From IMG/VR virus record IMGVR_UViG_3300020045_003931, positions 1 to 37,923 of that record: a stretch of DNA of 37,923 nucleotides; one strand, written 5' to 3'. Positions within the stretch are counted from its first letter, which is position 1, and every line of letters begins with the position of its first letter. The stretch is from a virus (Duplodnaviria; Caudoviricetes). This document shows, one piece after another, positions 1 through 37,923 of the stretch. A program made the position numbers and the translations under genes. The notes under the pieces are model-generated. The model saw only the letters and a list, made by a program, of their open reading frames with translations. It was not told where the DNA came from and did no database searches.

Positions 1-493
1 CGCGCAGCAGTTTCTCGACAGGGTCTGTGGCCTCGTCGGGATTCCACGAAAACCACAGTTCGGAGGCCGGCTTGCGAATCGTGGGGCGCAGCATGTCGAG
101 CGATTTCTGAGTGGCGGCCTGAGCCTCCTCGAACCATGCCCGGTCGAACCCCTCTAGGGATTTGATCGAGTCCGCTGTATGGTTCTGCATCCCCTCAAAA
201 ATGATTACGCCGCCGCGTTTCGTCAGGATGCGCCGGTCCTGCACCTCGAAATAGGAGCCCGCGTTCAGCGCTTGGATTTTCAACTCCAGAAGTTTTTTGA
301 CCGAGAATTCGAGCGATTTGAGCGTTTCTCGCAGGCAAACATTGTCGAGCTTTTCGCGGAGGTTTTCCTCGATCATCAGCTCGGCGAAAAAATGCGACTT
401 GCCTGACCCGCGCCCGCCGTGAGCGCCCTTATAGCGCGAGGGCCGCAGCAGCGGCTCATAAACAGCGGGGGTCTCGATGACCAACTCAGTCAT
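1..493 (-). CDS. terL: Terminase large subunit, N-terminal part (truncated by window edge)
   Basis: Manual translation from CAT at 491-493 gives MTELVIETPAVYEPLLRPSRYKGAHGGRGSGKSHFFAE, a PBSX-type Walker A motif. It lies directly after the small terminase. Confidence 0.93.
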   Translation of the reverse strand, partial: MTELVIETPAVYEPLLRPSRYKGAHGGRGSGKSHFFAELMIEENLREKLDNVCLRETLKSLEFSVKKLLELKIQALNAGSYFEVQDRRILTKRGGVIIFEGMQNHTADSIKSLEGFDRAWFEEAQAATQKSLDMLRPTIRKPASELWFSWNPDEATDPVEKLLR

Positions 494-1016
494 GACCGCC
501 GACAATCTTGCGGATGATTGTGGCGATCGCCTTGCCGCCAGATTCGGCATCGCCATCTGCGCTGTCGGCGATCCCGAACGCCTGGCGCTCTAGGCCGATG
601 GCTGTTTTCTGGATGTCGGCCAGCGCTTTAAGGATTGTGGTGCGCCTGCCAAGATCGTCGGCGCAGCTGTCCAACTCCATGCGGTACTCGTTGGCCTTGT
701 CGCGGAGCGCGCGGATGTCCTTGCGATGCGCCCTTATCACCCCAGCCTGTAGCGCCGCGTTAGCCTCGATGATGTCGTGCTCGGGTACGTGGTACGCGAT
801 ATCACCCTCAGTGCGTACTGCCTCCCTGCGTACTAACACCTCAGTGCGTGCTGCGATCTGTGCGGATAGGTCGCGCGTCCATCTATCGCGTTTGGAGCGT
901 TTGCGGATAGCCCCCTCGGTGATACCGTGCTCTCCAGCGAGTTGACGCAGTGATTTGATCCCGGCTCGATACCCGGCCTCGATCAGCTCCCAGGTTTCTG
1001 CGGTCGCCTCAGCCAT
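486..1016 (-). CDS. terS: Terminase small subunit
   Basis: N-terminal HTH (WELIEAGYRAGIKSLRQLAGEHGITEGAIRKR) and LERQAFGI motif; overlaps the terL start. Confidence 0.85.
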   Translation of the reverse strand: MAEATAETWELIEAGYRAGIKSLRQLAGEHGITEGAIRKRSKRDRWTRDLSAQIAARTEVLVRREAVRTEGDIAYHVPEHDIIEANAALQAGVIRAHRKDIRALRDKANEYRMELDSCADDLGRRTTILKALADIQKTAIGLERQAFGIADSADGDAESGGKAIATIIRKIVGGHD

Positions 1017-1255
1017 GATCGTCAAATTCTTGACGCAAGAAAGCGCCGCCGAATTGCTTCGGCCGGCGAAATGCTACCAGGAGGATGTGAGGCACCATGC
1101 TGTCATCGCGACATGAGGTAGGGATATGGTATATCAACTCCCTGTATGACGCAACCCATTAAATAATCCCATGCCATTTTCACCAAGTTTTGTCTATGGT
1201 ATGGATGGACTATTGATCCGTCGATTTCAATAGATTTTTTTATTGCTCTGACCTA

Positions 1256-1284
1256 TTGACACTATTGAGCGTTATGCCTAATAT
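1256..1284 (+). promoter_or_regulatory. sigma70-type promoter of a small rightward operon
   Basis: TTGACA(1256-1261), 17 bp spacer, TAATAT(1279-1284), then RBS GGAG before ATG 1342. Confidence 0.75.
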
Positions 1285-1341
1285 GCAGTCATGCACTACG
1301 GGATACGGCCACCGACTAGGTCGAGAGATTAGGAGAGCAAA

Positions 1342-1551
1342 ATGACCAAATACGAAATCACCCGCACCGACATCAACAAGATCGTCGTCAAGCCCTACGA
1401 ATTCCGCGACGAGCAGGCCGCCCTCGGCGAATACATGTCCTGCCTGATGATCGCCGGCATCCTCCCGTACGAAGCGCCCGTCGATGATCTCGGCAACGGC
1501 TGCTACCGGCTTGGGAATGGGTGGGAACTTCAAATTCGCGCTGTATCCTGA
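1342..1551 (+). CDS. Hypothetical phage protein
   Basis: ORF with strong RBS (AGGAGAGCAAAATG) downstream of the promoter. Confidence 0.7.
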   Translation: MTKYEITRTDINKIVVKPYEFRDEQAALGEYMSCLMIAGILPYEAPVDDLGNGCYRLGNGWELQIRAVS

Positions 1552-1560
1552 GGAGAGTAA

Positions 1561-1827
1561 ATGATGAAAATGAAACATACGCCAGGGCCGTGGGAAGTCG
1601 CAGGGAACCTAGTCCGCACCGTTCCGGAGGCATCGGGGGGCGGAATGTGCGGAGGATTTCTGATCGCCGAGGTACCAATCTCCGACGAGAACCGGCATCC
1701 GAACGCCCGCCTACTCGCCGCCGCGCCGGATCTATTGGGGGCGCTGGAAGGGCTGATCATGTTCCACCTCGGGGAATTCCAGGTAGCAGCCGCACGTGCA
1801 GCGATCGCGAAAGCAAAAGGGGAATGA
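1561..1827 (+). CDS. Conserved phage hypothetical protein (KHTPGPW...NARLLAAAPDLL type)
   Basis: Common phage early-protein motifs HTPGPW and NARLLAAAPDLL; RBS GAGGAG. Confidence 0.8.
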   Translation: MMKMKHTPGPWEVAGNLVRTVPEASGGGMCGGFLIAEVPISDENRHPNARLLAAAPDLLGALEGLIMFHLGEFQVAAARAAIAKAKGE

Positions 1828-1949
1828 CCATGATCGACCACTCCACCCAATCCGAGCAACTCAACGGCCCGCGCATGCTGGTCTGCGCCATGGCCATCGC
1901 GGGCGTGTTCTGGGCCCTCGTCTGGCTCCTGTTCTGGGTGACCGTATGA
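1824..1949 (+). CDS. Small single-pass membrane protein
   Basis: ATGA overlap with the upstream gene; hydrophobic C-terminus MLVCAMAIAGVFWALVWLLFWVTV. Confidence 0.6.
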   Translation: MTMIDHSTQSEQLNGPRMLVCAMAIAGVFWALVWLLFWVTV

Positions 1950-2161
1950 GCGCCCGCCAATCCTCGGCCACTGATCGAGCCATTGCGCTGGTGCTCGCCG
2001 GGACGCATACCCGCTATGCCGCCGCGCAGCAGGAGGGGATAGCGCTCTCTACGGTGTATCGCGCGTGGCAGAGGGCAATACGATCTACATCAGCCAAGAG
2101 GCCCCAGCAACAGAGCGCTTCAGCCGTTTTTCGAGAATCCTGCACCGTTTTGCAAAAATAG
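1946..2161 (+). CDS. Small HTH DNA-binding protein
   Basis: ATGA-coupled; TRYAAAQQEGIALSTVYRAW is HTH-like. Confidence 0.6.
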   Translation: MSARQSSATDRAIALVLAGTHTRYAAAQQEGIALSTVYRAWQRAIRSTSAKRPQQQSASAVFRESCTVLQK

Positions 2162-2666
2162 ATTTCAGCCTGAGCAGGTATTCCCGCGTGAATTTCCGTC
2201 CCCGAGGGTGATTATCGAGAAATTCCTTTTTTGCCGGATCCATTCTCAGCCCGTACTCGACGATGTTCCCGCTCTTTTTTTCGTTGCACGACGAGCAGGA
2301 CTTATTCAAATTCCACAGGTGAAAACGTAGCGCCGATGACGCTCCGACAGAAATGTAGTGAGACGCGTGCCACTGACCGTCCCACGTTGAAGGTTTATCG
2401 CAACTGCAACACCCCTTGTGATAATCCCTAAGCCGGGCGTATCGATTGACATAGGTTTGGGCGTCTTTTGCTAGCTCTGCCAGAGATTTTACCGCCGTTT
2501 TTCTGACCCTAATGGCCCGATTCCGCTCCAGCAGCTCTTTTTCCTGGGCCTTTTCCCTCTCCACGATAACGAACCGATGGGCACACTCCGCCGAGCAGCA
2601 CTTGTGCGTCATTGAGCGCTTGACGAATTCGGCCCGACAGGTGCGGATGGCGCATTTGGTCACCAC
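2085..2666 (-). CDS. ninG: NinG/Rap-family recombination endonuclease
   Basis: AQTYVNRYARLRD...CCSC...WHASHY.SVGA...LRF...CSSCN..KSGN pattern. Confidence 0.85.
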   Translation of the reverse strand: MVTKCAIRTCRAEFVKRSMTHKCCSAECAHRFVIVEREKAQEKELLERNRAIRVRKTAVKSLAELAKDAQTYVNRYARLRDYHKGCCSCDKPSTWDGQWHASHYISVGASSALRFHLWNLNKSCSSCNEKKSGNIVEYGLRMDPAKKEFLDNHPRGRKFTREYLLRLKSIFAKRCRILEKRLKRSVAGASWLM

Positions 2667-2971
2667 GAAATCACGCGCGCAAGCTGGCGAAGCGTTTTAA
2701 CGCGAACGACGGTCCCAGCGTCGCTGTGCGCTTCCTTTGGATTTCTGCCCATATCGCATTCAAGCTCGTACCATTGCAGCCACTCGTCTTTATCTCCGAC
2801 AATTTCGCTCACTGCCACGGTGTAGGCCATCCACACATCAAACACCGGCCGAAACATTCGACATTCTGGCGGCGCGTCAGTCAGGGTTCGCAACGCTTCG
2901 TACTGTTCCATCATCGCGTCATGCCGCTGTTTCCACGCCTCCAGCCGCTTCACAATTTCGTCAATGCTCAT
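2660..2971 (-). CDS. Hypothetical phage protein
   Basis: C-terminal part of ORF-track 2660..3277; likely start MSIDEIVKRL with GGGG RBS. Confidence 0.6.
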   Translation of the reverse strand: MSIDEIVKRLEAWKQRHDAMMEQYEALRTLTDAPPECRMFRPVFDVWMAYTVAVSEIVGDKDEWLQWYELECDMGRNPKEAHSDAGTVVRVKTLRQLARVISW

Positions 2972-3289
2972 TTCCCCGCCTCCATCGTTTCCGCCAGTTC
3001 CTTCAACGCTTCCGCGTCCTCGGCATACTTGATCGCCGGCCCGGTTCCCCGGGTGAGGTAGTACAGAGTCGTCCCATCGATAAATGCTTTGACAATGGCC
3101 CACTCGCCACTGACGATGGCCGTTTTGCCGGATCTTGTCCAGATCAATCCACGCCCCCTTGGCCGACGGCTTCGCGCGCCTCTTCATTGCGAAAAAACAC
3201 TTCCCACTCCGCGGCATTCGGCGGCGTGCCAAGCGCGGCAAGCTGCTGCTGTTCGAGGTCATGTAACTCTCGCTCATCCATCGTTTCAG

Positions 3290-4072
3290 TCATACCTCAC
3301 CCCTCCCGCGGTGTGAATCCCAGTCGAATGTCACCACATCCCCGCCATCCTCACGCAACCTATCATAAACCCGCTCGCCCAGGTATTGCTTGACCTCATC
3401 GAGTGGCAGGTTAGAAAGCAGCAGCGTCGGCCAGCGGTTTTCGTAGCGCTCATTCAGTAGGTCGAAAATTAAGAGCTTTTCATTCTCTGTTCCGCACTGA
3501 ATGCCGACCTCATCGAGGATTAGCAGATCGGGCCGCGTCAGGGCGGCGATGGCTTCGGTTTCGCTTTCCTCGCCGTTACGCCCCCAGGTGTTTCTGATCC
3601 GCCGGATTGCCCGCATTACCGTCGAAAAAAGAACCGTCCGCCCGTCCCTGTGCATGATTCGCAGGCCAATCCCAACCGCTAGGTGCGTTTTCCCGGTGCC
3701 AGGTTTTCCGACGAATACGGCGCTCCGCCCGGTCTTCATGGCGACATCGAAGTCTTCGGCATAGGCTTCTGCAAACGCAAGCGCCCTCCGCTGGCCTTCC
3801 GTTTCTGCCCGGTAGGATTTCAGCGTCCTATCCATGAATCGATCCGGTATTCCGGCCCATCGAAGGGTGCCGTTCCATCGCGCCAGATCGTCGGCCTTTT
3901 TTCGTTCGACTGCGGCAATCCGGTCGGCTTGATCCTTCTCCGCCGCGCAAATTGGGCACGGCGACCAGAGTCGTCCGAACACATTTCGGCTTTCAAAGTT
4001 GCCATGTTGATCGCAAACATCCTGCCGTGGGGCGGACTCCCGCTGGCTCAGAATTTCGGCAATGTCAGTCAT
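3290..4072 (-). CDS. DnaC/IstB-like AAA+ helicase loader
   Basis: Zn-finger (CDQH...CPIC), Walker A GKPGTGKT, Walker B LLILDEVG, RVYDRLRE. Confidence 0.92.
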   Translation of the reverse strand: MTDIAEILSQRESAPRQDVCDQHGNFESRNVFGRLWSPCPICAAEKDQADRIAAVERKKADDLARWNGTLRWAGIPDRFMDRTLKSYRAETEGQRRALAFAEAYAEDFDVAMKTGRSAVFVGKPGTGKTHLAVGIGLRIMHRDGRTVLFSTVMRAIRRIRNTWGRNGEESETEAIAALTRPDLLILDEVGIQCGTENEKLLIFDLLNERYENRWPTLLLSNLPLDEVKQYLGERVYDRLREDGGDVVTFDWDSHRGRGEV

Positions 4073-4908
4073 AATTTCCCCCCCTGTCCGTAGTCGATTG
4101 CGGCGAAATTTTCCAGCGCCGGAGCGCGCCTTGTGCCACCACTCGAATTCGGCGGCAACGCCGCAGCCAGCCATTCCAGCGGCTGCAACGGCTTGGCCTT
4201 CATGCACTCCCGCAGCTTTTCGATCAGCATACCGTCGCCGTGGTGCTTTCGCAATCCGCCCAGGAACGACCGCGCCTGCTTCTCGGCCGTCCCGGCATTG
4301 GTCAGCAAAGGCACCCCGTACCCGAAAATGATCTCGTCCGGATCGGTCACTTTTGACGGCTTGCCGTCCGAAGGTTTACCTTCGGAATAGTCTTTAGATG
4401 AAGATGAAGATGACGATGAAGATGACGCATGTGCACGTGAGGGTGAATGGTCGGGTGTGGCCTTTGGTGCTGCATCTATGCCCCCCTTTGGTGAATGGTC
4501 GGGTGTGGCCTTTGGCGCACCCCCATGCTCTCCTCGAAGCACGCGCTTATACTCATCCTCAACCATTCTCGACGAATACCAGACCGGCCCAGGCTGTTGC
4601 GGAATCAGCGTCACCGGAGCGCCATTTTTCCGACCTGAACGAGGAATGAAAACCAGTGGGCCGCATTCTTCATTGATGTCTGCGCCCTTTAGGACGCCCT
4701 TCGAAATAAGGCCGCGAATCTTCTGTGCAGAAGACCCGATGGCCTGTGCAATTTCCTTGACCGTCCAGCGGGCAATGCCGTATGCCTCCTGGTCGTGCAG
4801 GAGGCATATAACATCAATCCAGATGCCTTTTTCTTCGTGCGTGCAGCGCCGCAGGTTGCTATTGGCCTGCCAGTCAGATGGGTAAAACTGGAACGATGGG
4901 CGCTTCAC
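4069..4908 (-). CDS. Phage replication initiator protein (YdaU/DUF1376-like N-terminus)
   Basis: KRPSFQFYPSDW N-terminus, low-complexity linker with repeats and poly-Ser, directly upstream of the DnaC-like gene. Confidence 0.8.
   Translation of the reverse strand: MKRPSFQFYPSDWQANSNLRRCTHEEKGIWIDVICLLHDQEAYGIARWTVKEIAQAIGSSAQKIRGLISKGVLKGADINEECGPLVFIPRSGRKNGAPVTLIPQQPGPVWYSSRMVEDEYKRVLRGEHGGAPKATPDHSPKGGIDAAPKATPDHSPSRAHASSSSSSSSSSKDYSEGKPSDGKPSKVTDPDEIIFGYGVPLLTNAGTAEKQARSFLGGLRKHHGDGMLIEKLRECMKAKPLQPLEWLAAALPPNSSGGTRRAPALENFAAIDYGQGGKL
4442..4515. repeat. 26-bp direct repeat (candidate origin iterons) inside the initiator gene
   Basis: GGTGAATGGTCGGGTGTGGCCTTTGG at 4442-4467 and 4490-4515, next to GATGAA microrepeats at about 4397-4425. 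Confidence 0.6.
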
Positions 4909-4981
4909 TTCGCCCCCTCCATCGCCTTAACGTGCCGCATCACCACAAGCAGCCAGAGATGGCGGATGTTTGTACGCATAT

Positions 4982-5086
4982 AAATGACCCCTTTGGGCAG
5001 TGCATCAGATTCGGGTAACGGGCGCGGAAGGGGTCCGCGTGGGACGAATCCCACCGAAAGTGACGCACTGCCCGAAAAAGTCATTT
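4982..5086 (-). ncRNA. C4/CI-like antisense RNA candidate upstream of the replication genes
   Basis: Long closing stem with two internal hairpins. Loop sequences CCCCTT and CCCGTTAC are complementary to flanking AAGGGG and GTAACGGG on the same transcript. Confidence 0.6.
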
Positions 5087-5191
5087 ATTCCCCTTCATGG
5101 TTCCCGTTACGGAACATTCAAAATAACAGAGCCGCGCCTATAGTTCAACTATAAGAACTTCCGCTGCAATAGATTTGCACTATTATGTACA

Positions 5192-5410
5192 TCACGCGGC
5201 CCTCCACACACAGATCCCCGAATCCAACTTTCGGACAGCGTATTGCTGGCTCTTGCGCTTGCCCCACATGTGCGCCGCGTTGCGTACTGACTTTTCACAG
5301 CGATGAGGGACGGTGAATTGATCGCCCACATCCATCAGCCGGAAGGGATAGCGGTTGCGCGTGCCGATAATCAATGTCGGCATGGGGCGGACGCAGATTT
5401 CAAAGTTCAT
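5192..5410 (-). CDS. Small conserved phage protein (YPF..M.VGD.F family), putative DNA binding
   Basis: RYPFRLMDVGDQFTV...GICVWR pattern. Confidence 0.7.
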   Translation of the reverse strand: MNFEICVRPMPTLIIGTRNRYPFRLMDVGDQFTVPHRCEKSVRNAAHMWGKRKSQQYAVRKLDSGICVWRAA

Positions 5411-5574
5411 CCCAGCCCCCTCCGAATAACCCGCACATGGGCGCGAATTGCCAGACGAGCCAGTGGATTTCTGCGGGCATGCCACAGCAGGCCGATGTAG
5501 ATTCGTGCCTGGTCGATCTTGCTCACGGGCTTGATGCAGGAGCCGTCGGTGTGCATGGAGGGCATGAGCTTCAT
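5407..5574 (-). CDS. Hypothetical protein
   Basis: Translationally coupled (ATGA overlaps) between its neighbours. Confidence 0.5.
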   Translation of the reverse strand: MKLMPSMHTDGSCIKPVSKIDQARIYIGLLWHARRNPLARLAIRAHVRVIRRGLG

Positions 5575-6002
5575 TCGGTCTCTTTCACGATCCACCTCGC
5601 CCCGCAAACCGACTTACACCACATCACCGGCTTGGCCTGAAGTCCTTGGGTTCCGGGATCGTCTCCGATTAGGAACGCCTGCATAATCGCATCGGTACAT
5701 TGCTCTTTGTTGAGATCGAGACTACTCCCCCCCAGCATGATTAGACCTGCATTCCCTTGGCCACGATCGATCCCCGGCATCAATCGCCACCCCAAGATGG
5801 TGCCGGATATCATATGGCGCCAATCATCTTTCGAGAGGCGGAAACCATGCCACTCTATCTGAGAGGCGAGGTCTCCGCAGGCCGCGTTGAGTAGGTTCCT
5901 TTGGTCTTGGGTCGAATACTCGTCAGCCCAGTTGCGGGCGTCTTTCCGACGGCCCATATCGTTTGAAATCATTCGGTTGTCGGTGTCCAATAATCTGTTC
6001 AC
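5571..6002 (-). CDS. ninB: NinB/Orf-family recombination protein
   Basis: STQDQRNLLNAACGDLASQIEWHGFRLSKDDWRHM...MPGID...MLGGSSLDL pattern. Confidence 0.75.
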   Translation of the reverse strand: MNRLLDTDNRMISNDMGRRKDARNWADEYSTQDQRNLLNAACGDLASQIEWHGFRLSKDDWRHMISGTILGWRLMPGIDRGQGNAGLIMLGGSSLDLNKEQCTDAIMQAFLIGDDPGTQGLQAKPVMWCKSVCGARWIVKETE

Positions 6003-6014
6003 TGTCGATTTTGG

Positions 6015-6033
6015 GGTCTACTTCACGTTATGT
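6015..6033 (+). other. attI-like (array-head) recombination site of the left array
   Basis: GGTCTAC-TTCAC-G|TTATGT: core site with 5-bp spacer and no full attC hairpin. It is at the 5' end of the array in attC orientation and shares GTCTACTT with 17105-17112. Confidence 0.55.
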
Positions 6034-6272
6034 GTCAGCCGTGCATCCGGGTCCGCTCCAAGAATCGCCCGAACCCGCGCAACAAAATCCGCCTTCGTTT
6101 CTCCGTTATACGTCACCACGTCTTGCAGTGCGCGAATCGTTGCAGCCAGTGCGTCGGCGCGGCGCTTCTGTTGCCGTGCCTCAATCCGGTATGCCGTACC
6201 CTCACACTGCCGGCCGCATGTGTCGCCATCGAAAGCGGCATTGCGCTCAGTTTTTTGAAAGTTGTTCTCCAT
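6018..6272 (-). CDS. Cassette L1 hypothetical protein
   Basis: ORF fills the interval between the attI-like site and the first attC; ends THNVK inside the site. Confidence 0.65.
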   Translation of the reverse strand: MENNFQKTERNAAFDGDTCGRQCEGTAYRIEARQQKRRADALAATIRALQDVVTYNGETKADFVARVRAILGADPDARLTHNVK

Positions 6273-6276
6273 TGAC

Positions 6277-6335
6277 GGCTAACAAGTCATTCCACCGGAC
6301 GGCCTTCGGCCGCGCGGTGAATTCCGGCGTTATGC
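6277..6335 (+). repeat. attC site (59 bp)
   Basis: GGCTAAC-AAGTC-ATTCCACC...GGTGAAT-TCCGGC-GTTATGC; extra C in L''. Confidence 0.9.
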
Positions 6336-6542
6336 GTAGCCATTGAACTGCACCGGGGCATCTCCGCCGCGCGCCGCTTTGATCGCGTCAGAAAGCCCGC
6401 CTTTCGGCTTTTCCGGTGGCCTGAGCCATCCCCCGTTAATTTGGTCCGCCAATTCTTGCGCCGCCGCTTCGGTCATGCCTGGGTAGCGAAGGTGGTATTC
6501 CTCACGGCCGTTGTGAATGCACTTACAAACATGGATGCTCAT
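6330..6542 (-). CDS. Cassette L2 hypothetical protein
   Basis: MSIHVCKCIHNGREEYHLRYPG...; stop TAA is supplied by the core site. Confidence 0.7.
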   Translation of the reverse strand: MSIHVCKCIHNGREEYHLRYPGMTEAAAQELADQINGGWLRPPEKPKGGLSDAIKAARGGDAPVQFNGYA

Positions 6543-6566
6543 TTCTTTTTCTCTCAGTGGTAACCG

Positions 6567-6656
6567 GCCTAACAAGCCGGTCAACCTGACGCCCGGAAGC
6601 GGGGCGCGCGCTCTTCAACCTCTCCTGCGCGGGCGCAGGTTACCTACCTGTTAGCC
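6567..6656 (+). repeat. attC site (90 bp)
   Basis: GCCTAAC-AAGCC-GGTCAACC-TGACGCCCG...CGGGCGCA-GGTTACC-TACCT-GTTAGCC. Confidence 0.9.
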
Positions 6657-6947
6657 GGCATTGATCTTCAGCGCCGCAGCGTCTTGTCCGTCGAAATAGC
6701 CGTGGGTGTAGGCGTCCCCTTCTTCCTCCGTGGCGTAGGTGTCGGTGTCTGCCGGTAGGGCATCGGCCAGCATGTACTTCACCATCGCCCGCGCTTGCTC
6801 GGCGTGCAGTAGGTTTGTGCCGCTCGGCATCCCCCATTTCTCTCCGTATTCACGGTCAAACGCTATCCCGGCGTCAGGCGCAAAGTCCTTCGGCAGTTTC
6901 CATCCAAGGAAGCGATCTACCATCTTGTCAATCATCGTTTTGCTCAT
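6651..6947 (-). CDS. Cassette L3 conserved phage hypothetical protein
   Basis: MVDRFLGWKLPKDFAPDAGIAF...GTNLL motif; RBS GGAG; stop inside the core site. Confidence 0.75.
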   Translation of the reverse strand: MSKTMIDKMVDRFLGWKLPKDFAPDAGIAFDREYGEKWGMPSGTNLLHAEQARAMVKYMLADALPADTDTYATEEEGDAYTHGYFDGQDAAALKINAG

Positions 6948-6966
6948 GTCATTCTCCGTAGTAGGT

Positions 6967-6988
6967 GCCGGCTAACTCAGCGTTATGC
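6967..6988 (+). repeat. Collapsed/truncated attC
   Basis: GCCGGCTAAC-TCAGC-GTTATGC; the first 10 nt are the exact complement of the cassette start GTTAGCCGGC (6650-6659). Confidence 0.65.
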
Positions 6989-7411
6989 CTCATGGCCGCC
7001 GAGCATTCCGGGGATGCCGCAGCGCCCATGCAAGGAATTGCCGCGTGATTGTTGGGCGCGGTCAGGAACAGCCGTACTACCAGCGCCGACTTTTGGCGGT
7101 TTCGGCATGGGCATCCATTGCGCAGCCGCCATCTTCTGGTTGCTGTGCCAGAAAATTCCACCAATCCAAGCGCCATGAACAACCTTCCCGTCGCGAACGA
7201 ACAACACTTCTTGCGCCTCCTGCGGCAGTTCTTCGGCAACATCGCGCCATCGCGGCGCCTCTGCAAGTCGTTCAAGCAGGTCGGCGTGTATCTTTTCGTG
7301 GTAGTTGCACAGCTTTGCAAGCTCGTCGCGCTGGGCCGTTACTGCGGCGAGTTCTTTGCTGTGCCGCTCTTGTATTTCGGCGCAAATACGCTGGTGTGTT
7401 GCCGGGTTCAC
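6983..7411 (-). CDS. DUF551-like phage protein
   Basis: RWRDVAEELP...EVLF...QWMPMPKPP motif. Confidence 0.7.
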   Translation of the reverse strand: MNPATHQRICAEIQERHSKELAAVTAQRDELAKLCNYHEKIHADLLERLAEAPRWRDVAEELPQEAQEVLFVRDGKVVHGAWIGGIFWHSNQKMAAAQWMPMPKPPKVGAGSTAVPDRAQQSRGNSLHGRCGIPGMLGGHEA

Positions 7412-7587
7412 TTTGGTTCCTTTGCTCGATTTATCTTGCAGCGTACCCATTCGGCACCGCCAAGCCGCGCCAGCTTTTCCCGCTGCGCCGCCGTCACACG
7501 CAGGGAGAGCGTTACCGTGTCCTCCCCCTGTTTCACTGGCTTGCGACCCTGGCCCCTTCCGGGGCCGCCTCGCTTCGTTTTAATCAC
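7408..7587 (-). CDS. Small DNA-binding protein (RGG/GRKP motif plus ribbon-helix-helix-like), not in ORF track
   Basis: Manual translation MIKTKRGGPGRGQGRKPVKQGEDTVTLSLRVTAAQREKLARLGGAEWVR..., coupled on both sides. Confidence 0.7.
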   Translation of the reverse strand: MIKTKRGGPGRGQGRKPVKQGEDTVTLSLRVTAAQREKLARLGGAEWVRCKINRAKEPK

Positions 7588-7733
7588 AAATCCACCAAGT
7601 TTTCACGGGTCAGCTTCGCGCCCTTTCCTCCCTCAAGAGTGGCCAGCCCTTTTACTTCTTCCGCTATCGCTACGGCCCACATTGCATCGTGCTCTTGCTT
7701 TGCTTCATCGATCATTTTTTGCAGCGCGTTCAT
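7584..7733 (-). CDS. Small hypothetical protein (49 aa), not in ORF track
   Basis: MNALQKMIDEAKQEHDAMWAV...; RBS AGGAG after the promoter. Confidence 0.6.
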   Translation of the reverse strand: MNALQKMIDEAKQEHDAMWAVAIAEEVKGLATLEGGKGAKLTRENLVDL

Positions 7734-7765
7734 TTTGCTTCTCCTTGTGCGTTGTTGATGTTGTT

Positions 7766-7793
7766 ATTGTAATGCGTAATCAAACAATGTCAA
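7766..7793 (-). promoter_or_regulatory. sigma70-type promoter inside cassette L4
   Basis: TTGACA, 16 bp spacer, TACAAT on the minus strand, followed by AAGGAGAAGCAAAATG. Confidence 0.7.
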
Positions 7794-8050
7794 GTCTTTT
7801 CTATCATCACCACAACGCCCATTCCTGAGCGGTATTCATAATCATCGCTAAACCTTTCTCGCCATGCGTCAAGCTCATCACGCAATGCCGCGTTTTCATT
7901 TTGCAGTGCTGCGTTATGTTCCATCCGCATGTACTTAACAGATAAGGTCATCCCTGCGAATTGCTTGGAATAATGTAGGCAATCTGATGAAACAACCGCC
8001 TTGCAAACCGGGCAGTAATACCCAGCTTTAATGCAAACATCGGCCTTCAT
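7790..8050 (-). CDS. Hypothetical protein
   Basis: Coupled ORF with CxxC and a coiled-coil segment. Confidence 0.6.
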   Translation of the reverse strand: MKADVCIKAGYYCPVCKAVVSSDCLHYSKQFAGMTLSVKYMRMEHNAALQNENAALRDELDAWRERFSDDYEYRSGMGVVVMIEKT

Positions 8051-8493
8051 GACTTCTCCCTCAGCACCATTTCGTCAAGCCTAGTCTGGGCCGGATCTTC
8101 TTCAGGCTTCATGCACTCCCCGCATTCGTGGTCGCTGCATAAGCAATCGCCAACCTGAACCATCCGCACATCTTTAGGTAACCGCATGCCCCAAAGGCGG
8201 TTCTGTGCCAAATCAGCATCTTCATCCGTTGCTTTGCGCATACCGGTCGCCACGTCTTCCGGCAGCGGCTTGGTTACGTCACCGCTTAGAACCCGGTTCA
8301 ACGTGTGCCTTGCGCGGCTTTGCGCCCACATCACGAATTCGTAAGGCGATCTCCGCACGTCAGGGTCAAAATCCCGCCACTCTGCTGTGGCGATGTTCTC
8401 CAGTTCTTCGCAAAGTGCATCCACCTGCCGCTTGAGTTCTTCAATTTCCTCGTCTCGTGGTTTCAGCATTTCTTCAACCAGTTTCGGGTTCAT
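8047..8493 (-). CDS. Hypothetical protein
   Basis: Coupled ORF with a coiled-coil N-terminus. Confidence 0.65.
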   Translation of the reverse strand: MNPKLVEEMLKPRDEEIEELKRQVDALCEELENIATAEWRDFDPDVRRSPYEFVMWAQSRARHTLNRVLSGDVTKPLPEDVATGMRKATDEDADLAQNRLWGMRLPKDVRMVQVGDCLCSDHECGECMKPEEDPAQTRLDEMVLREKS

Positions 8494-8756
8494 ATCGCCC
8501 CCATCGGAGAGTAGTTGCGGTAAATTTTTACTTCATCCAAACAGCCTACACATGGGCCTACCGTTACCGTCGCCGCGTGTTTGCAAGATGAGCATTCCCC
8601 CGTGTCTTCCTCTCCTCCAATTAGAAATTCCATTGCCGCACATCCTTCGTGCCATAGGTCAAGATCCACGACCATCACCGCGCCGTCGTCGCCTTCCATT
8701 TCCTCACTGTTGTGGAATAGCTTGGCCAGCGAGTTAAGTGCTTCGTCTTTGTCCAT
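8490..8756 (-). CDS. Hypothetical protein
   Basis: RBS AAAGGA; Cys-rich C-terminus. Confidence 0.65.
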   Translation of the reverse strand: MDKDEALNSLAKLFHNSEEMEGDDGAVMVVDLDLWHEGCAAMEFLIGGEEDTGECSSCKHAATVTVGPCVGCLDEVKIYRNYSPMGAI

Positions 8757-8781
8757 TTCCGTTCCTTTCGTTATCGTTAAT

Positions 8782-8849
8782 GCATAACACGTCGCTCAAC
8801 ACGGACGCAGGCGATAAAGCCGCCTGCGCCGGTTAGCTAGGCGTTGGGC
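8782..8849 (+). repeat. attC site (68 bp)
   Basis: GCATAAC-ACGTC-GCTCAAC...GGACGCAGGCG-loop-CGCCTGCGCC-GGTTAGC-TAGGC-GTTGGGC. Confidence 0.9.
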
Positions 8850-9181
8850 GTCTTGTCCGCGAAGTCTTCACGCGGATAGAACCAGTCGTCCTTGATGATG
8901 TGCCCAATCGCTTCAATTCCGCCGCGGTCACTGCGCACCCGGATAGTTTTTCCTGTGAGCTTATCCCAATCGGTCACTCCGGCAACCTCCATCACGCGCC
9001 AAATGAAGTGCCCGGCAACGCTCTTTAGTTCGTGGTATGCGAAGCTCTCCGGAAGGTACAGCGTGTAGCCGCCGAAACCTTGGCCGCTGCCGCCGTAGTC
9101 AAGCATCAACCACGCACTCAACAGTCCATGGTCATCGCTGGTGATGCGGGCGCTTTCAATCACTGCGTTTTTTGTTTCCAT
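8837..9181 (-). CDS. Conserved phage hypothetical protein
   Basis: [33 protein letters not shown] motif; ends TPNA inside the attC. Confidence 0.8.
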
Positions 9182-9204
9182 TTTCTACGCTAGCAGGTCT
9201 TGTT

Positions 9205-9855
9205 TTATGGTGTGTTGATGTAGTCATATGCCGTAGGCTCCGGTCTTGTTATTGCCATAAGTTTCGCAATAGTTGATTCAATCTCGCCGACGAAAACCTT
9301 CACCGAGTTTTCGTATTCAATTACAAGGTCATCATTGCGCAGCAGTCGAACGATAAACAGCCGCATATCCTCTGGCATTCTCGGGTCGTAGCTGGCAAAG
9401 TCGCACCACTTTCGGCCAGTGCATGCCATCTGCCAAATCATTTGTGGAACGTAATCAGGCGGCGGCTTTCCGGCTACCAGATAGTTGATGTGCGTTTTCG
9501 TATTCGGACACTTTATCTCCACCAATCCATCATCATCAATCAGTCCATCAGGGGATGCGCCAGACCATTTAATGGTCGGGTGTTTGATAAATCCAACCTC
9601 TTCAACCATACAATTTGTTTTCAGTTCGTACGCAGCGCGTGCCATTGGCTCGTTCAGCGTTCCCCATTCCATGGCCGCATTGGTGAACCCGTTTTCGATC
9701 ACCCCGGTGAGGCGTTGCGCTACCAGTTCAGCGCGGTAGTTCGCTCGCGTAGCCGCTTCTCCGCTCTTGATCGTCGCCAGAACATCCCTCATCCTGGATG
9801 CGGTAACGTGTCCGAGCCGGTCAATCTTCCATGCGTCTGTTCCCTGGTCGTTCAT
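9205..9855 (-). CDS. YqaJ/lambda-exonuclease-family recombinase exonuclease
   Basis: QGTDAW..RLGHVTAS, WGTLNEP, GASPDGL, VEIKCP, Q..WQM. Confidence 0.92.
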   Translation of the reverse strand: MNDQGTDAWKIDRLGHVTASRMRDVLATIKSGEAATRANYRAELVAQRLTGVIENGFTNAAMEWGTLNEPMARAAYELKTNCMVEEVGFIKHPTIKWSGASPDGLIDDDGLVEIKCPNTKTHINYLVAGKPPPDYVPQMIWQMACTGRKWCDFASYDPRMPEDMRLFIVRLLRNDDLVIEYENSVKVFVGEIESTIAKLMAITRPEPTAYDYINTP

Positions 9856-10478
9856 TTCTTCGCCACCAGGATGGCTTTTAGATCGGCCGTTTTCTTTGAG
9901 ATAATCCGGAACGCAGCAGGATCGGGCCATTCCATCGCGGCCTTTTTCGCGGCCAGGTAGGCAGACTGTAGCGCTTCAATCGTCTCGGCAGATTCCAGCG
10001 CAACGATATGTGTATCGAGTGGGAATTCGCCCTTTTCCGTATGCCTGGATTCCTCATCTTCGCCGGTTTCAATTTCGAACAACTTGAGCACCGCGTACTT
10101 TTTTGCGTAGCTGATCGCCTTCCCCGGGGCCTTGTCCTGATTATCCATCGCGTGAGCTTCCATCCGAATAATCAGATCGTCCTTGGGGTCGTCCGCATTC
10201 ACAAACCGGAAATCATAGGTCGCCTCGTATCGAATCATGTTCGACGGAGCGCCGTCTTTTCCAAGCGGGATGGCAATGTTTGACGAAATCAGGGACGGGA
10301 TGCAGATAATTCCCTGCTCTACGAGGTGATGCCTGATAACGCCTGTTACTTCATCGTGCGTGACAGCCTTATACGATCCGCCGCCCGTGGATACCGCCTT
10401 ATTCTTCTGTATGTAATCGACCTGCTTGCGTACCTCGTTGATGCGCTGAAACAGGTTCTTTGCCTTTGATTCGGACAT
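9852..10478 (-). CDS. ERF-family single-strand annealing protein
   Basis: DNQDKAPGKAISYAKKYAVLKLFEIETGED motif; paired with the exonuclease. Confidence 0.85.
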   Translation of the reverse strand: MSESKAKNLFQRINEVRKQVDYIQKNKAVSTGGGSYKAVTHDEVTGVIRHHLVEQGIICIPSLISSNIAIPLGKDGAPSNMIRYEATYDFRFVNADDPKDDLIIRMEAHAMDNQDKAPGKAISYAKKYAVLKLFEIETGEDEESRHTEKGEFPLDTHIVALESAETIEALQSAYLAAKKAAMEWPDPAAFRIISKKTADLKAILVAKK

Positions 10479-10735
10479 TGCCCCCCCTTGACTATTGATT
10501 GTGGTCATCTCAAAGCCTCCCCCTTCCCATTACGGGAAAAGAGAGGGTAGGTCATCCCCGATAAACGGGAGTCGCATGCTTGTTTCCAAGTCCCCGGACG
10601 TGCGACTAAAGCCAGTCCCGCCGATTGTGAGAGGTAGTTGCCTCTGTGCCTTGCGGCCTACGGCGTACCCTTTTATTCAGCGCTGCCGGGTATGGGCACT
10701 TGATCCGCTCGGAGTGCGGACGGATGCCAAAGAAA

Positions 10736-10841
10736 AACGCCCAAATATGCTTTGCAGGGCGGGCCTTTGGCGAAGGCAGTCGGCGCTTGCTAGAGGACAG
10801 CATTCCAACCACTTCCGCCCTGCAAAATCTACTTGGGCGTT
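10736..10841 (-). ncRNA. Second C4/CI-like antisense RNA candidate upstream of the recombination genes
   Basis: Closing stem AACGCCCAA...TTTGCAGGGCGG / CCGCCCTGCAAA...TTGGGCGTT. Internal TCCTCTAG and GCCAAA are complementary to flanking CTAGAGGA and TTTGGC. Confidence 0.6.
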
Positions 10842-11089
10842 CATGTTGCTTCCTCTAGTTTCGCGCCGGTTGCCAAACCGACGGAATAAGTTTGCCACTC
10901 TAATACTCCTAAGTCAAGAAAAAATGATTACAGCGCAATCGCCGACGATGTCAGAAGGAAAATCACGATAGAAGCAATCGATACGAATACCGCAACGTCG
11001 CCGGGAACATTGGTACTGTCGCACCACGGGATATTGCGCAGGTAATTGGGCTGGATTCGGTGAAAGTGGCGGTCGTAGTGGCTCATGGA

Positions 11090-11398
11090 TCAGTCCTCCA
11101 GATGACGTTGAATGCGATTGACCAGCGATTGCAGATCAACCTGTGCGTGTAGCGCCTCCGTTAGGGACGGATGTGTGCTCAGCACTGCGGTAATCCTCGG
11201 CGCGAGCAGGACGACCTGCTTCATCAAAACTTCCATCTGCTCGTAGTCTTCGACAATGATCGATGGGCGGCGCTGGCGGTACTCGTCGCAGTTGTCGGCC
11301 ATGTATGCCTCGCGCTCATGGGCCCTGCGATTCCGCGCGGCCAACAGTTCCGGCTCGTCTCCGTGCATGCCTTCGTACATGGCTCTCTCCTTGTTCAT
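11090..11398 (-). CDS. Hypothetical protein
   Basis: First sizeable ORF of the leftward operon. Confidence 0.6.
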   Translation of the reverse strand: MNKERAMYEGMHGDEPELLAARNRRAHEREAYMADNCDEYRQRRPSIIVEDYEQMEVLMKQVVLLAPRITAVLSTHPSLTEALHAQVDLQSLVNRIQRHLED

Positions 11399-11622
11399 CC
11401 CGGGCTATTCATCCTGCCGCCCGGGGAAGGCAGGACGGCTTACCCGTCAGCATCCCGGTGGCTCGGGCGGCGCAATCACCAGAGAAGCGGTCTGGCGAAT
11501 TTGGTGGGTTACTTTGTTTCCCTGTCGTTTCCCTGGTGAGCCCATGCCTTGACATGCGCAGGTACGGGGGCGTCTAGGGGCACGTTTCGCCCGTTGATCG
11601 GTACTGCAAATTCCTACTGATC

Positions 11623-11736
11623 TGGTGATGCTTTAGTAAGCGGAGGCCAAATAAAACGCCCGGTGGCCAACCGATCCCTCTTGTATCCGGGCGGTTCGGT
11701 GCTGCCGAACCCCTCTAATTTGGTGATGCTTTAGTA
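11623..11736. repeat. 16-bp direct repeat flanking hairpins in the leftward leader
   Basis: TGGTGATGCTTTAGTA at 11623-11638 and 11721-11736. Confidence 0.8.
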
Positions 11737-11843
11737 CGCCTACCGGGTGATTCAGCTAGCGCGGCGTGTCGGCGGTGCCATTGACGCATTGATAACTGAC
11801 GGTTCCCATCGGCTTGCGGCATTCACTTGTTGCTGCAAGTGAC

Positions 11844-11907
11844 CAAACTATAAACAAAATATTTTGCTAATGCAATAGACAAAACAAAATATTTTGTTTA
11901 TAGTTTG
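11844..11907. promoter_or_regulatory. Back-to-back divergent early promoters with palindromic operators
   Basis: Perfect 23-bp inverted repeat (11844-11866 / 11885-11907). Right promoter TAGACA-17-TATAGT, left promoter TTGCAT-17-TATAGT, with CAAAATATTTTG in each spacer. Confidence 0.85.
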
Positions 11908-11928
11908 CCCATCGAACAAGGGGGCACC

Positions 11929-12123
11929 ATGAACATAGAACAACTGGTTAAACGATACGGCGACGACAACGTAGCCATTGGGCGGGAGATTTGCTACACG
12001 CCGCAATCAATCCGCAACTGGCGCAGGAAAGGCAAAATCCCGATGGTTGCGCAAAGAACCATTGAGGCGATTACTGGCGGGGCGCTGAAGGCTGACAAGA
12101 AACCTAAGAGGGTGCGGGCATGA
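11929..12123 (+). CDS. Cro-like HTH regulator
   Basis: AIGREICYTPQSIRNWRRKGKIP...IEAITGGALKAD; first gene after the rightward promoter. Confidence 0.8.
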   Translation: MNIEQLVKRYGDDNVAIGREICYTPQSIRNWRRKGKIPMVAQRTIEAITGGALKADKKPKRVRA

Positions 12124-12206
12124 CCTGGCTAGCGAAGGTCTGGATTGCCTGTGTATTTGGTTGCGCGGACGCTCCCTCTCGACTGACGGGTTAAAGGGCA
12201 ATAGCT

Positions 12207-12812
12207 ATGGCTGATGAATACATGATTCGCACGGTGACGGACTTCGCCGGGATACCAGAGGACAAACTGCTCGAATGCCTGAGTGACTTTATGCAGTTCC
12301 TGGCGATGGTTCGCCACTCGGCGAAGTTTGACCAAGAAATGCAAATGGCCTTTGAACTGCCGGAAGGCTCGCTGAATCTCGACACTGACGTTTTCCATTG
12401 GATAGACGACGGACGCCGCGAATGCTCGGCGCTGGATTTTGTAGCGAAGGAAACCGGCGAGACGGTGGGGCGGATGGACTTGCCCTCCAACGCACGAGTT
12501 CAGGCCGACGCCGAGAGCTTGGCCGGCGACCGCGCTGCGGAAGACGCGAGAGACATTGCGGAGGCCCATGAGCGGAAAACCATCACGGCAGTCGAACGTG
12601 TTCGAGAACTTGACGCCGGGATCGAACTGCTGCGCGAGGCCGTCATCAGTCGGCGCGAATGCCACAAGGCGTACAGCGAAATTACAGGCACCATCGCGGG
12701 ACGAGTCCCGACGCGAGAGGAACGAGATAAAGAGGTAGCGCTTCGTTCGGCGATTGGGATGGCTGAACGCGCGGTCATGGATGCGGCGGAATATCTGACG
12801 CCCAACGACTGA
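12207..12812 (+). CDS. Cassette hypothetical protein (probable fusion of two cassettes)
   Basis: Internal half-attC at 12482-12510 is read as LPSNARVQAD; ends TPND inside the attC. Confidence 0.7.
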   Translation: MADEYMIRTVTDFAGIPEDKLLECLSDFMQFLAMVRHSAKFDQEMQMAFELPEGSLNLDTDVFHWIDDGRRECSALDFVAKETGETVGRMDLPSNARVQADAESLAGDRAAEDARDIAEAHERKTITAVERVRELDAGIELLREAVISRRECHKAYSEITGTIAGRVPTREERDKEVALRSAIGMAERAVMDAAEYLTPND

Positions 12813-12866
12813 ATTGAGGCGACTGCGCGGCTTCTTGCGCAGTTCGCCTCGAATGATGGGTTCGGC
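12800..12866 (-). repeat. attC site (67 bp)
   Basis: Minus strand: GCCGAAC-CCATC-ATTCGAGG...CCTCAAT-TCAGTC-GTTGGGC. Confidence 0.9.
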
Positions 12867-12892
12867 GGCAACCTGTAAGCATTACTTACCAG

Positions 12893-13210
12893 TTGGATGA
12901 ATTGAAAATGCCAATTGAACCACACGAAGAAACAGAAGCAATCGACAGGCTGTTCTTGGAGTTGTCGCAATTCACAAAGGCAAAGACCAAGCGCGATTTG
13001 CAGCTTGACGCGCTAATCATGGCCGTGGAGCGCAAGTTCCCCGGAGAGACGCGCTTTGAAACGGCTCTGCGGTACATACGGGAAGCAGAGTCTACAAGCT
13101 CTGTGGCAACGGCAGCAGTGACGCCCAACGTTGAAGTTCAGGGGCGTGCCGGCATTATCGGCACGTCCGCTGGAACGACGGGTTCGACCACACGGGAGCC
13201 AACAGAGTGA
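12893..13210 (+). CDS. Cassette hypothetical protein
   Basis: AIDRLFLELSQFTKAKT...FPGETRFETALRYI; reads through the whole attC 13123-13188. Confidence 0.7.
   Translation: MDELKMPIEPHEETEAIDRLFLELSQFTKAKTKRDLQLDALIMAVERKFPGETRFETALRYIREAESTSSVATAAVTPNVEVQGRAGIIGTSAGTTGSTTREPTE
13123..13188 (-). repeat. attC site (66 bp)
   Basis: Minus strand: GTCGAAC-CCGTC-GTTCCAGC...CCTGAAC-TTCAAC-GTTGGGC. Confidence 0.9.
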
Positions 13211-13716
13211 GCCTGAGCGGACACCAAAGCGCGGCGATGAAAAACGACGAGTGGCTGACGCCGCCCGAGATCCTGCGCACCCTCGGGGCGTTCGATCTTG
13301 ACCCGTGTGCGCCAATAGTCAGGCCGTGGGAGACGGCGGCCCAGCACTACACGGCGCAAGACGACGGGCTGGCCCTGCCTTGGTTTGGGCGCGTTTGGTG
13401 CAACCCGCCATTCGGGCGTGAGGCAGTGAAGTGGCTGCGGAAGATGCGCGACCACGGAAACGGGGTGGCCTTGATCCCGGCGCGCACCGAGACGGCGATG
13501 TTTTACGAAACAGTGTGGGGAGCGGCAGACGGCGTGCTGTTCCTCAAAGGGCGCCCGCACTTCCACTACGTTTGCGGACGGCGGGCGGATTTCAACAGCG
13601 GCGCACCCATTGCCTTGGTGGCCTACGGAAGCGACAACCTGGAAGCACTCAGGCATAGCGGCCTCGGGTTCGTGGTAGTGGGGTCGAACGCCGGAATTCA
13701 CCGCGCGGCCGAATGA
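13207..13716 (+). CDS. Phage DNA N6-adenine methyltransferase (phage Dam family) cassette
   Basis: DEWLTPP, FDLDPCA, catalytic VWCNPPF, LIPARTET. Confidence 0.9.
   Translation: MSLSGHQSAAMKNDEWLTPPEILRTLGAFDLDPCAPIVRPWETAAQHYTAQDDGLALPWFGRVWCNPPFGREAVKWLRKMRDHGNGVALIPARTETAMFYETVWGAADGVLFLKGRPHFHYVCGRRADFNSGAPIALVAYGSDNLEALRHSGLGFVVVGSNAGIHRAAE
13683..13713 (-). repeat. Half attC (L'-R' arm only)
   Basis: 27 nt identical (inverted) to 6305-6331; the other arm is absent. Confidence 0.8.
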
Positions 13717-13796
13717 ACGAAGGCTACCTGCTCGACGTGAGCGACCGGATGTACTGGGACAACGTGTGCGCGAGCCTGAGCCAAAGTGATTGAAGG

Positions 13797-13860
13797 GGCT
13801 AACGCATGAAATCAGGGGCAGGCCGCTTTTGGCCTGTCCCGCTGGATTGACGGGTTAGGG
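13797..13860 (-). repeat. attC site (64 bp)
   Basis: Plus strand: GGCTAAC-GCATGA-AATCAGG-GGCAGGCC...GGCCTGTCCC-GCTGGATT-GACGG-GTTAGGG. Confidence 0.88.
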
Positions 13861-13868
13861 GGAGACAA

Positions 13869-14123
13869 ATGAAAGAGATTGTTGGCGCGAAAATCGGGAC
13901 ACTGATTACTAACAACCGGAGAACCATTTCCGAGGCGGTGGAGCGAAACGCGGTCACGGAATTCCTTGACCGCAAACACATGCAGTTTATGGCCGCGATG
14001 GACTTGGGGCGAAATTGGGAACTGATGGCGAGCGGGCCGACTTTGTTTTGCATAGATGACAACGGGAAACCGCAGCCCCATAACGTAGAGCTAACCGGCG
14101 CTGCGCGCCACGGACAGGAGTAG
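13869..14123 (+). CDS. Cassette hypothetical protein
   Basis: RBS GGGGGAG overlaps the core site; ends HNVELTGAARHGQE inside the next attC. Confidence 0.7.
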   Translation: MKEIVGAKIGTLITNNRRTISEAVERNAVTEFLDRKHMQFMAAMDLGRNWELMASGPTLFCIDDNGKPQPHNVELTGAARHGQE

Positions 14124-14200
14124 ATGCGATGACGACCGAGACACCACAAACGACAGCGACTCCCGCTGGCGCAGCGTCCGAGTTGAGCGCAGGGTTAGAT
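14078..14200 (-). repeat. attC site (123 bp) with stop codon, RBS and start codon in its loop
   Basis: Plus strand: CCATAAC-GTAGA-GCTAACC-GGCGCTGCGC...GCGCAGCGTCCG-AGTTGAGC-GCAGG-GTTAGAT. Confidence 0.88.
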
Positions 14201-14428
14201 GGTCTTGCGAAATCGGCTGGATTCAAGCGGACGAAAATGCACAAATCTCTTCGACGGTTTGCTGAGCTAGTTGCAGCCGCAGAACGCGAGGCGTGCGCCA
14301 AGGTTTGCGATAAGCGGGTGATGTACCCGGATGGATGCGATGTTGCAAAAACGTGCGCCATTGAGATACGTGAGCGCTCTAACGCAAAGGTAACCGGCGC
14401 TCAACAGCGCGCACCGGAAGCCGAGTAA
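14129..14428 (+). CDS. Cassette hypothetical protein
   Basis: LRRFAELVAAAEREACAKVC...CAIEIRER motif common in phages; starts and ends inside attC loops. Confidence 0.75.
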   Translation: MTTETPQTTATPAGAASELSAGLDGLAKSAGFKRTKMHKSLRRFAELVAAAEREACAKVCDKRVMYPDGCDVAKTCAIEIRERSNAKVTGAQQRAPEAE

Positions 14429-14479
14429 ACCACTGCGGACGCGCGCTGTTGAGCGTCCGCGTTCACCGCCGGGTTAGCC
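14377..14479 (-). repeat. attC site (103 bp)
   Basis: Plus strand: CTCTAAC...GGTAACC-GGCGCTCAACAGCGCG...CGCGCTGTTGAGCGTCC-GCGTTCACC-GCCGG-GTTAGCC. Confidence 0.9.
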
Positions 14480-14499
14480 GGCAGATCGGAGAGGGCGCA

Positions 14500-14850
14500 A
14501 TGGACAGGGACGACGACCTGCACAATTACCTCAGAACGCAGTTCAGCGACTTCGAATGGGCAAAGGCCTTCATGTGGCGATGGGTGAATGAGATGGACCA
14601 AGAACTGCCGGGATTTGGGTTGATTAGCTCGCGGTCTTTGGCTGCGCATTGCAGCGCCGTACTTGAGAACGCGCAGGTCCAGATGATTGGCTCGACCACG
14701 AACTATATGGCGAGCAAATACGGGAGCGAACTGTACTGGGCCGCGTGGGGCGACCCGCCGGCTAACGTAGAGTTCAGCGGGACTCCGGCGGCATCATCGC
14801 CGGAGGCTCCGCTGGAACGCCGGGTTGGGCCTAGCGCACAAGAGGAATGA
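14500..14850 (+). CDS. Cassette hypothetical protein
   Basis: RBS GGAGAGGG; reads through attC 14760-14830. Confidence 0.7.
   Translation: MDRDDDLHNYLRTQFSDFEWAKAFMWRWVNEMDQELPGFGLISSRSLAAHCSAVLENAQVQMIGSTTNYMASKYGSELYWAAWGDPPANVEFSGTPAASSPEAPLERRVGPSAQEE
14760..14830 (-). repeat. attC site (71 bp)
   Basis: Plus strand: GGCTAAC-GTAGA-GTTCAGC-GGGACTCCGGCG...CGCCGGAGGCTCC-GCTGGAAC-GCCGG-GTTGGGC. Confidence 0.9.
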
Positions 14851-14853
14851 GAA

Positions 14854-15111
14854 ATGGACAAAGAAATAGCGGCGTGGCGTGAGCGGTTCCCTCGGTACGA
14901 ATACCGACCGCAGGACGAATGTGTGGCGCTGAAGTTTGAATGCGCATACGGATGCCACTGCGACCTTGACCCCGGCATGACGCCTGACAAGTGCGTGCTT
15001 GACGAGGGGCGCTCATTTGATTGCACGAAGGCTCAGCAACTACTCCGCGATGGGAAGGGGCGCAACGATTGCGACGATTGGAAGCCAATTGTCGAGAGGC
15101 CCAACGTGTGA
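14854..15111 (+). CDS. Cassette Cys-rich hypothetical protein
   Basis: YGCHCDL...CVLD...C...CDDW; ends RPNV. Confidence 0.7.
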   Translation: MDKEIAAWRERFPRYEYRPQDECVALKFECAYGCHCDLDPGMTPDKCVLDEGRSFDCTKAQQLLRDGKGRNDCDDWKPIVERPNV

Positions 15112-15156
15112 CTTCAGGGGCGCCGGAACGGCGTCCCTTGCAAGGATGGGTTCGGC
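15099..15156 (-). repeat. attC site (58 bp)
   Basis: Plus strand: GCCCAAC-GTGTGA-CTTCAGG-GGCGCC...GGCGTCC-CTTGCAAG-GATGG-GTTCGGC. Confidence 0.82.
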
Positions 15157-15192
15157 GTCTTGCCGGAGCCGACTTTTGAAGGGAACGAGGAC

Positions 15193-15423
15193 ATGAAACT
15201 GTTTGTGTGGTGCGATCCGTATCAAGTGACTTACGGCTCCGCGATGGTGTTTGCTGTCGCGGCGACCGAGACTGCGGCCAAGAAGCAAGCTGCAAAAGGA
15301 CTGGCGTACAAGTACGGGAAATATAGGCAAGACGGAAGCATGGCTGATTTGGCTGGCAGACTCGGGAAGCCTGACCGCGTTGTCGACCTGCCGTGCGCCG
15401 AGTGGCATGAGTGGTCGGAATGA
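15193..15423 (+). CDS. Cassette hypothetical protein
   Basis: RBS GAGG; MKLFVW...FAVAATETAAKK. Confidence 0.7.
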   Translation: MKLFVWCDPYQVTYGSAMVFAVAATETAAKKQAAKGLAYKYGKYRQDGSMADLAGRLGKPDRVVDLPCAEWHEWSE

Positions 15424-15427
15424 AGAC

Positions 15428-15497
15428 GCCGAACGCCGAGTGAAGGGGCGATGCGCGGCCTTATCGCGCAGCGTCCCGCTTGCATGCCGGGTTATGT
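15428..15497 (-). repeat. attC site (70 bp)
   Basis: Plus strand: GCCGAAC...GTGAAGG-GGCGATGCGCG...CGCGCAGCGTCC-CGCTTGCAT-GCCGG-GTTATGT. Confidence 0.82.
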
Positions 15498-15513
15498 TTC
15501 ACGAAGGAAGAGA

Positions 15514-16056
15514 ATGGACAACTTGCAAGAAAAACCAAGCAACGCCACTTTTGCCGGCAGGCGGGTTTTAGACCCGTGCTGCGGCAGCCGGATGATGTGG
15601 TTTGACCGGAAACACCCTGACGCCGTGTTCGGTGACAAGCGCACCGAGCAGCACACGCTTTGCGATGGACGGACGCTGCGCATTGAGCCTGACATGCAGA
15701 TGGATTTCACGGCCCTGCCGTTTGACGACGGCGCGTTCCGGCTTGTGGTGTTCGATCCTCCGCACTTGCACACCGCCGGCCCGAAAAGTTGGATGGCAGC
15801 GAAGTACGGAAAGCTTACCGGAGACTGGAGCGAAGACTTGCGCAAGGGGTTTGCCGAATGTTTCCGCGTGCTGGCCAGCGACGGTGTTCTGATTTTCAAA
15901 TGGAACGAAACACAGGTGAAGATTCGTGAAGTGCTGGCGCTGACGCCCGAGCAACCGCTATTCGGACACCCGACCGGACGCAAAGGGCTGACCCACTGGT
16001 ACGTGTTCATGAAACATAACGCAGAAATAACCGGCCGCGCCAGCGGTCCGGGTTGA
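15514..16056 (+). CDS. SAM-dependent (probable DNA amino-) methyltransferase cassette
   Basis: VLDPCCGSRM SAM-binding motif, VVFDPPH catalytic-type motif, GVLIFKWNE. Confidence 0.85.
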   Translation: MDNLQEKPSNATFAGRRVLDPCCGSRMMWFDRKHPDAVFGDKRTEQHTLCDGRTLRIEPDMQMDFTALPFDDGAFRLVVFDPPHLHTAGPKSWMAAKYGKLTGDWSEDLRKGFAECFRVLASDGVLIFKWNETQVKIREVLALTPEQPLFGHPTGRKGLTHWYVFMKHNAEITGRASGPG

Positions 16057-16070
16057 TTGACGGGTTAGGA
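16014..16070 (-). repeat. attC site (57 bp)
   Basis: Plus strand: ACATAAC-GCAGA-AATAACC-GGCCGC...GCGGTCCG-GGTTGATT-GACGG-GTTAGGA. Confidence 0.9.
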
Positions 16071-16076
16071 AACGAC

Positions 16077-16283
16077 ATGAGCGTAAGAGTAAAGACACTG
16101 GACAAAGCTGTGGCAGAAGCCAAGCGGTTTTTGGAAGCGGCAGACGTTGTGAAACGGTGCGCTGGAAGCGCCGAATACACCAAAGGCGATCCTTGGTACT
16201 GCGGCGGCCAGCATTGTGCAGCAGCGAAGCGGGCAAGTATGGATTTGTCGAAGGCGCTGGCCGATGTGCGGCGCGGTTCCTAA
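16077..16283 (+). CDS. Cassette hypothetical protein
   Basis: AVAEAKRFL...AAAKRASMDLSKALADVRR; stop TAA inside the core site. Confidence 0.75.
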   Translation: MSVRVKTLDKAVAEAKRFLEAADVVKRCAGSAEYTKGDPWYCGGQHCAAAKRASMDLSKALADVRRGS

Positions 16284-16348
16284 CGACCCGAATTCAGGGG
16301 CCGCACGCGGCCCTATCGCGGGCGGTCCCCTGGAATGAGTTGTTAGGG
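16278..16348 (-). repeat. attC site (71 bp)
   Basis: Plus strand: TCCTAAC...ATTCAGG-GGCCGC...GCGGTCC-CCTGGAAT-GAGTT-GTTAGGG. Confidence 0.9.
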
Positions 16349-16356
16349 GCCAACGC

Positions 16357-16869
16357 ATGGCGACCACCAAGACAAGTTGCCCACAGTGCGGCGCTGCGTT
16401 TGAAGCGGAAACCGGGAGGATGAACCGGGCGCTGAAGATCGGAGCACCACTGTACTGCGGCCGCGCATGCGCAGGACTGGCGCGACGACTGACAAGCCCG
16501 CCAACGGAAGCAGAGCGGAAAGAGGCAAAGCGACTTTATGACGCGCGGCGACGAGTTGAGAAGGAGGAAGAAATCAAGGCCAAGAAGCGCGACTACTTCA
16601 AGCGCACCTATGACCCAGCCAAGGCTGCGGCTGAACGCAAGGAAAGGATGCCAAGGCACGTTGAATACTGCCGGAGGCCGGAATACAAGGCTTGGAAGCG
16701 CGAGTACGACAGGCGCCACTTGGCCGAGAAGAAGTTTGGCGAGTTCGCCGAAGTAGCACTGTTGTTGCAGGACATAGAGCGGGAGGTTGAGCAGCGCGCT
16801 ACGCGCTACGAGATATACCGCACCAATGGAACACTCAATAAAGCGCAAACGCGCAGGAGATCATTATGA
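16357..16869 (+). CDS. Cassette hypothetical protein, Zn-finger-like and basic
   Basis: CPQC...YCGRAC; very Arg/Lys-rich. Confidence 0.75.
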   Translation: MATTKTSCPQCGAAFEAETGRMNRALKIGAPLYCGRACAGLARRLTSPPTEAERKEAKRLYDARRRVEKEEEIKAKKRDYFKRTYDPAKAAAERKERMPRHVEYCRRPEYKAWKREYDRRHLAEKKFGEFAEVALLLQDIEREVEQRATRYEIYRTNGTLNKAQTRRRSL

Positions 16870-17084
16870 CCACGATTACCAAGGAACTGAACGCCACCAA
16901 CCTGAAAAACGCCCTTTGGGAGACGCTCCAAGACATCAAGGCCGGCACGGTTCAACCCGGCCAAGGTGACGCCATCGCATCCCAGGCGCGGGAGATTCTG
17001 CGCACGGTGAAGGTGCAGCTTCAGGTGACGAACCAGTCGAAACGCAGCGTGCCGGCTGACGTGATCCAGTTCGCGGAGAAGTGA
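16866..17084 (+). CDS. Second gene of the two-gene cassette, hypothetical
   Basis: ATGA-coupled to the previous gene. Confidence 0.75.
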   Translation: MTTITKELNATNLKNALWETLQDIKAGTVQPGQGDAIASQAREILRTVKVQLQVTNQSKRSVPADVIQFAEK

Positions 17085-17094
17085 AGAACATGGC

Positions 17095-17113
17095 CCCTAA
17101 CACTAAGTAGACG
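17095..17113 (-). other. attI-like (array-head) site of the right array
   Basis: Minus strand: CGTCTAC-TTAGT-G|TTAGGG; no R'' box upstream; same GTCTACTT as the left terminus. Confidence 0.55.
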
Positions 17114-17132
17114 TACCGTGCAAGGTAGGCAA

Positions 17133-17441
17133 ATGTACCGACTGACTAAAAAAGCCGAAGTCCAGCGGACGACGTGGGCGCAGATTCGCCGGGCCAGAGA
17201 CGCCACGCGGATGGATGGGCCGGCGCCTGACTATCCCCAGCCGCTCCCAGAACTTCGCCGGCGGATCGTGATCGAGGATTTCGATTTCGAACGCCGCGTC
17301 CACGTCCTTGAATTTTTCCGTACAAATAGGGTTGACTGTTACAAAGTCGTCGCCGACGGGAAAGTATGGAAAGAGCGTATCGGCTGGTCGCAAGCACTGG
17401 CCGGCCTAAGAAAATCATTGCCGCGAGTCGGCGCAATTTGA
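17133..17441 (+). CDS. Hypothetical phage protein
   Basis: PELRRRIVIEDFD...RVDCYKV.ADG...GWS. Confidence 0.7.
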   Translation: MYRLTKKAEVQRTTWAQIRRARDATRMDGPAPDYPQPLPELRRRIVIEDFDFERRVHVLEFFRTNRVDCYKVVADGKVWKERIGWSQALAGLRKSLPRVGAI

Positions 17442-17451
17442 GGAAATAAGT

Positions 17452-17892
17452 ATGGCGATTAATGTATGGACGTTTACCGGGAATTTGGGCAAGGATGGAG
17501 AGCAGCGGTTCACCACAAACGGCGGCAGTGTCGTATCGTTTTCGGTGGCGGTTAAATCCGGCTATGGCGACAAAACGGCGACCACGTGGGCTCGTTGCTC
17601 CCTGTTCGGGAAGCAGGGCGAAGCGGTTTTCCCGTATCTAAAGAAAGGCCAGCTTGTCGGGATTTCAGGCGAGGCCAGAATGAATGAATACACGAACAAG
17701 GAAGGCGTAAAGCAGACCTCGCTTGAGGTAAATGTGAGGGATTTAACGCTGCTCGGAAAACGGGAAGAATCTGACGCGCCAAAACCGCAGCAAAGGAATT
17801 CGCAAGCCGCGCCGCCGGCATCGGGGATGGGTGATTTCGAGGATGACATCCCTTTTGATCAACCCTACCGTAAATCGTGGAGGATCGTGTGA
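17452..17892 (+). CDS. ssb: Single-stranded DNA-binding protein
   Basis: GNLGKD, YLKKGQLV, acidic DFEDDIPF tail. Confidence 0.95.
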   Translation: MAINVWTFTGNLGKDGEQRFTTNGGSVVSFSVAVKSGYGDKTATTWARCSLFGKQGEAVFPYLKKGQLVGISGEARMNEYTNKEGVKQTSLEVNVRDLTLLGKREESDAPKPQQRNSQAAPPASGMGDFEDDIPFDQPYRKSWRIV

Positions 17893-18087
17893 TGGCTGAC
17901 GCGCAGCAACAATTTCTAAATCGCCTTATGGACAAACTCTCCATCTGCGAAAAGCGACAAGGTGAGTTCCACGCCATCGCCGACGTAGGCGAAGAACGTA
18001 TCCGCGCCGCTGCGGAAGGGTTAAGCCGGGGAGAAGCGTGATGCCCACTGAATTGGAGAACACGACATTGGCAAATAGGCTAGATCC

Positions 18088-18351
18088 ATGACAACACCTC
18101 TTGCGCAAGACCCTGTTGATGTAAATGTTACGCCTCTTCGGACGCAGGACGTAGTGCAAGCAATCCTCGCCGTAGACGCCGAAGCGTCCAGACGCGGCGA
18201 AATGTTTCCGCAAACATCCGACGAGCGGAGCGAAGATCACCGCGCCGTTGCTCGTGTGGTTTGGATGCTTCAGTGGTACGAAGAAAACACGGGTTGCGCC
18301 CGGATCAAAGGGTGGCCGGACATGCCGCCGATGAGAAATGAAACGAAATGA
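18088..18351 (+). CDS. Hypothetical protein
   Basis: ORF within the coupled early operon. Confidence 0.55.
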   Translation: MTTPLAQDPVDVNVTPLRTQDVVQAILAVDAEASRRGEMFPQTSDERSEDHRAVARVVWMLQWYEENTGCARIKGWPDMPPMRNETK

Positions 18352-18728
18352 TTAACGACAACGAATTCTGGCTTCTGTGCTGGGGCGTCGCGGAAGAAGT
18401 ACATAACGCCAGAAGGCCTAGCATCAACTACGGAGGACTAGATATGACACCAGAAGAACAATGCGCAGTAATCCAGGCCAAAGCACGCGGCGAGAAGATT
18501 GAGCGACAATCACGACTTGCCGCCGGCGTCCCGTGGCTCCTGATGAAAGGTGGCGAGGCTTTTAATTTTGGCGTCGATAACTATCGCATCGCCGCCACAT
18601 CGCCCAACAAGCGCCGAGCGGAGTGCTGGGACACCGGCTCTCAGCTTATCTTTTCCACCTGCAACGAAGCATTCAACATTGATCGTTGGAAGCGCGTTCC
18701 AGCGCTCGATAAGGAGTGGGAAGAATGA
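18348..18728 (+). CDS. Hypothetical protein
   Basis: VIQAKARGEKIE...FNFGVDNYRI phage motif; the true start may be the internal MTPEEQ. Confidence 0.65.
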   Translation: MINDNEFWLLCWGVAEEVHNARRPSINYGGLDMTPEEQCAVIQAKARGEKIERQSRLAAGVPWLLMKGGEAFNFGVDNYRIAATSPNKRRAECWDTGSQLIFSTCNEAFNIDRWKRVPALDKEWEE

Positions 18729-18985
18729 CAATAAGCGACAGAGAAACGCGCGCTATTGACGCGCCCATAGTGCGGGAACCACGTTATGTGGTTTTCAAAA
18801 TTACGGATATTCACCTGTACCTAAATACAGCACAAATAGACGCACTGCAATCGGCGGGCGAAACAATTGCAGTAGGGCGAACGCTCGGAGGCAAGCCGTC
18901 ATTCAATGCGGTGGTGGTTGAGCAAGACTGGCCGGAGTTTGAACCAACGTGGGCGGCTATCGAAGCCCGTATGAAAGGCGAATGA
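18725..18985 (+). CDS. Conserved phage hypothetical protein
   Basis: REPRYVVFK...AVVVEQDWPEFEPTWAAIEARM. Confidence 0.8.
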   Translation: MTISDRETRAIDAPIVREPRYVVFKITDIHLYLNTAQIDALQSAGETIAVGRTLGGKPSFNAVVVEQDWPEFEPTWAAIEARMKGE

Positions 18986-18986
18986 A

Positions 18987-19433
18987 ATGTCAACAAGTGA
19001 CAGAGAATGGCTTGAACTCGCAGCAAAGGCTGTGGGGATTACGTTCGATAAATCATCACATAACGGCGGCGGACACGCGAATAATGGCTTCGACGCCTGC
19101 GGTAATGCGGTGCTTGACTGGCACAACGGCACGACGTGGAACCCGCTCACCGACGACGGCGATGCGCTGCGGCTGGCGGTGAAGTTGAAGATCAACCTTG
19201 AATTTGCCAAAGATGGGGTAGACGCGGGGTACGGCGTTGAGGCCACAAATGACTATCCAACATATCGCCTTGGGTGTATCACCGAACGGTATAAGGGAGA
19301 CCACTACGCCGCCACCCGCCGCGCAATCGTCCGAGCCGCAGCAGAAATTGGAAAGGGGATGCGTCCGTTCCCAACAGCGGAAGAGATTGAACGCTTTGCA
19401 AACATGCACGACAAACCGGAGTGGATGAAATGA
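18987..19433 (+). CDS. Conserved phage hypothetical protein
   Basis: DRE.LELAAKA...WNPLTDDGDALRLAVKL...ATRRAIVRAAAEIG. Confidence 0.85.
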   Translation: MSTSDREWLELAAKAVGITFDKSSHNGGGHANNGFDACGNAVLDWHNGTTWNPLTDDGDALRLAVKLKINLEFAKDGVDAGYGVEATNDYPTYRLGCITERYKGDHYAATRRAIVRAAAEIGKGMRPFPTAEEIERFANMHDKPEWMK

Positions 19434-19551
19434 GATGCGCACTTTGTGATGAGTCGATTGGGGGCGCAGCGCGTGAAAAGTGGGGGCCTGAATTTGTCCA
19501 CAAATCATGCGTGATCGCATTCAACCACGGAAAGATCGATGGGGCGAAGAA

Positions 19552-19728
19552 ATGACGCACGAAACCGACGAAGAACTCATTCAGCGAATCGCACCGGATT
19601 GCTTTGACCTCGCAACAGATGGGCGGGGGAGAAAAACTTTCAGCGCCGATGAATACGGTGTGCGAAATTTTGCCCAAGCCTTCCACGCCGCCAAGCTCGC
19701 GCAGATGGTGGAGCTTGAGGCCACGTAA
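19552..19728 (+). CDS. Hypothetical protein
   Basis: Short ORF coupled to the next gene. Confidence 0.5.
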   Translation: MTHETDEELIQRIAPDCFDLATDGRGRKTFSADEYGVRNFAQAFHAAKLAQMVELEAT

Positions 19729-20096
19729 TGCCGGCCACCATCAATGGCCCCATCGCCCGAATGATGATCAATGAGATTCGGGAGCGCGGCCCAGCCAATG
19801 CGGTCGAGCTATCCAACAGAGTGGGGTGCAGCCCCACGAGTATCCGGTCAATGGGCGTGCAGTTGGCCGACGTTGGCGTTATCTCATCGGCTACCGTACT
19901 AGACGAGGCAGGTTATCGGGCGAAGGTCTATCGATTGACCGGCGCGCCAATACCAGGGTGCCTAAAAGTTGATATCGGTGTTCGCGATTCGATTCCGATG
20001 ACCGAACACCCCATGACGTTTTGGGGCGTCAATCGTCCAACTTCGCGGCAGAACTTATCCCACGATACCAGCGCTGCCACTCCAATATCACGATAG
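19728..20096 (+). CDS. Winged-HTH-like protein
   Basis: GPANAVELSNRVGCSPTSIR...LADVGVI...KVYRL. Confidence 0.55.
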   Translation: MPATINGPIARMMINEIRERGPANAVELSNRVGCSPTSIRSMGVQLADVGVISSATVLDEAGYRAKVYRLTGAPIPGCLKVDIGVRDSIPMTEHPMTFWGVNRPTSRQNLSHDTSAATPISR

Positions 20097-20487
20097 CATC
20101 GGCGCTTCCATCTGCCGACGAACATCCGGCGGGACTAGGTGCAACTGTCTCGGAGGTTGCATCAGTTGTTCCGGCGGCTTTGGGAATTTCGGGCACGCTA
20201 CCGGGACTGGTTGCGGGGTAGCGCACCCCGCCCCAGTAAGCGTCGCTACGAGCAAGAGCACGATCGGTTTCATGGCTGATTTTCTCCGTGGTGAGTTGTT
20301 GTGCGGCCTCGATTTTTGCTACTCGCGCCCGTTGCCGCACAACAACAGATGATTGCTCGGCAGTTGCCTTGTCCCATGCGTCTTGCACATGCCCGGCCCC
20401 TTTGACCCAGCCGAATAGGCCAACGGCAGCGATCAGCCCGGCCAGCGCCAACAGGCGGTACGGTAGCGGAATCAACGTGGCGAGCAT
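20029..20487 (-). CDS. Rz-like inner-membrane spanin
   Basis: N-terminal TM helix and coiled coil, downstream of the endolysin, with an embedded lipoprotein ORF. Confidence 0.75.
   Translation of the reverse strand: MLATLIPLPYRLLALAGLIAAVGLFGWVKGAGHVQDAWDKATAEQSSVVVRQRARVAKIEAAQQLTTEKISHETDRALARSDAYWGGVRYPATSPGSVPEIPKAAGTTDATSETVAPSPAGCSSADGSADAIVILEWQRWYRGISSAAKLDD
20088..20273 (-). CDS. Rz1-like outer-membrane lipoprotein spanin (nested)
   Basis: Signal peptide with lipobox-like GAGC, Pro-rich mature part, nested in the Rz-like gene. Confidence 0.75.
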   Translation of the reverse strand: MKPIVLLLVATLTGAGCATPQPVPVACPKFPKPPEQLMQPPRQLHLVPPDVRRQMEAPMLS

Positions 20488-20593
20488 GGCATGCTCCGGA
20501 ATCTGAGGTAGCGACGGCGCCCGGCAGCGATCTGCGACGGGAACGGCGCATCCGGCCGCAGGCGCAGGGTGGCGACGTAGGTGCGCAGGAGGC

Positions 20594-20839
20594 TCATAGC
20601 GCGATCCTGCCCCGCCACATATCGCGCGGCTGGAATCCGAAATCGCTGACCGGCTGATCCGGCGAGAAGAGAAAAACGCGTCCATCCCACCATCGCGGCA
20701 CCTCAAGCGCCCACATGCGGTATTTTTCCGACCAACAGCGGCATTCATACCAACCGATGCGCACCGGCTTTTCATCGCGCCAGAACCAGCGTGTGCGTGT
20801 GTCGATGTTGCTGCCGATGATGGGGTAGCCGGGCTTCAT
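20594..20839 (-). CDS. Hypothetical Trp-rich protein
   Basis: WF...KPVRIGWYE...WWDG...WRG phage motif. Confidence 0.65.
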   Translation of the reverse strand: MKPGYPIIGSNIDTRTRWFWRDEKPVRIGWYECRCWSEKYRMWALEVPRWWDGRVFLFSPDQPVSDFGFQPRDMWRGRIAL

Positions 20840-21333
20840 GTGACCACCCCGCCGGCCTTAATGTAGGCCAGTTGCAACGTGGGCAGTTTGTTCTCATGCT
20901 GGCCATAGCCGGCGCCGGGCAGGCTTGCCCAGATGTTCCGGCACTTGGCGACGGCCTCCCCGAATCGGCCAGCCACAACCAGCGGATAGGCCCGCGTCTC
21001 GCGCAATTGCTGGATAGCGACTCGATCCTGATTCTCCGGGGTGAATCCGATCATGGATAGATGGATGCGGTAGGTATCCCAATAGCGCGAGAGCAGCTGA
21101 TACCGGCCCGCCGCGGTTGACTTGATGCCCAGGCGCGGGAAGTAAACCAGCTGACGCGGATGATCGGCGTAATCGTCGAACAACACCGGATGGGCCGCCG
21201 TGCTGCCGACGATTACGTTGTAGCCGTCATCGCTCGCGGCGAGCAGCTCTGCGCCGAGTTCGCTCTCCGCGATCATGTCGAGAAACGCGCAGACATTCGT
21301 GCCGCCGGCAATCGCTGGGGCAAGGCGGCTCAT
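20836..21333 (-). CDS. Endolysin, lambda R-type
   Basis: AFLDMIAESE, DGYNVIVG, STAAGRYQLL, WASLPGAGYGQHE. Confidence 0.93.
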   Translation of the reverse strand: MSRLAPAIAGGTNVCAFLDMIAESELGAELLAASDDGYNVIVGSTAAHPVLFDDYADHPRQLVYFPRLGIKSTAAGRYQLLSRYWDTYRIHLSMIGFTPENQDRVAIQQLRETRAYPLVVAGRFGEAVAKCRNIWASLPGAGYGQHENKLPTLQLAYIKAGGVVT

Positions 21334-21367
21334 GACGGCTCTCGCTTCACCCCGAGCTGCGCGGGCG

Positions 21368-21634
21368 TCATTGGCACTTCCCCCTTCGGTAGCAGTCGAG
21401 CCGCCTTCGTTCGGTAATCAGCATACCGGCGATCCCGACCACCAAAAGCGCATGCAGCACCCCGGACGGCTCATGCATGAGGATAGACAGCCCCTCCGCA
21501 AACGCACCGCCGGAGAGTGCGATATAGGCCAACTTGACCGAGCGCCGCGTTTCTCCCGTCATGAGATTCAGCCGGCAAATCGAAACGCCGCAGATTGTAG
21601 CCAGCGCAGCGAGATTGAACAGATCGGACATCAT
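21368..21634 (-). CDS. Holin-associated membrane protein
   Basis: Three hydrophobic segments, within the lysis cassette. Confidence 0.65.
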   Translation of the reverse strand: MMSDLFNLAALATICGVSICRLNLMTGETRRSVKLAYIALSGGAFAEGLSILMHEPSGVLHALLVVGIAGMLITERRRLDCYRRGKCQ

Positions 21635-21942
21635 TTATCCCCCCTGCGCAAAAAGGCCAGCGGGTTATCGCGGAACATCTCGCCGAGTTTGAGCAGACCG
21701 GGTACGATGTGCATCGACGTGAGCCCAAGAACAAAAGCAGCGCCGTTTTGTAGCTCCTCTGGCATGGTGAGGTAGTGCGCCGCTACCGGTGTTATGTATC
21801 CGGCCACCGCCGCCCCAGTCAGCACCGCCATAAAAGCGGACGTTCGAGAGAGTGGCTTGATGGCCGATAACGATGCCACGGCACCGAGAAACCCCGCCGC
21901 CGCCGTGGCGAGCTTGATCCCGATCAAAGTATTTTCCGACAC
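21631..21942 (-). CDS. Holin
   Basis: Three TM segments and basic C-terminus, upstream of the endolysin. Confidence 0.75.
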   Translation of the reverse strand: MSENTLIGIKLATAAAGFLGAVASLSAIKPLSRTSAFMAVLTGAAVAGYITPVAAHYLTMPEELQNGAAFVLGLTSMHIVPGLLKLGEMFRDNPLAFLRRGDK

Positions 21943-21982
21943 GTTGCAACCCCTTTAGATGCGTGACTGTAATTTCTGCACG

Positions 21983-22192
21983 TCACCACCCCATAGCCGC
22001 TAGATATTTAGCCGCCCCATCTACCTCTTCCGCGAACTCGTCGCGCTGCGCATGCCCGTAGGCTTTTCGGTGCGGGATTCGGCTGACGATTTCGTCATCG
22101 CGCTGTATCAGCTTGTCCCATCGCACGTTGATGCTGTTGCTCTGAGGAAGTAGCTCTACCGAGGCCAGGATGGTAGTTTCAGTAAGTGCCAC
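21983..22192 (-). CDS. Small tail fibre-associated protein
   Basis: Directly after the tailspike gene; MALTET...VRWD..I.RD..I.SR..HR. Confidence 0.6.
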   Translation of the reverse strand: MALTETTILASVELLPQSNSINVRWDKLIQRDDEIVSRIPHRKAYGHAQRDEFAEEVDGAAKYLAAMGW

Positions 22193-22202
22193 GTGTTTCT
22201 CC

Positions 22203-24137
22203 TTAAACGAAGTAATGACCAGAAATGCAAAGTTCCCCGGCAGCGTCGTAGGGAAGCGATGATAGTGAGGCCGTACCAGTGGCGCTTTGATATACGTAAG
22301 CGGTCGTTTCGCTCGGGCCCAATAGACAACCGTTTAAATAGCTCCCCGCCGTCAGCGCTATTGCATCTCCAGCAACGGCAAATGCGTGCAGCATTGAGGT
22401 GTTAGAGCTGGCGAAAGGCAGGCCGGCAACGCCCTGATCTCCTGTCCCGTTTCCCGTGTTCCAGATAAGATCTATCGAGAACAATACGCGGTTGCCAATC
22501 TTGGTATAACGGCCAATCTGCCGTGTGTAGGTCGCCGTCCCCGCCGTCGATGAACCCACAACAGTAGGAGTGAACGTTCCTTCCTCGTAATCATCCAAGG
22601 TGTTCGCATCCGTACTCGACACTTGCGCAGCAGGGAAGGAAATGCCAACGCCCGCCGCCGCCGGCTGTGCAGTCCCCAATGCAAGGGTATCCCGGTTGCC
22701 AAGGGCAATAAATGCACCGGCAAGCAATACCCCCGTCATCGAAAACATCGGGTTGCTTCCGTTGTCGATGAAGGTTCCCAGCAATTTCATTGCCCCGGCA
22801 TTCGCTCCATCGTCGCCAAATATGGCAGTCCCGACCGTTGCCCCGTCCGTCGCGGAGATATACCCGCCGAGCATTGTGAAGAAAATCGCCCCATCAAACC
22901 CAAATACAGGATTTGCGCGTACCGTTCCTGCGCCGCCGACCTTGACCAGAATATGACAACCGGAGAACGTGACGTAGGAATAGGACGGATATGCCGTGTC
23001 ATCATTCCAAAATAGGCGAGCGTTCGGATAATATCCCGTGCCGGAGAAGTTCCCTTCGATATGGCAATCGGTGACGGATAGATGCCCGGCTGTGATGTAG
23101 AAGTACAGTTCAGACATGCCATCAATAGAACAGTGATTGATGAATGTTGACGCAATAGCATTCGTCAGCGCAAAGCCATTTGTAGAGTTATAGAACGCGC
23201 AGTTGTTAAACGTAATTCGCTCCCCTGCGTTTGAGGCAGTCGGCTCATTAACGCAGGTTCCACATAGGAATACTTCAACATGATCGAATGAAAGAATGTA
23301 TGAATTTGCACCTATCTCGATACCTGTTCCGAAGTCGTAAATAGAGCAATCGCGCATTCCGCTATGTGCCCCGCTCGCCTGGGCGCTGTCGTAATAATAA
23401 ACTCCTGTTACCGCCCCGGAGGAACTGTTCCCTTTCAATTTCAAACCCTGAACAACACTGTAGGCATTGAAGAATGGGTTTCCGGCATAGGCCAATGTTC
23501 CGCCTCCGATGGTAATAGCAACCCCAGCGGTCAAATTCGTAAAGTCCAACAGTGCACCGTCAGATTCAATCCTGACCACTGAGGCGTCAATGCTTAGCCC
23601 GGTATTACACCGATAAATACCCGCGGGGATATGCAAAACTCCGGAAGTCCCCGTCGCCAAAATGGCATCATGAGCGGCCTGTATGAACGCGCTGTTGTTC
23701 GTTCCAGCCCCTGCGCCGTCACCGTCAGCAACCGCGCCGAAGTCCAGCACGCTTACAGCCTCGCGCATTTTGCTTTGCCCCGTCCGCGCTACCGCTCCGG
23801 ATCCTGCTTGAATAAACCCAACAATCGACGACCCGGATGAGGCTGAAAGTTCTGATTTCATCGCAACGCCTCCGATGTTGTCGCCTCCATCGGGTTGAAG
23901 CACCCCGGCCGAGTTATGCAGGACGAACTTGTAAAGCGAAGTACCTAGCCATACAGCCGCTTGCCCACGCGAATCAAGGATGACCGGATTAGCATTTGCA
24001 GTCCCGCCGCCGGAGTCCGTGTAGGTCGCCAGTGGAGTTACCGAACCAGCCGCGTATGTATACAACTTGCCCCCGGCCAGTGGGTCGCCATTGGCGTCGA
24101 AAAATTGCATGCGGGGACTCGGGGTAAGCGTTGCCAT
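22203..24137 (-). CDS. Tailspike / receptor-binding protein with pectate-lyase-like beta-helix
   Basis: N-terminal particle-binding domain (FFDANGDPLAGGKLYTYAAG...NPVILDSRG), SVLDFGAVADG beta-helix start, C-terminal LDDYEEGTFTP domain. Confidence 0.88.
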   Translation of the reverse strand: MATLTPSPRMQFFDANGDPLAGGKLYTYAAGSVTPLATYTDSGGGTANANPVILDSRGQAAVWLGTSLYKFVLHNSAGVLQPDGGDNIGGVAMKSELSASSGSSIVGFIQAGSGAVARTGQSKMREAVSVLDFGAVADGDGAGAGTNNSAFIQAAHDAILATGTSGVLHIPAGIYRCNTGLSIDASVVRIESDGALLDFTNLTAGVAITIGGGTLAYAGNPFFNAYSVVQGLKLKGNSSSGAVTGVYYYDSAQASGAHSGMRDCSIYDFGTGIEIGANSYILSFDHVEVFLCGTCVNEPTASNAGERITFNNCAFYNSTNGFALTNAIASTFINHCSIDGMSELYFYITAGHLSVTDCHIEGNFSGTGYYPNARLFWNDDTAYPSYSYVTFSGCHILVKVGGAGTVRANPVFGFDGAIFFTMLGGYISATDGATVGTAIFGDDGANAGAMKLLGTFIDNGSNPMFSMTGVLLAGAFIALGNRDTLALGTAQPAAAGVGISFPAAQVSSTDANTLDDYEEGTFTPTVVGSSTAGTATYTRQIGRYTKIGNRVLFSIDLIWNTGNGTGDQGVAGLPFASSNTSMLHAFAVAGDAIALTAGSYLNGCLLGPSETTAYVYQSATGTASLSSLPYDAAGELCISGHYFV

Positions 24138-24185
24138 AGTGGCTCCTTCAGTGGGATTGTGTCGCCATCGCGGCGAGGATGTTGG

Positions 24186-25763
24186 TTATTTGGCTAGTGC
24201 GTTTTTCGGTGCTACTTTCCCTAGCAATCTGTTTTGAACGCCTTGCGACAAGAGGTAATCTCGAACTGCTGGCGGTACGACTACGGACGCCGCCCCCCCT
24301 GCTGCGGCACCAAGGGGGCCACCAAGCACCGCACCTACGCCGCCGCCTACCCCGGCCCCGCTCAATGTACGAAGGTTGTGAACCCCAGGCCCAGCAACCT
24401 GGCCGGGGCGCTGATTCGCCTTCTCAAAGGTGTTAGCGAACCTGGCAATCGTTTCCAGGTCACCAGAAAGCGGCGCGCCGCCCTGAAGTTGACGCGCCAG
24501 CGCCTTTGGATCAATGGTGCCAGATCCTTCGCGGATTGCCTCTTCGACGCTATGCGACTTCGCCATCAACTCGCGGGCATCTCGGAAGTTTTTGAGAACA
24601 TCCTTCGCTGAAGAGCCTCCCGCCGCAAGGTTGCGCTCTATCTGATCCTCGATCGCCTTCGATGCCGCGCGCTGGGCAGAAGCCAGCCCCTTATCGCCAG
24701 AGGTGAAAGACTTGCTCGCCTCATCCCGCAAGATTTGCGACATCTTGATTGCGTCGCCAGGGCCGAATTCCTTGACTCGCAACGTGTCGATCATCTGTCC
24801 AACGTCGTTGCGCACGGCGGCAGGGAATGAATTTGCCGCCCCCGTGTATTTGTCGGCGATTGCGCCTAGCGCATTGCTGAATTCACCGTCTGTCGCCATC
24901 CTGCCAAGTGATGCAATAGGGGAATACCCTTTCTGGTAGGCGTCGGCCCGCACCTGTTTCGTGGCCGCCGTGGTAAGCGGCGTCCCTTCTGGTAGGCCAA
25001 TAGCCCGGCGCGCGAGGGTTTCTGTCACAGCCTGGTTGATGTTCGACGCTTCCTGAGCGGTCGCGATCTTCCCCGGAATGCTTTCAGCCAGCCGGTTCGA
25101 AAACGTCGGATTGACAGAGCTTGGAGGGACGACATACCCCGCTTCCCGAGCGCGGGCCAGAGTATCGAATGCTTCTTGGTTGAGCGTCGTTCCTTTCGGC
25201 TTCAACGCAGCACCGACAGATTTTAATGCGCCGACTTCTGGGCTTCCAGCAACCGCAGCCGGAATCGTCTGCATTAGCGGAATCTGCTGTGCCGCGGCCC
25301 GCGCGATCTGCGGCAATTCCTGCCCGGACATCGGCAGCCCGGCCAACTTGCTTGCATCGAATGCACGGGCGAGCGATTGCAAGTTTTCCTGGCCGCCTTG
25401 GCTGCGCGGCTGGTATGTCATTGCGCCGCTCACGGCATGCGCCGTTTTCTCTGCGGTTCCTTTACCGAAATCTCCAGTAAGCAATTCCTTGCCGGCACCG
25501 ATGATATTGCCAATCGGCTGCGCGATGGCCCCGGTTGCAAGCGTAAGGGCAGGCTCAAGGATGGAATCGAATCCTTCCCTGATGGTGCCAAGGATGCCTT
25601 TTTGCTGCGGCGTAGCGCCTCTACCGCCATCCAGTGCCGCAACCGCCTTGCCGAATTCTTGGCTTGCCCGCGCGGATACCGATTCCGGTGTCACATCGTC
25701 CGGAGCATTCTGGTAGACGTGCTTTGAGCCGTCGCCAAAAGTGACTGTGATATTGCGCGGCAT
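24186..25763 (-). CDS. DNA ejection (internal virion) protein
   Basis: Ala/Gly-rich helical protein in the P22 gp16-like position. Confidence 0.7.
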   Translation of the reverse strand: MPRNITVTFGDGSKHVYQNAPDDVTPESVSARASQEFGKAVAALDGGRGATPQQKGILGTIREGFDSILEPALTLATGAIAQPIGNIIGAGKELLTGDFGKGTAEKTAHAVSGAMTYQPRSQGGQENLQSLARAFDASKLAGLPMSGQELPQIARAAAQQIPLMQTIPAAVAGSPEVGALKSVGAALKPKGTTLNQEAFDTLARAREAGYVVPPSSVNPTFSNRLAESIPGKIATAQEASNINQAVTETLARRAIGLPEGTPLTTAATKQVRADAYQKGYSPIASLGRMATDGEFSNALGAIADKYTGAANSFPAAVRNDVGQMIDTLRVKEFGPGDAIKMSQILRDEASKSFTSGDKGLASAQRAASKAIEDQIERNLAAGGSSAKDVLKNFRDARELMAKSHSVEEAIREGSGTIDPKALARQLQGGAPLSGDLETIARFANTFEKANQRPGQVAGPGVHNLRTLSGAGVGGGVGAVLGGPLGAAAGGAASVVVPPAVRDYLLSQGVQNRLLGKVAPKNALAK

Positions 25764-26995
25764 TACCAGTTGCTCACGGTAGGTTTTTGGTCTGATTCTG
25801 GCTTCTGCGTTCCAGAACCGGAGCCTGATTTTTTGACGGCATTTTTCCAGTTCTCGTAATGCGTCTTTACCGCCTTCAGGTTCTTGATCTGCTGAGCTTC
25901 GCTTTGACCAACGTCAAGCGATGCAAGAACAGATTGCAAAAAGTCCAATTCTCGAACGGCCACCTGTCCAAGGGCGCCTCCAGTAGGCGAAGACTCGCGC
26001 ATGGCCTGCAATTCTTGAAATCCGATATTCGCTTTGATCGTGTCGATTGTGCGGTCAAGATCGTAGGCATTCGTGCCCGGTACGTTGCTCAGCGCCTTGC
26101 CGGTAAAGCCGGAGGTGAGGAATCCTGTCCCTTTCAGCGCTTCGTCTACTTTTCCAATCACGATTTCAGCCTTATTGACGCCGCTTTCCAGTTGCTTTTC
26201 CCGCTTTACAGCCTCAGCGCCGGATTTTGCGTCTGCGGGTCCGCCTGGAATGGCTTCCAGCGCTCCATCGGCTTTTTGTCGGTATCCTGGCGGAATCTTC
26301 CCTTGTGCCTGGGTTTCCCGCGCACGAGCATCGGCCATATCCTGCCCGCGGCGAGCAGTTTTGGCGGATAGCAGGGCGTCAGGTGTGGCGACCTTCTGGA
26401 AGGCTTGCCCTTGACTGAATTGCCCCGTCAGAGGATCGACCGATCCAGTGACCACCGAGCCGCCTTGATCAAAATGCTGAAACTTGGGTAAATACTCATT
26501 GGCTTTGAGCTTGTGCCCTACGGCCCACTTCCTGATTTTCTCCGGATCGCCCTGCATTTTGTCGATACTGTCCAAGTCTGCGGCGACATCTGCTCCGGTC
26601 GTTTGGGAAAATTTCGCCAATGCCGATTTAGCGTTTTCCGGAGTTGGGTTGACCATGACGTGACTAGAAAGCCCATCCATCAGTTCCAAGGCCGTCTTTG
26701 CCTGCGTCAGCTTCGCCGTCCGCTGCTCCTGCTGCATCTTCGACAGTTCCATTCCCAGCTTGGGGTTGATCCGCGATACCTGCTGGGTATAGTCCGGCGC
26801 AGCCGAATTGAGCCCGCGCAGGGCGTTCCTGTCGGACTGTTCCTGTTGTGCGTTTTGGAGTTGAAGATCTGCAAGCTTGTTTGCCCGCAACGCCTGAGTA
26901 TCTGCAAGAGCATTTTGTTGCCCTTGATAGAAGCTGTTCGCCACCTTCCCAGGCATTGATGGATCGATGATGCCCCAGTTGATTTCGCCAGCCAT
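25763..26995 (-). CDS. DNA ejection (internal virion) protein
   Basis: Gln/Ala-rich; SPTGGALGQVAVRE motif; gp20-like position. Confidence 0.7.
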   Translation of the reverse strand: MAGEINWGIIDPSMPGKVANSFYQGQQNALADTQALRANKLADLQLQNAQQEQSDRNALRGLNSAAPDYTQQVSRINPKLGMELSKMQQEQRTAKLTQAKTALELMDGLSSHVMVNPTPENAKSALAKFSQTTGADVAADLDSIDKMQGDPEKIRKWAVGHKLKANEYLPKFQHFDQGGSVVTGSVDPLTGQFSQGQAFQKVATPDALLSAKTARRGQDMADARARETQAQGKIPPGYRQKADGALEAIPGGPADAKSGAEAVKREKQLESGVNKAEIVIGKVDEALKGTGFLTSGFTGKALSNVPGTNAYDLDRTIDTIKANIGFQELQAMRESSPTGGALGQVAVRELDFLQSVLASLDVGQSEAQQIKNLKAVKTHYENWKNAVKKSGSGSGTQKPESDQKPTVSNW

Positions 26996-26996
26996 G

Positions 26997-27890
26997 TTAG
27001 TCTCCGTATCCCCAGCCCTGCGCATATTGCTGGTCAAGTAAATCCGGGACGTATGCTCCGCTCACGTAGCCGCCCGTCGATCCGCCGCCTAATTCGCCCC
27101 AATTCACCCGCCCAAGCGCGTTGCCAATGCCTTGATAAGCAGATGCCCTCCCCTGCCCTCCAATGAGTTGAGCGGTGGCCGCGTTACCGCCTGCCGTCAT
27201 AGCGTAGTTGCCAACGTTTCCTGCGTAATTCTGCCCCGCTTGTCCAAGCGCATTTGTTGCGGTCTGCCCAATCCCGGCGAGACTTTGCAAAGGCTGAAGT
27301 TTGTTCGACCGGTTCGTCTGGAATCGGTTGAAGGCATTTCCATATTCGTTGCTGGCGTAGTCCTGGCCGTAGCGGCTGATGCCCTTGAGCGCCCCTCCAG
27401 AGAGCAAGCCGCCCCTGGCGGCAGAAGATCGATCAAGTGCTTTTAGCCCCTCGGAAAGCCTGAATTGATATCCGGGGTCTTGCTGAAAATCGGACATGCC
27501 GAAGTCGCGCATGTATTCACCGCCTGGCGCGGTGCCCTGCGTCAGTTGAGCCAGCGCATTGACTCCAGCCGTCCGCCATGGCGCAGAATCCGTTCGCTGC
27601 TGCTCGAATATCTGCCTTTGGATGTCCGCAGCGTAATTGCTGGCATTCGCCGATGTTTGCGCGGCTTGCGTTGCCGCATCCGCCTGTGCGCCGGCAGCGC
27701 CAAGCGACCCCCCAATTGATGCTCCAATAGACGCTCCGGCCGGCCCGCCAACAAGAAATCCTCCGACACCACCAACAATGGTCCCGAGGTCGCGTCTTTC
27801 GCCATAGGCCGGCCCTCCGAACGGATCGCCAATGGGGAATTCTGCGCTCAGTACGCGAGCGTTACTTCTCGTCGTCTGGAATGAGAACAT
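26997..27890 (-). CDS. DNA ejection protein, gp7-like
   Basis: DPGYQFRL.EG.KAL..SAARGGLLSG motif; Gly/Ala-rich. Confidence 0.75.
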   Translation of the reverse strand: MFSFQTTRSNARVLSAEFPIGDPFGGPAYGERRDLGTIVGGVGGFLVGGPAGASIGASIGGSLGAAGAQADAATQAAQTSANASNYAADIQRQIFEQQRTDSAPWRTAGVNALAQLTQGTAPGGEYMRDFGMSDFQQDPGYQFRLSEGLKALDRSSAARGGLLSGGALKGISRYGQDYASNEYGNAFNRFQTNRSNKLQPLQSLAGIGQTATNALGQAGQNYAGNVGNYAMTAGGNAATAQLIGGQGRASAYQGIGNALGRVNWGELGGGSTGGYVSGAYVPDLLDQQYAQGWGYGD

Positions 27891-28230
27891 AGTGCTTTAC
27901 TCCGTGAGCCTCATTGGTAAACACGAACCCAAGACGTCGTGCAAGCACGCTTCCATGATGGAAATCCGCGCCAACTGTCGTTTTCGTGATGCCGAGTTTT
28001 TTGATTGCCCAGCGCATTCGGGGAATTCCAACGTGCGCGCCACCATATGCGGCTATGTGTCCGATTCCATCCCTGCACACAATTACCGCGACCGGCGTAG
28101 AGTCTTCAAGCCTCCATATTGACCAATCTCGAAGAGCCTTGGCCACATGGTCAAATGGAGCATTCAACCGTCCATAGTGCCTATCATACAGCACTTGTAG
28201 ATCGGACAAACCCCCCGGATTCAGAATCAT
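27862..28230 (-). CDS. Virion morphogenesis protein (GNAT-like, P22 gp14 position)
   Basis: LARRLGFVF..E motif and gene position. Confidence 0.5.
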   Translation of the reverse strand: MILNPGGLSDLQVLYDRHYGRLNAPFDHVAKALRDWSIWRLEDSTPVAVIVCRDGIGHIAAYGGAHVGIPRMRWAIKKLGITKTTVGADFHHGSVLARRLGFVFTNEAHGVKHYVLIPDDEK

Positions 28231-28598
28231 GCCAGCCCAATCTCGCCCTCTCCTTGAATGCTGAGCGACGTTCCCGCACTCGCACCGCCAACAAGGAAGT
28301 CGGCGGCATCGAAGCGCATCTGTCCATACCAGTCATAAACGTCATTGGCGGGGATGCTTTTGCCAATTCCGACCACTTCTGTCCCCGCCGCGTTGGCTCC
28401 CGTTGCGCCTTTCCATAAGGAGAAGGTCACGGCACTCGTGGTCTTATTCACTATCCGAATATGACGAATAATGATGTATGGCTGCGTCGCCGTGAAGCCG
28501 ACCGGGCCGGCGAGCGAGGTCACATTGCAGTTGAGGATGTTCGTCGTGAGCGTGTTGCTCATGGCGACCGGGCCGAAGTTGAATAATTTATTTTGCAT
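28227..28598 (-). CDS. Putative structural protein
   Basis: Beta-rich small protein in the tail region. Confidence 0.65.
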   Translation of the reverse strand: MQNKLFNFGPVAMSNTLTTNILNCNVTSLAGPVGFTATQPYIIIRHIRIVNKTTSAVTFSLWKGATGANAAGTEVVGIGKSIPANDVYDWYGQMRFDAADFLVGGASAGTSLSIQGEGEIGLA

Positions 28599-28600
28599 GG

Positions 28601-28768
28601 TTATTCCTTGGGTGTCTTTAGTGCTTCCAACTCTTGATGAACAACGGTCAATTGCTGCTCCAACCTTGTACTCTGTGCGTAAAACGTCGCGGCTTCATTG
28701 GCAAAAGCATTGCGCTGATTCATCAGTGCGTTCACAAATGCCTGCTGTTCAAAATCAAAGGGGTTCAT
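28601..28768 (-). CDS. Small coiled-coil protein, not in ORF track
   Basis: Manual translation MNPFDFEQQAFVNALMNQRNAFANEAA...; RBS AAGGA. Confidence 0.6.
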   Translation of the reverse strand: MNPFDFEQQAFVNALMNQRNAFANEAATFYAQSTRLEQQLTVVHQELEALKTPKE

Positions 28769-28776
28769 GCCTATCC

Positions 28777-30177
28777 TTAAGAGATCGCAGTGACAATGCC
28801 GTTCTTGACGGTGATTGACGCCACGGCAGCGGGGCCGAATGAAGCCACGCCAGACGTGCCTCCCGCCTTATAAAGGCCGGAAACATCAGCATCGCCCGTA
28901 ACCGAAAAACCGTTAAGCGCGCTAAGGGATCCGGTTGTTTCAAATCTACCCACCTCTACGCCGTTAATTCCAAAGCGCAAAGGGAATGAGCCGCTGCCCG
29001 ACGAGATTTGAGACAGGTTTAACCGCGAGTACAGGTTGTTGAAATTTACATCTCCCGCCGTGATTGGATCAGATCCGATATCAATTGAACCAAATCCGCT
29101 AGCAATGCTGCCTGCATTCAACGCCCCAACCGTAACTACGCTGCTCGATCCTGCTGCCGGGGCGTAGGCTGTCGATGCGGTATAGGCTGCCGAACCGAAC
29201 GCCCCCGTAGTGTTCCCGGTTTCCATCCCGCCGATAAATGGGGCGGTGACGATCAAAATCGAGCCATTTCCAACCCCCGAAACCAGCACCGTACCGATGC
29301 GTTGCACGAGGTTGGGACTCGTCGCCCGCGTGGTCTGGAATGCGCCGGCGGCACTGGTGCTGACCCACAAGGTCGCCCCTGTCGAATATGCCGATGTGTC
29401 GATGGACGAGAGAACTCCATTGTGCATCACCTGCCCGAAAGCATTGTTTGCAATGTCATCCAATGCCACGCCGACAGCCGGCAACGTAGTCAGGGAATTG
29501 GCTCGTGCCAATCCGATGTTAGGCACATTCCCTGTTGAGCCGGTGACATAGACCGGCTGGCCCTTGCTGATCGCCCCGCCAGACGTGTTCTTGGCGATGA
29601 ATGCCGTATCGCGGCCCAGGATAAGGTTGGTGGTCGCCTCGTTATCTTGTTCAAACCTGGTAAATCCCTGCGTCGTGAATGCATGGAATCTTGCCGTACC
29701 AGCCGGTGGGGCAGGAGGATTCGCCCCTTGCGCGGAAAAATCCATATACTTGGTAATTTGTCCGACGGTATTCCATGTCGAATTACCGGAACTCCCTGGA
29801 GGGCACATTCCAGAATCTTCCCCATCCTGCCCATCAAGGCCGGGGATACCAACCCCCGCCACCCCTTGCGCCCCCATCGGGCCAGGAACTCCCCGCTCGC
29901 CATCTTCTCCTTGGTCTCCGTCAAGCCCCGGAATGCTGCCCCCAGGGATTCCTTGCTGACCTTGTTGGCCTGGAACGCCTCGCTCGCCGTCCTCGCCATC
30001 GTTCCCGTCAAGACCCGGGATAACGCGTAGACCTCCTTCAAGCGCGGTTGCTGTCGTAACCACGGCCATGAATTGGTCGAATAGAAAGCGATACCACTCA
30101 CGCGAGATTTCTCCCGTCCGCGGATCGGTCAGCGGAACCCGTGGGGGGATGATTTGCAGGCTAGGCATGTGTGCCAC
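28777..30177 (-). CDS. Tail/needle-type structural protein with collagen-like repeats
   Basis: PPRVPLTDPRTGEISREWYRF N-terminus; three IPGLDG..GEDG Gly-X-Y blocks. Confidence 0.75.
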   Translation of the reverse strand: MAHMPSLQIIPPRVPLTDPRTGEISREWYRFLFDQFMAVVTTATALEGGLRVIPGLDGNDGEDGERGVPGQQGQQGIPGGSIPGLDGDQGEDGERGVPGPMGAQGVAGVGIPGLDGQDGEDSGMCPPGSSGNSTWNTVGQITKYMDFSAQGANPPAPPAGTARFHAFTTQGFTRFEQDNEATTNLILGRDTAFIAKNTSGGAISKGQPVYVTGSTGNVPNIGLARANSLTTLPAVGVALDDIANNAFGQVMHNGVLSSIDTSAYSTGATLWVSTSAAGAFQTTRATSPNLVQRIGTVLVSGVGNGSILIVTAPFIGGMETGNTTGAFGSAAYTASTAYAPAAGSSSVVTVGALNAGSIASGFGSIDIGSDPITAGDVNFNNLYSRLNLSQISSGSGSFPLRFGINGVEVGRFETTGSLSALNGFSVTGDADVSGLYKAGGTSGVASFGPAAVASITVKNGIVTAIS

Positions 30178-31603
30178 TCGAATCCAGTTCGGCGCCGGTG
30201 ATGACCACTTTCACCGGGTCAGTGCCCGAAATCTCATACACGCGATCTCGAAGTTTCTCAGTCATTCCAAGGCGCCGCCAAATGACCCGCTGGCCAGTTT
30301 CCCCGATCATCCCCATGGATCGAGGATGCTCGTTGCTCCATGTATGGCCACCATCATCTGACCAGCGAAGAATTACCTGTGGATCGTGTCCCTGAACCGT
30401 AGCCAATCCATCAAGACCGACGCCAGACTCACAATCGAGTTGCAGTGAATGATGCGCGGTACGCTTTAGGTTGTTCTGCCCGGTCGGAAGCGCGCGCCAT
30501 GACCTCAACCACTTCTGGATTGCCCCATTATCGCTGTATGTGCCTAGATCGAGCGCATATAGGTTTCCGTTTTCGTAATCCCCAACAACTAGCTCACCGC
30601 TGAAATTCATTTGGCAATTCGGCTTCCAGCGAGTAAATGCGCCACCGGCGAACCCGGCGCGCTCGTGCCATTTCCCGGTCGAAACATCGAATGCCCAGCA
30701 CTTCCCCTCCGTCGGAAAAATCAGCACGTAAAAAGCGTGCCCCTCTTGCTGATACGTGAATGCAATCGCATCGCTCGTCGTGCTGTAGTTCTGAATGGCG
30801 AATTCGACGGCATGCGTAGAAATGCGGACTCCTGTGTAGCCGTTGGCCCGATAGACAATTCCACTTCCGCGCGCATCAGAGCCCAGCCAGAAGAGAGAAT
30901 TGTCGAGCTTGGCAACGCTGTAGGCTGCCTGGCAGCCGATCTCAAGGAATGCCCCTTGAATGCGGGCCAGGGGGAAATCGGCAGCTCCGGAGTCATACCA
31001 GACTTCGGTTGAGTTCGTCCCGAATAGCCAAACCTCGCGATGGTCGATCGCCAGAGAAACGAGGCCATCCGGAGACCCTTCCGCGCTGGCGAATTCCAGC
31101 GGGTCAATTGCTGTGCCATCCAGCAAGCTGGTGATCCAGACTTTTTGAGAATCCGGCTCGTTGAATACGAAATATCCGTCGAGGTAGCCAACCGTCACCG
31201 CGCCCGGAAAATCGGCGTCAGTGATCTGCGCCAAGACTCCCGTCGAGGCGTTATAAATGAATCCATCAGGGTTGCAGGCAATGAAAAGTTGCGTTCCATT
31301 GTCGGCCATCGACACCGGGCCGGTTCCGCTGACCGACCCCAGCAAGGTGCTATTCCATGTCGAAGTCACCCGGTAAAGCTCAATTCCAGACACTACGTAT
31401 CCATGGCCGCCGAACTGCCAAGCCCCACGGATTGGCCCAATGCCGACGGTAGCAAGCAGTCTCAACCCTGGGCAGCGGTTTAGGAACGCCGGCATCTTGC
31501 CTCCCTCTGGAACGGCCTCGGGGAAGAGGTTAACGCAACGGTCGTTCGCCGCGTTGATCGATCTGGCGACGTAAGCCGCGCCCAAGATGGGGGTATGGGC
31601 CAT
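30161..31603 (-). CDS. Packaged-DNA stabilisation / tail hub protein (P22 gp10-like)
   Basis: FASAEGSPD, LRWSDDGGHTW, WRRLG..RDRV motifs. Confidence 0.88.
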   Translation of the reverse strand: MAHTPILGAAYVARSINAANDRCVNLFPEAVPEGGKMPAFLNRCPGLRLLATVGIGPIRGAWQFGGHGYVVSGIELYRVTSTWNSTLLGSVSGTGPVSMADNGTQLFIACNPDGFIYNASTGVLAQITDADFPGAVTVGYLDGYFVFNEPDSQKVWITSLLDGTAIDPLEFASAEGSPDGLVSLAIDHREVWLFGTNSTEVWYDSGAADFPLARIQGAFLEIGCQAAYSVAKLDNSLFWLGSDARGSGIVYRANGYTGVRISTHAVEFAIQNYSTTSDAIAFTYQQEGHAFYVLIFPTEGKCWAFDVSTGKWHERAGFAGGAFTRWKPNCQMNFSGELVVGDYENGNLYALDLGTYSDNGAIQKWLRSWRALPTGQNNLKRTAHHSLQLDCESGVGLDGLATVQGHDPQVILRWSDDGGHTWSNEHPRSMGMIGETGQRVIWRRLGMTEKLRDRVYEISGTDPVKVVITGAELDSSGTHA

Positions 31604-32320
31604 TTATCCCGTAGTCCCCGAGAAAATATTGAAGCGCCCGATGCGCCCCACCATCGACGACGGAATCGCCATTACATCGCCCGGATTGTTGATCCGCTTG
31701 ATGTCCCGCTTCGAGGCCATTGCAAGGCGTTGCACGGTCGGAGGCGGCTCTACGCCAAACTCGGCCGCGATCTCGCACGCCAGGTTGAACTTGAACGCGC
31801 GACGATAGCCAGGAGGTAGCACAAGGCTGGTGGCCAGTACCGCCGGTTGGCTAAGTTCCGTTACGCTGACGAAATGGAATTCCAGATCCTTCGTCGGCAC
31901 GGGATAGACCTTCATGGTCGCGTCCGGCACGTCCATGTTGACCCACAGCAGCTTTGGGTAGGTGCTGGTGACCGTTTTCAGGGCAATGCCGTTGTATTGC
32001 TGCTGGTTAATGAGCATCAGACCAAACGACAGGCCCGAATCTGTATCCCTGAAATAGGTAGATGCGTCGAGCTCAACTGGTCGATTGCCGACAAAATCAC
32101 CCGTCGGCCCGATGGTACGGGATGCCGTATTCGCCGGCCAGGTAAAAACCTGATCCTGCGTAGAGAAAACCGCCAGCCGTTCGATTGACCAGCTATCAAG
32201 CATCGTATTCAGCGCTTCGAGCGCGTCCGCAGACGTTTCAGCAGACGGCGTTTCACCCTCGGCAAGCTGGCCGATTAGCCGAAGTGCTGCGTTGATTTCG
32301 TCACCGGCACTAGTTGACAT
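31604..32320 (-). CDS. Head-to-tail adaptor (P22 gp4-like)
   Basis: ALRLIGQLAEGETP...DALEALNTMLDSW; FNLACEIAAEFG. Confidence 0.8.
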   Translation of the reverse strand: MSTSAGDEINAALRLIGQLAEGETPSAETSADALEALNTMLDSWSIERLAVFSTQDQVFTWPANTASRTIGPTGDFVGNRPVELDASTYFRDTDSGLSFGLMLINQQQYNGIALKTVTSTYPKLLWVNMDVPDATMKVYPVPTKDLEFHFVSVTELSQPAVLATSLVLPPGYRRAFKFNLACEIAAEFGVEPPPTVQRLAMASKRDIKRINNPGDVMAIPSSMVGRIGRFNIFSGTTG

Positions 32321-32921
32321 TTGACCCCTCGCTGAGTTGCTTTCGTTGTTCCCACGTTTTTTTCATTCGTTCAGATATTTTCGCCCGCTCCTCTAGGCTA
32401 TATTCCCTTCCAGCAGCCCGCTTGTTTCCCATCAGCGACATAGAAATCTTGGCTTTCGAAGCATCTGAAAGTCTTTTGCCTTTCCCAATTTCTGATAACA
32501 ATTTCCTTTGCTCTTCCTTTATCACGCATCCCTTTTTTGCTGCTGAAATATTCGCGCAATGCTCTGCTGAAAATCTGCGCCCCTTGTGCGCCGCACTCAT
32601 TTTTTCTTTCGTCTCTTCGGTATGACGTGTTCCGAATGGGGAATGTGCTACAGGCCGTCCGTTATAAGTTGGCTTGAAAAAATCTATCCAAAACTGCTCT
32701 CGCTCTATAAGCTTCGACTTGTCTTCCACAAGCTGAATTATTTCACAATTGAAAATATCTAATCCATATTTATTAACTGCGTTTTGTAACTTGGGGCTAT
32801 GGTGAGTCCCACGCTTAAGCGCATATTTGTGCCCCTTCCATCTGCGCCTCACAGAAATAGCCGATCCGACATACATATCTTTGGTTATGCTATTCACTAT
32901 TGCGTAAATAGCGGTAGCCAT
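32310..32921 (-). CDS. Free-standing GIY-YIG homing endonuclease with NUMOD3 repeats
   Basis: AIYAIVN...MYVGS, RWKGH, EREQFWI, HTEETKEKMS / SAEHCANIS repeats; AT-rich relative to flanks. Confidence 0.9.
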   Translation of the reverse strand: MATAIYAIVNSITKDMYVGSAISVRRRWKGHKYALKRGTHHSPKLQNAVNKYGLDIFNCEIIQLVEDKSKLIEREQFWIDFFKPTYNGRPVAHSPFGTRHTEETKEKMSAAHKGRRFSAEHCANISAAKKGCVIKEEQRKLLSEIGKGKRLSDASKAKISMSLMGNKRAAGREYSLEERAKISERMKKTWEQRKQLSEGSNVN

Positions 32922-33116
32922 TTATGCCGCCCTCTTGTTGTATGGACGCTTGACGCGCAGGGTATTGGATACCGTCGCCATCTCTACCGGTGCCGGAACA
33001 GTAGGCGCGGCGACGTCGTACCGCTCCCATCCGTTCTTCTCGTCGGCAACCGCCTCGGATTCAGCGATTGCGACCTTAGTCCCGTGCCGCGGGTGCTTGA
33101 GGTAGATCGTCGGCAT
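32922..33116 (-). CDS. Small conserved virion-region protein
   Basis: IYLKHPRHGTKVA..E.EA..DEKNGW. Confidence 0.7.
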   Translation of the reverse strand: MPTIYLKHPRHGTKVAIAESEAVADEKNGWERYDVAAPTVPAPVEMATVSNTLRVKRPYNKRAA

Positions 33117-33199
33117 CTGGTTTTTCTCCGGTTGGTTAGTCCAATCCTTGCAAAGACGCAACCCGCCTTGTGAGCGAGTTGCGTCCGCACTGGACTGAA

Positions 33200-34033
33200 T
33201 TACGTGAAGGCGGGAGTGCTATCGGAAATGACCGTGCCGTGGACGAACCATTCTGTACCGTTGCTGTAGATTTCGATTCCAGTCCCGGCCCCGGGGATGT
33301 TGACGGTCAGGGTCAGGTGCGAGGTGCCGTTTCCATAAACGGGGACGGGAGATGCGACGGCATTCGTATCGATCCAAGCAACGCCCCCGTTGTAGAACGA
33401 TGGTGTCGTTGCGACGATAACCCAGTTCTGGGCTTCGGTAGCAACTCCGCCCATGACAAACTTGTAGCTCAAGCCTGCGGCGATAACCGGGAGGTTAAGC
33501 GTAATGCTGCTTGTCTGTTCGAGGATAACATGGAGTTTTCCGCTATTCGCTGCTAGGACGGTGTAGGGAGTGGCATCAGCGACAAAGACAGGAGCTTGTA
33601 CGACAGCGCCGCTGAGGGTCAGCGTGGAACCACTGTTAAGTGTCACGGCCCCGCCAGACTGCACGGTGAGCAATCCACCAGTCGGCATCACCGTGTCCAG
33701 GCTCGCATCGGAAGTCCACGTTTTACTGGCCGCCAAGGTTCCCAAAGTGGCGATGTCGTTGTAGTTGAGTTCCGCGGCGGTAGCTGAAATGGCCGTACCA
33801 GCCCCAGCCCCAAGCGCTAGACCGCCATCGCTGATGACCAGCGCGTCGATGTGTTTGTCCGTCGTCGGAACGATTGCCTTGTCGGCAGCCACGGTGCCGG
33901 GCGTAATGCCATCGACGTAGCCCAGCTCGGTGCCGCTCAGCGTATTGCCGCCGATGGTTGCCGATCCAGTTACGACAATGCTTTCGAATTCAGGATCGGC
34001 ATACGCCACCCCGATTGCTTTCGTATTCGCCAT
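33200..34033 (-). CDS. Putative head fibre/decoration protein
   Basis: MANTKAIGVAYADP N-terminus; Thr/Ala/Gly-rich. Confidence 0.65.
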   Translation of the reverse strand: MANTKAIGVAYADPEFESIVVTGSATIGGNTLSGTELGYVDGITPGTVAADKAIVPTTDKHIDALVISDGGLALGAGAGTAISATAAELNYNDIATLGTLAASKTWTSDASLDTVMPTGGLLTVQSGGAVTLNSGSTLTLSGAVVQAPVFVADATPYTVLAANSGKLHVILEQTSSITLNLPVIAAGLSYKFVMGGVATEAQNWVIVATTPSFYNGGVAWIDTNAVASPVPVYGNGTSHLTLTVNIPGAGTGIEIYSNGTEWFVHGTVISDSTPAFT

Positions 34034-34077
34034 GATTCATCCTTTCAAAGACGGGGGCCGGGGCCCCCATCGGGTGA

Positions 34078-34488
34078 TTACGCCAGGGTGTAAAGCGTCC
34101 AAGCGCCGGTGCCGGTCTTGCGAGCGCGGTAACGGTGCGTGGTACCAGCAGTGGCGGCGACGGTAGCCAGCCCGACAATCGTCCAGCCGGTGCCGACGGC
34201 CAGGGTGATAACGCCAGAGCCGGAGCCGTCCACATTGACCACGGAGAAATCAAACGAGCTATCGGTCGTTGCGTTCACCAATGTCGCCTCAGTCAGCGCA
34301 ACGGTCGGCAGGGTGTAGGTCGCCGCGGAGCTACCGGGGCTGCCCAGCAGAATGCCGGTGATGAGTTGCGCAATGGTCAGCGTGGCTGTCGAAGTTGCGG
34401 TGGACGGAGTGGGTTGCTTGTTGAGTTGAATTTCGGTCGTGCTGCCATCGCCAATCTGATAGCCGCCGCCTACGGTGGAAAGTGCCAT
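34078..34488 (-). CDS. Putative capsid decoration protein
   Basis: Directly after the major capsid gene; GGGYQIGDG...YRARKTGTGAWTLY. Confidence 0.65.
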   Translation of the reverse strand: MALSTVGGGYQIGDGSTTEIQLNKQPTPSTATSTATLTIAQLITGILLGSPGSSAATYTLPTVALTEATLVNATTDSSFDFSVVNVDGSGSGVITLAVGTGWTIVGLATVAATAGTTHRYRARKTGTGAWTLYTLA

Positions 34489-34548
34489 GATTTGATTCCT
34501 TTCAATGTTTGTTGCCAGCCCCGCGATTACGAGGCTGGCGAGTCGCTA

Positions 34549-35751
34549 TCAGCCCCACACTCGAACGGCGAGTTCTGGACGGATGAGCTTATAACCATAG
34601 ATCACGTCCAGGCGGGTCGGCATGCGGTCGTTGTTGATGTCAAAAGCATTCACGATCCGCATCGACACACCGTTATGCGTCTGACGAGAGGCGAAATTCA
34701 CGCCCTTCGGCATCACACAATCCGCGGTCACGAAAGCGATCGCGTCCTTGTGATACGCGAGATTCTGCGGATACGAGGTATTCGCCGAGCCCAGCATCGT
34801 GATTGCCGCGGTAGCTTGCGGGAACGAATCCACGGTGGCCAGTGCATGCGCTGCCGTATAGATCGCCGGGGAAATTGACAGGGTGGCGGTGGAGGATCCG
34901 GTAGCATCGGCAGTGACAACGAACTGCTGGAGGCTACCAGTGCTGACACGAGTCTGAGGATTGACCGAATAGACGTTAGCGATGGTGAAAACGTCGCCCT
35001 CTTTCCAAGTTTTGCTCGACCCGGTGAAACTGATGCCGAGAGTGCTAGCACCTTGGGTCGCAACGGTCGAGGTCGAGGTAATCACGGTGCCCCAGTCGCC
35101 GGTCAAGTGATTCGGCAGCGACTGCGACATGTTGATCTCATCGAAGCCGAGAATGCCCTCACCGATCAGGCCGTTTTTGAACTGGCTGGCAATCAGGCCA
35201 CCGGGGTTGAATAGCCCCTTCATGCCTTCAACCAGTCCCGCATTGGCTGCCGGGGTAACGGCGCAATAGCGGGTGCCCGACGGGCATGCCATTTCGTTCA
35301 ACTTCTGATTCGCTTGGAGCAGCACCAGCGACGTGCTTGGCGTGGTGCCGGGAGTTCCGACCGATTGGTAAATCTGCTTGTAGACGTTGCAGACATCGGC
35401 GTCGATGGTGGTCGCCAGTTGCGAAACGCGAGGTTTCAGGAACTGGTCGGAGAACGGCCCCATTTTCAACACGAAGTCCGCATCGGTGAAGTTCAATCCG
35501 ATGTGTTTCTGGGTGGTGACGCTCAGAGTCGTATATTGCTGGCTGATGTCCTGCGTATTGAGCGCGGCACCATCGGAGACGAGAACCCGATCAGGCAAGC
35601 GAACACGCAGGCTAGAACCGATCTGCGCACCGACTTGACCGAAGCTGTCGTCATACTGTTTGTTGACGTTCCGCACGATGGCGGAACTATTTTCCAGAAC
35701 TTCAAGAGCCTGGGTCGTGACCATATCTATGTTGACAAACGCGTTCGCCAT
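34549..35751 (-). CDS. Major capsid protein (P22 gp5-like)
   Basis: 400 aa; IGSSLRVRLP, NLAYHKDAIAFVTAD, RLDVIYG..IRPELA. Confidence 0.93.
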   Translation of the reverse strand: MANAFVNIDMVTTQALEVLENSSAIVRNVNKQYDDSFGQVGAQIGSSLRVRLPDRVLVSDGAALNTQDISQQYTTLSVTTQKHIGLNFTDADFVLKMGPFSDQFLKPRVSQLATTIDADVCNVYKQIYQSVGTPGTTPSTSLVLLQANQKLNEMACPSGTRYCAVTPAANAGLVEGMKGLFNPGGLIASQFKNGLIGEGILGFDEINMSQSLPNHLTGDWGTVITSTSTVATQGASTLGISFTGSSKTWKEGDVFTIANVYSVNPQTRVSTGSLQQFVVTADATGSSTATLSISPAIYTAAHALATVDSFPQATAAITMLGSANTSYPQNLAYHKDAIAFVTADCVMPKGVNFASRQTHNGVSMRIVNAFDINNDRMPTRLDVIYGYKLIRPELAVRVWG

Positions 35752-35772
35752 GATGGCTTTTCCTTTCGATTG

Positions 35773-36561
35773 TTATGTCCGACCGGCTCGCGCTTCCTTG
35801 AGTGCTTTTTCGCGTCTGGCGGCCAACCACGCATCCGGCCCGAGCTGCTTGTAGGAGCGCGGGTCGTCTAGATCGTAGGCAGGCACGCCGGAACCCGTAG
35901 GAGTCACCGGAGAAATTGGAGCAGGTGCTTTGGATACTTGCTTTGCGGTGGGCGGTTCAGCGGCCAATTTGGCCTCCAATCGCCCGATCTCTTTTGCTTG
36001 CAGTAACGGGGCCAAGCGGGAAATGCGATCAGCTTCTTGGGGATTGCTCCCAAGGAAATAGGCGACATCTGGCCCAATGTCAGATGCTTGAATCGATTGG
36101 GCCATCACGTCAGAGATTGCAAGGCGCGGGTTGTAGGCGACTTGTTCGAAGTCGTCATACTTTGATCGCGCCTCTTCTTCCTTCTCGTGATATGTCGCCA
36201 GCACCTCATTCTGGTGCCGTCGTTCCTCTTGCGCTGCGAGCTTTTCGTTAGCCTTTCGTTCCGCCAATGCTTCAGCGTACTGCTCGACTGTCTCGAATTG
36301 CTCTGGCTTGAGGTCGCCATGACGCTGCGCTGAGTGCTGCTGCGCCTCTTGCGCCATCTGCGATTGTTCGCGTTCCCACTTGCGCTGTTCTCGTGCAAGT
36401 CGCTTGCCAATGGCCGCGTCCAATTCCTCTTGGGTGAAGGTTTTGGCGGGTTGCTCGACAGGCTTTTCTTCCGGCTGCGCTTCAACAACGGGGACTTCCG
36501 CCGCCGTGGCGGGAAGCTCCGGCGCGGGTTGAGATTCAACCGCTTCAATTACCTCTGACAT
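35773..36561 (-). CDS. Scaffolding protein
   Basis: Acidic coiled coil upstream of the capsid gene; GPDVAYFLG.NP...EIGRLEA. Confidence 0.85.
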   Translation of the reverse strand: MSEVIEAVESQPAPELPATAAEVPVVEAQPEEKPVEQPAKTFTQEELDAAIGKRLAREQRKWEREQSQMAQEAQQHSAQRHGDLKPEQFETVEQYAEALAERKANEKLAAQEERRHQNEVLATYHEKEEEARSKYDDFEQVAYNPRLAISDVMAQSIQASDIGPDVAYFLGSNPQEADRISRLAPLLQAKEIGRLEAKLAAEPPTAKQVSKAPAPISPVTPTGSGVPAYDLDDPRSYKQLGPDAWLAARREKALKEARAGRT

Positions 36562-36643
36562 GACAATCTCCTGCTGCGGGAATCGACGCCATCCCGGCGT
36601 GTTCCAAACCTGGCATACCGTGCCAGTGCGGTGATTCTACTGC

Positions 36644-36910
36644 TTATTCATACAGTACAGTAAATGCCGCCGTGTTGGCAAGCACGATGTAAAGCCCACT
36701 GTTAAACCATATCCCATCGGTGATTGCGAGGTATGTCTCCCCAGCAGATACCGTGATCGTGTCCGCAATTTTCGGGTCGCTGGCGTTGGATTGCGCGGAG
36801 TCATAGACCGTCAGCGTTCCGCTCGATGTGCTGGATACGCAAATCCCCTTGAGCCGTCCGCCGCCGACCTTGACCTGAACGGTGGCCGCCGATTGTTTGT
36901 AGTTTGCCAT
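36644..36910 (-). CDS. Small virion-region protein
   Basis: VK.G.G.LKGI.VSS..SGTLTVYD...F..GLYIV. Confidence 0.7.
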   Translation of the reverse strand: MANYKQSAATVQVKVGGGRLKGICVSSTSSGTLTVYDSAQSNASDPKIADTITVSAGETYLAITDGIWFNSGLYIVLANTAAFTVLYE

Positions 36911-37923
36911 TACTGAAGTCCTTCCATGGGTTGCTGCATCTGTTGATCTTGCATGTGCATTTCTCCGGCCTCCAGTTGCGCCGGCTCTTCCTGCTCAAGC
37001 GATGGCTGAGACATGATCTCCTGTAACGTTTTCATTACCACGCTTCGAATCTCTTCCGGAGTCCCCGCGCCAGCCAGAACCGACAGCCGCTTGGTCTCGG
37101 CGTCGTAGGCCTGGATGTCTGCCTTGAAATGCTCGTTCTGGAGGTGCATGGACTCATAGGATTTGCTCACGTTCTGGAGCATCTGGTGCATCTGTTCCAT
37201 CTGCTGCCCCATCTCCTGCATCTGCTGCTGCGCTGCCGCCAGTGCGGGGTCGTCTTCTTCCGAGAACAGTTTCGGGTCCATGGTCTTTTTGAACCGCTCA
37301 GCCATTTCTTCGGCGCCGGGCCAGTCCATATTTTTAACGAACAAATCTCCCGCCACCGACCACAGTTGCGGGTTGCCTTGCAGCAATTGAGACATGGCCT
37401 CTAGCGCCTCTTGCCGCTTGGTCATGTAACTCGGCCCAGTGGTTACGCAGACGTCGTACTTGCCGACGCTCGGGTTGTAGATTTTCTCGATGACGGCCCC
37501 GGTTTGCTGGTCTCGAATTTCTTTGACCGGCTCCACCTGATTTGGGTTGATCTTGACGCGATCAACCTCACCATCAATCCCGACAATCCGCGCCATCCGC
37601 GCCGTGTCGTAAATTTTCGGAATCAGATCGACAATCTGCCGGGTGCAATATCTCACCGCCCTGGCGAGGTTATCGACGTAGTGATACGTGCCGGTATCTG
37701 TCTGGCGCTCGCGGGCAATGATGGCCTTCCCGGATTTCTCGTTGGCCTCAGCCCCCAAGCTCGCATCGTACTGCCCGGTCGTGCTCTTGATGTCGTCAGA
37801 TGCGCCCATCTTGGCCTGTAGAAGACCAGATGACGCCATCGGCGGCATGGCCCGCTGTGGGAGTGGCAGAGGGGCACCATTGCCATCAGTCGCGTCCGAA
37901 TTAACCTCTAGGTACGGCCAGTT
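36910..37923 (-). CDS. Portal protein, C-terminal part (truncated by window edge)
   Basis: NEKSGKAIIARE.Q, LIPKIYDT.R..RI, GKYDV.VTTGPSY.TKRQEA; P22-like portal. Confidence 0.92.
   Translation of the reverse strand, partial: NWPYLEVNSDATDGNGAPLPLPQRAMPPMASSGLLQAKMGASDDIKSTTGQYDASLGAEANEKSGKAIIARERQTDTGTYHYVDNLARAVRYCTRQIVDLIPKIYDTARMARIVGIDGEVDRVKINPNQVEPVKEIRDQQTGAVIEKIYNPSVGKYDVCVTTGPSYMTKRQEALEAMSQLLQGNPQLWSVAGDLFVKNMDWPGAEEMAERFKKTMDPKLFSEEDDPALAAAQQQMQEMGQQMEQMHQMLQNVSKSYESMHLQNEHFKADIQAYDAETKRLSVLAGAGTPEEIRSVVMKTLQEIMSQPSLEQEEPAQLEAGEMHMQDQQMQQPMEGLQ

Follow-up and report, generated by a model that had tools for sequence, protein, structure and literature searches.

Clusters of attC sites in phages have already been published as phage-borne CALINs (Qi, Rajabal, Ghaly, Tetu, Gillings 2023, PMC9892861), and the available portion of that paper reports recombination with IntI1 for five of six tested sites. 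In terms of recombination partners, attI is described as recognized by its cognate integrase only, and attC sites as recombined by several IntIs, in the available text of PMC2095811. Where cassettes originate is called unknown in the accessible part of PMC4889954.

The window analysed here, the whole stretch of 37,923 bp, is the IMG/VR record IMGVR_UViG_3300020045_003931 itself and derives from a P22-like phage. As in the phage-borne CALINs, so far as the available text of PMC9892861 describes them, attC clusters occur without intI and methyltransferases are among the cargo. The phage has two divergent early arms, each with one cassette array and with about 20 small genes in both together. Judged from sequence comparison, the arrays are gene-reversed integron-type cassettes with an attI-type dock at each far end, and an IntI acting in trans, in the first place that of the host chromosome, probably rearranges them. 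The earlier note had described a terL-to-portal window without a tyrosine recombinase, and this is borne out: in a profile search of the 37,923-bp record, whose ends fall within terL and portal and between which we estimate about 2 kb to be unsequenced, neither PF00589 nor TIGR02249 gave a match at E ≤ 1. The features between the arrays are as follows.

9205–10508, minus strand: YqaJ exonuclease and Erf annealase (phage homologous recombination)
11400–12123, no strand: divergent control region and cro-like gene (11929–12123, plus strand, PF14549)

Both arrays are likely transcribed from this control region, at which the sign of the GC skew flips; it holds one sigma70-like site (11876–11904), a count no higher than chance.

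In the left array, units are named by cassette (L5 to L2).

6013–6033, plus: left attI-type dock, GGGGTCTAC-TTCAC-G|TTATGT (top strand), crossover 6027|6028, at the promoter-distal end of the array
6028–6329, minus: cassette L5, attC 6277–6335 body and ORF 6018–6272 (84 aa, no family); ends match poorly (1/4)
6277–6335, plus: attC, 59 bp, antisense to genes, 41.8 bits
6330–6650, minus: cassette L4, attC body and ORF 6330–6542 (70 aa; 81% aa to L030)
6567–6656, plus: attC, 90 bp, 43.6 bits
6651–6982, minus: cassette L3, collapsed site and ORF 6651–6947 (98 aa; 60% aa homologue in L215)
6970–6988, minus: collapsed site, R boxes 5 nt apart, hairpin body absent; both boxes match partners 4/4
6983–8843, minus: cassette L2, attC body and six ORFs (8490–8756, 8047–8493, 7790–8050, 7584–7733, 7408–7587, 6983–7411); ends match 4/4
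8782–8849, plus: attC, 68 bp, 58.5 bits
8837–9181, minus: ORF (phrog_30930) with an R box at its end and without an upstream attC, probably a truncated distal cassette

The right array mirrors this layout.

12150–12196, minus: partial attC, gene-sense 3′ half only, by sequence
12485–12530, minus: partial attC, gene-sense 5′ half only, by sequence; ORF 12207–12812 reads through
12800–12866, minus: attC, 67 bp, antisense to genes, 63.4 bits; cassette R1 12806–13128, ORF 12908–13210
13123–13188, minus: attC, 66 bp, 61.7 bits; cassette R2 13129–13688, ends 4/4
13207–13716, plus: Dam-family methyltransferase in R2 (PF05869)
13683–13713, minus: partial attC, an inverted repeat with 27 nt identical to 6305–6331, identity running from AAC onward
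13797–13860, minus: attC, 64 bp, 51.1 bits; cassette R3 13803–14083
14078–14200, minus: attC, 123 bp, 50.9 bits; cassette R4 14084–14382, whose ORF (14129–14428) starts inside the hairpin loop
14377–14479, minus: attC, 103 bp, 44.0 bits; cassette R5 14383–14765
14760–14830, minus: attC, 71 bp, 59.3 bits; cassette R6 14766–15104
15099–15156, minus: attC, 58 bp, 45.6 bits; cassette R7 15105–15433
15428–15497, minus: attC, 70 bp, 45.9 bits; cassette R8 15434–16019
15514–16056, plus: phrog_954 DNA methyltransferase in R8 (PHROG match)
16014–16070, minus: attC, 57 bp, 43.4 bits; cassette R9 16020–16283
16278–16348, minus: attC, 71 bp, 53.3 bits; cassette R10 16284–17100, gene pair 16357–16869 and 16866–17084
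17095–17130, minus: right attI-type dock, ACGTCTAC-TTAGT-G|TTAGGG (top strand), crossover 17101|17100, upstream of core ORF 17133–17441
17113–17130, minus: second conserved box of the right dock, upstream of the same core ORF

The claim of 13 complete attC-like sites of 57–123 bp, three in the left arm and ten in the right, was upheld by two methods. A grammar scan (R″-5 nt-L″ with an extra base at position 4 ... L′-5–7 nt-R′) gave 16 matches in the window, comprising the 13 sites, one nested match and two loose matches; 40 shuffles of the 11-kb region gave a mean of 1.4 matches per shuffle (maximum 5). An attC covariance model, the check that the earlier note had proposed, accepted all 13 sites at 41.8–63.4 bits (E ≤ 4e-9); it was built from 60 sites of bacterial integron loci, chosen by our own scanner, and its only other match in the whole window at E ≤ 1 (14 in total) was a 13-bit echo on the opposite strand. 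Every site has R″/R′ and L″/L′ boxes, 5-nt and 5–7-nt spacers and an AAC/GTT core, and the extrahelical base, at top-strand L″ position 4, is C in 11 of 13 sites and G in two. The bottom (coding) strand has the lower folding energy in 11 of 13, the difference being slight. The 3 and 10 sites agree with the definition of CALINs (at least two attC within 4 kb on one strand and no adjacent intI). Four broken sites (6970–6988, 13683–13713, about 12485 and about 12150–12196) and the two docks had been left out of the earlier list, and the inversion of the genes, the terminal position of the docks and the published phage attC clusters had been overlooked.

The bacterial attC model matches every one of the 13 sites in antisense to the genes only, whereas in the controls R388 and TJE1 the model matches on the gene strand. 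Each hairpin thus moves together with its downstream gene, and with genes and attC in opposite orientation, it is the non-coding strand that carries the G|TT crossover. Read along the coding strand, which is the attC bottom strand with the extrahelical G, each unit begins and finishes at an AA|C and consists of a hairpin followed by a ribosome-binding site (RBS) and a gene. On the gene strand, 7 of 13 sites are followed by an RBS and start; on the other strand none is (0/13). Among 89 gaps in related phage loci, 63 are inverted and 1 canonical, with 25 uncalled; on chromosomal arrays the RBS test left 35 of 43 gaps uncalled and was of no use there. The longest-ORF strand test was rejected as a polarity measure: it is misleading in these GC-rich phages and fails on the window itself (3 inverted, 4 canonical, 2 ties), and neither there nor in integrase-less viral loci (27 versus 23) does it give a sign of inversion.

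The ends of the units favour integron-type cassettes. R boxes compared across the gene match 4/4 in 9 of 14 units, 3/4 in 4 and 1/4 in one (L5), and those within one site match 4/4 in 0 of 13; permutation gave a mean of 1.3, and 0 of 100,000 permutations reached 9. The dock-proximal units of the right arm, R5–R10, all match 4/4 and the broken sites are distal; the dock-proximal unit of the left arm, L5, reaches only 1/4. The units therefore have the complementary ends of canonical cassettes (R′ of one with R″ of the other) but depart from the canonical order, in which a gene precedes its own attC on one strand: here the hairpin accompanies the downstream gene.

The left dock ranks first among 1096 GTT sites with a matrix of 17 chromosomal attI cores (13.3 bits) and scores −1.3 bits with a matrix of 14 viral-IntI attI cores; L123/L131 and the class 1 copies L025/L132/L133/L161 were left out of training. 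Its exact 17-mer adjoins a divergent intI, 131–335 nt away, in 6 of 72 metagenomic contexts (after removal of 10 duplicates), and two of these six intI resemble the phage-type query more than the chromosomal one (69 versus 64% and 68 versus 66%, in partial alignments). The dock motif terminates inverted arrays in 9 of 16 viral loci; among intI loci it is present in 7 of 25 at order level and in 7 of 25 at class level. These counts leave out the unpublished genome L315. The gene ninB lies directly downstream of the left dock, and the dock was found in 0 of 11 ninB relatives. The right dock scores low and nearly equally with the two matrices (4.4 chromosomal, 2.7 bits viral IntI) and is ambiguous by this measure. 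It occupies an equal position before the equivalent gene in six distinct relatives, each with different upstream sequence joined at AA|C. A search of metagenomes with its 24-mer gave no match, and no near-identical variant or excision junction of the phage was seen. GTCKAC-N5-GTT occurs twice in the window, once per array end (expected 0.31). Compared with a complete integron, attI is present at the array head in attC polarity (left dock clear, right dock clear by position), no PF00589 or TIGR02249 match marks an intI in cis in the sequenced record, and in place of a Pc upstream of attI driving top-strand genes, the arrays have bottom-strand genes that read in the direction of the dock.

Among related phages, 42 of 53 alignment ends at sites fall at AA|C with the hairpin staying with the downstream gene, as expected from the earlier note's proposal of breaks at the crossover; the 53 include reciprocal and near-duplicate pairs, and the remaining 11 lie inside hairpin bodies (4) or at the far R box (7). 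This comparative evidence is in keeping with sites that would be recombined as a folded bottom strand by an IntI. A 430-bp unit, 100% identical in L007 and L343, is docked at attI in one and stands before another attC in the other. The block 7411–8845 is common to the window and L030 (about 90%), its homology beginning at AA|C and its other end having no attC. Within attC 8782–8849, 61 nt are identical in the Rhodocyclaceae-family genome locus L249 with different flanks, and identical hairpin bodies with different downstream genes occur in L249, L184 and L252. Some array-bearing relatives have no PF00589 match, among them G001, whose 44-kb record has terminal repeats, and others with completeness estimates of 93% and 95%.

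In terms of cargo, the DUF551-like assignment was not confirmed (no Pfam match at E ≤ 0.01, a weak PHROG 924 match). Sampling of many donors, as by a mobile integron, also found no support, with no cargo homologues in the chromosomal integron loci examined. Homologues of the R10 gene pair carry attC in 0 of 9 other phage loci, with homology exactly from start to stop codon, and attC matches occur in 4 of 80 loci with homologues of the R8 methyltransferase; the existence of cassette and non-cassette forms of the same genes makes cassette origin directly testable.

Reversed arrays that end in docks like bacterial attI, in a phage whose sequenced part has no integrase gene, make it likely that the phage borrows a host integron enzyme. 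The earlier note's proposal of a host IntI in trans is directly supported by the left dock, a chromosomal-type attI, but an IntI group encoded by phages shows this inverted layout too and could likewise act on attC. A host search found the best match to the major capsid protein at only 38%, in 1 of 301 Rhodocyclaceae-family genomes; the G010 family had a single genome. We consider it unlikely that the IntI came from a co-infecting or resident temperate phage, or that the arrays were left by an ancestor that lost such an intI, in place of the host chromosomal enzyme. Consistent with that source are 62 viral loci encoding IntI relatives, many with inverted arrays directly upstream of intI. In a quick tree whose viral rows were retrieved by a phage-type query, 33 viral IntIs and one genome-borne copy form one group (SH-aLRT 94); one IntI tested from the group scores 460 bits with TIGR02249 (cut-off 265) in a phage that also has a repressor, tail, endolysin and separate integrase, and 4 of 5 IntI-bearing phage records are 99–100% complete. 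Cassettes are common to IntI-bearing loci and records without a PF00589 match (L204/L010, 91%; L208/L007, 93%), and the L3 homologue sits immediately before attI and intI in the IntI-bearing phage locus L215. Against it, the attI of the group, GTCG[GT][AT]GAA-TTTAA-GTT (top strand) with a nearby inverted repeat, is unlike both window docks, and the chromosomal-type motif stands upstream of viral intI in 0 of 47 loci (a pattern derived from the same data). Locus L123 was rejected as a Rhodocyclaceae chromosomal integron with inverted genes and left out of the chromosomal set, since that IntI belongs with the viral ones in the tree, the attI is viral in type and a gene resembling an excisionase follows.

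That the sites are inert relics, the genes having been moved by Erf/YqaJ homologous recombination with the hairpins as short homology linkers, appears decidedly improbable. The position of Erf and YqaJ between the arrays, the four broken sites, the 11 displaced breakpoints and the hairpin bodies shared by different genes would fit such exchange, which would however not gather ends at AA|C, select R-box matching across the gene over matching within a site, or retain attI-type docks with changing upstream neighbours. Least credible, to the point of being nearly dismissed, is a main role of the hairpins on the transcript, as attenuators or processing sites between early genes with attC likeness by descent only. 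The slightly better folding on the coding strand and the overlap of some hairpins with stop or start codons speak for it; the sites have no Rfam match and their breakpoints lie at AA|C, and no RNA role is expected for extrahelical bases, an unpaired spacer or R boxes matching across the gene, which are features of DNA recombination.

Under recombination by an IntI in trans, known integron chemistry predicts that the enzyme would bind the folded coding strand during replication, that attC × attC recombination would excise hairpin-plus-gene circles and that attC × attI recombination would insert incoming circles at the dock. We propose that insertion there would join new genes to the promoter-distal end of each early operon, correctly facing the phage promoter, and leave older, decaying units promoter-proximal. 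Host cassettes in a phage dock, or phage cassettes in a host integron, would lie antisense to the promoter there and go unexpressed, and this mutual silence would keep a phage-only pool on a shared enzyme. A wider and quite tentative notion is that phages might be a workshop for new integron cassettes, in which ordinary phage genes, trimmed to their start and stop codons, receive a frame of host-type attC in reversed polarity, the phage-only pool having two enzyme supplies (host IntI via copied host attI docks, and the phage IntI group with its own attI) and being mutually silent with the host's defence-rich pool. If the main reading of the arrays is true, phages would routinely edit early genes with a bacterial integron enzyme through copies of bacterial attI, and the polarity switch would prevent expression of phage and host cassettes in each other's arrays.

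The literature search found no description of inverted phage cassettes, of attI docks in intI-less phages or of the phage IntI group, for which no published name was found either; the strand-showing Dryad annotation of Qi et al., outside this search, may already display the inversion. The available text of PMC9892861 makes no remark on gene inversion and gives attI only for the Shewanella prophage M16-3 and class 1. A phage of that study, MW202573, is P22-like, and its five model matches are all antisense to annotated genes, a layout as in the window; TJE1, unlike the window, has the canonical layout. Our attC model, which is betaproteobacterial, gave one 21.7-bit match in PH101 and none in P12002L and Rctr41k. 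Outside Vibrio/Shewanella prophages, the CALINs in the available part of PMC9892861 have 2–4 sites, and the window has 13 in two mirror arrays.

The phage-encoded IntI group shares with the window inverted cassettes, the same attC family, particular cassettes and a dock ending an early operon, whereas it carries intI directly after the dock and a different attI, which the window docks do not match. With classical integrons (intI, attI, Pc and attC cassettes), the window has in common the attC grammar, the bottom-strand extrahelical G and the crossover in the AAC triplet (attC anatomy as given in the available part of Nivina et al. 2016, PMC5027507), the across-cassette R-box match and an attI core of the widespread proteobacterial chromosomal type. 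It differs in lacking intI in cis, in its bottom-strand genes (Rhodocyclaceae-family chromosomal arrays have 45 canonical and 7 inverted gaps by longest ORF), in the promoter-distal position of the dock and in the use of phage early promoters in place of Pc for expression. Bacterial CALINs, as defined in the available text of Cury et al. 2016 (PMC4889954), resemble the window in their clusters of attC, which share one strand, are spaced by less than 4 kb and have no intI beside them; each window cluster, unlike these, keeps an attI-type dock that is in use as judged from relatives, and its cargo consists of phage genes. Since that dock is kept and in use, the window is better described as an intI-less integron than as an off-target cluster.

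The arrays of the window, a phage sequence, are best read as an integron that lacks intI, has its genes inverted, and carries attI docks of host type (the sites that close each array), the right dock being ambiguous by matrix score. The window is a 37,923-bp virus contig (CheckV completeness 100%), and PHROG matches reveal a P22-like podophage layout, in the following gene order:

Start: terL/terS, NinG, DnaC-like loader, NinB, left early arm
Middle: YqaJ exonuclease and Erf, cro-like gene, right early arm, SSB
End: lysis, tailspike, ejection proteins, head genes, portal

The contig termini fall within terL and portal; because these genes are spaced 38 bp apart in the P22-like phage MW202573, the gap between them probably holds only their missing parts. 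Profile searches of the record with PF00589 and TIGR02249 returned no match at E ≤ 1, in agreement with the earlier note, which had seen no tyrosine recombinase in the window. Other features of the contig are:

4442–4518: two direct repeats of 29 nt (97%), 48 nt apart, within ORF 4069–4908, which adjoins the DnaC-like loader gene; probable iterons of a replication origin
4980–5112 and 10732–10845: two long intergenic hairpins, matched neither by the attC model nor by Rfam
11598–11739 and 11844–11907: divergent control region, with a pair of 44-nt direct repeats and an inverted repeat of 23 nt without mismatch; on the side facing cro, no gene for a repressor was recognised
32310–32921 (−): GIY-YIG/HNH-type homing endonuclease amid the head genes, within the kilobase of lowest GC content (48.5%)

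The 13 attC sites are real. All 13 attC-like sites of the earlier note were recovered by a grammar scan, which gave 16 matches, these sites among them, versus 1.4 per shuffle, and by a covariance model whose training sites were chosen by our own scanner (60 attC in all: two of R388, the other 58 of bacterial genome loci that include intI or lie close to it). Over the whole window, the model returned the 13 sites at 41.8–63.4 bits and a single 13-bit echo. By BLAST, the region matched 87 of 301 Rhodocyclaceae-family genomes, mainly at the attC bodies, with a best identity of 100% over 61 nt. Long attC loops hold a ribosome-binding site and a start codon (14078–14200 in the window; 5917–6013 and 11594–11687 in comparison loci L030 and L007), so that the gene begins within its own hairpin. 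At 6970–6988 (−), a collapsed attC with two R boxes 5 nt apart, each matching its partner box 4/4, looks like a simple attI-like site within the array.

The genes of the window are inverted relative to attC. All 13 model matches are antisense to the genes, whereas in the controls, R388 and TJE1, matches lie on the gene strand. Gene direction is given by family matches (the Dam and phrog_954 methyltransferases read on +, and phrog_30930 on −), by the GC skew, which changes between the two arms, and by translation starts. A ribosome-binding site and start come directly after the site in 7/13 cases when the gene strand is read and in 0/13 when the other strand is read; the same test on 89 gaps of related phage loci called 63 inverted and 1 canonical, and left 25 uncalled. 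A longest-ORF test does not bear out the inversion: it gives no clear answer in phages (three inverted, four canonical, and two ties in the window), though in chromosomal arrays it finds 45 canonical versus 7 inverted. As described by Nivina et al. (PMC5027507), IntI acts on the bottom strand of attC in folded form and cuts AAC just before its C. The bottom strand is the coding strand in the window, and the unit is therefore hairpin first, gene second.

Across the gene, R boxes match at 4/4 positions in nine of the 14 units; four more match at 3/4 and one at 1/4. None of 100,000 permutations attained nine 4/4 units; within one site, 4/4 matches occur in 0/13. The prediction that relatives would break at the crossover held: in a comparison of 110 site-bearing loci, 53 alignment ends touch a site, and 42 of these fall at AA|C, seven at the far R box, and four inside, a count that includes reciprocal and near-duplicate pairs. 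An identical 430-bp unit occurs in different neighbourhoods in L007 and L343, and site 8782–8849 with its following genes is common to the window and L030, the homology beginning at AAC and the common block having no attC at its end. To judge from these alignments, cassettes have moved as hairpin-plus-gene units. A 14-nt motif, AAAGTCGGCGCTGG, is repeated close to cassette ends in both orientations (window 7080–7095 (−); L123, L109, L196, L199, L170, and others); with ≤1 mismatch it has 38 matches in 1.96 Mb of phage loci, whereas the integron loci from genomes (0.24 Mb) give 11, six of these in L123. It is possibly a trace of cassette making, or a second site.

An attI-type dock closes each array. 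The pattern GTCKAC-N5-GTT occurs twice in the window (6016–6029 and 17099–17112; 0.31 expected), both times at an array head in attC polarity; 3 of 100 shuffles had at least two occurrences, counted at any position. The right dock precedes the same core gene in 4/4 protein-search relatives and in three of eight pattern matches (two distinct), and the upstream sequence differs in each relative, joined at AA|C. The left 16-mer was found at 16 viral loci on 14 contigs, with inverted attC upstream in nine, seven of these with a 4/4 match. On one 37-kb contig (L334, L335, and L349), the left-dock motif is present three times, in each case closing an inverted array of its own.

Two sources of integrase for these docks can be weighed, the host chromosome and other phages. 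With the L123 IntI as query, 62 viral loci with relatives were retrieved, many with the layout inverted array, attI, intI at the end of the early operon, and 33 viral IntIs cluster with the L123 copy in a quick tree (SH-aLRT 94; query-biased retrieval). The one group member checked passes TIGR02249, and the temperate phage that carries it also encodes a separate integrase. Members (IMG/VR loci L182–L230; L123 5305–6333) have their own attI and lie downstream of inverted cassette arrays, often with a separate phage integrase directly after intI. These loci are complete phage integrons, apparently undescribed. Cassettes, window unit L3 included, are common to IntI-bearing and integrase-less phages, but the attI of the group is unlike the docks of the window. 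Scored with attI matrices (17 chromosomal and 14 viral-IntI cores, located by R-box match alone), the left dock has the highest chromosomal score among 1096 GTT sites (13.3 versus −1.3 bits for viral-IntI), and the right dock is ambiguous (4.4 versus 2.7 bits). Of 72 distinct metagenomic contexts of the exact left 17-mer, six have a divergent intI at a distance of 131–335 nt, and in the two of these where a first cassette was seen, it is canonical; in 15 others the retrieved stretch contains attC and no intI, and in 51 it contains neither one. The dock motif is not family-specific (7/25 order-level and 7/25 class-level intI loci). Since attI is recognised solely by its cognate integrase while attC are recombined by several IntIs (as stated in PMC2095811), the simplest reading is that a chromosomal IntI of the host would serve for docking, and that either enzyme could carry out excision.

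Among the 22 array ORFs, only two methyltransferases have a named function, and the chromosomal integron loci examined contain no homologue of any of the 22. The R10 gene pair is present in nine other phage loci, all without a model match, and its alignment with the closest locus begins at the start codon and ends at the stop codon. For methyltransferase R8, model matches occur in 4 of the best 80 of at least 600 homologue loci, all antisense. Ordinary phage genes thus exist in two forms, bare and cassette-framed.

A host IntI, likely SOS-induced by infection, would bind the folded coding strand, excise hairpin-plus-gene circles, and insert them at the dock; incoming genes would therefore land promoter-distal and oriented to the phage promoter. 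In the right arm, units near the dock are intact, and the broken sites lie farther from it; cassette L5, the dock-proximal unit of the left arm, is the exception. Integrons are reported as stores of anti-phage systems. With reversed polarity, a host cassette in the phage would be silent, as would a phage cassette in the host.

Clusters of attC without intI (CALINs) were defined by Cury et al. (2016; PMC4889954), who call cassette creation unknown. Our literature search found no account of the inversion, the docks, or the phage IntI group, and the accessible text of PMC8618304, PMC13492144, and PMC13366799 contained nothing more on the subject. From phages, 17 CALINs were reported by Qi et al. 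(2023; PMC9892861), with activity with IntI1 for five of six sites. One of their phages, MW202573, carries a CALIN (L181, 2069–3738) with 5/5 model matches antisense to the annotated genes; it is inverted by our model, as is the window, a point on which the accessible text of PMC9892861 is silent, and it carries the methyltransferase family of window cassette R8.

Follow-up and report, generated by a model that had tools for sequence, protein, structure and literature searches.

Integrons are viewed as bacterial tools and, lately, as stores of anti-phage genes. Clusters of attC sites without an intI gene (CALINs; at least two attC sites) also occur on phages, and 17 phage CALINs, often with DNA methyltransferase cassettes, have been described (Qi et al., 2023; PMC9892861). 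IntI1 recombines phage attC sites with attI1 (PMC9892861). The main text of that paper names no dedicated insertion site for the phage clusters, suggests illegitimate or homologous capture, and places attI copies only on elements that bear intI (a cryptic prophage); in a Shewanella prophage, attI lies ahead of both the integron and the CALIN.

Other insertion sites are also relevant to comparison. In the available text of PMC8946536 and PMC3146285, attI1 consists of a simple site with the upstream accessory elements DR1 and DR2, and the former, as far as it is accessible, treats attI specificity and accessory factors as an open point for chromosomal integrons. IntI also inserts outside the integron, with a G/TT crossover, at attG sites, which in the available part of 10.1101/2022.09.11.507474 have a 3-base consensus and no conserved platform. 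Shortened attI pieces (Delta-attI cassettes) travel within arrays and recombine, and the accessible portion of PMC12901181 reports them from class 1 and 2 mobile integrons, not from phage array heads.

The window analysed here, 37,923 bases long, is a whole virus record whose head, tail, replication and lysis genes are P22-like. It resembles the phage CALINs in holding attC clusters without intI, and two of its cassettes code for DNA methyltransferases. Unlike those CALINs, it has array heads of types that are conserved across phage records and precede varying first cassettes, and its cassette ORFs are antisense. Judged from the DNA, the two motifs at these heads are very probably attI-type sites of the phage's two attC arrays and, as the phage has no integron integrase, are likely used by a host IntI in trans. 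The left head has the same L box, spacer and R box as the attI of sedentary betaproteobacterial integrons; unlike that attI, neither head adjoins an intI gene, and the right head has an extra box that was found in none of 112 intI-upstream regions. In combining a simple site with an upstream element the right head is like attI1 in the sources above, but its box, which is tied to a separate small gene, is palindromic instead of being a direct repeat of the core. Both heads recall attG in that IntI would insert outside an integron, at G/TT, but they differ from it, so far as its available description goes, in a platform conserved over 20-62 bp. Integrase-free phage attI heads, the box and the P0001 family were found described neither in the literature searched, which covered few subscription journals, nor in the available parts of 10.1101/2022.09.11.507474, PMC8352920, PMC8618304, PMC8946536, PMC3146285 and PMC12901181.

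Layout of the Two Cassette Arrays

A search of all 37,923 bases gave no IntI-family match over the cut-off, and the same holds for all 35 related viral records; 7 of these are at least 90% complete, and in the others, mostly fragments, an integrase could have escaped notice. The window is thus a CALIN, by our own structural scan and not by IntegronFinder, and neither it nor any of the 35 records is a complete integron. No Rfam family matched anywhere in the window, and no cultured phage covering the head region was found. The attC sites lie on the + strand in the left array (6277-8849) and on the - strand in the right array (Table 1). They were called by the structural scan together with a chain rule, by which the first bases of a cassette are complementary to R'' of its own attC; the first right attC was found by the chain rule, having been missed by the structural scan.

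The array ORFs are antisense to the attC sites and point outwards from the centre towards the heads. A GC-skew switch lies near 11 kb, and the arrays would be transcribed outwards from the central region. A consensus scan found four sigma-70-like sites in the window and none at either head, thus no cassette promoter upstream of these attI-type sites; antisense cassettes would be in line with outward phage transcription, so that the site would need no such promoter. A near-consensus sigma-70 promoter-like site was seen within the long fourth left cassette (7766-7793, -). A stretch of 27 nt (6305-6331), the right half of the first left attC, is a perfect inverted copy of 13687-13713, the half attC that precedes the Dam cassette; this suggests an exchange between the left and right arrays.

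Table 1. Features of the window at and between the two array heads.
Feature	Position	Strand	Details
ninB-like gene adjoining left head	5571..6002	-	PHROG 72, Pfam NinB
Left head, host-type attI	6007..6033	+	T-rich run, L box 6015-6021, 5-bp spacer, R box 6027-6033
ORF of first left cassette	6018..6272	-	84 aa, without family; antisense to attC; stop codon within L box
attC 1, left array	6277..6335	+	structural scan
attC 2, left array	6567..6656	+	structural scan
attC with internal deletion, left array	6970..6988	+	R'' joined to R' by 5 nt; chain match 7/7 and 11/12 to core at 6650
Last attC, left array	8782..8849	+	structural scan; chain match 7/7 to core at 6982
Central region	11844..12123		23-bp perfect inverted repeat, rightward promoter-like site, cro-like gene
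Right-array attC sites	12800..16348 (span)	-	16348-16278, 16070-16014, 15497-15428, 15156-15099, 14830-14760, 14479-14377
Right-array attC sites, continued		-	14200-14078, 13860-13797, 13188-13123, 12866-12800; half site near 13713-13683
Dam-family methyltransferase cassette ORF	13207..13716	+	85% identity over 446 nt to a cassette of the G428 chromosomal integron
Second DNA methyltransferase cassette ORF	15451..16056	+	PHROG 954
First right cassette	16284..17100	-	two ORFs on +; intact by complementarity of right-head R box and R'' of first right attC (7/7 and 11/12 positions)
Right head, simple site	17095..17113	-	L box, 5-bp spacer, R box
Near-palindromic 12-bp box	17115..17126	-	ACCTTGCA-N-GGT type, 24 bp before core G
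P0001 gene	17133..17441	+	102 aa, without known family; divergent from right site, in the place of intI in integrons

A Shared Motif at Both Array Heads

The initial annotation had read a motif shared by the two heads as a pair of phage-borne attI mimics. The 19-mers at 6015-6033 (+) and 17113-17095 (-) are present exactly where it had placed them, and the 37,923 bases contain exactly two copies of GTCTACTT-N3-GTT, one per array head; the bare 8-mer occurs once more, at 26144 (+), without GTT. Among all pairs of GTT sites in the window, 164 of 598,965 (2.7e-4) have a common in-register 8-mer in the 20 nt upstream. Both heads have the geometry of an attI simple site (L box, 5-bp spacer, R box, G/TT crossover), with crossovers that would fall at 6027/6028 on the left and 17101/17100 on the right. 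Each stands at the 5' head of a cassette array, as attI does, and neither is an attC hairpin.

The attI reading itself has gained ground, given a right site that stays fixed while first cassettes vary and a left site that tops a profile of intI-adjacent sites. The two heads diverge upstream of the shared 8-mer, a difference that had been overlooked: although both are attI-type, they are of two kinds, the left one host-type and the right one a member of a family marked by a box plus a small gene. The palindromic box is absent at the left head.

The Left Head as a Host-Type attI

A host attI profile was built from 38 heads upstream of true intI genes in the family and order of G037 (Burkholderiales), leaving out 6 head calls that were implausible or were ends of attC sites, together with 16 loci where no head was called. 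Under this profile the left head ranks first of the 1095 GTT sites in the window at lengths 12, 20 and 24, and the right head ranks 4, 22 and 9, respectively. The last 11 bases before the core of the left head equal the profile consensus, its likeness to host attI fades about 20 bp upstream, and its 14-mer also adjoins intI in two loci (L337 and L362). Comparison with intI-adjacent attI in candidate hosts, which the initial annotation had proposed, thus yields a match for the left head, and among 59 loci from the betaproteobacterial order of G037, 11 have the motif in the 420 nt upstream of intI. The corresponding counts are 2/20 in the order of Rudaea, 0/19 in that of Pseudomonas and 0/14 in that of Thalassotalea. 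The further idea that the motif may identify the cognate host IntI survives in part: it narrows the candidates to beta/xantho-type integrons, but because it adjoins intI in several loci of two orders, it is a common attI site of that type and cannot single out one integrase.

On phages, the exact left 14-mer was found at no fewer than 122 viral loci, 102 of them distinct and 65 with 600 nt downstream. Among the matches listed, it heads a chained attC array in 7 of these 65 distinct loci, hence at least seven phage arrays, and none of the seven has intI in the locus. In one record (G731, 52% complete), two identical 62-bp left-type copies head arrays that converge and lie about 10.5 kb apart; their first cassettes differ, and the record gave no integrase match. 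A fixed left-type site with a changing first cassette has therefore been seen in other phage records, not at the window's own site; no close relative of the window was found, and variable insertion at its own left site is unsupported, which counts against the proposed explanation. Another record (G011) is laid out like the window, with a host-type head beside ninB and one box-type head. In L555, a host-type site lies upstream of the same gene that is preceded by box-type sites in L407, L417 and L426, so the two kinds look interchangeable.

Searches starting from neighbouring genes returned little. The motif was found upstream of none of 16 ninB relatives; SSB and Erf queries returned one and two loci, where the motif stood at no array head; and a pattern made from two ninB-side heads returned eight loci, namely three copies of the G011 site and five without a chained attC. 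By sequence reading, the R box of the left head is complementary to R'' of the first left attC at 4/7 positions only, and given this match the first left cassette may be a hybrid.

The motif, in a 12-base form, is not enriched in 201 host genomes, with 21 matches there and about 60 (a hand count) for the reversed control. Five of the 21 have the spacer of the window and two lie beside intI. Of the 19 others, none ends an attC, and six stand at the start of a chained array whose fetched surroundings contain no intI. Loci L388-L405 are attI-headed cassette arrays in host genomes, again without intI in the fetched DNA; other repeats lie upstream of some of them, and attI arrays of this solo kind may be common. 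A second GTT lies 30 nt ahead of the left core in the window (5997-6026), and in L462, near 6086 (-), a host-type attI forms a 30-nt unit directly after an attC inside a phage array. Such 30-nt units may mark how short attI pieces travel, or they may be due to chance.

The Right Head and Its Palindromic Box

The right-head family was assembled from 35 loci on viral contigs, 80 kept from 207 metagenome loci, and the window; from these 116 loci, 14 duplicates and 3 with the start off the contig were removed, leaving 99. At 93 of the 99 distinct loci (window included), the box, L box and G/TT core lie upstream of the P0001-family gene and face away from it. Two of the six others end at a contig edge, one has a changed core and one has no site; in L074 the site lies beyond an inserted HNH-like gene, and a short contig is likewise. 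An HNH-like gene between the small gene and its site was also seen in L061.

Downstream of this site the DNA varies: the 30-mers after the core take 91 different forms at the 93 sites, and seven groups of loci that are identical over 45 nt upstream have different first cassettes. With 500 nt downstream available in 70 loci, an attC was called in 66, and the head R box equals R'' of the first attC at 7/7 positions in 43 of 65 loci (window excluded), whereas 2000 permutations gave 5.5 on average and never more than 14. The fixed site, the changing first cassettes and the matching of head to attC together indicate that the right family behaves as attI. Conservation at array heads, proposed earlier as a check in related phages, is found across phage records for both kinds of head. 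The distance from box to crossover is 24-25 bp, and about 25 bp are conserved in about 80 distinct platforms; the site finder took distances of 24, 25 or 28 only, and the fixed-distance result comes from a looser search over 24-29. No IntI-like tblastn hit was obtained at any locus of the family.

Conversely, a search with the pattern of the site returned 38 distinct viral loci. The gene is present in 24 of them, an attC is chained to the site in 24, and 18 have both, leaving 6 of 24 chained box sites without the small gene nearby. Five of these gene-less records were searched, and the sole complete one has a partial gene copy elsewhere. The small gene and the box site are strongly linked, yet separable. 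In bacterial genomes the box pattern occurs at 120 loci or more, five beside the small gene and one chained without it, and no IntI was found near bacterial box loci among the matches listed (40 of the 120 with 300-nt flanks only). A sigma-70 promoter was considered for the box and rejected, as there is no -10 element at 16-18 nt in either direction, by eye and by consensus scan.

A chromosomal-looking subfamily (L125-L138, L208 and L231) has two boxes about 20 bp apart and can be likened to DR1/DR2 of attI1 as described in the available parts of PMC8946536 and PMC3146285. Its cassettes are forward and include a toxin-antitoxin-like pair, and one of its loci (L130, 9850-10260) lies among bacterial metabolic genes. 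G037 carries a two-box platform and, separately from it, an intI gene with a host-type attI. In each of G016, G025 and G535, two box-type heads are found on a single phage record, and the second array head of G002, at 14607 (-), falls outside both the host profile and the box family.

The Small Protein P0001

P0001 has 445 relatives at E <= 0.001, which form 271 clusters at 50% identity, and belongs to no Pfam or PHROG family. Searches of 50,697 phage and 72,556 plasmid records found no match, and bacterial genomes seldom carry the family gene (2 of 301). The predicted structure has a long basic helix, then a four-stranded sheet and a helix (pLDDT 84.6). Foldseek gave no match at E <= 0.001, and fold comparison gave no clear match, with a best Z of 3.6 and a best Atlas value of 0.80. 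Pur-alpha and similar sheet-helix domains were considered and set aside, as their rows are weak (Z 3.0-3.2) and distrusted. From its position and its linkage to the site, P0001 can tentatively be seen as a helper of recombination.

Cassette Orientation and Gene Traffic

First cassettes are antisense to attC in 45 of 57 one-box (phage-type) loci, whereas 31 of 33 in host integrons run forward, as do 10 of 11 at two-box loci, with orientation judged by the longest ATG frame only and with metagenome contigs of unproven viral origin in the phage-type group. IntI is present in 117 of 201 genomes sampled from the family of G037 (the 201 of both the IntI and the motif tallies, the unpublished genome G091 among them) and in 108 of 301 from its order. 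One genome (G428) holds three intI genes, a phage-like contig with a box platform, and a chromosomal integron with several antisense cassettes, among them the relative of the window's Dam cassette listed in Table 1, both this content and the cassette match being dependent on binning. In the same genome, L455 (G428:C13) is a chromosomal integron that mixes antisense phage-type cassettes with forward ones.

Proposed Mechanism and Alternatives

In the mechanism that we favour, a host IntI made during infection or lysogeny would be supplied in trans and would join the folded bottom strand of an attC to the double-stranded phage site. The left head would be a shortened host attI captured by the phage, for which travel of the Delta-attI kind is, by analogy, a possible route. 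Antisense cassettes would be read from the phage's own outward promoters and added at the far end of each operon, and the box would be an accessory binding site, for IntI or perhaps for P0001, taking the part of DR1/DR2 in attI1. Against this mechanism, non-cognate integrases generally use attI sites poorly, according to the available text of PMC8946536, and the box-type site adjoins intI at none of 112 loci. A broader scheme, which is speculative and on balance doubtful, would have integrase-free phage integrons widespread, with host-type or phage-specific attI and a pool of antisense cassettes; P0001 would bind the box and recruit or license host IntI, and one lineage would have become chromosomal, with two boxes and forward cassettes.

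The initial annotation had itself raised the caveat that the heads could be decayed or truncated attC sites, of which the L'-spacer-R' half survives. The 7-5-7 geometry is indeed common to attC right halves, broken attCs occur at two places in the window (6970-6988 and about 13713-13683), and the left first cassette matches its head imperfectly. This reading has nevertheless been largely refuted already and is barely tenable: among 153 attC right ends of related arrays, none carries CTACTT-N3 before GTT and none reaches the attI-versus-attC score of either head. Neither head has the R''/L''/L'/R' inverted repeat or an attC-like fold of the bottom strand (z of 0.05 to 0.8, against -1.3 and -2.9 for two real attCs; 200 base shuffles). 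The genomic motif matches, as noted, end no attC, the right site is kept at nearly all loci, and in relatives a full attC was never seen at the right-head position. It is very improbable, too, that the heads are ordinary secondary sites of the attG kind, hit once and followed by cassettes that came via attC or phage recombination. IntI inserts at GWT sites across genomes (10.1101/2022.09.11.507474, available part), an array so begun would have a core without attC at its head, and the phage encodes Erf and an exonuclease; but a one-off site would not keep 25 bp and a fixed distance from box to core in about 80 platforms, would not match host attI, and would not exchange its first cassette on an identical platform.

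The heads might instead be attI relics, inactive on the phage, within blocks taken from host integrons, the box only serving the small gene as an operator or ribosome-binding signal. Host chromosomes do have attI-headed arrays without a nearby intI (the 6 of 19 matches above), the Shewanella prophage has captured attI copies (PMC9892861), and the box lies 0-15 nt from the start of the small gene and is ribosome-binding-site-like on that strand. This explanation is improbable, since the opposite orientations of first cassettes in host and phage-type loci indicate that the phage arrays are not copied host blocks, and since it is the spacing between box and crossover that is constant, not that between box and start codon; moreover, box and site remain together where an HNH-like gene intervenes (L074) or the small gene is absent. 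Next to no credence is given to insertion by a phage-encoded recombinase, or by the small protein itself, in place of host IntI. The small gene does occupy the place of intI, and phage integrases lie near some relatives, but the window has no integrase match, P0001 has only 102 aa and no recombinase family or fold match, and the cassettes carry standard attC sites, one of the cassettes being common to a complete host integron.

Implications

Use of these heads by host IntI would mean that phages can dock integron cassettes at attI sites of their own, so that phage mosaicism and the spread of cassettes would have a site-specific route, with DNA methyltransferase-type cassettes common to phage and host arrays. 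Some CALINs would then have an origin of this kind, keeping an insertion site, and would not be integrase-less leftovers. Array heads, which are overlooked by attC-based screens, carry host information. With about 80 natural variants of the site, plus a small protein, the box-plus-gene family lends itself to the study of attI specificity and accessory factors. P0001, if it acts as proposed, would be the first accessory protein dedicated to an integron recombination site.

Other Features of the Window

Two 44-nt direct repeats, 98 nt apart, lie near the central control region (11598-11739). Long inverted repeats without an Rfam match occur in intergenic DNA at 10736-10841 and 4980-5088. A homing-endonuclease-like gene is found amid the head and connector genes (32310-32921).

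What the first reader, a model, noticed from the sequence alone, without database searches (positions are those of the whole stretch)
12800..17101. Cassette ends are complementary, and the match decays with distance from the array head
Seen: the two ends of each cassette are inverted complements, as expected if each was a circle opened at its attC. From the head inward the matches are GTTAGGGGCCA/TGGCCCCTAAC (11/11; 16342, 17101), GTTAGGAA/TTCCTAAC (8/8), GTTATGTTTCA/TGAAACATAAC (11/11), GTTCGGCGTCTT/AAGACGCCGAAC (12/12), GTTGGGCCT/AGGCCCAAC (9/9) and GTTAGCCGGC/GCCGGCTAAC (10/10). Further out most cassettes match only 6/7 (the Dam cassette is an exception at 8/8), and all half sites lie in the distal part. 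Inference: this reflects real site-specific integration of circular cassettes, with the newest near 17.1 kb, as in integrons.
Basis: partly seen in the sequence, partly recalled or inferred. Interest (0 to 1): 0.88.

Follow-up and report, generated by a model that had tools for sequence, protein, structure and literature searches.

The report
Phage integron arrays with reversed genes
A phage with no integrase gene in its held sequence carries two rows of swappable integron-type gene cassettes, each headed by a docking site of the kind found in bacterial integrons but with the genes facing backwards, and it likely borrows its host's integrase to shuffle them.

Summary
The end matches are real: all six head-proximal values check out, and own ends beat shuffled pairings (82 vs 42±6, p=5e-6). 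The match is a textbook trait of integron cassettes, not a novelty. The decay is a step (cassettes 1-6 perfect, 7-10 not; p≈0.01). It is weak in other phage arrays, absent in bacterial arrays and not seen in this phage's second array. The larger picture holds up well. This P22-like phage has no tyrosine recombinase but two arrays (10 and 3 intact attC), each headed by a site of the attI family that sits beside intI in Methylotenera, Gallionella and relatives. So the head at 17.1 kb is right. Genes run antisense to attC polarity (phage 67:3, bacteria 7:55). Cassette 1 recurs elsewhere with its boundaries at or within two bases of the G|TT crossover, and homologues of cassettes 5, 7, 8 and 10 switch neighbours at that point. 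Much cargo is ordinary phage genes that lack att sites in relatives, and phage-type cassettes sit at the head of a bacterial integron. Likely: host IntI acts in trans on a reversed-polarity cassette pool. This scan noted similar arrays in at least 38 other genomes; my searches found none in print.

The parts
17095..17113 (-). attI-like head of the right array (L box GTCTAC, 5-nt spacer, crossover G|TT at 17101)
   Evidence: same GTCTACTT-N3-GTT core as sites beside bacterial intI genes; upstream flank and spacer differ from every host site seen
16284..17100 (-). cassette 1 with its attC (attC1 16278-16348); two genes on + (16357-16869, 16866-17084); 11-bp end match
   Evidence: 95%-identical copy with other neighbours in run X1; same gene pair without att sites in 9 of 9 phage loci
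16014..16284 (-). cassette 2 (gene 16077-16283 on +) and attC2 16014-16070; 8-bp end match
15428..16020 (-). cassette 3: DNA methyltransferase (15514-16056 on +, reads into attC2) and attC3 15428-15497; 11-bp end match
   Evidence: (phrog_954)
15099..15434 (-). cassette 4 (gene 15193-15423 on +) and attC4 15099-15156; 12-bp end match
14760..15105 (-). cassette 5 (gene 14854-15111 on +) and attC5 14760-14830; 9-bp end match
14377..14766 (-). cassette 6 (gene 14500-14850 on +, reads through the whole of attC5) and attC6 14377-14479; 10-bp end match
14078..14383 (-). cassette 7 (gene 14129-14428 on +, starts inside the loop of its own attC) and attC7 14078-14200; 6 of 7
13797..14084 (-). cassette 8 (gene 13869-14123 on +) and attC8 13797-13860; 6 of 7
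13683..13715 (-). half attC (R' box and one arm), the arm identical to that of the attC at 6277-6335
   Evidence: (read directly)
13123..13689 (-). cassette 9: Dam-like N6-adenine methyltransferase (13207-13716 on +) and attC9 13123-13188; 8/8 to the half site
12800..13129 (-). cassette 10 (gene 12908-13210 on +) and attC10 12800-12866; 6 of 7
12207..12812 (+). most distal gene, reading through a half site at about 12485-12491; likely a fusion of decayed cassettes
   Evidence: fusion is inferred
11838..12123 (+). central control region: mirror-symmetric AT-rich inverted repeat, sigma-70-like promoter 11876-11904 and a Cro-like gene 11929-12123; likely start of both early operons
   Evidence: consensus match only, not above shuffles; PF14549
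6009..6033 (+). attI-like head of the left array (crossover G|TT at 6027), 18 bases up to the GTT identical to the attI beside Methylotenera and Gallionella intI genes
6027..8849 (+). left array: intact attC at 6277-6335, 6567-6656 and 8782-8849, a collapsed attC at 6970-6988 and R'-type remnants at 7051 and 7913; genes on -
   Evidence: block 7411-8845 shared with phage locus L158 from the G|TT of attC 8782-8849

Best explanation
The stretch is one of two integron-type cassette arrays in a P22-like phage that encodes no tyrosine recombinase in its held sequence: ten attC hairpin sites in one polarity behind an attI-family site at 17.1 kb, with the cargo genes on the opposite strand, likely recombined by the integron integrase of a betaproteobacterial host acting in trans. 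Shown: attC anatomy and polarity, attI family membership, crossover at G|TT, reshuffled neighbours, reversed genes, no recombinase. Inferred: during infection the host IntI would excise cassettes as circles (attC x attC) and insert circles at the phage attI sites, so that the newest cassette lies at 17.1 kb and the own-end match is the R''/R' stem of the circle. Because both attI sites lie at the promoter-distal ends of the two divergent early operons, only antisense cassettes would be expressed by the phage, host-type cassettes captured there would be silent, and phage-type cassettes captured by the host integron would be silent too. Genes often read through the crossover into the neighbouring attC or into a stop codon in attI, so each shuffle changes a protein's tail.
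For: Polarity: 10 attC on - and 3 on +, none on the wrong strand or elsewhere in 37.9 kb; 1 weak hit in 20 shuffled strands. attI: the GTCTACTT-N3-GTT core lies 119-171 bases from a full-length intI in 7 loci (TIGR02249 at 479 and 477 bits for the two tested), and 5 more fetched stretches hold both; sequence after GTT varies among loci, as at an insertion point. Crossover: a 1534-nt contig holds 16284-17101 with 38 differences and continues into another attC instead of attI; L158 shares 7411-8845 at about 90% from the G|TT of attC 8782-8849; four proteins of one cluster related to cassette 5 are identical up to the Asn coded by AAC and then have four different tails, two cassette-10 homologues do the same, and the attC5-coded tail ends 27 of 27 tail-only hits, 17 of them with the cassette-5 leader, including homologues of cassettes 7 and 8. 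Orientation: phage cassettes 67 antisense, 3 sense, 10 undecided of 80; bacterial 55 sense, 7 antisense, 22 undecided of 84. No PF00589 match in this genome or in 5 of 5 other array phages, 2 of them complete. Twin opposite attI sites about 11 kb apart recur in G407 and G408. Traffic: antisense phage-type cassettes head a Methylotenera chromosomal integron and L256; sense cassettes sit first behind both attI sites of G407.
Against: No recombination, circle or excision junction of this phage was observed; only contigs of two runs holding small parts were laid. The host is not identified. The right head matches no host attI exactly, and the short core alone is not enriched over its reversed control in 401 genomes. 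The contig lacks about 2.5 kb (most of the large terminase and the start of the portal gene), so a recombinase there is not excluded. The phage encodes Erf-like and RecE-like proteins that could rearrange arrays by homology; the far end of the block shared with L158 (7411) is not an att site, and the neighbour of cassette 1 in run X1 seems to lack the two T of G|TT. The left array's head cassette matches only 4 of 7. My attC detector and orientation caller are heuristic and were tuned on this window; 3 of 7 discordant or undecided calls checked by eye were wrong.
Confidence: 0.75

Rival explanations
1. The cassettes are genuine but now fossil in this phage: IntI built them earlier, and the arrays are inherited and rearranged by the phage's own homologous recombination across similar attC arms.
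For: No integrase; Erf-like and RecE-like genes at 9205-10508; decayed distal sites, a collapsed attC and a 4/7 head in the left array; the L158 block ends at a non-att point on one side.
Against: Six perfect cassettes in a row behind an intact attI; a 95%-identical cassette 1 with other neighbours; many different tails at one codon; a different first cassette behind the same attI core in each phage, where homology gives no reason for a fixed breakpoint.
Confidence: 0.15
2. A phage-encoded or helper-element recombinase, not the host IntI, drives the arrays.
For: About 2.5 kb of the genome is not held; earlier scan notes describe phage arrays beside their own recombinases (not checked here).
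Against: The gap lies between two adjacent packaging genes; two complete array phages also lack PF00589; the left attI core is identical to host attI sites.
Confidence: 0.06
3. These are ordinary host cassettes inserted backwards through top-strand recombination.
For: Genes are antisense to the attI; top strands recombine at low frequency (PMC9892861, passage read).
Against: A flipped cassette would flip its attC body too; here the attC bodies have the normal polarity towards attI and only the gene is reversed, the body stays with the R'' side, and the cargo is phage-like.
Confidence: 0.02
4. The hairpins are terminators or RNA elements and the end matches are chance among similar GTT cores.
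For: All cores share GTT, which gives 3 matches for free.
Against: Permutation p=5e-6 with the shared GTT counted on both sides; no Rfam match; asymmetric extrahelical bases in one polarity.
Confidence: 0.01

Closest known systems
[quoted passage not shown] 2023, PMC9892861 (parts 2-4 of 7 of the text read: results, discussion, legends; supplements not read)
   Same: attC arrays in phages without intI; DNA methyltransferase cargo; their phage attC sites recombined with attI1 under IntI1.
   Different: Here each array has an attI-family head, there are two arrays in opposite polarity, and genes are antisense to attC. That paper calls its virulent-phage cassettes typical in layout and reports an attI only in a cryptic Shewanella prophage and in captured bacterial integrons. 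Its supplements could hold unremarked antisense cases.
Sedentary chromosomal integrons of betaproteobacteria (loci L082 Methylotenera, L092 Gallionella, L110, L114, L135, L136) and of Permianibacter (L086)
   Same: Same attI core, similar attC sites, same 7-bp end match extended by about 2 bases on average (2.1 in 71 bacterial, 2.6 in 53 phage cassettes).
   Different: They carry intI and mostly sense genes (55 sense, 7 antisense); the phage arrays lack intI, are antisense and are likely read from the far end.
Classical attC and cassette anatomy; Bouvier et al. 2009, PMC2727003 (passages read)
   Same: R''-L''/L'-R' stem, extrahelical G that sets the strand, crossover in R', self-pairing extended to 9-11 nt for most cassettes.
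   Different: That paper ties polarity to expression from Pc; here polarity is kept but the gene is reversed, may start inside the attC loop and often reads through R'.
Cassettes inserted at attG genome sites; Loot et al., bioRxiv 10.1101/2022.09.11.507474 (passages read)
   Same: IntI acting outside its own platform; excision at nearby sites can take along flanking DNA, a possible route to new cassettes.
   Different: attG insertions give single cassettes at scattered sites; here ordered arrays lie behind attI-family sites.

Membership tests
integron gene cassette / attC | R'' (AAC) and R' (GTT) boxes with L''/L' arms forming an imperfect hairpin of about 57-141 bp | tested here: met
   10 sites of 57-123 bp in this array, 3 in the left array; size range from PMC5371416 (passage)
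integron gene cassette / attC | extrahelical G in L'' on one strand, giving one polarity | tested here: met
   all sites in one polarity per array and none on the other strand; by eye 8 of 10 have the canonical base, attC6 a C, attC4 unclear; the detector demands an extra base, so only the strand bias is an independent test
integron gene cassette / attC | a cassette's own R' and R'' are complementary, often for 9-11 nt | tested here: met
   cassettes 1-6 and 9; not 7, 8, 10
integron gene cassette / attC | crossover at G|TT of R', the attC body travelling with the R'' side | tested here: met
integron gene cassette / attC | gene read towards its attC (sense polarity) | tested here: not met
   all right-array genes are on +, all attC on -
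integron gene cassette / attC | recombined by IntI as a folded bottom strand | not testable with these tools
   needs a recombination assay
complete integron | intI gene beside attI | tested here: not met
   no PF00589 match in G000; no integrase among 71 ORFs; about 2.5 kb of the genome not held
complete integron | attI site at the head of the array | tested here: met
   by homology to intI-adjacent sites; left head near-identical, right head a variant; function untested
complete integron | Pc promoter upstream of attI that expresses the first cassettes | tested here: inconclusive
   no consensus promoter facing into the right array; a weak 9/12 match at 5784 faces the left array; genes point the other way; consensus scan not above shuffles
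CALIN in phages (Qi et al. 2023) | two or more attC sites with no intI nearby | tested here: met
attG-inserted single cassettes | isolated attC at a site unrelated to attI or attC | tested here: not met
   ordered arrays behind attI-family sites

The most novel reading that the evidence does not exclude
These phages are cassette factories and run a mirror-image integron on the host's enzyme. Ordinary phage accessory genes are packaged de novo with attC sites in reversed polarity, the R''-side end being copied from the gene's own 3' end (in cassette 3 the extra match lies on Met-Lys codons kept in 59 of 63 homologues, and a second phage packages the same gene family with another attC and another 5' boundary). 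Reversed polarity keeps host anti-phage cassettes silent in the phage and phage cassettes silent in the host while both pools pass through one attI family. This would make the origin of integron cassettes testable in a lytic phage growing on an intI+ host.
Probability: 0.35. Interest if true: 0.9.

Novelty: new variant of a known kind. Interest (0 to 1): 0.7.

Why it matters
The end match alone is ordinary integron biology. What matters is the system that it proves to be real. Integrons are seen as bacterial stores of adaptive genes, many of them anti-phage (bioRxiv 10.1101/2024.07.02.601686, abstract start and passages read). Here phages hold the same docking sites, fill them with their own genes in the opposite polarity and appear to trade cassettes with the host array in both directions. 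How cassettes are first made is 'largely unknown' (PMC5371416, passage read). This phage offers gene families in both states, free and packaged, at up to 80% DNA identity, which allows the packaging step to be studied. Read-through into the neighbouring attC also means that shuffling rewrites protein tails, and explains attC-coded peptides at the ends of many unannotated proteins (27 such hits for one attC).

Tried and rejected
A plain fold-based attC scan was too noisy; a first arm-based detector found 5 of the 10 sites and was replaced. Rfam: no match. The exact right-head 15-mer found 3 viral loci, none with attC downstream. 50 of 60 viral matches to the left-head 15-mer lacked the extended motif and, but for stray hits, attC sites; 18 of 28 genome matches lacked both attC sites and an intI. 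The short attI core is not enriched over its reversed control in 401 genomes, so it is evidence only with intI or attC beside it. No viral locus for the cassette-5 gene and one weak, frame-doubtful hit for the gene behind the right attI. Annotated phage records matched only the two methyltransferases among the 40 of 101 rows shown. Sequencing runs: two holders at 0.06 share, contigs only, no RNA holder listed; no test of circles or expression was possible; the other joints have sides under 30 bases and were set aside as matches among similar attC sites. Replication direction as the cause of polarity was considered and set aside, because the two arrays have opposite polarity on the same side of the likely origin (inference). 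A general decay of the end match with distance was tested and is not established. Literature: 9 searches listed no paper on integrase-less phage arrays with attI and antisense genes; subscription journals and supplements are not covered.
Full report
What the window is. The 37,923-base window is a whole viral record, classed linear and 100% complete by CheckV, but it starts inside the large terminase gene and ends inside the portal gene, so about 2.5 kb is missing (my estimate from the portal profile coverage). Structural genes are P22-like (portal, coat, head closure, ejection proteins). No tyrosine recombinase was found by PF00589 or among 71 ORFs scanned with PHROGs. Two early gene blocks run away from a central region at 11.8-12.1 kb that holds a mirror-symmetric repeat, a promoter-like site and a Cro-like gene.

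Checking the observation. Runs were 11, 8, 11, 12, 9, 10, 6, 4, 8, 3 contiguous bases from the head outwards; cassettes 7, 8 and 10 match 6 of 7. The sum, 82, was never reached in 200,000 random pairings (mean 42.1, sd 6.2); 2 of 90 foreign pairs reach 8. Rebuilding each circle in silico gave the most stable attC with the cassette's own head for cassettes 1-6 (rank 1 of 10) and not for 7-10. The Dam value of 8/8 needs the half site at 13689; against the next intact attC it is 5 of 7. The trend with distance is significant in this array (rho -0.73, p=0.012) but is a step after cassette 6. Bouvier et al. (PMC2727003, passage) state that for most cassettes the pairing extends beyond 7 nt to 9-11 nt, so the match is expected of any real cassette; bacterial cassettes fetched here extend by 2.1 bases on average (71 cassettes) and phage ones by 2.6 (53).

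Does the decay generalise? Weakly at best. In other phage arrays 7/7 ends were found in 16 of 19, 17 of 24, 10 of 19 and 3 of 6 cassettes at ranks 1, 2-3, 4-6 and 7+ (ranks 1-3 against the rest p=0.059; an earlier, smaller tally gave rho -0.09, p=0.54, and Fisher p=0.03). Missed attC sites merge cassettes and inflate distal mismatches. Bacterial arrays show no decay (17/22, 17/27, 13/17, 17/18). In this phage's second array the head cassette matches 4 of 7 and the third 11 of 11.

Polarity and the two heads. A detector that uses the extrahelical bases found 10 attC sites on the minus strand between 12800 and 16348 and 3 on the plus strand between 6277 and 8849, none on the opposite strands and none elsewhere; scores were 9.9-15.3 against one hit of 7 in 20 shuffled 5.5-kb strands (the detector was tuned on this window). 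In both arrays the genes lie on the other strand. Each array ends, on its classical upstream side, in the same motif, GTCTACTT-N3-GTTA (6016 on +, 17112 on -). A scan of bacterial genomes with the left head gave 28 loci; in three the site lies 119-145 bases from a divergent full-length intI (L082 Methylotenera, L086 Permianibacter, L092 Gallionella; TIGR02249 at 479 and 477 bits for the two tested). A looser pattern in 401 genomes of the order of G001 matched 52 genomes, no more than the reversed control, but 4 of the 29 loci examined again had a full-length intI 131-171 bases away, and 5 more of the stretches fetched later held one. The letters after GTT differ from locus to locus. The heads are therefore members of a betaproteobacterial attI family by homology; the left one is near-identical to host sites, the right one a variant.

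The same layout elsewhere. Of 60 viral matches to the left head, 10 loci share the extended motif and 9 of these have attC sites downstream in the same polarity. A second scan gave 18 loci, several with arrays. G407 and G408 each have two attI sites in opposite orientation about 11 kb apart, as here; G408 is complete, has 10 and 3 attC sites and shares no DNA with the window beyond an attC. None of five such phages has PF00589. A heuristic orientation call on cassettes up to 1100 bases gave 67 antisense, 3 sense and 10 undecided in phage loci (12 from this window; L081, L102 and L108 classed as phage by layout only; one cassette counted twice) and 55 sense, 7 antisense and 22 undecided in bacterial loci. 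Of 7 odd calls checked by eye, 3 were wrong, each towards the expected polarity.

Cassettes in other contexts. A 1534-nt contig in run X1 holds window 16284-17101, cassette 1 with its attC, with 38 differences; beyond 17101 it enters another attC instead of attI, and beyond 16284 a different gene whose R' box seems to lack two bases. Phage locus L158 shares 7411-8845 at about 90%; the match begins at the G|TT of attC 8782-8849, after which the cores differ, while the other end is not an att site. Proteins give more cases, because antisense genes read through the crossover, whose AAC codes Asn: four members of one cluster related to cassette 5 are identical up to that Asn and then have four different tails; two cassette-10 homologues change tail at the same point; 27 of 27 tail-only hits to the cassette-6 protein end in the attC5-coded peptide, 17 with the cassette-5 leader, and two of these are homologues of cassettes 7 and 8. 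The attC body thus travels with the R'' side, as in classical bottom-strand recombination, which excludes simple backward insertion of host cassettes.

Where the cargo comes from. The gene pair of cassette 1 occurs in 9 other viral loci, in none with an attC or an end repeat over 4 bases; the closest (L064, 80% DNA identity, match ending at the stop codon) has attC sites elsewhere. Of the best 80 of 599 homologues of the cassette-3 methyltransferase, 1 lies in an antisense cassette (L158), with another attC and another 5' boundary but the AAC at the same codon. In the window the four bases by which cassette 3's match exceeds the core lie on Met-Lys codons kept in 59 of 63 distinct homologues, so the non-coding copy upstream of the gene matches ancestral coding sequence. 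That suggests copying from the gene end, or selection for it, when the cassette was made; it is one case. Cargo with a name: two DNA methyltransferases, likely against host restriction (inference; Qi et al. propose the same).

Traffic with hosts. In the Methylotenera assembly the intI lies beside fic, ilvD and aldose-epimerase genes, and by eye the first five cassettes are antisense and phage-like (a PHROG match, a C5 methyltransferase), followed by a sense cassette. L256 has an antisense first cassette beside a full-length intI, and G407 has sense cassettes first behind both attI sites. These are assemblies from mixed samples, so a mis-join cannot be excluded.

Mechanism. Shown: anatomy, polarity, attI family, crossover point, shuffled neighbours, missing recombinase. 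Inferred (0.75): the host IntI recombines these arrays during infection; the attI sites lie at the far ends of the two early operons, so reversed cassettes are expressed and host-type ones are silent. Rivals: fossil arrays moved by the phage's Erf- and RecE-like proteins (0.15), a recombinase in the missing DNA or a helper (0.06), backward insertion (0.02), chance (0.01).

Comparison and novelty. It meets the definition of a phage CALIN (PMC9892861; parts 2-4 of 7 read) and is not a complete integron. It differs from the cases in that text by attI heads, twin arrays and reversed genes. Nine literature searches listed no description of this layout; subscription journals and supplements were not seen. 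Earlier notes of this scan report similar arrays in at least 38 genomes and twin or fourfold attI heads; none concerns this stretch, and I did not check them. Verdict: observation essentially right, its decay clause weak, interpretation supported; a new variant of a known kind; interest 0.7.

Noticed in passing
window 6970-6988: Collapsed attC: an R'' box, five bases and an R' box with the whole body gone, behind a cassette whose ends still match 11/11; it could be the scar of a crossover in the L boxes.
   Followed up: no
window 6027-6038 and 6272-6283: The head cassette of the left array mismatches in 3 of the 7 core bases but matches again at positions 8-11, as if only the core had been replaced.
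   Followed up: no
window 13683-13715; 6277-6335; L004 3888-3949: One attC body occurs intact in the left array, as a half site in the right array and at 98% identity in phage G407, each time with other genes: attC templates are reused.
   Followed up: partly
window 14078-14200; L158 3917-4013; L005, L011, L030, L238: Long attC sites carry the ribosome-binding site and start codon of their own antisense gene inside the terminal loop.
   Followed up: partly
window 6018-6020 and first cassettes of L004, L011, L022, L030, L034, L082: The L box of attI supplies a TAG stop on the antisense strand, so first-position genes that read through the crossover end there with a short tail such as PNVK.
   Followed up: partly
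L082 5006-6530 (G002:C153): A Methylotenera chromosomal integron has about five antisense phage-type cassettes at its head, two of them much richer in G+C than the contig.
   Followed up: partly
window 7411-7800: A strong promoter-like site (11/12, 7793 on -) with a small gene and a small possible DNA-binding gene sits inside the left array and is part of the block shared with L158.
   Followed up: no
window 4430-4520: Direct repeats inside the replication-initiator-like gene upstream of the DnaC-like loader look like origin iterons.
   Followed up: no
window 32310-32921: A GIY-YIG/HNH-type homing endonuclease lies among the head-completion genes, in an A+T-rich patch.
   Followed up: no
L064 5.5-7.2 kb; L034 4370 and 7013: L064 has attC sites on both strands but no GTCTAC-type head in the stretch held; L034 has two attI-like heads in tandem.
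   Followed up: no

Follow-up and report, generated by a model that had tools for sequence, protein, structure and literature searches.

The window, a stretch of 37,923 nucleotides from a P22-like phage, probably carries an array of integron-type gene cassettes in which attC is inverted with respect to the genes. Thirteen full attC sites are distributed over two early arms, ten in the right and three in the left. With at least two attC within about 3 kb and without an integron integrase (the window genome has no match to TIGR02249 or PF00589), both arms can be classed as CALINs. According to the same explanation, a gene lacking a stop codon of its own passes the predicted crossover between AA and C and takes its tail and its stop from the attC of the next cassette, a site that has probably been selected to close the frame. 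The hairpins are thus likely to serve the ribosome as portable stop signals and sometimes as stop-and-restart signals. The explanation is built on the orientation of the sites, the bias towards one reading frame, the cassette boundary at AAC, the exchange of tails among homologues and the depletion of fusions. The features are collected in Table 1.

Table 1. Features of the left and right arms, in window coordinates (an asterisk ending a tail is the stop codon)
Feature	Position	Strand	Remarks
Array-end motif AAC-N4-AGTAGAC	6016..6033	-	putatively attI-like; last ORF ends HNVK* inside the motif
attC	6277..6335	-	left arm
attC	6567..6656	-	left arm
5' half attC	6970..6988	-	followed by GGAG and the ATG of 6947
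attC	8782..8849	-	bottom strand on -, again the coding strand
Sigma-70-like promoter match	11876..11904	+	before cro-like gene; 10/12 matches; 1 found vs 2.7 expected in shuffles, weak
Decayed attC, 3' half (L''/R'' arm)	12163..12200	+	repeat family D1
Fused ORF, 201 aa	12207..12812	+	body residues 1-94, 5' half attC, second body ending PND*
attC	12800..12866	+ (bottom strand)	predicted crossover 12805/12806; in-frame TGA at +6
Cassette ORF, 100 aa	12908..13210	+	tail PNVEVQGRAG...EPTE*; traverses whole 13123 site
attC	13123..13188	+ (bottom strand)	predicted crossover 13128/13129
Dam-family DNA adenine methyltransferase cassette gene (PF05869)	13207..13716	+	GTG start; tail SNAGIHRAAE*
5' half attC, 3' arm lost	13683..13713	+	underlies SNAGIHRAAE*
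attC	13797..13860	+	bottom strand on +
Cassette ORF, 84 aa	13869..14123	+	tail HNVELTGAARHGQE, also written NVELTGAARHGQE
Long attC	14078..14200	+	loop: GGAG (14117-14120), upstream TAG (14121-14123), ATG 14129 of its own gene
Cassette ORF, 99 aa	14129..14428	+	attC-coded head and attC-coded tail SNAKVTGAQQRAPEAE*
Long attC	14377..14479	+ (bottom strand)	stop in loop
Cassette ORF, 116 aa	14500..14850	+	tail ANVEFSGTP...AQEE*; traverses whole 14760 site
attC	14760..14830	+	bottom strand on +
Cassette ORF, 85 aa, cysteine-rich	14854..15111	+	tail PNV*
attC	15099..15156	+ (bottom strand)	in-frame TGA at +6
Cassette ORF, 76 aa	15193..15423	+	stop 11 nt before core, no tail
attC	15428..15497	+	bottom strand on +
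SAM-dependent DNA methyltransferase cassette gene (phrog_954)	15514..16056	+	tail HNAEITGRASGPG, also written NAEITGRASGPG
attC	16014..16070	+	bottom strand on +
Cassette ORF, 68 aa	16077..16283	+	stop is the TAA of the core
attC	16278..16348	+ (bottom strand)	predicted crossover 16283/16284
Two-gene cassette	16284..17100	+	genes 16357-16869 and 16866-17084; 11-bp self-complementary ends
Array-end motif AAC-N4-AGTAGAC	17095..17112	+	putative attI-like docking site

A covariance model was built from 12 of the sites, with 14078-14200 held out. The sites score 48-75 bits and the held-out site 37 bits, while nothing else in the window exceeds 15 bits and no Rfam family reaches its gathering score there. 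In the alignment 79% of cells pair, with two-sided changes at 15 of 23 pairs and at 14 of 16 stem pairs; the covariation score was reached by none of 500 shuffles, the structure being drawn from these very sequences. The R-box AAC pairs with GTT in all 13 sites, whose length of 57-123 nt lies within the expected 57-141 nt. The L box forms 5-7 of 7 pairs, and the central spacer measures 5 on the R'' arm and 5-7 on the R' arm. All 13 sites have an extrahelical base on the coding strand (G in 11, C in 2), in agreement with the rule of a G at position 16 of the attC bottom strand, as given in the available text of PMC5027507, and with the printed aadA7 bottom strand. A candidate extrahelical T at 23 or 24 is visible in the alignment and is modelled as unpaired.

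The reversal came to light because the first detector, which assumed the canonical orientation, located the sites on the opposite strand. At 13 of 13 sites the L box pairs better when the non-coding strand is taken as the top strand. Since the sites are reversed, it is the bottom strand of attC that codes, and the predicted crossover between AA and C falls at the xN junction; a tail therefore belongs to the next cassette, and a start within a loop (14129) to its own. In the window, genes occupy the bottom strand and follow the attC that travels with them; the canonical cassette, in which a top-strand gene precedes its own attC, is not found there. In viral loci, a Shine-Dalgarno (SD) sequence and start are present on the bottom strand only at 297 of 389 sites and on the top strand only at 5. 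Because this test discriminates poorly in bacteria (26 bottom only, 38 top only, 125 both or neither; n=189), the longest ORF was used for bacterial arrays retrieved by the same pattern search: of 92 units, 69 have it on the top strand and 4 on the bottom. In viral units the longest ORF gives a less clear-cut picture (52 bottom, 17 top, 61 ties; n=130). On short units, this test was set aside as uninformative (59 bottom, 29 top and 58 ties of 146). An earlier, sequence-only reading had noted the sites and the tails but not their reversal relative to the genes.

Cassette boundaries are visible among relatives. Homologues of the cargo proteins stop aligning at AAC and then carry different tails, so that the check proposed by the sequence-only reading, whether similarity ends at the xN junction and tails vary with the neighbouring cassette, comes out in its favour. 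In 10 of 17 clusters the site body goes with the downstream gene, and in none of 14 with the upstream gene (p 0.0005), a count that omits the clusters of loci L084-L132 (6 downstream-shared and 4 upstream-shared, of which 5 and 2 kept the body) because the sites of these loci hardly differ from one another. The site at 8782-8849 is 98% like the one preceding the same gene in locus L002, where the upstream gene differs. A public contig (X1-8) matches the unit 16284-17101 and is cut between AA and C on both sides, and loci L474 and L475 differ by units that end at AAC. Counted over four positions, the own ends of a unit are fully complementary in 186 of 272 units, whereas the sites in place are so in 44. 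Own ends reach 3.4 of 4 positions, vs 2.0 in place, and in window units complementarity extends up to 11 of 11. In six of the 17 clusters (one more is mixed), the downstream gene carries a different site body and identity begins at GTT. These breaks are a second breakpoint, unpredicted by the simple model, and count against the preferred explanation.

The idea that loci L084-L132 are class 1 integrons was rejected in view of their phage-like, bottom-strand ORFs. An apparent 1,074-nt insertion between L363 and L364 does not count as a clean case, as the end of the flanking gene occurs twice in L364. ORF 14500 occurs at one locus in metagenomes; of 23 loci with relatives of ORF 12908, 16 were read and one has an adjacent site; ORF 14854 has no relatives among viral contigs; annotated phages gave methyltransferase matches only.

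The sites might instead be integron relics which act as short homology linkers for the Erf/RecE-like recombination of the phage and not for an integron integrase. The phage does encode Erf-like and exonuclease genes and lacks a tyrosine recombinase, several sites are halved, 27 nt (13687-13713) are identical to the left-arm site at 6331-6305, and some breakpoints fall at GTT. However, breakpoints at AAC are sharp between sites merely about 50% alike, compensatory changes preserve the fold, the self-complementary ends of cassettes suggest circular intermediates, and IntI-bearing relatives share the reversed layout and gain units at their attI, which together make this reading very improbable.

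At the junctions, all eight recurring tails listed earlier are present in the sequence as written, PND* falling just left of the range shown. The site beneath SNAGIHRAAE* is, as a correction, only a 5' half. The core AAC, said to encode Asn or supply TAA, is Asn at 8 of 11 right-arm junctions and TAA at one (16281), two being unreached. The upstream stop, GGAG and ATG described for the loop of 14078-14200 were found there, the ORF that begins at 13869 ending 5 nt before that ATG, and the two whole-site traverses are likewise real, with stops at -4 from the following start for the 13123 site and at +3 for the 14760 site. The 3' arm of 14078-14200 codes for about the first 22 residues of ORF 14129, whose homology to 118 relatives is limited to about residues 26-86. 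In the fused ORF, the 5' half attC at 12485 is read as NARVQADA..., and homologues of the first body (95-109 aa) end at or just past the same junction with other tails. In the R'' flank of the half site that precedes it, 9 of 11 positions can pair with the end at 12480-12491; this half site is promoter-proximal and likely marks the oldest end of the array.

Related phage loci were collected with patterns from the window sites, and sites are not independent. Gene starts were called by an SD heuristic of our own, 79 of 292 units being dropped as uncalled and 213 genes left. The claim that each rearrangement changes a C-terminus, which follows only because the sites are reversed, holds in that homologues change tails with the neighbour, but "each" is too strong, as 118 of the 213 genes stop at or before the core. 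That rearrangement creates a fusion cannot be upheld as a rule: in-frame fusion to the next gene occurs at 5 of 229 junctions in the used frame vs 66 of 458 for the alternative frames. The window does hold one fusion, at 12207-12812, which runs through a decayed site.

The tails probably do not act as functional peptides and are simply tolerated. Protein domains end before the junction, the tails share no conserved function, those of a single protein range from 2 to more than 25 residues, and non-cassette homologues terminate at the junction with no tail. It has been considered that tails and heads are functional, shuffling tuning stability or localisation or building fusions in a natural form of attC-linker domain shuffling. 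The 201-aa fusion through a half site, 29 of 213 genes reading a whole site and 45 of 213 starting inside one (an attC-coded head) are in line with this, as are the synthetic attC linkers that work according to the accessible text of PMC7439510 and the gcuF1-OXA-28 fusion that modulates a resistance enzyme in that of PMC3375312. Yet the depletion of fusions, the variable tail lengths and the tailless homologues render it a most unlikely account.

The reading frame is strongly biased. The frame in which AAC is Asn is used by 94 of 95 read-through genes in related phage loci, in 79 of 80 families and in 41 of 41 cases of the IntI-linked set. The used frame remains open for more than 60 nt past the site in 11 of 281 cases, compared with 58 and 57 in the other frames and 19 of 83 for bacterial sites. 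A stop within -11..+15 nt of the next start is found at 59 of 229 junctions in the used frame vs 81 of 458 in the others (p 0.016), and at 3 of 11 junctions in the window. Among the 53 sites with an internal start, the used frame ends next to that start in 34, vs 16 and 11 for the other frames. The coupling claimed earlier thus holds for a minority of junctions and is strong only with a start inside the site. Predicted mRNA folding around next starts showed no pattern (unpaired probabilities 0.19-0.97).

These overlaps could be a by-product of reversed cassettes that are real and mobile, with tails and coupling neutral: the R-box consensus would happen to close two frames, and the hairpin arms would hold stops in all. 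Consistent with this, T at -1 is equally common in bacterial (58/83) and viral (197/281) sites, each of the three frames usually meets a stop within some 40-47 nt, tails lack a conserved function, domains end before the junction and the excess of coupling is modest. A neutral origin is nonetheless rather unlikely, as long read-through and fusion are depleted in the used frame only and in phage sites, not bacterial ones, a stop at -8 is commoner in phage than in bacterial sites (68/281 vs 6/83), and starts in loops have the used frame stopping alongside. The stop at +6 is less clear, with 61/281 in phage sites vs 12/83 in bacterial ones (p 0.16) and 21/74 in the IntI set (p 0.049); this, the minority status of coupling and the missing integrase weigh against the preferred explanation, as does the report, in the text seen of PMC11511950, that deletion of class 1 attC mostly changed downstream expression little.

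In the preferred explanation, a cassette on the coding strand would consist of C, attC body, GTT, a leader (or loop start), the gene and AA. Its end motif would close two frames, by TAA at -1 and often TGA at -8, and the third, with AAC as Asn, would be closed by the following site, either at +6, within its loop or shortly ahead of the next start. Some cassettes, a minority, may also restart translation by way of their attC. Shuffling would be performed in trans by an integron integrase from the host or a co-infecting phage, insertion would occur at the attI-like ends 17095 and 6033, and transcription would come from phage early promoters at the far end; the tails would be translated, possibly with some gain in downstream expression.

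An integron integrase scores above the cut-off in just 2 of 49 array-bearing records. A group of related phages does have a true IntI and an attI downstream of such arrays. The recurrent array-end motif at 17095 and 6033, a candidate attI, behaves like one but differs from the attI beside phage intI genes. No Pc at attI reading into the cassettes was found, the genes being read towards the attI-like end. The sole promoter match sits at the far end from this motif and is a candidate source of the transcript entering the right array. A broader reading, slightly less likely than not, is that phages possess a reversed integron class of their own, in which a phage-borne IntI and attI end an early operon, phage genes become cassettes as the R box replaces their natural stop, and attC is a portable translation module, closing the one frame left open and able to restart the following gene. 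Any cassette order would then be expressible, a cassette would be silent in a host integron, and phages without an integrase would use the pool in trans.

Current integron models and tools assume a gene ahead of its own attC, of which these phage units are the mirror image; cassette limits are consequently drawn wrongly and attC-coded peptides annotated as protein sequence, so that unrelated proteins match via their tails. The peptide coded by the 14760 site (NVEFSGTPAA...) also ends five other unrelated proteins. If IntI shuffles the arrays, site-specific recombination would be a route to phage mosaicism and to the quick swapping of methyltransferases and other counter-defence genes. One gene can exist both inside and outside a cassette, with its natural C-terminus as the junction, and this offers a direct way into the question of how cassettes arise. 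The arrays also offer a natural case of protein read through attC, hitherto mainly an engineering idea.

Among known systems, the closest are the phage CALINs of Qi et al. 2023 (PMC9892861), described in the available text as attC clusters with DNA methyltransferase cargo and no integrase, five of six tested sites recombining with attI1. They have 2-4 sites, in contrast to the 13 full sites in two arms of the window. No printed description of the reversed layout with tails was found by literature search, and one of these published CALINs shows it: ctTUS972 (MW202573), a P22-like phage whose four sites lie on the coding strand and whose ORFs end in PNV* and SNVQIEV...*, has the same layout as the window. 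The text at hand calls TJE1 and PH101 typical arrays, with no mention there of bottom-strand genes, tails or frames; TJE1 is canonical by the detector used here, and model R1 found no sites in PH101 or P12002L.

Classical class 1 and sedentary chromosomal arrays, as outlined in PMC5027507, resemble the window in R box, L box, 5-6 nt spacer, G16, bottom-strand AAC crossover and self-complementary cassette ends. Their genes, however, lie on the top strand ahead of their own attC, are read from Pc beside intI and stay whole after shuffling, whereas those of the window lie behind their own attC on the bottom strand, are read towards attI/intI and have the 3' end cut by the crossover. In ORF-11 of attI1, an ORF crosses the crossover and takes its stop from the incoming cassette (Hanau-Bercot 2002, Jacquier 2009; via PMC8876359), and translation of short ORFs through the attC hairpin has been proposed to help the next gene by termination/re-initiation (PMC8876359). 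As presented in that source, these are short leader peptides or single cases, while the phage arrays involve cargo genes, nearly half of the junctions and one frame. Protein read through attC is otherwise represented by the gcuF1-blaOXA-28 fusion, a single clinical case (Hocquet et al. 2012, PMC3375312), and by synthetic attC linkers, an engineered tool (Nivina et al. 2020, PMC7439510). Unlike these fusions, the phage arrays deplete fusion, and read-through usually ends in or just after the site.

The cassette region of the window works like an integron cassette array and carries true attC sites (integron recombination sites), but it is not canonical. With a covariance model trained on 12 sites, 13 full attC sites were recognised over the two arms; the one site that had been held out scored 37 bits against 14 for the next-best match in the window, and the stem of the sites covaries. 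Crossover at attC separates A from C within AAC in the R′ box of the bottom strand, which has an extrahelical G at position 16 (PMC5027507). L-box pairing is better in 13/13 window sites with the non-coding strand treated as the top strand; the extra base is a G on the coding strand in 11/13, and in 11/13 the more stable fold is that of the coding strand. The bottom strands of aadA7 and of TJE1, a published phage CALIN (attC cluster lacking an integrase), as printed in the supplement of PMC9892861, match the pattern of the window coding strand. The L-box pairing, the position of the G and this match lead to the conclusion, from sequence features, that the coding strand is the attC bottom strand in both arms; hence the predicted crossover falls at the xN junction, where AAC is read as Asn.

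Features of the window and their positions
Feature	Position (strand)	Remark
Full attC sites, right arm	12800-16348 (+)	ten sites
Full attC sites, left arm	6277-8849 (-)	three sites
Half sites	12163, 12485, 13683, 6988	
Left early arm: another reversed array	6016-8849 (-)	one half site besides three full ones, plus an attI-like end of its own
Shared attC 5′ arm	13687-13713 and 6331-6305	27 identical bases, one copy in each arm, inverted on the genome
26-codon ORF	13713-13793	overlaps the stop of the Dam gene (ATGA) at its start; flanked by the half site and site 13797; probably a remnant
Naturally fused pair of cassette genes	12207-12812	joined by the 5′ arm of an attC that has decayed
44-nt repeat pair	11598-11641 / 11696-11739	98 nt apart and 77% similar; located between the two arms, in the control region; may be operators or small RNA signals
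29-nt direct repeat	4442-4470 / 4490-4518	97% identical, within the gene preceding dnaC; possible replication iterons
Homing endonuclease gene	32310-32921 (-)	amid head and connector genes

This reversed layout, in which genes lie on the attC bottom strand, each behind its own site, recurs in most of the viral arrays sampled. As orientation controls, a single pattern was applied to viral and bacterial collections, and further viral loci were added from other searches. An SD and a start were present on the bottom strand only in 297 of 389 viral sites (top only 5; both strands 14; neither strand 73). The reversed orientation applied to 78 of 82 viral arrays; TJE1 scored canonical. Of 92 bacterial units, 69 had the longest ORF on the top strand (bottom 4, ties 19); of 130 viral units, 52 had it on the bottom strand (top 17, ties 61).

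The sequence-only reading had reported that ORFs run into or through the sites and thereby acquire recurring attC-coded C-termini (tails). Its observations stand: all the tails it listed are present in the window sequence, as are the stop, GGAG and ATG inside the loop of 14078-14200 and the two ORFs that traverse complete sites. The interpretation holds in part and can be sharpened. NVELTGAARHGQE and NVEFSGTPAASS are predicted peptides encoded in the 12207-17100 operon.

Similarity between homologues had been expected to stop at the xN junction. This is the case for the Dam methyltransferase (13207-13716), which is kept up to AAC in 7 of 8 aligned homologues and diverges directly after it. The similarity of ORF 14129 to 118 relatives spans approximately residues 26-86, with 4 matches entering the attC-coded head and 2 the tail. 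A body homologue of ORF 14500 terminates PNVI-stop, and the window tail of this ORF, NVEFSGTPAA..., also terminates five other unrelated proteins. Homologues of ORF 15514 end in PNAGVKAAAEGSPATEGSEP-stop in one related locus (L002) and in PNA-stop in another (L418). For the array's first cassette the end is PSNAGVTGAEPKAERPR in P0120 and PSNSNSTTPPVRE, the peptide of phage attI, in P0121; in the window it continues into a second gene. A public contig (X1-8) matches window 16284-17101 from predicted crossover to predicted crossover and then enters a different site.

The same boundary is evident across clusters of related loci. Where only the downstream gene is in common, the site body (the attC sequence between AAC and GTT) is kept in 10 of 17 clusters, different in 6 and mixed in 1, versus 0 of 14 where only the upstream gene is in common (p 0.0005); 10 clusters from one family with near-identical sites were left out of this count. 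The two ends of a unit are complementary to each other (4/4) in 186 of 272 units, compared to 44 for the sites as they stand, and in window units by up to 11/11, a feature that circular cassettes should show. In phage units the self-complementary ends extend about 8 nt past AAC/GTT, in bacterial ones about 5. Against a simple model, 6-7 clusters have a replaced site body with identity beginning at GTT. Site bodies thus appear to be exchanged sometimes at the R″ end, and the GTT breakpoints could be produced by top-strand recombination or by short-homology exchange. In the groups L372/L378/L407, L102/L347/L411 and L133/L134, gene and leader are alike from GTT on and the attC bodies differ.

Gene calls, made with a heuristic start caller, were obtained for 213 of 292 viral units; the site detector behind the frame counts gave no match of at least 14 in 228 kb of shuffled sequence. 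The stop lay before the core in 65 genes, at the core TAA in 53, inside the site in 66 and beyond it in 29, and 45 of the 213 started inside the upstream site. AAC was read as Asn in 94 of 95 read-throughs, in 79 of 80 when one per protein family was counted, and in 41 of 41 in arrays found through the integron integrase (IntI), not through patterns (84 units, 16 uncalled). Third-frame genes mostly have their stop at -8 or -11; the -8 stop occurs more often in phage sites (68/281) than in bacterial ones (6/83), and no clear phage enrichment over bacterial sites was seen for a stop at +6. Read over 60 nt beyond the site, the Asn frame meets no stop in 11 of 281 phage site clusters (58 and 57 in the two other frames), compared with 19 of 83 bacterial sites. 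The idea that rearrangement creates fusions finds no support as a general rule: the Asn frame is joined to the next gene in 5/229 cases versus 66/458 in the other frames, a depletion. Translational coupling, also proposed, finds partial support: read-through stops lie near the next start in 59/229 versus 81/458 (p 0.016), and at sites that contain the next start the Asn frame stops beside it in 34 of 53, versus 16 and 11 for the other frames. However, coupling is tight at only 3 of 11 right-arm junctions and is weaker than the frame bias.

IntI exceeded the TIGR02249 cut-off in 2 of 49 array-bearing records. One of the two, used as query, retrieved 53 viral loci, and 6 of 6 tested were above the cut-off. 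Upstream DNA was long enough in 32 loci; there intI is downstream of the cassettes, co-directional and behind a conserved attI-like sequence. The gene is on the bottom strand only at 79 of 87 sites (top only 0), and all 87 model matches, in 27 loci, are on the gene-bearing strand. The difference between L474 and L475 consists of entire units with ends at AAC, one such unit at attI. In loci L452-L504 (e.g. L370:1906-2940), reversed cassettes precede a phage integron integrase with a conserved attI, which is the last gene. The final cassette gene frequently runs into attI, giving tails such as NLNSTTPDVA-stop, and a second tyrosine recombinase gene often comes after the integrase (seen in L443).

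The arms of the window end not in this attI but in a different motif, AAC-N4-AGTAGAC, located at 17095 in the right arm. Of its 20 occurrences, 17 have sites upstream but none downstream within 1.5 kb, 2 are flanked by sites on either side and 1 has none; together with the gene behind it, the motif is common to L395 and the window. The motif may represent an attI-like dock for an integrase acting in trans, and insertion at the far end would fit the decay at the promoter-proximal end. A four-gene block of the left arm recurs in L002 behind a 98% identical site, there after a different gene.

The 37,923-nt record is rated complete, and its head, head-closure, DNA-ejection and tailspike matches assign it as P22-like. 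Neither an integron integrase nor a tyrosine recombinase was found in this genome. It also encodes Erf, exonuclease, NinB, NinG, DnaC and a cro-like gene, and at about 11.5 kb, where the GC skew switches, its early arms run off in opposite directions. As to lifestyle, lambdoid early genes and the cro-like gene are present, but over 1-37923 they are accompanied by no integrase match or clear CI match.

Homologues of the cargo are mostly outside cassettes (model matches in 3/71 and 8/80 loci). These non-cassette forms terminate near the junction, which suggests that cassettes arise when an R box replaces the natural stop of a gene. Insertion of attG at short cores has been described (bioRxiv 2022.09.11.507474) and is a possible route for cassette formation in phages.

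Phage CALINs carrying methyltransferases are already published (PMC9892861). One of them, phage ctTUS972 (MW202573:2069-3738), has a reversed layout like the window, with annotated ORFs that traverse or end in sites; the available text of PMC9892861 makes no comment on this layout or its tails, and orientation is not addressed in that of PMC8618304. A literature search with thin coverage of subscription journals brought up no publication on either reversed cassettes in phages or the exchange of tails. In resistance cassettes, stops overlapping attC are reported as the norm and attC deletion has little effect on polarity (PMC11511950). Among the nearest ideas to the phage read-through tails, as far as the accessible parts of these sources go, are ORF-11 and short attC ORFs (PMC8876359), gcuF1-OXA-28 (PMC3375312) and synthetic attC linkers (PMC7439510).
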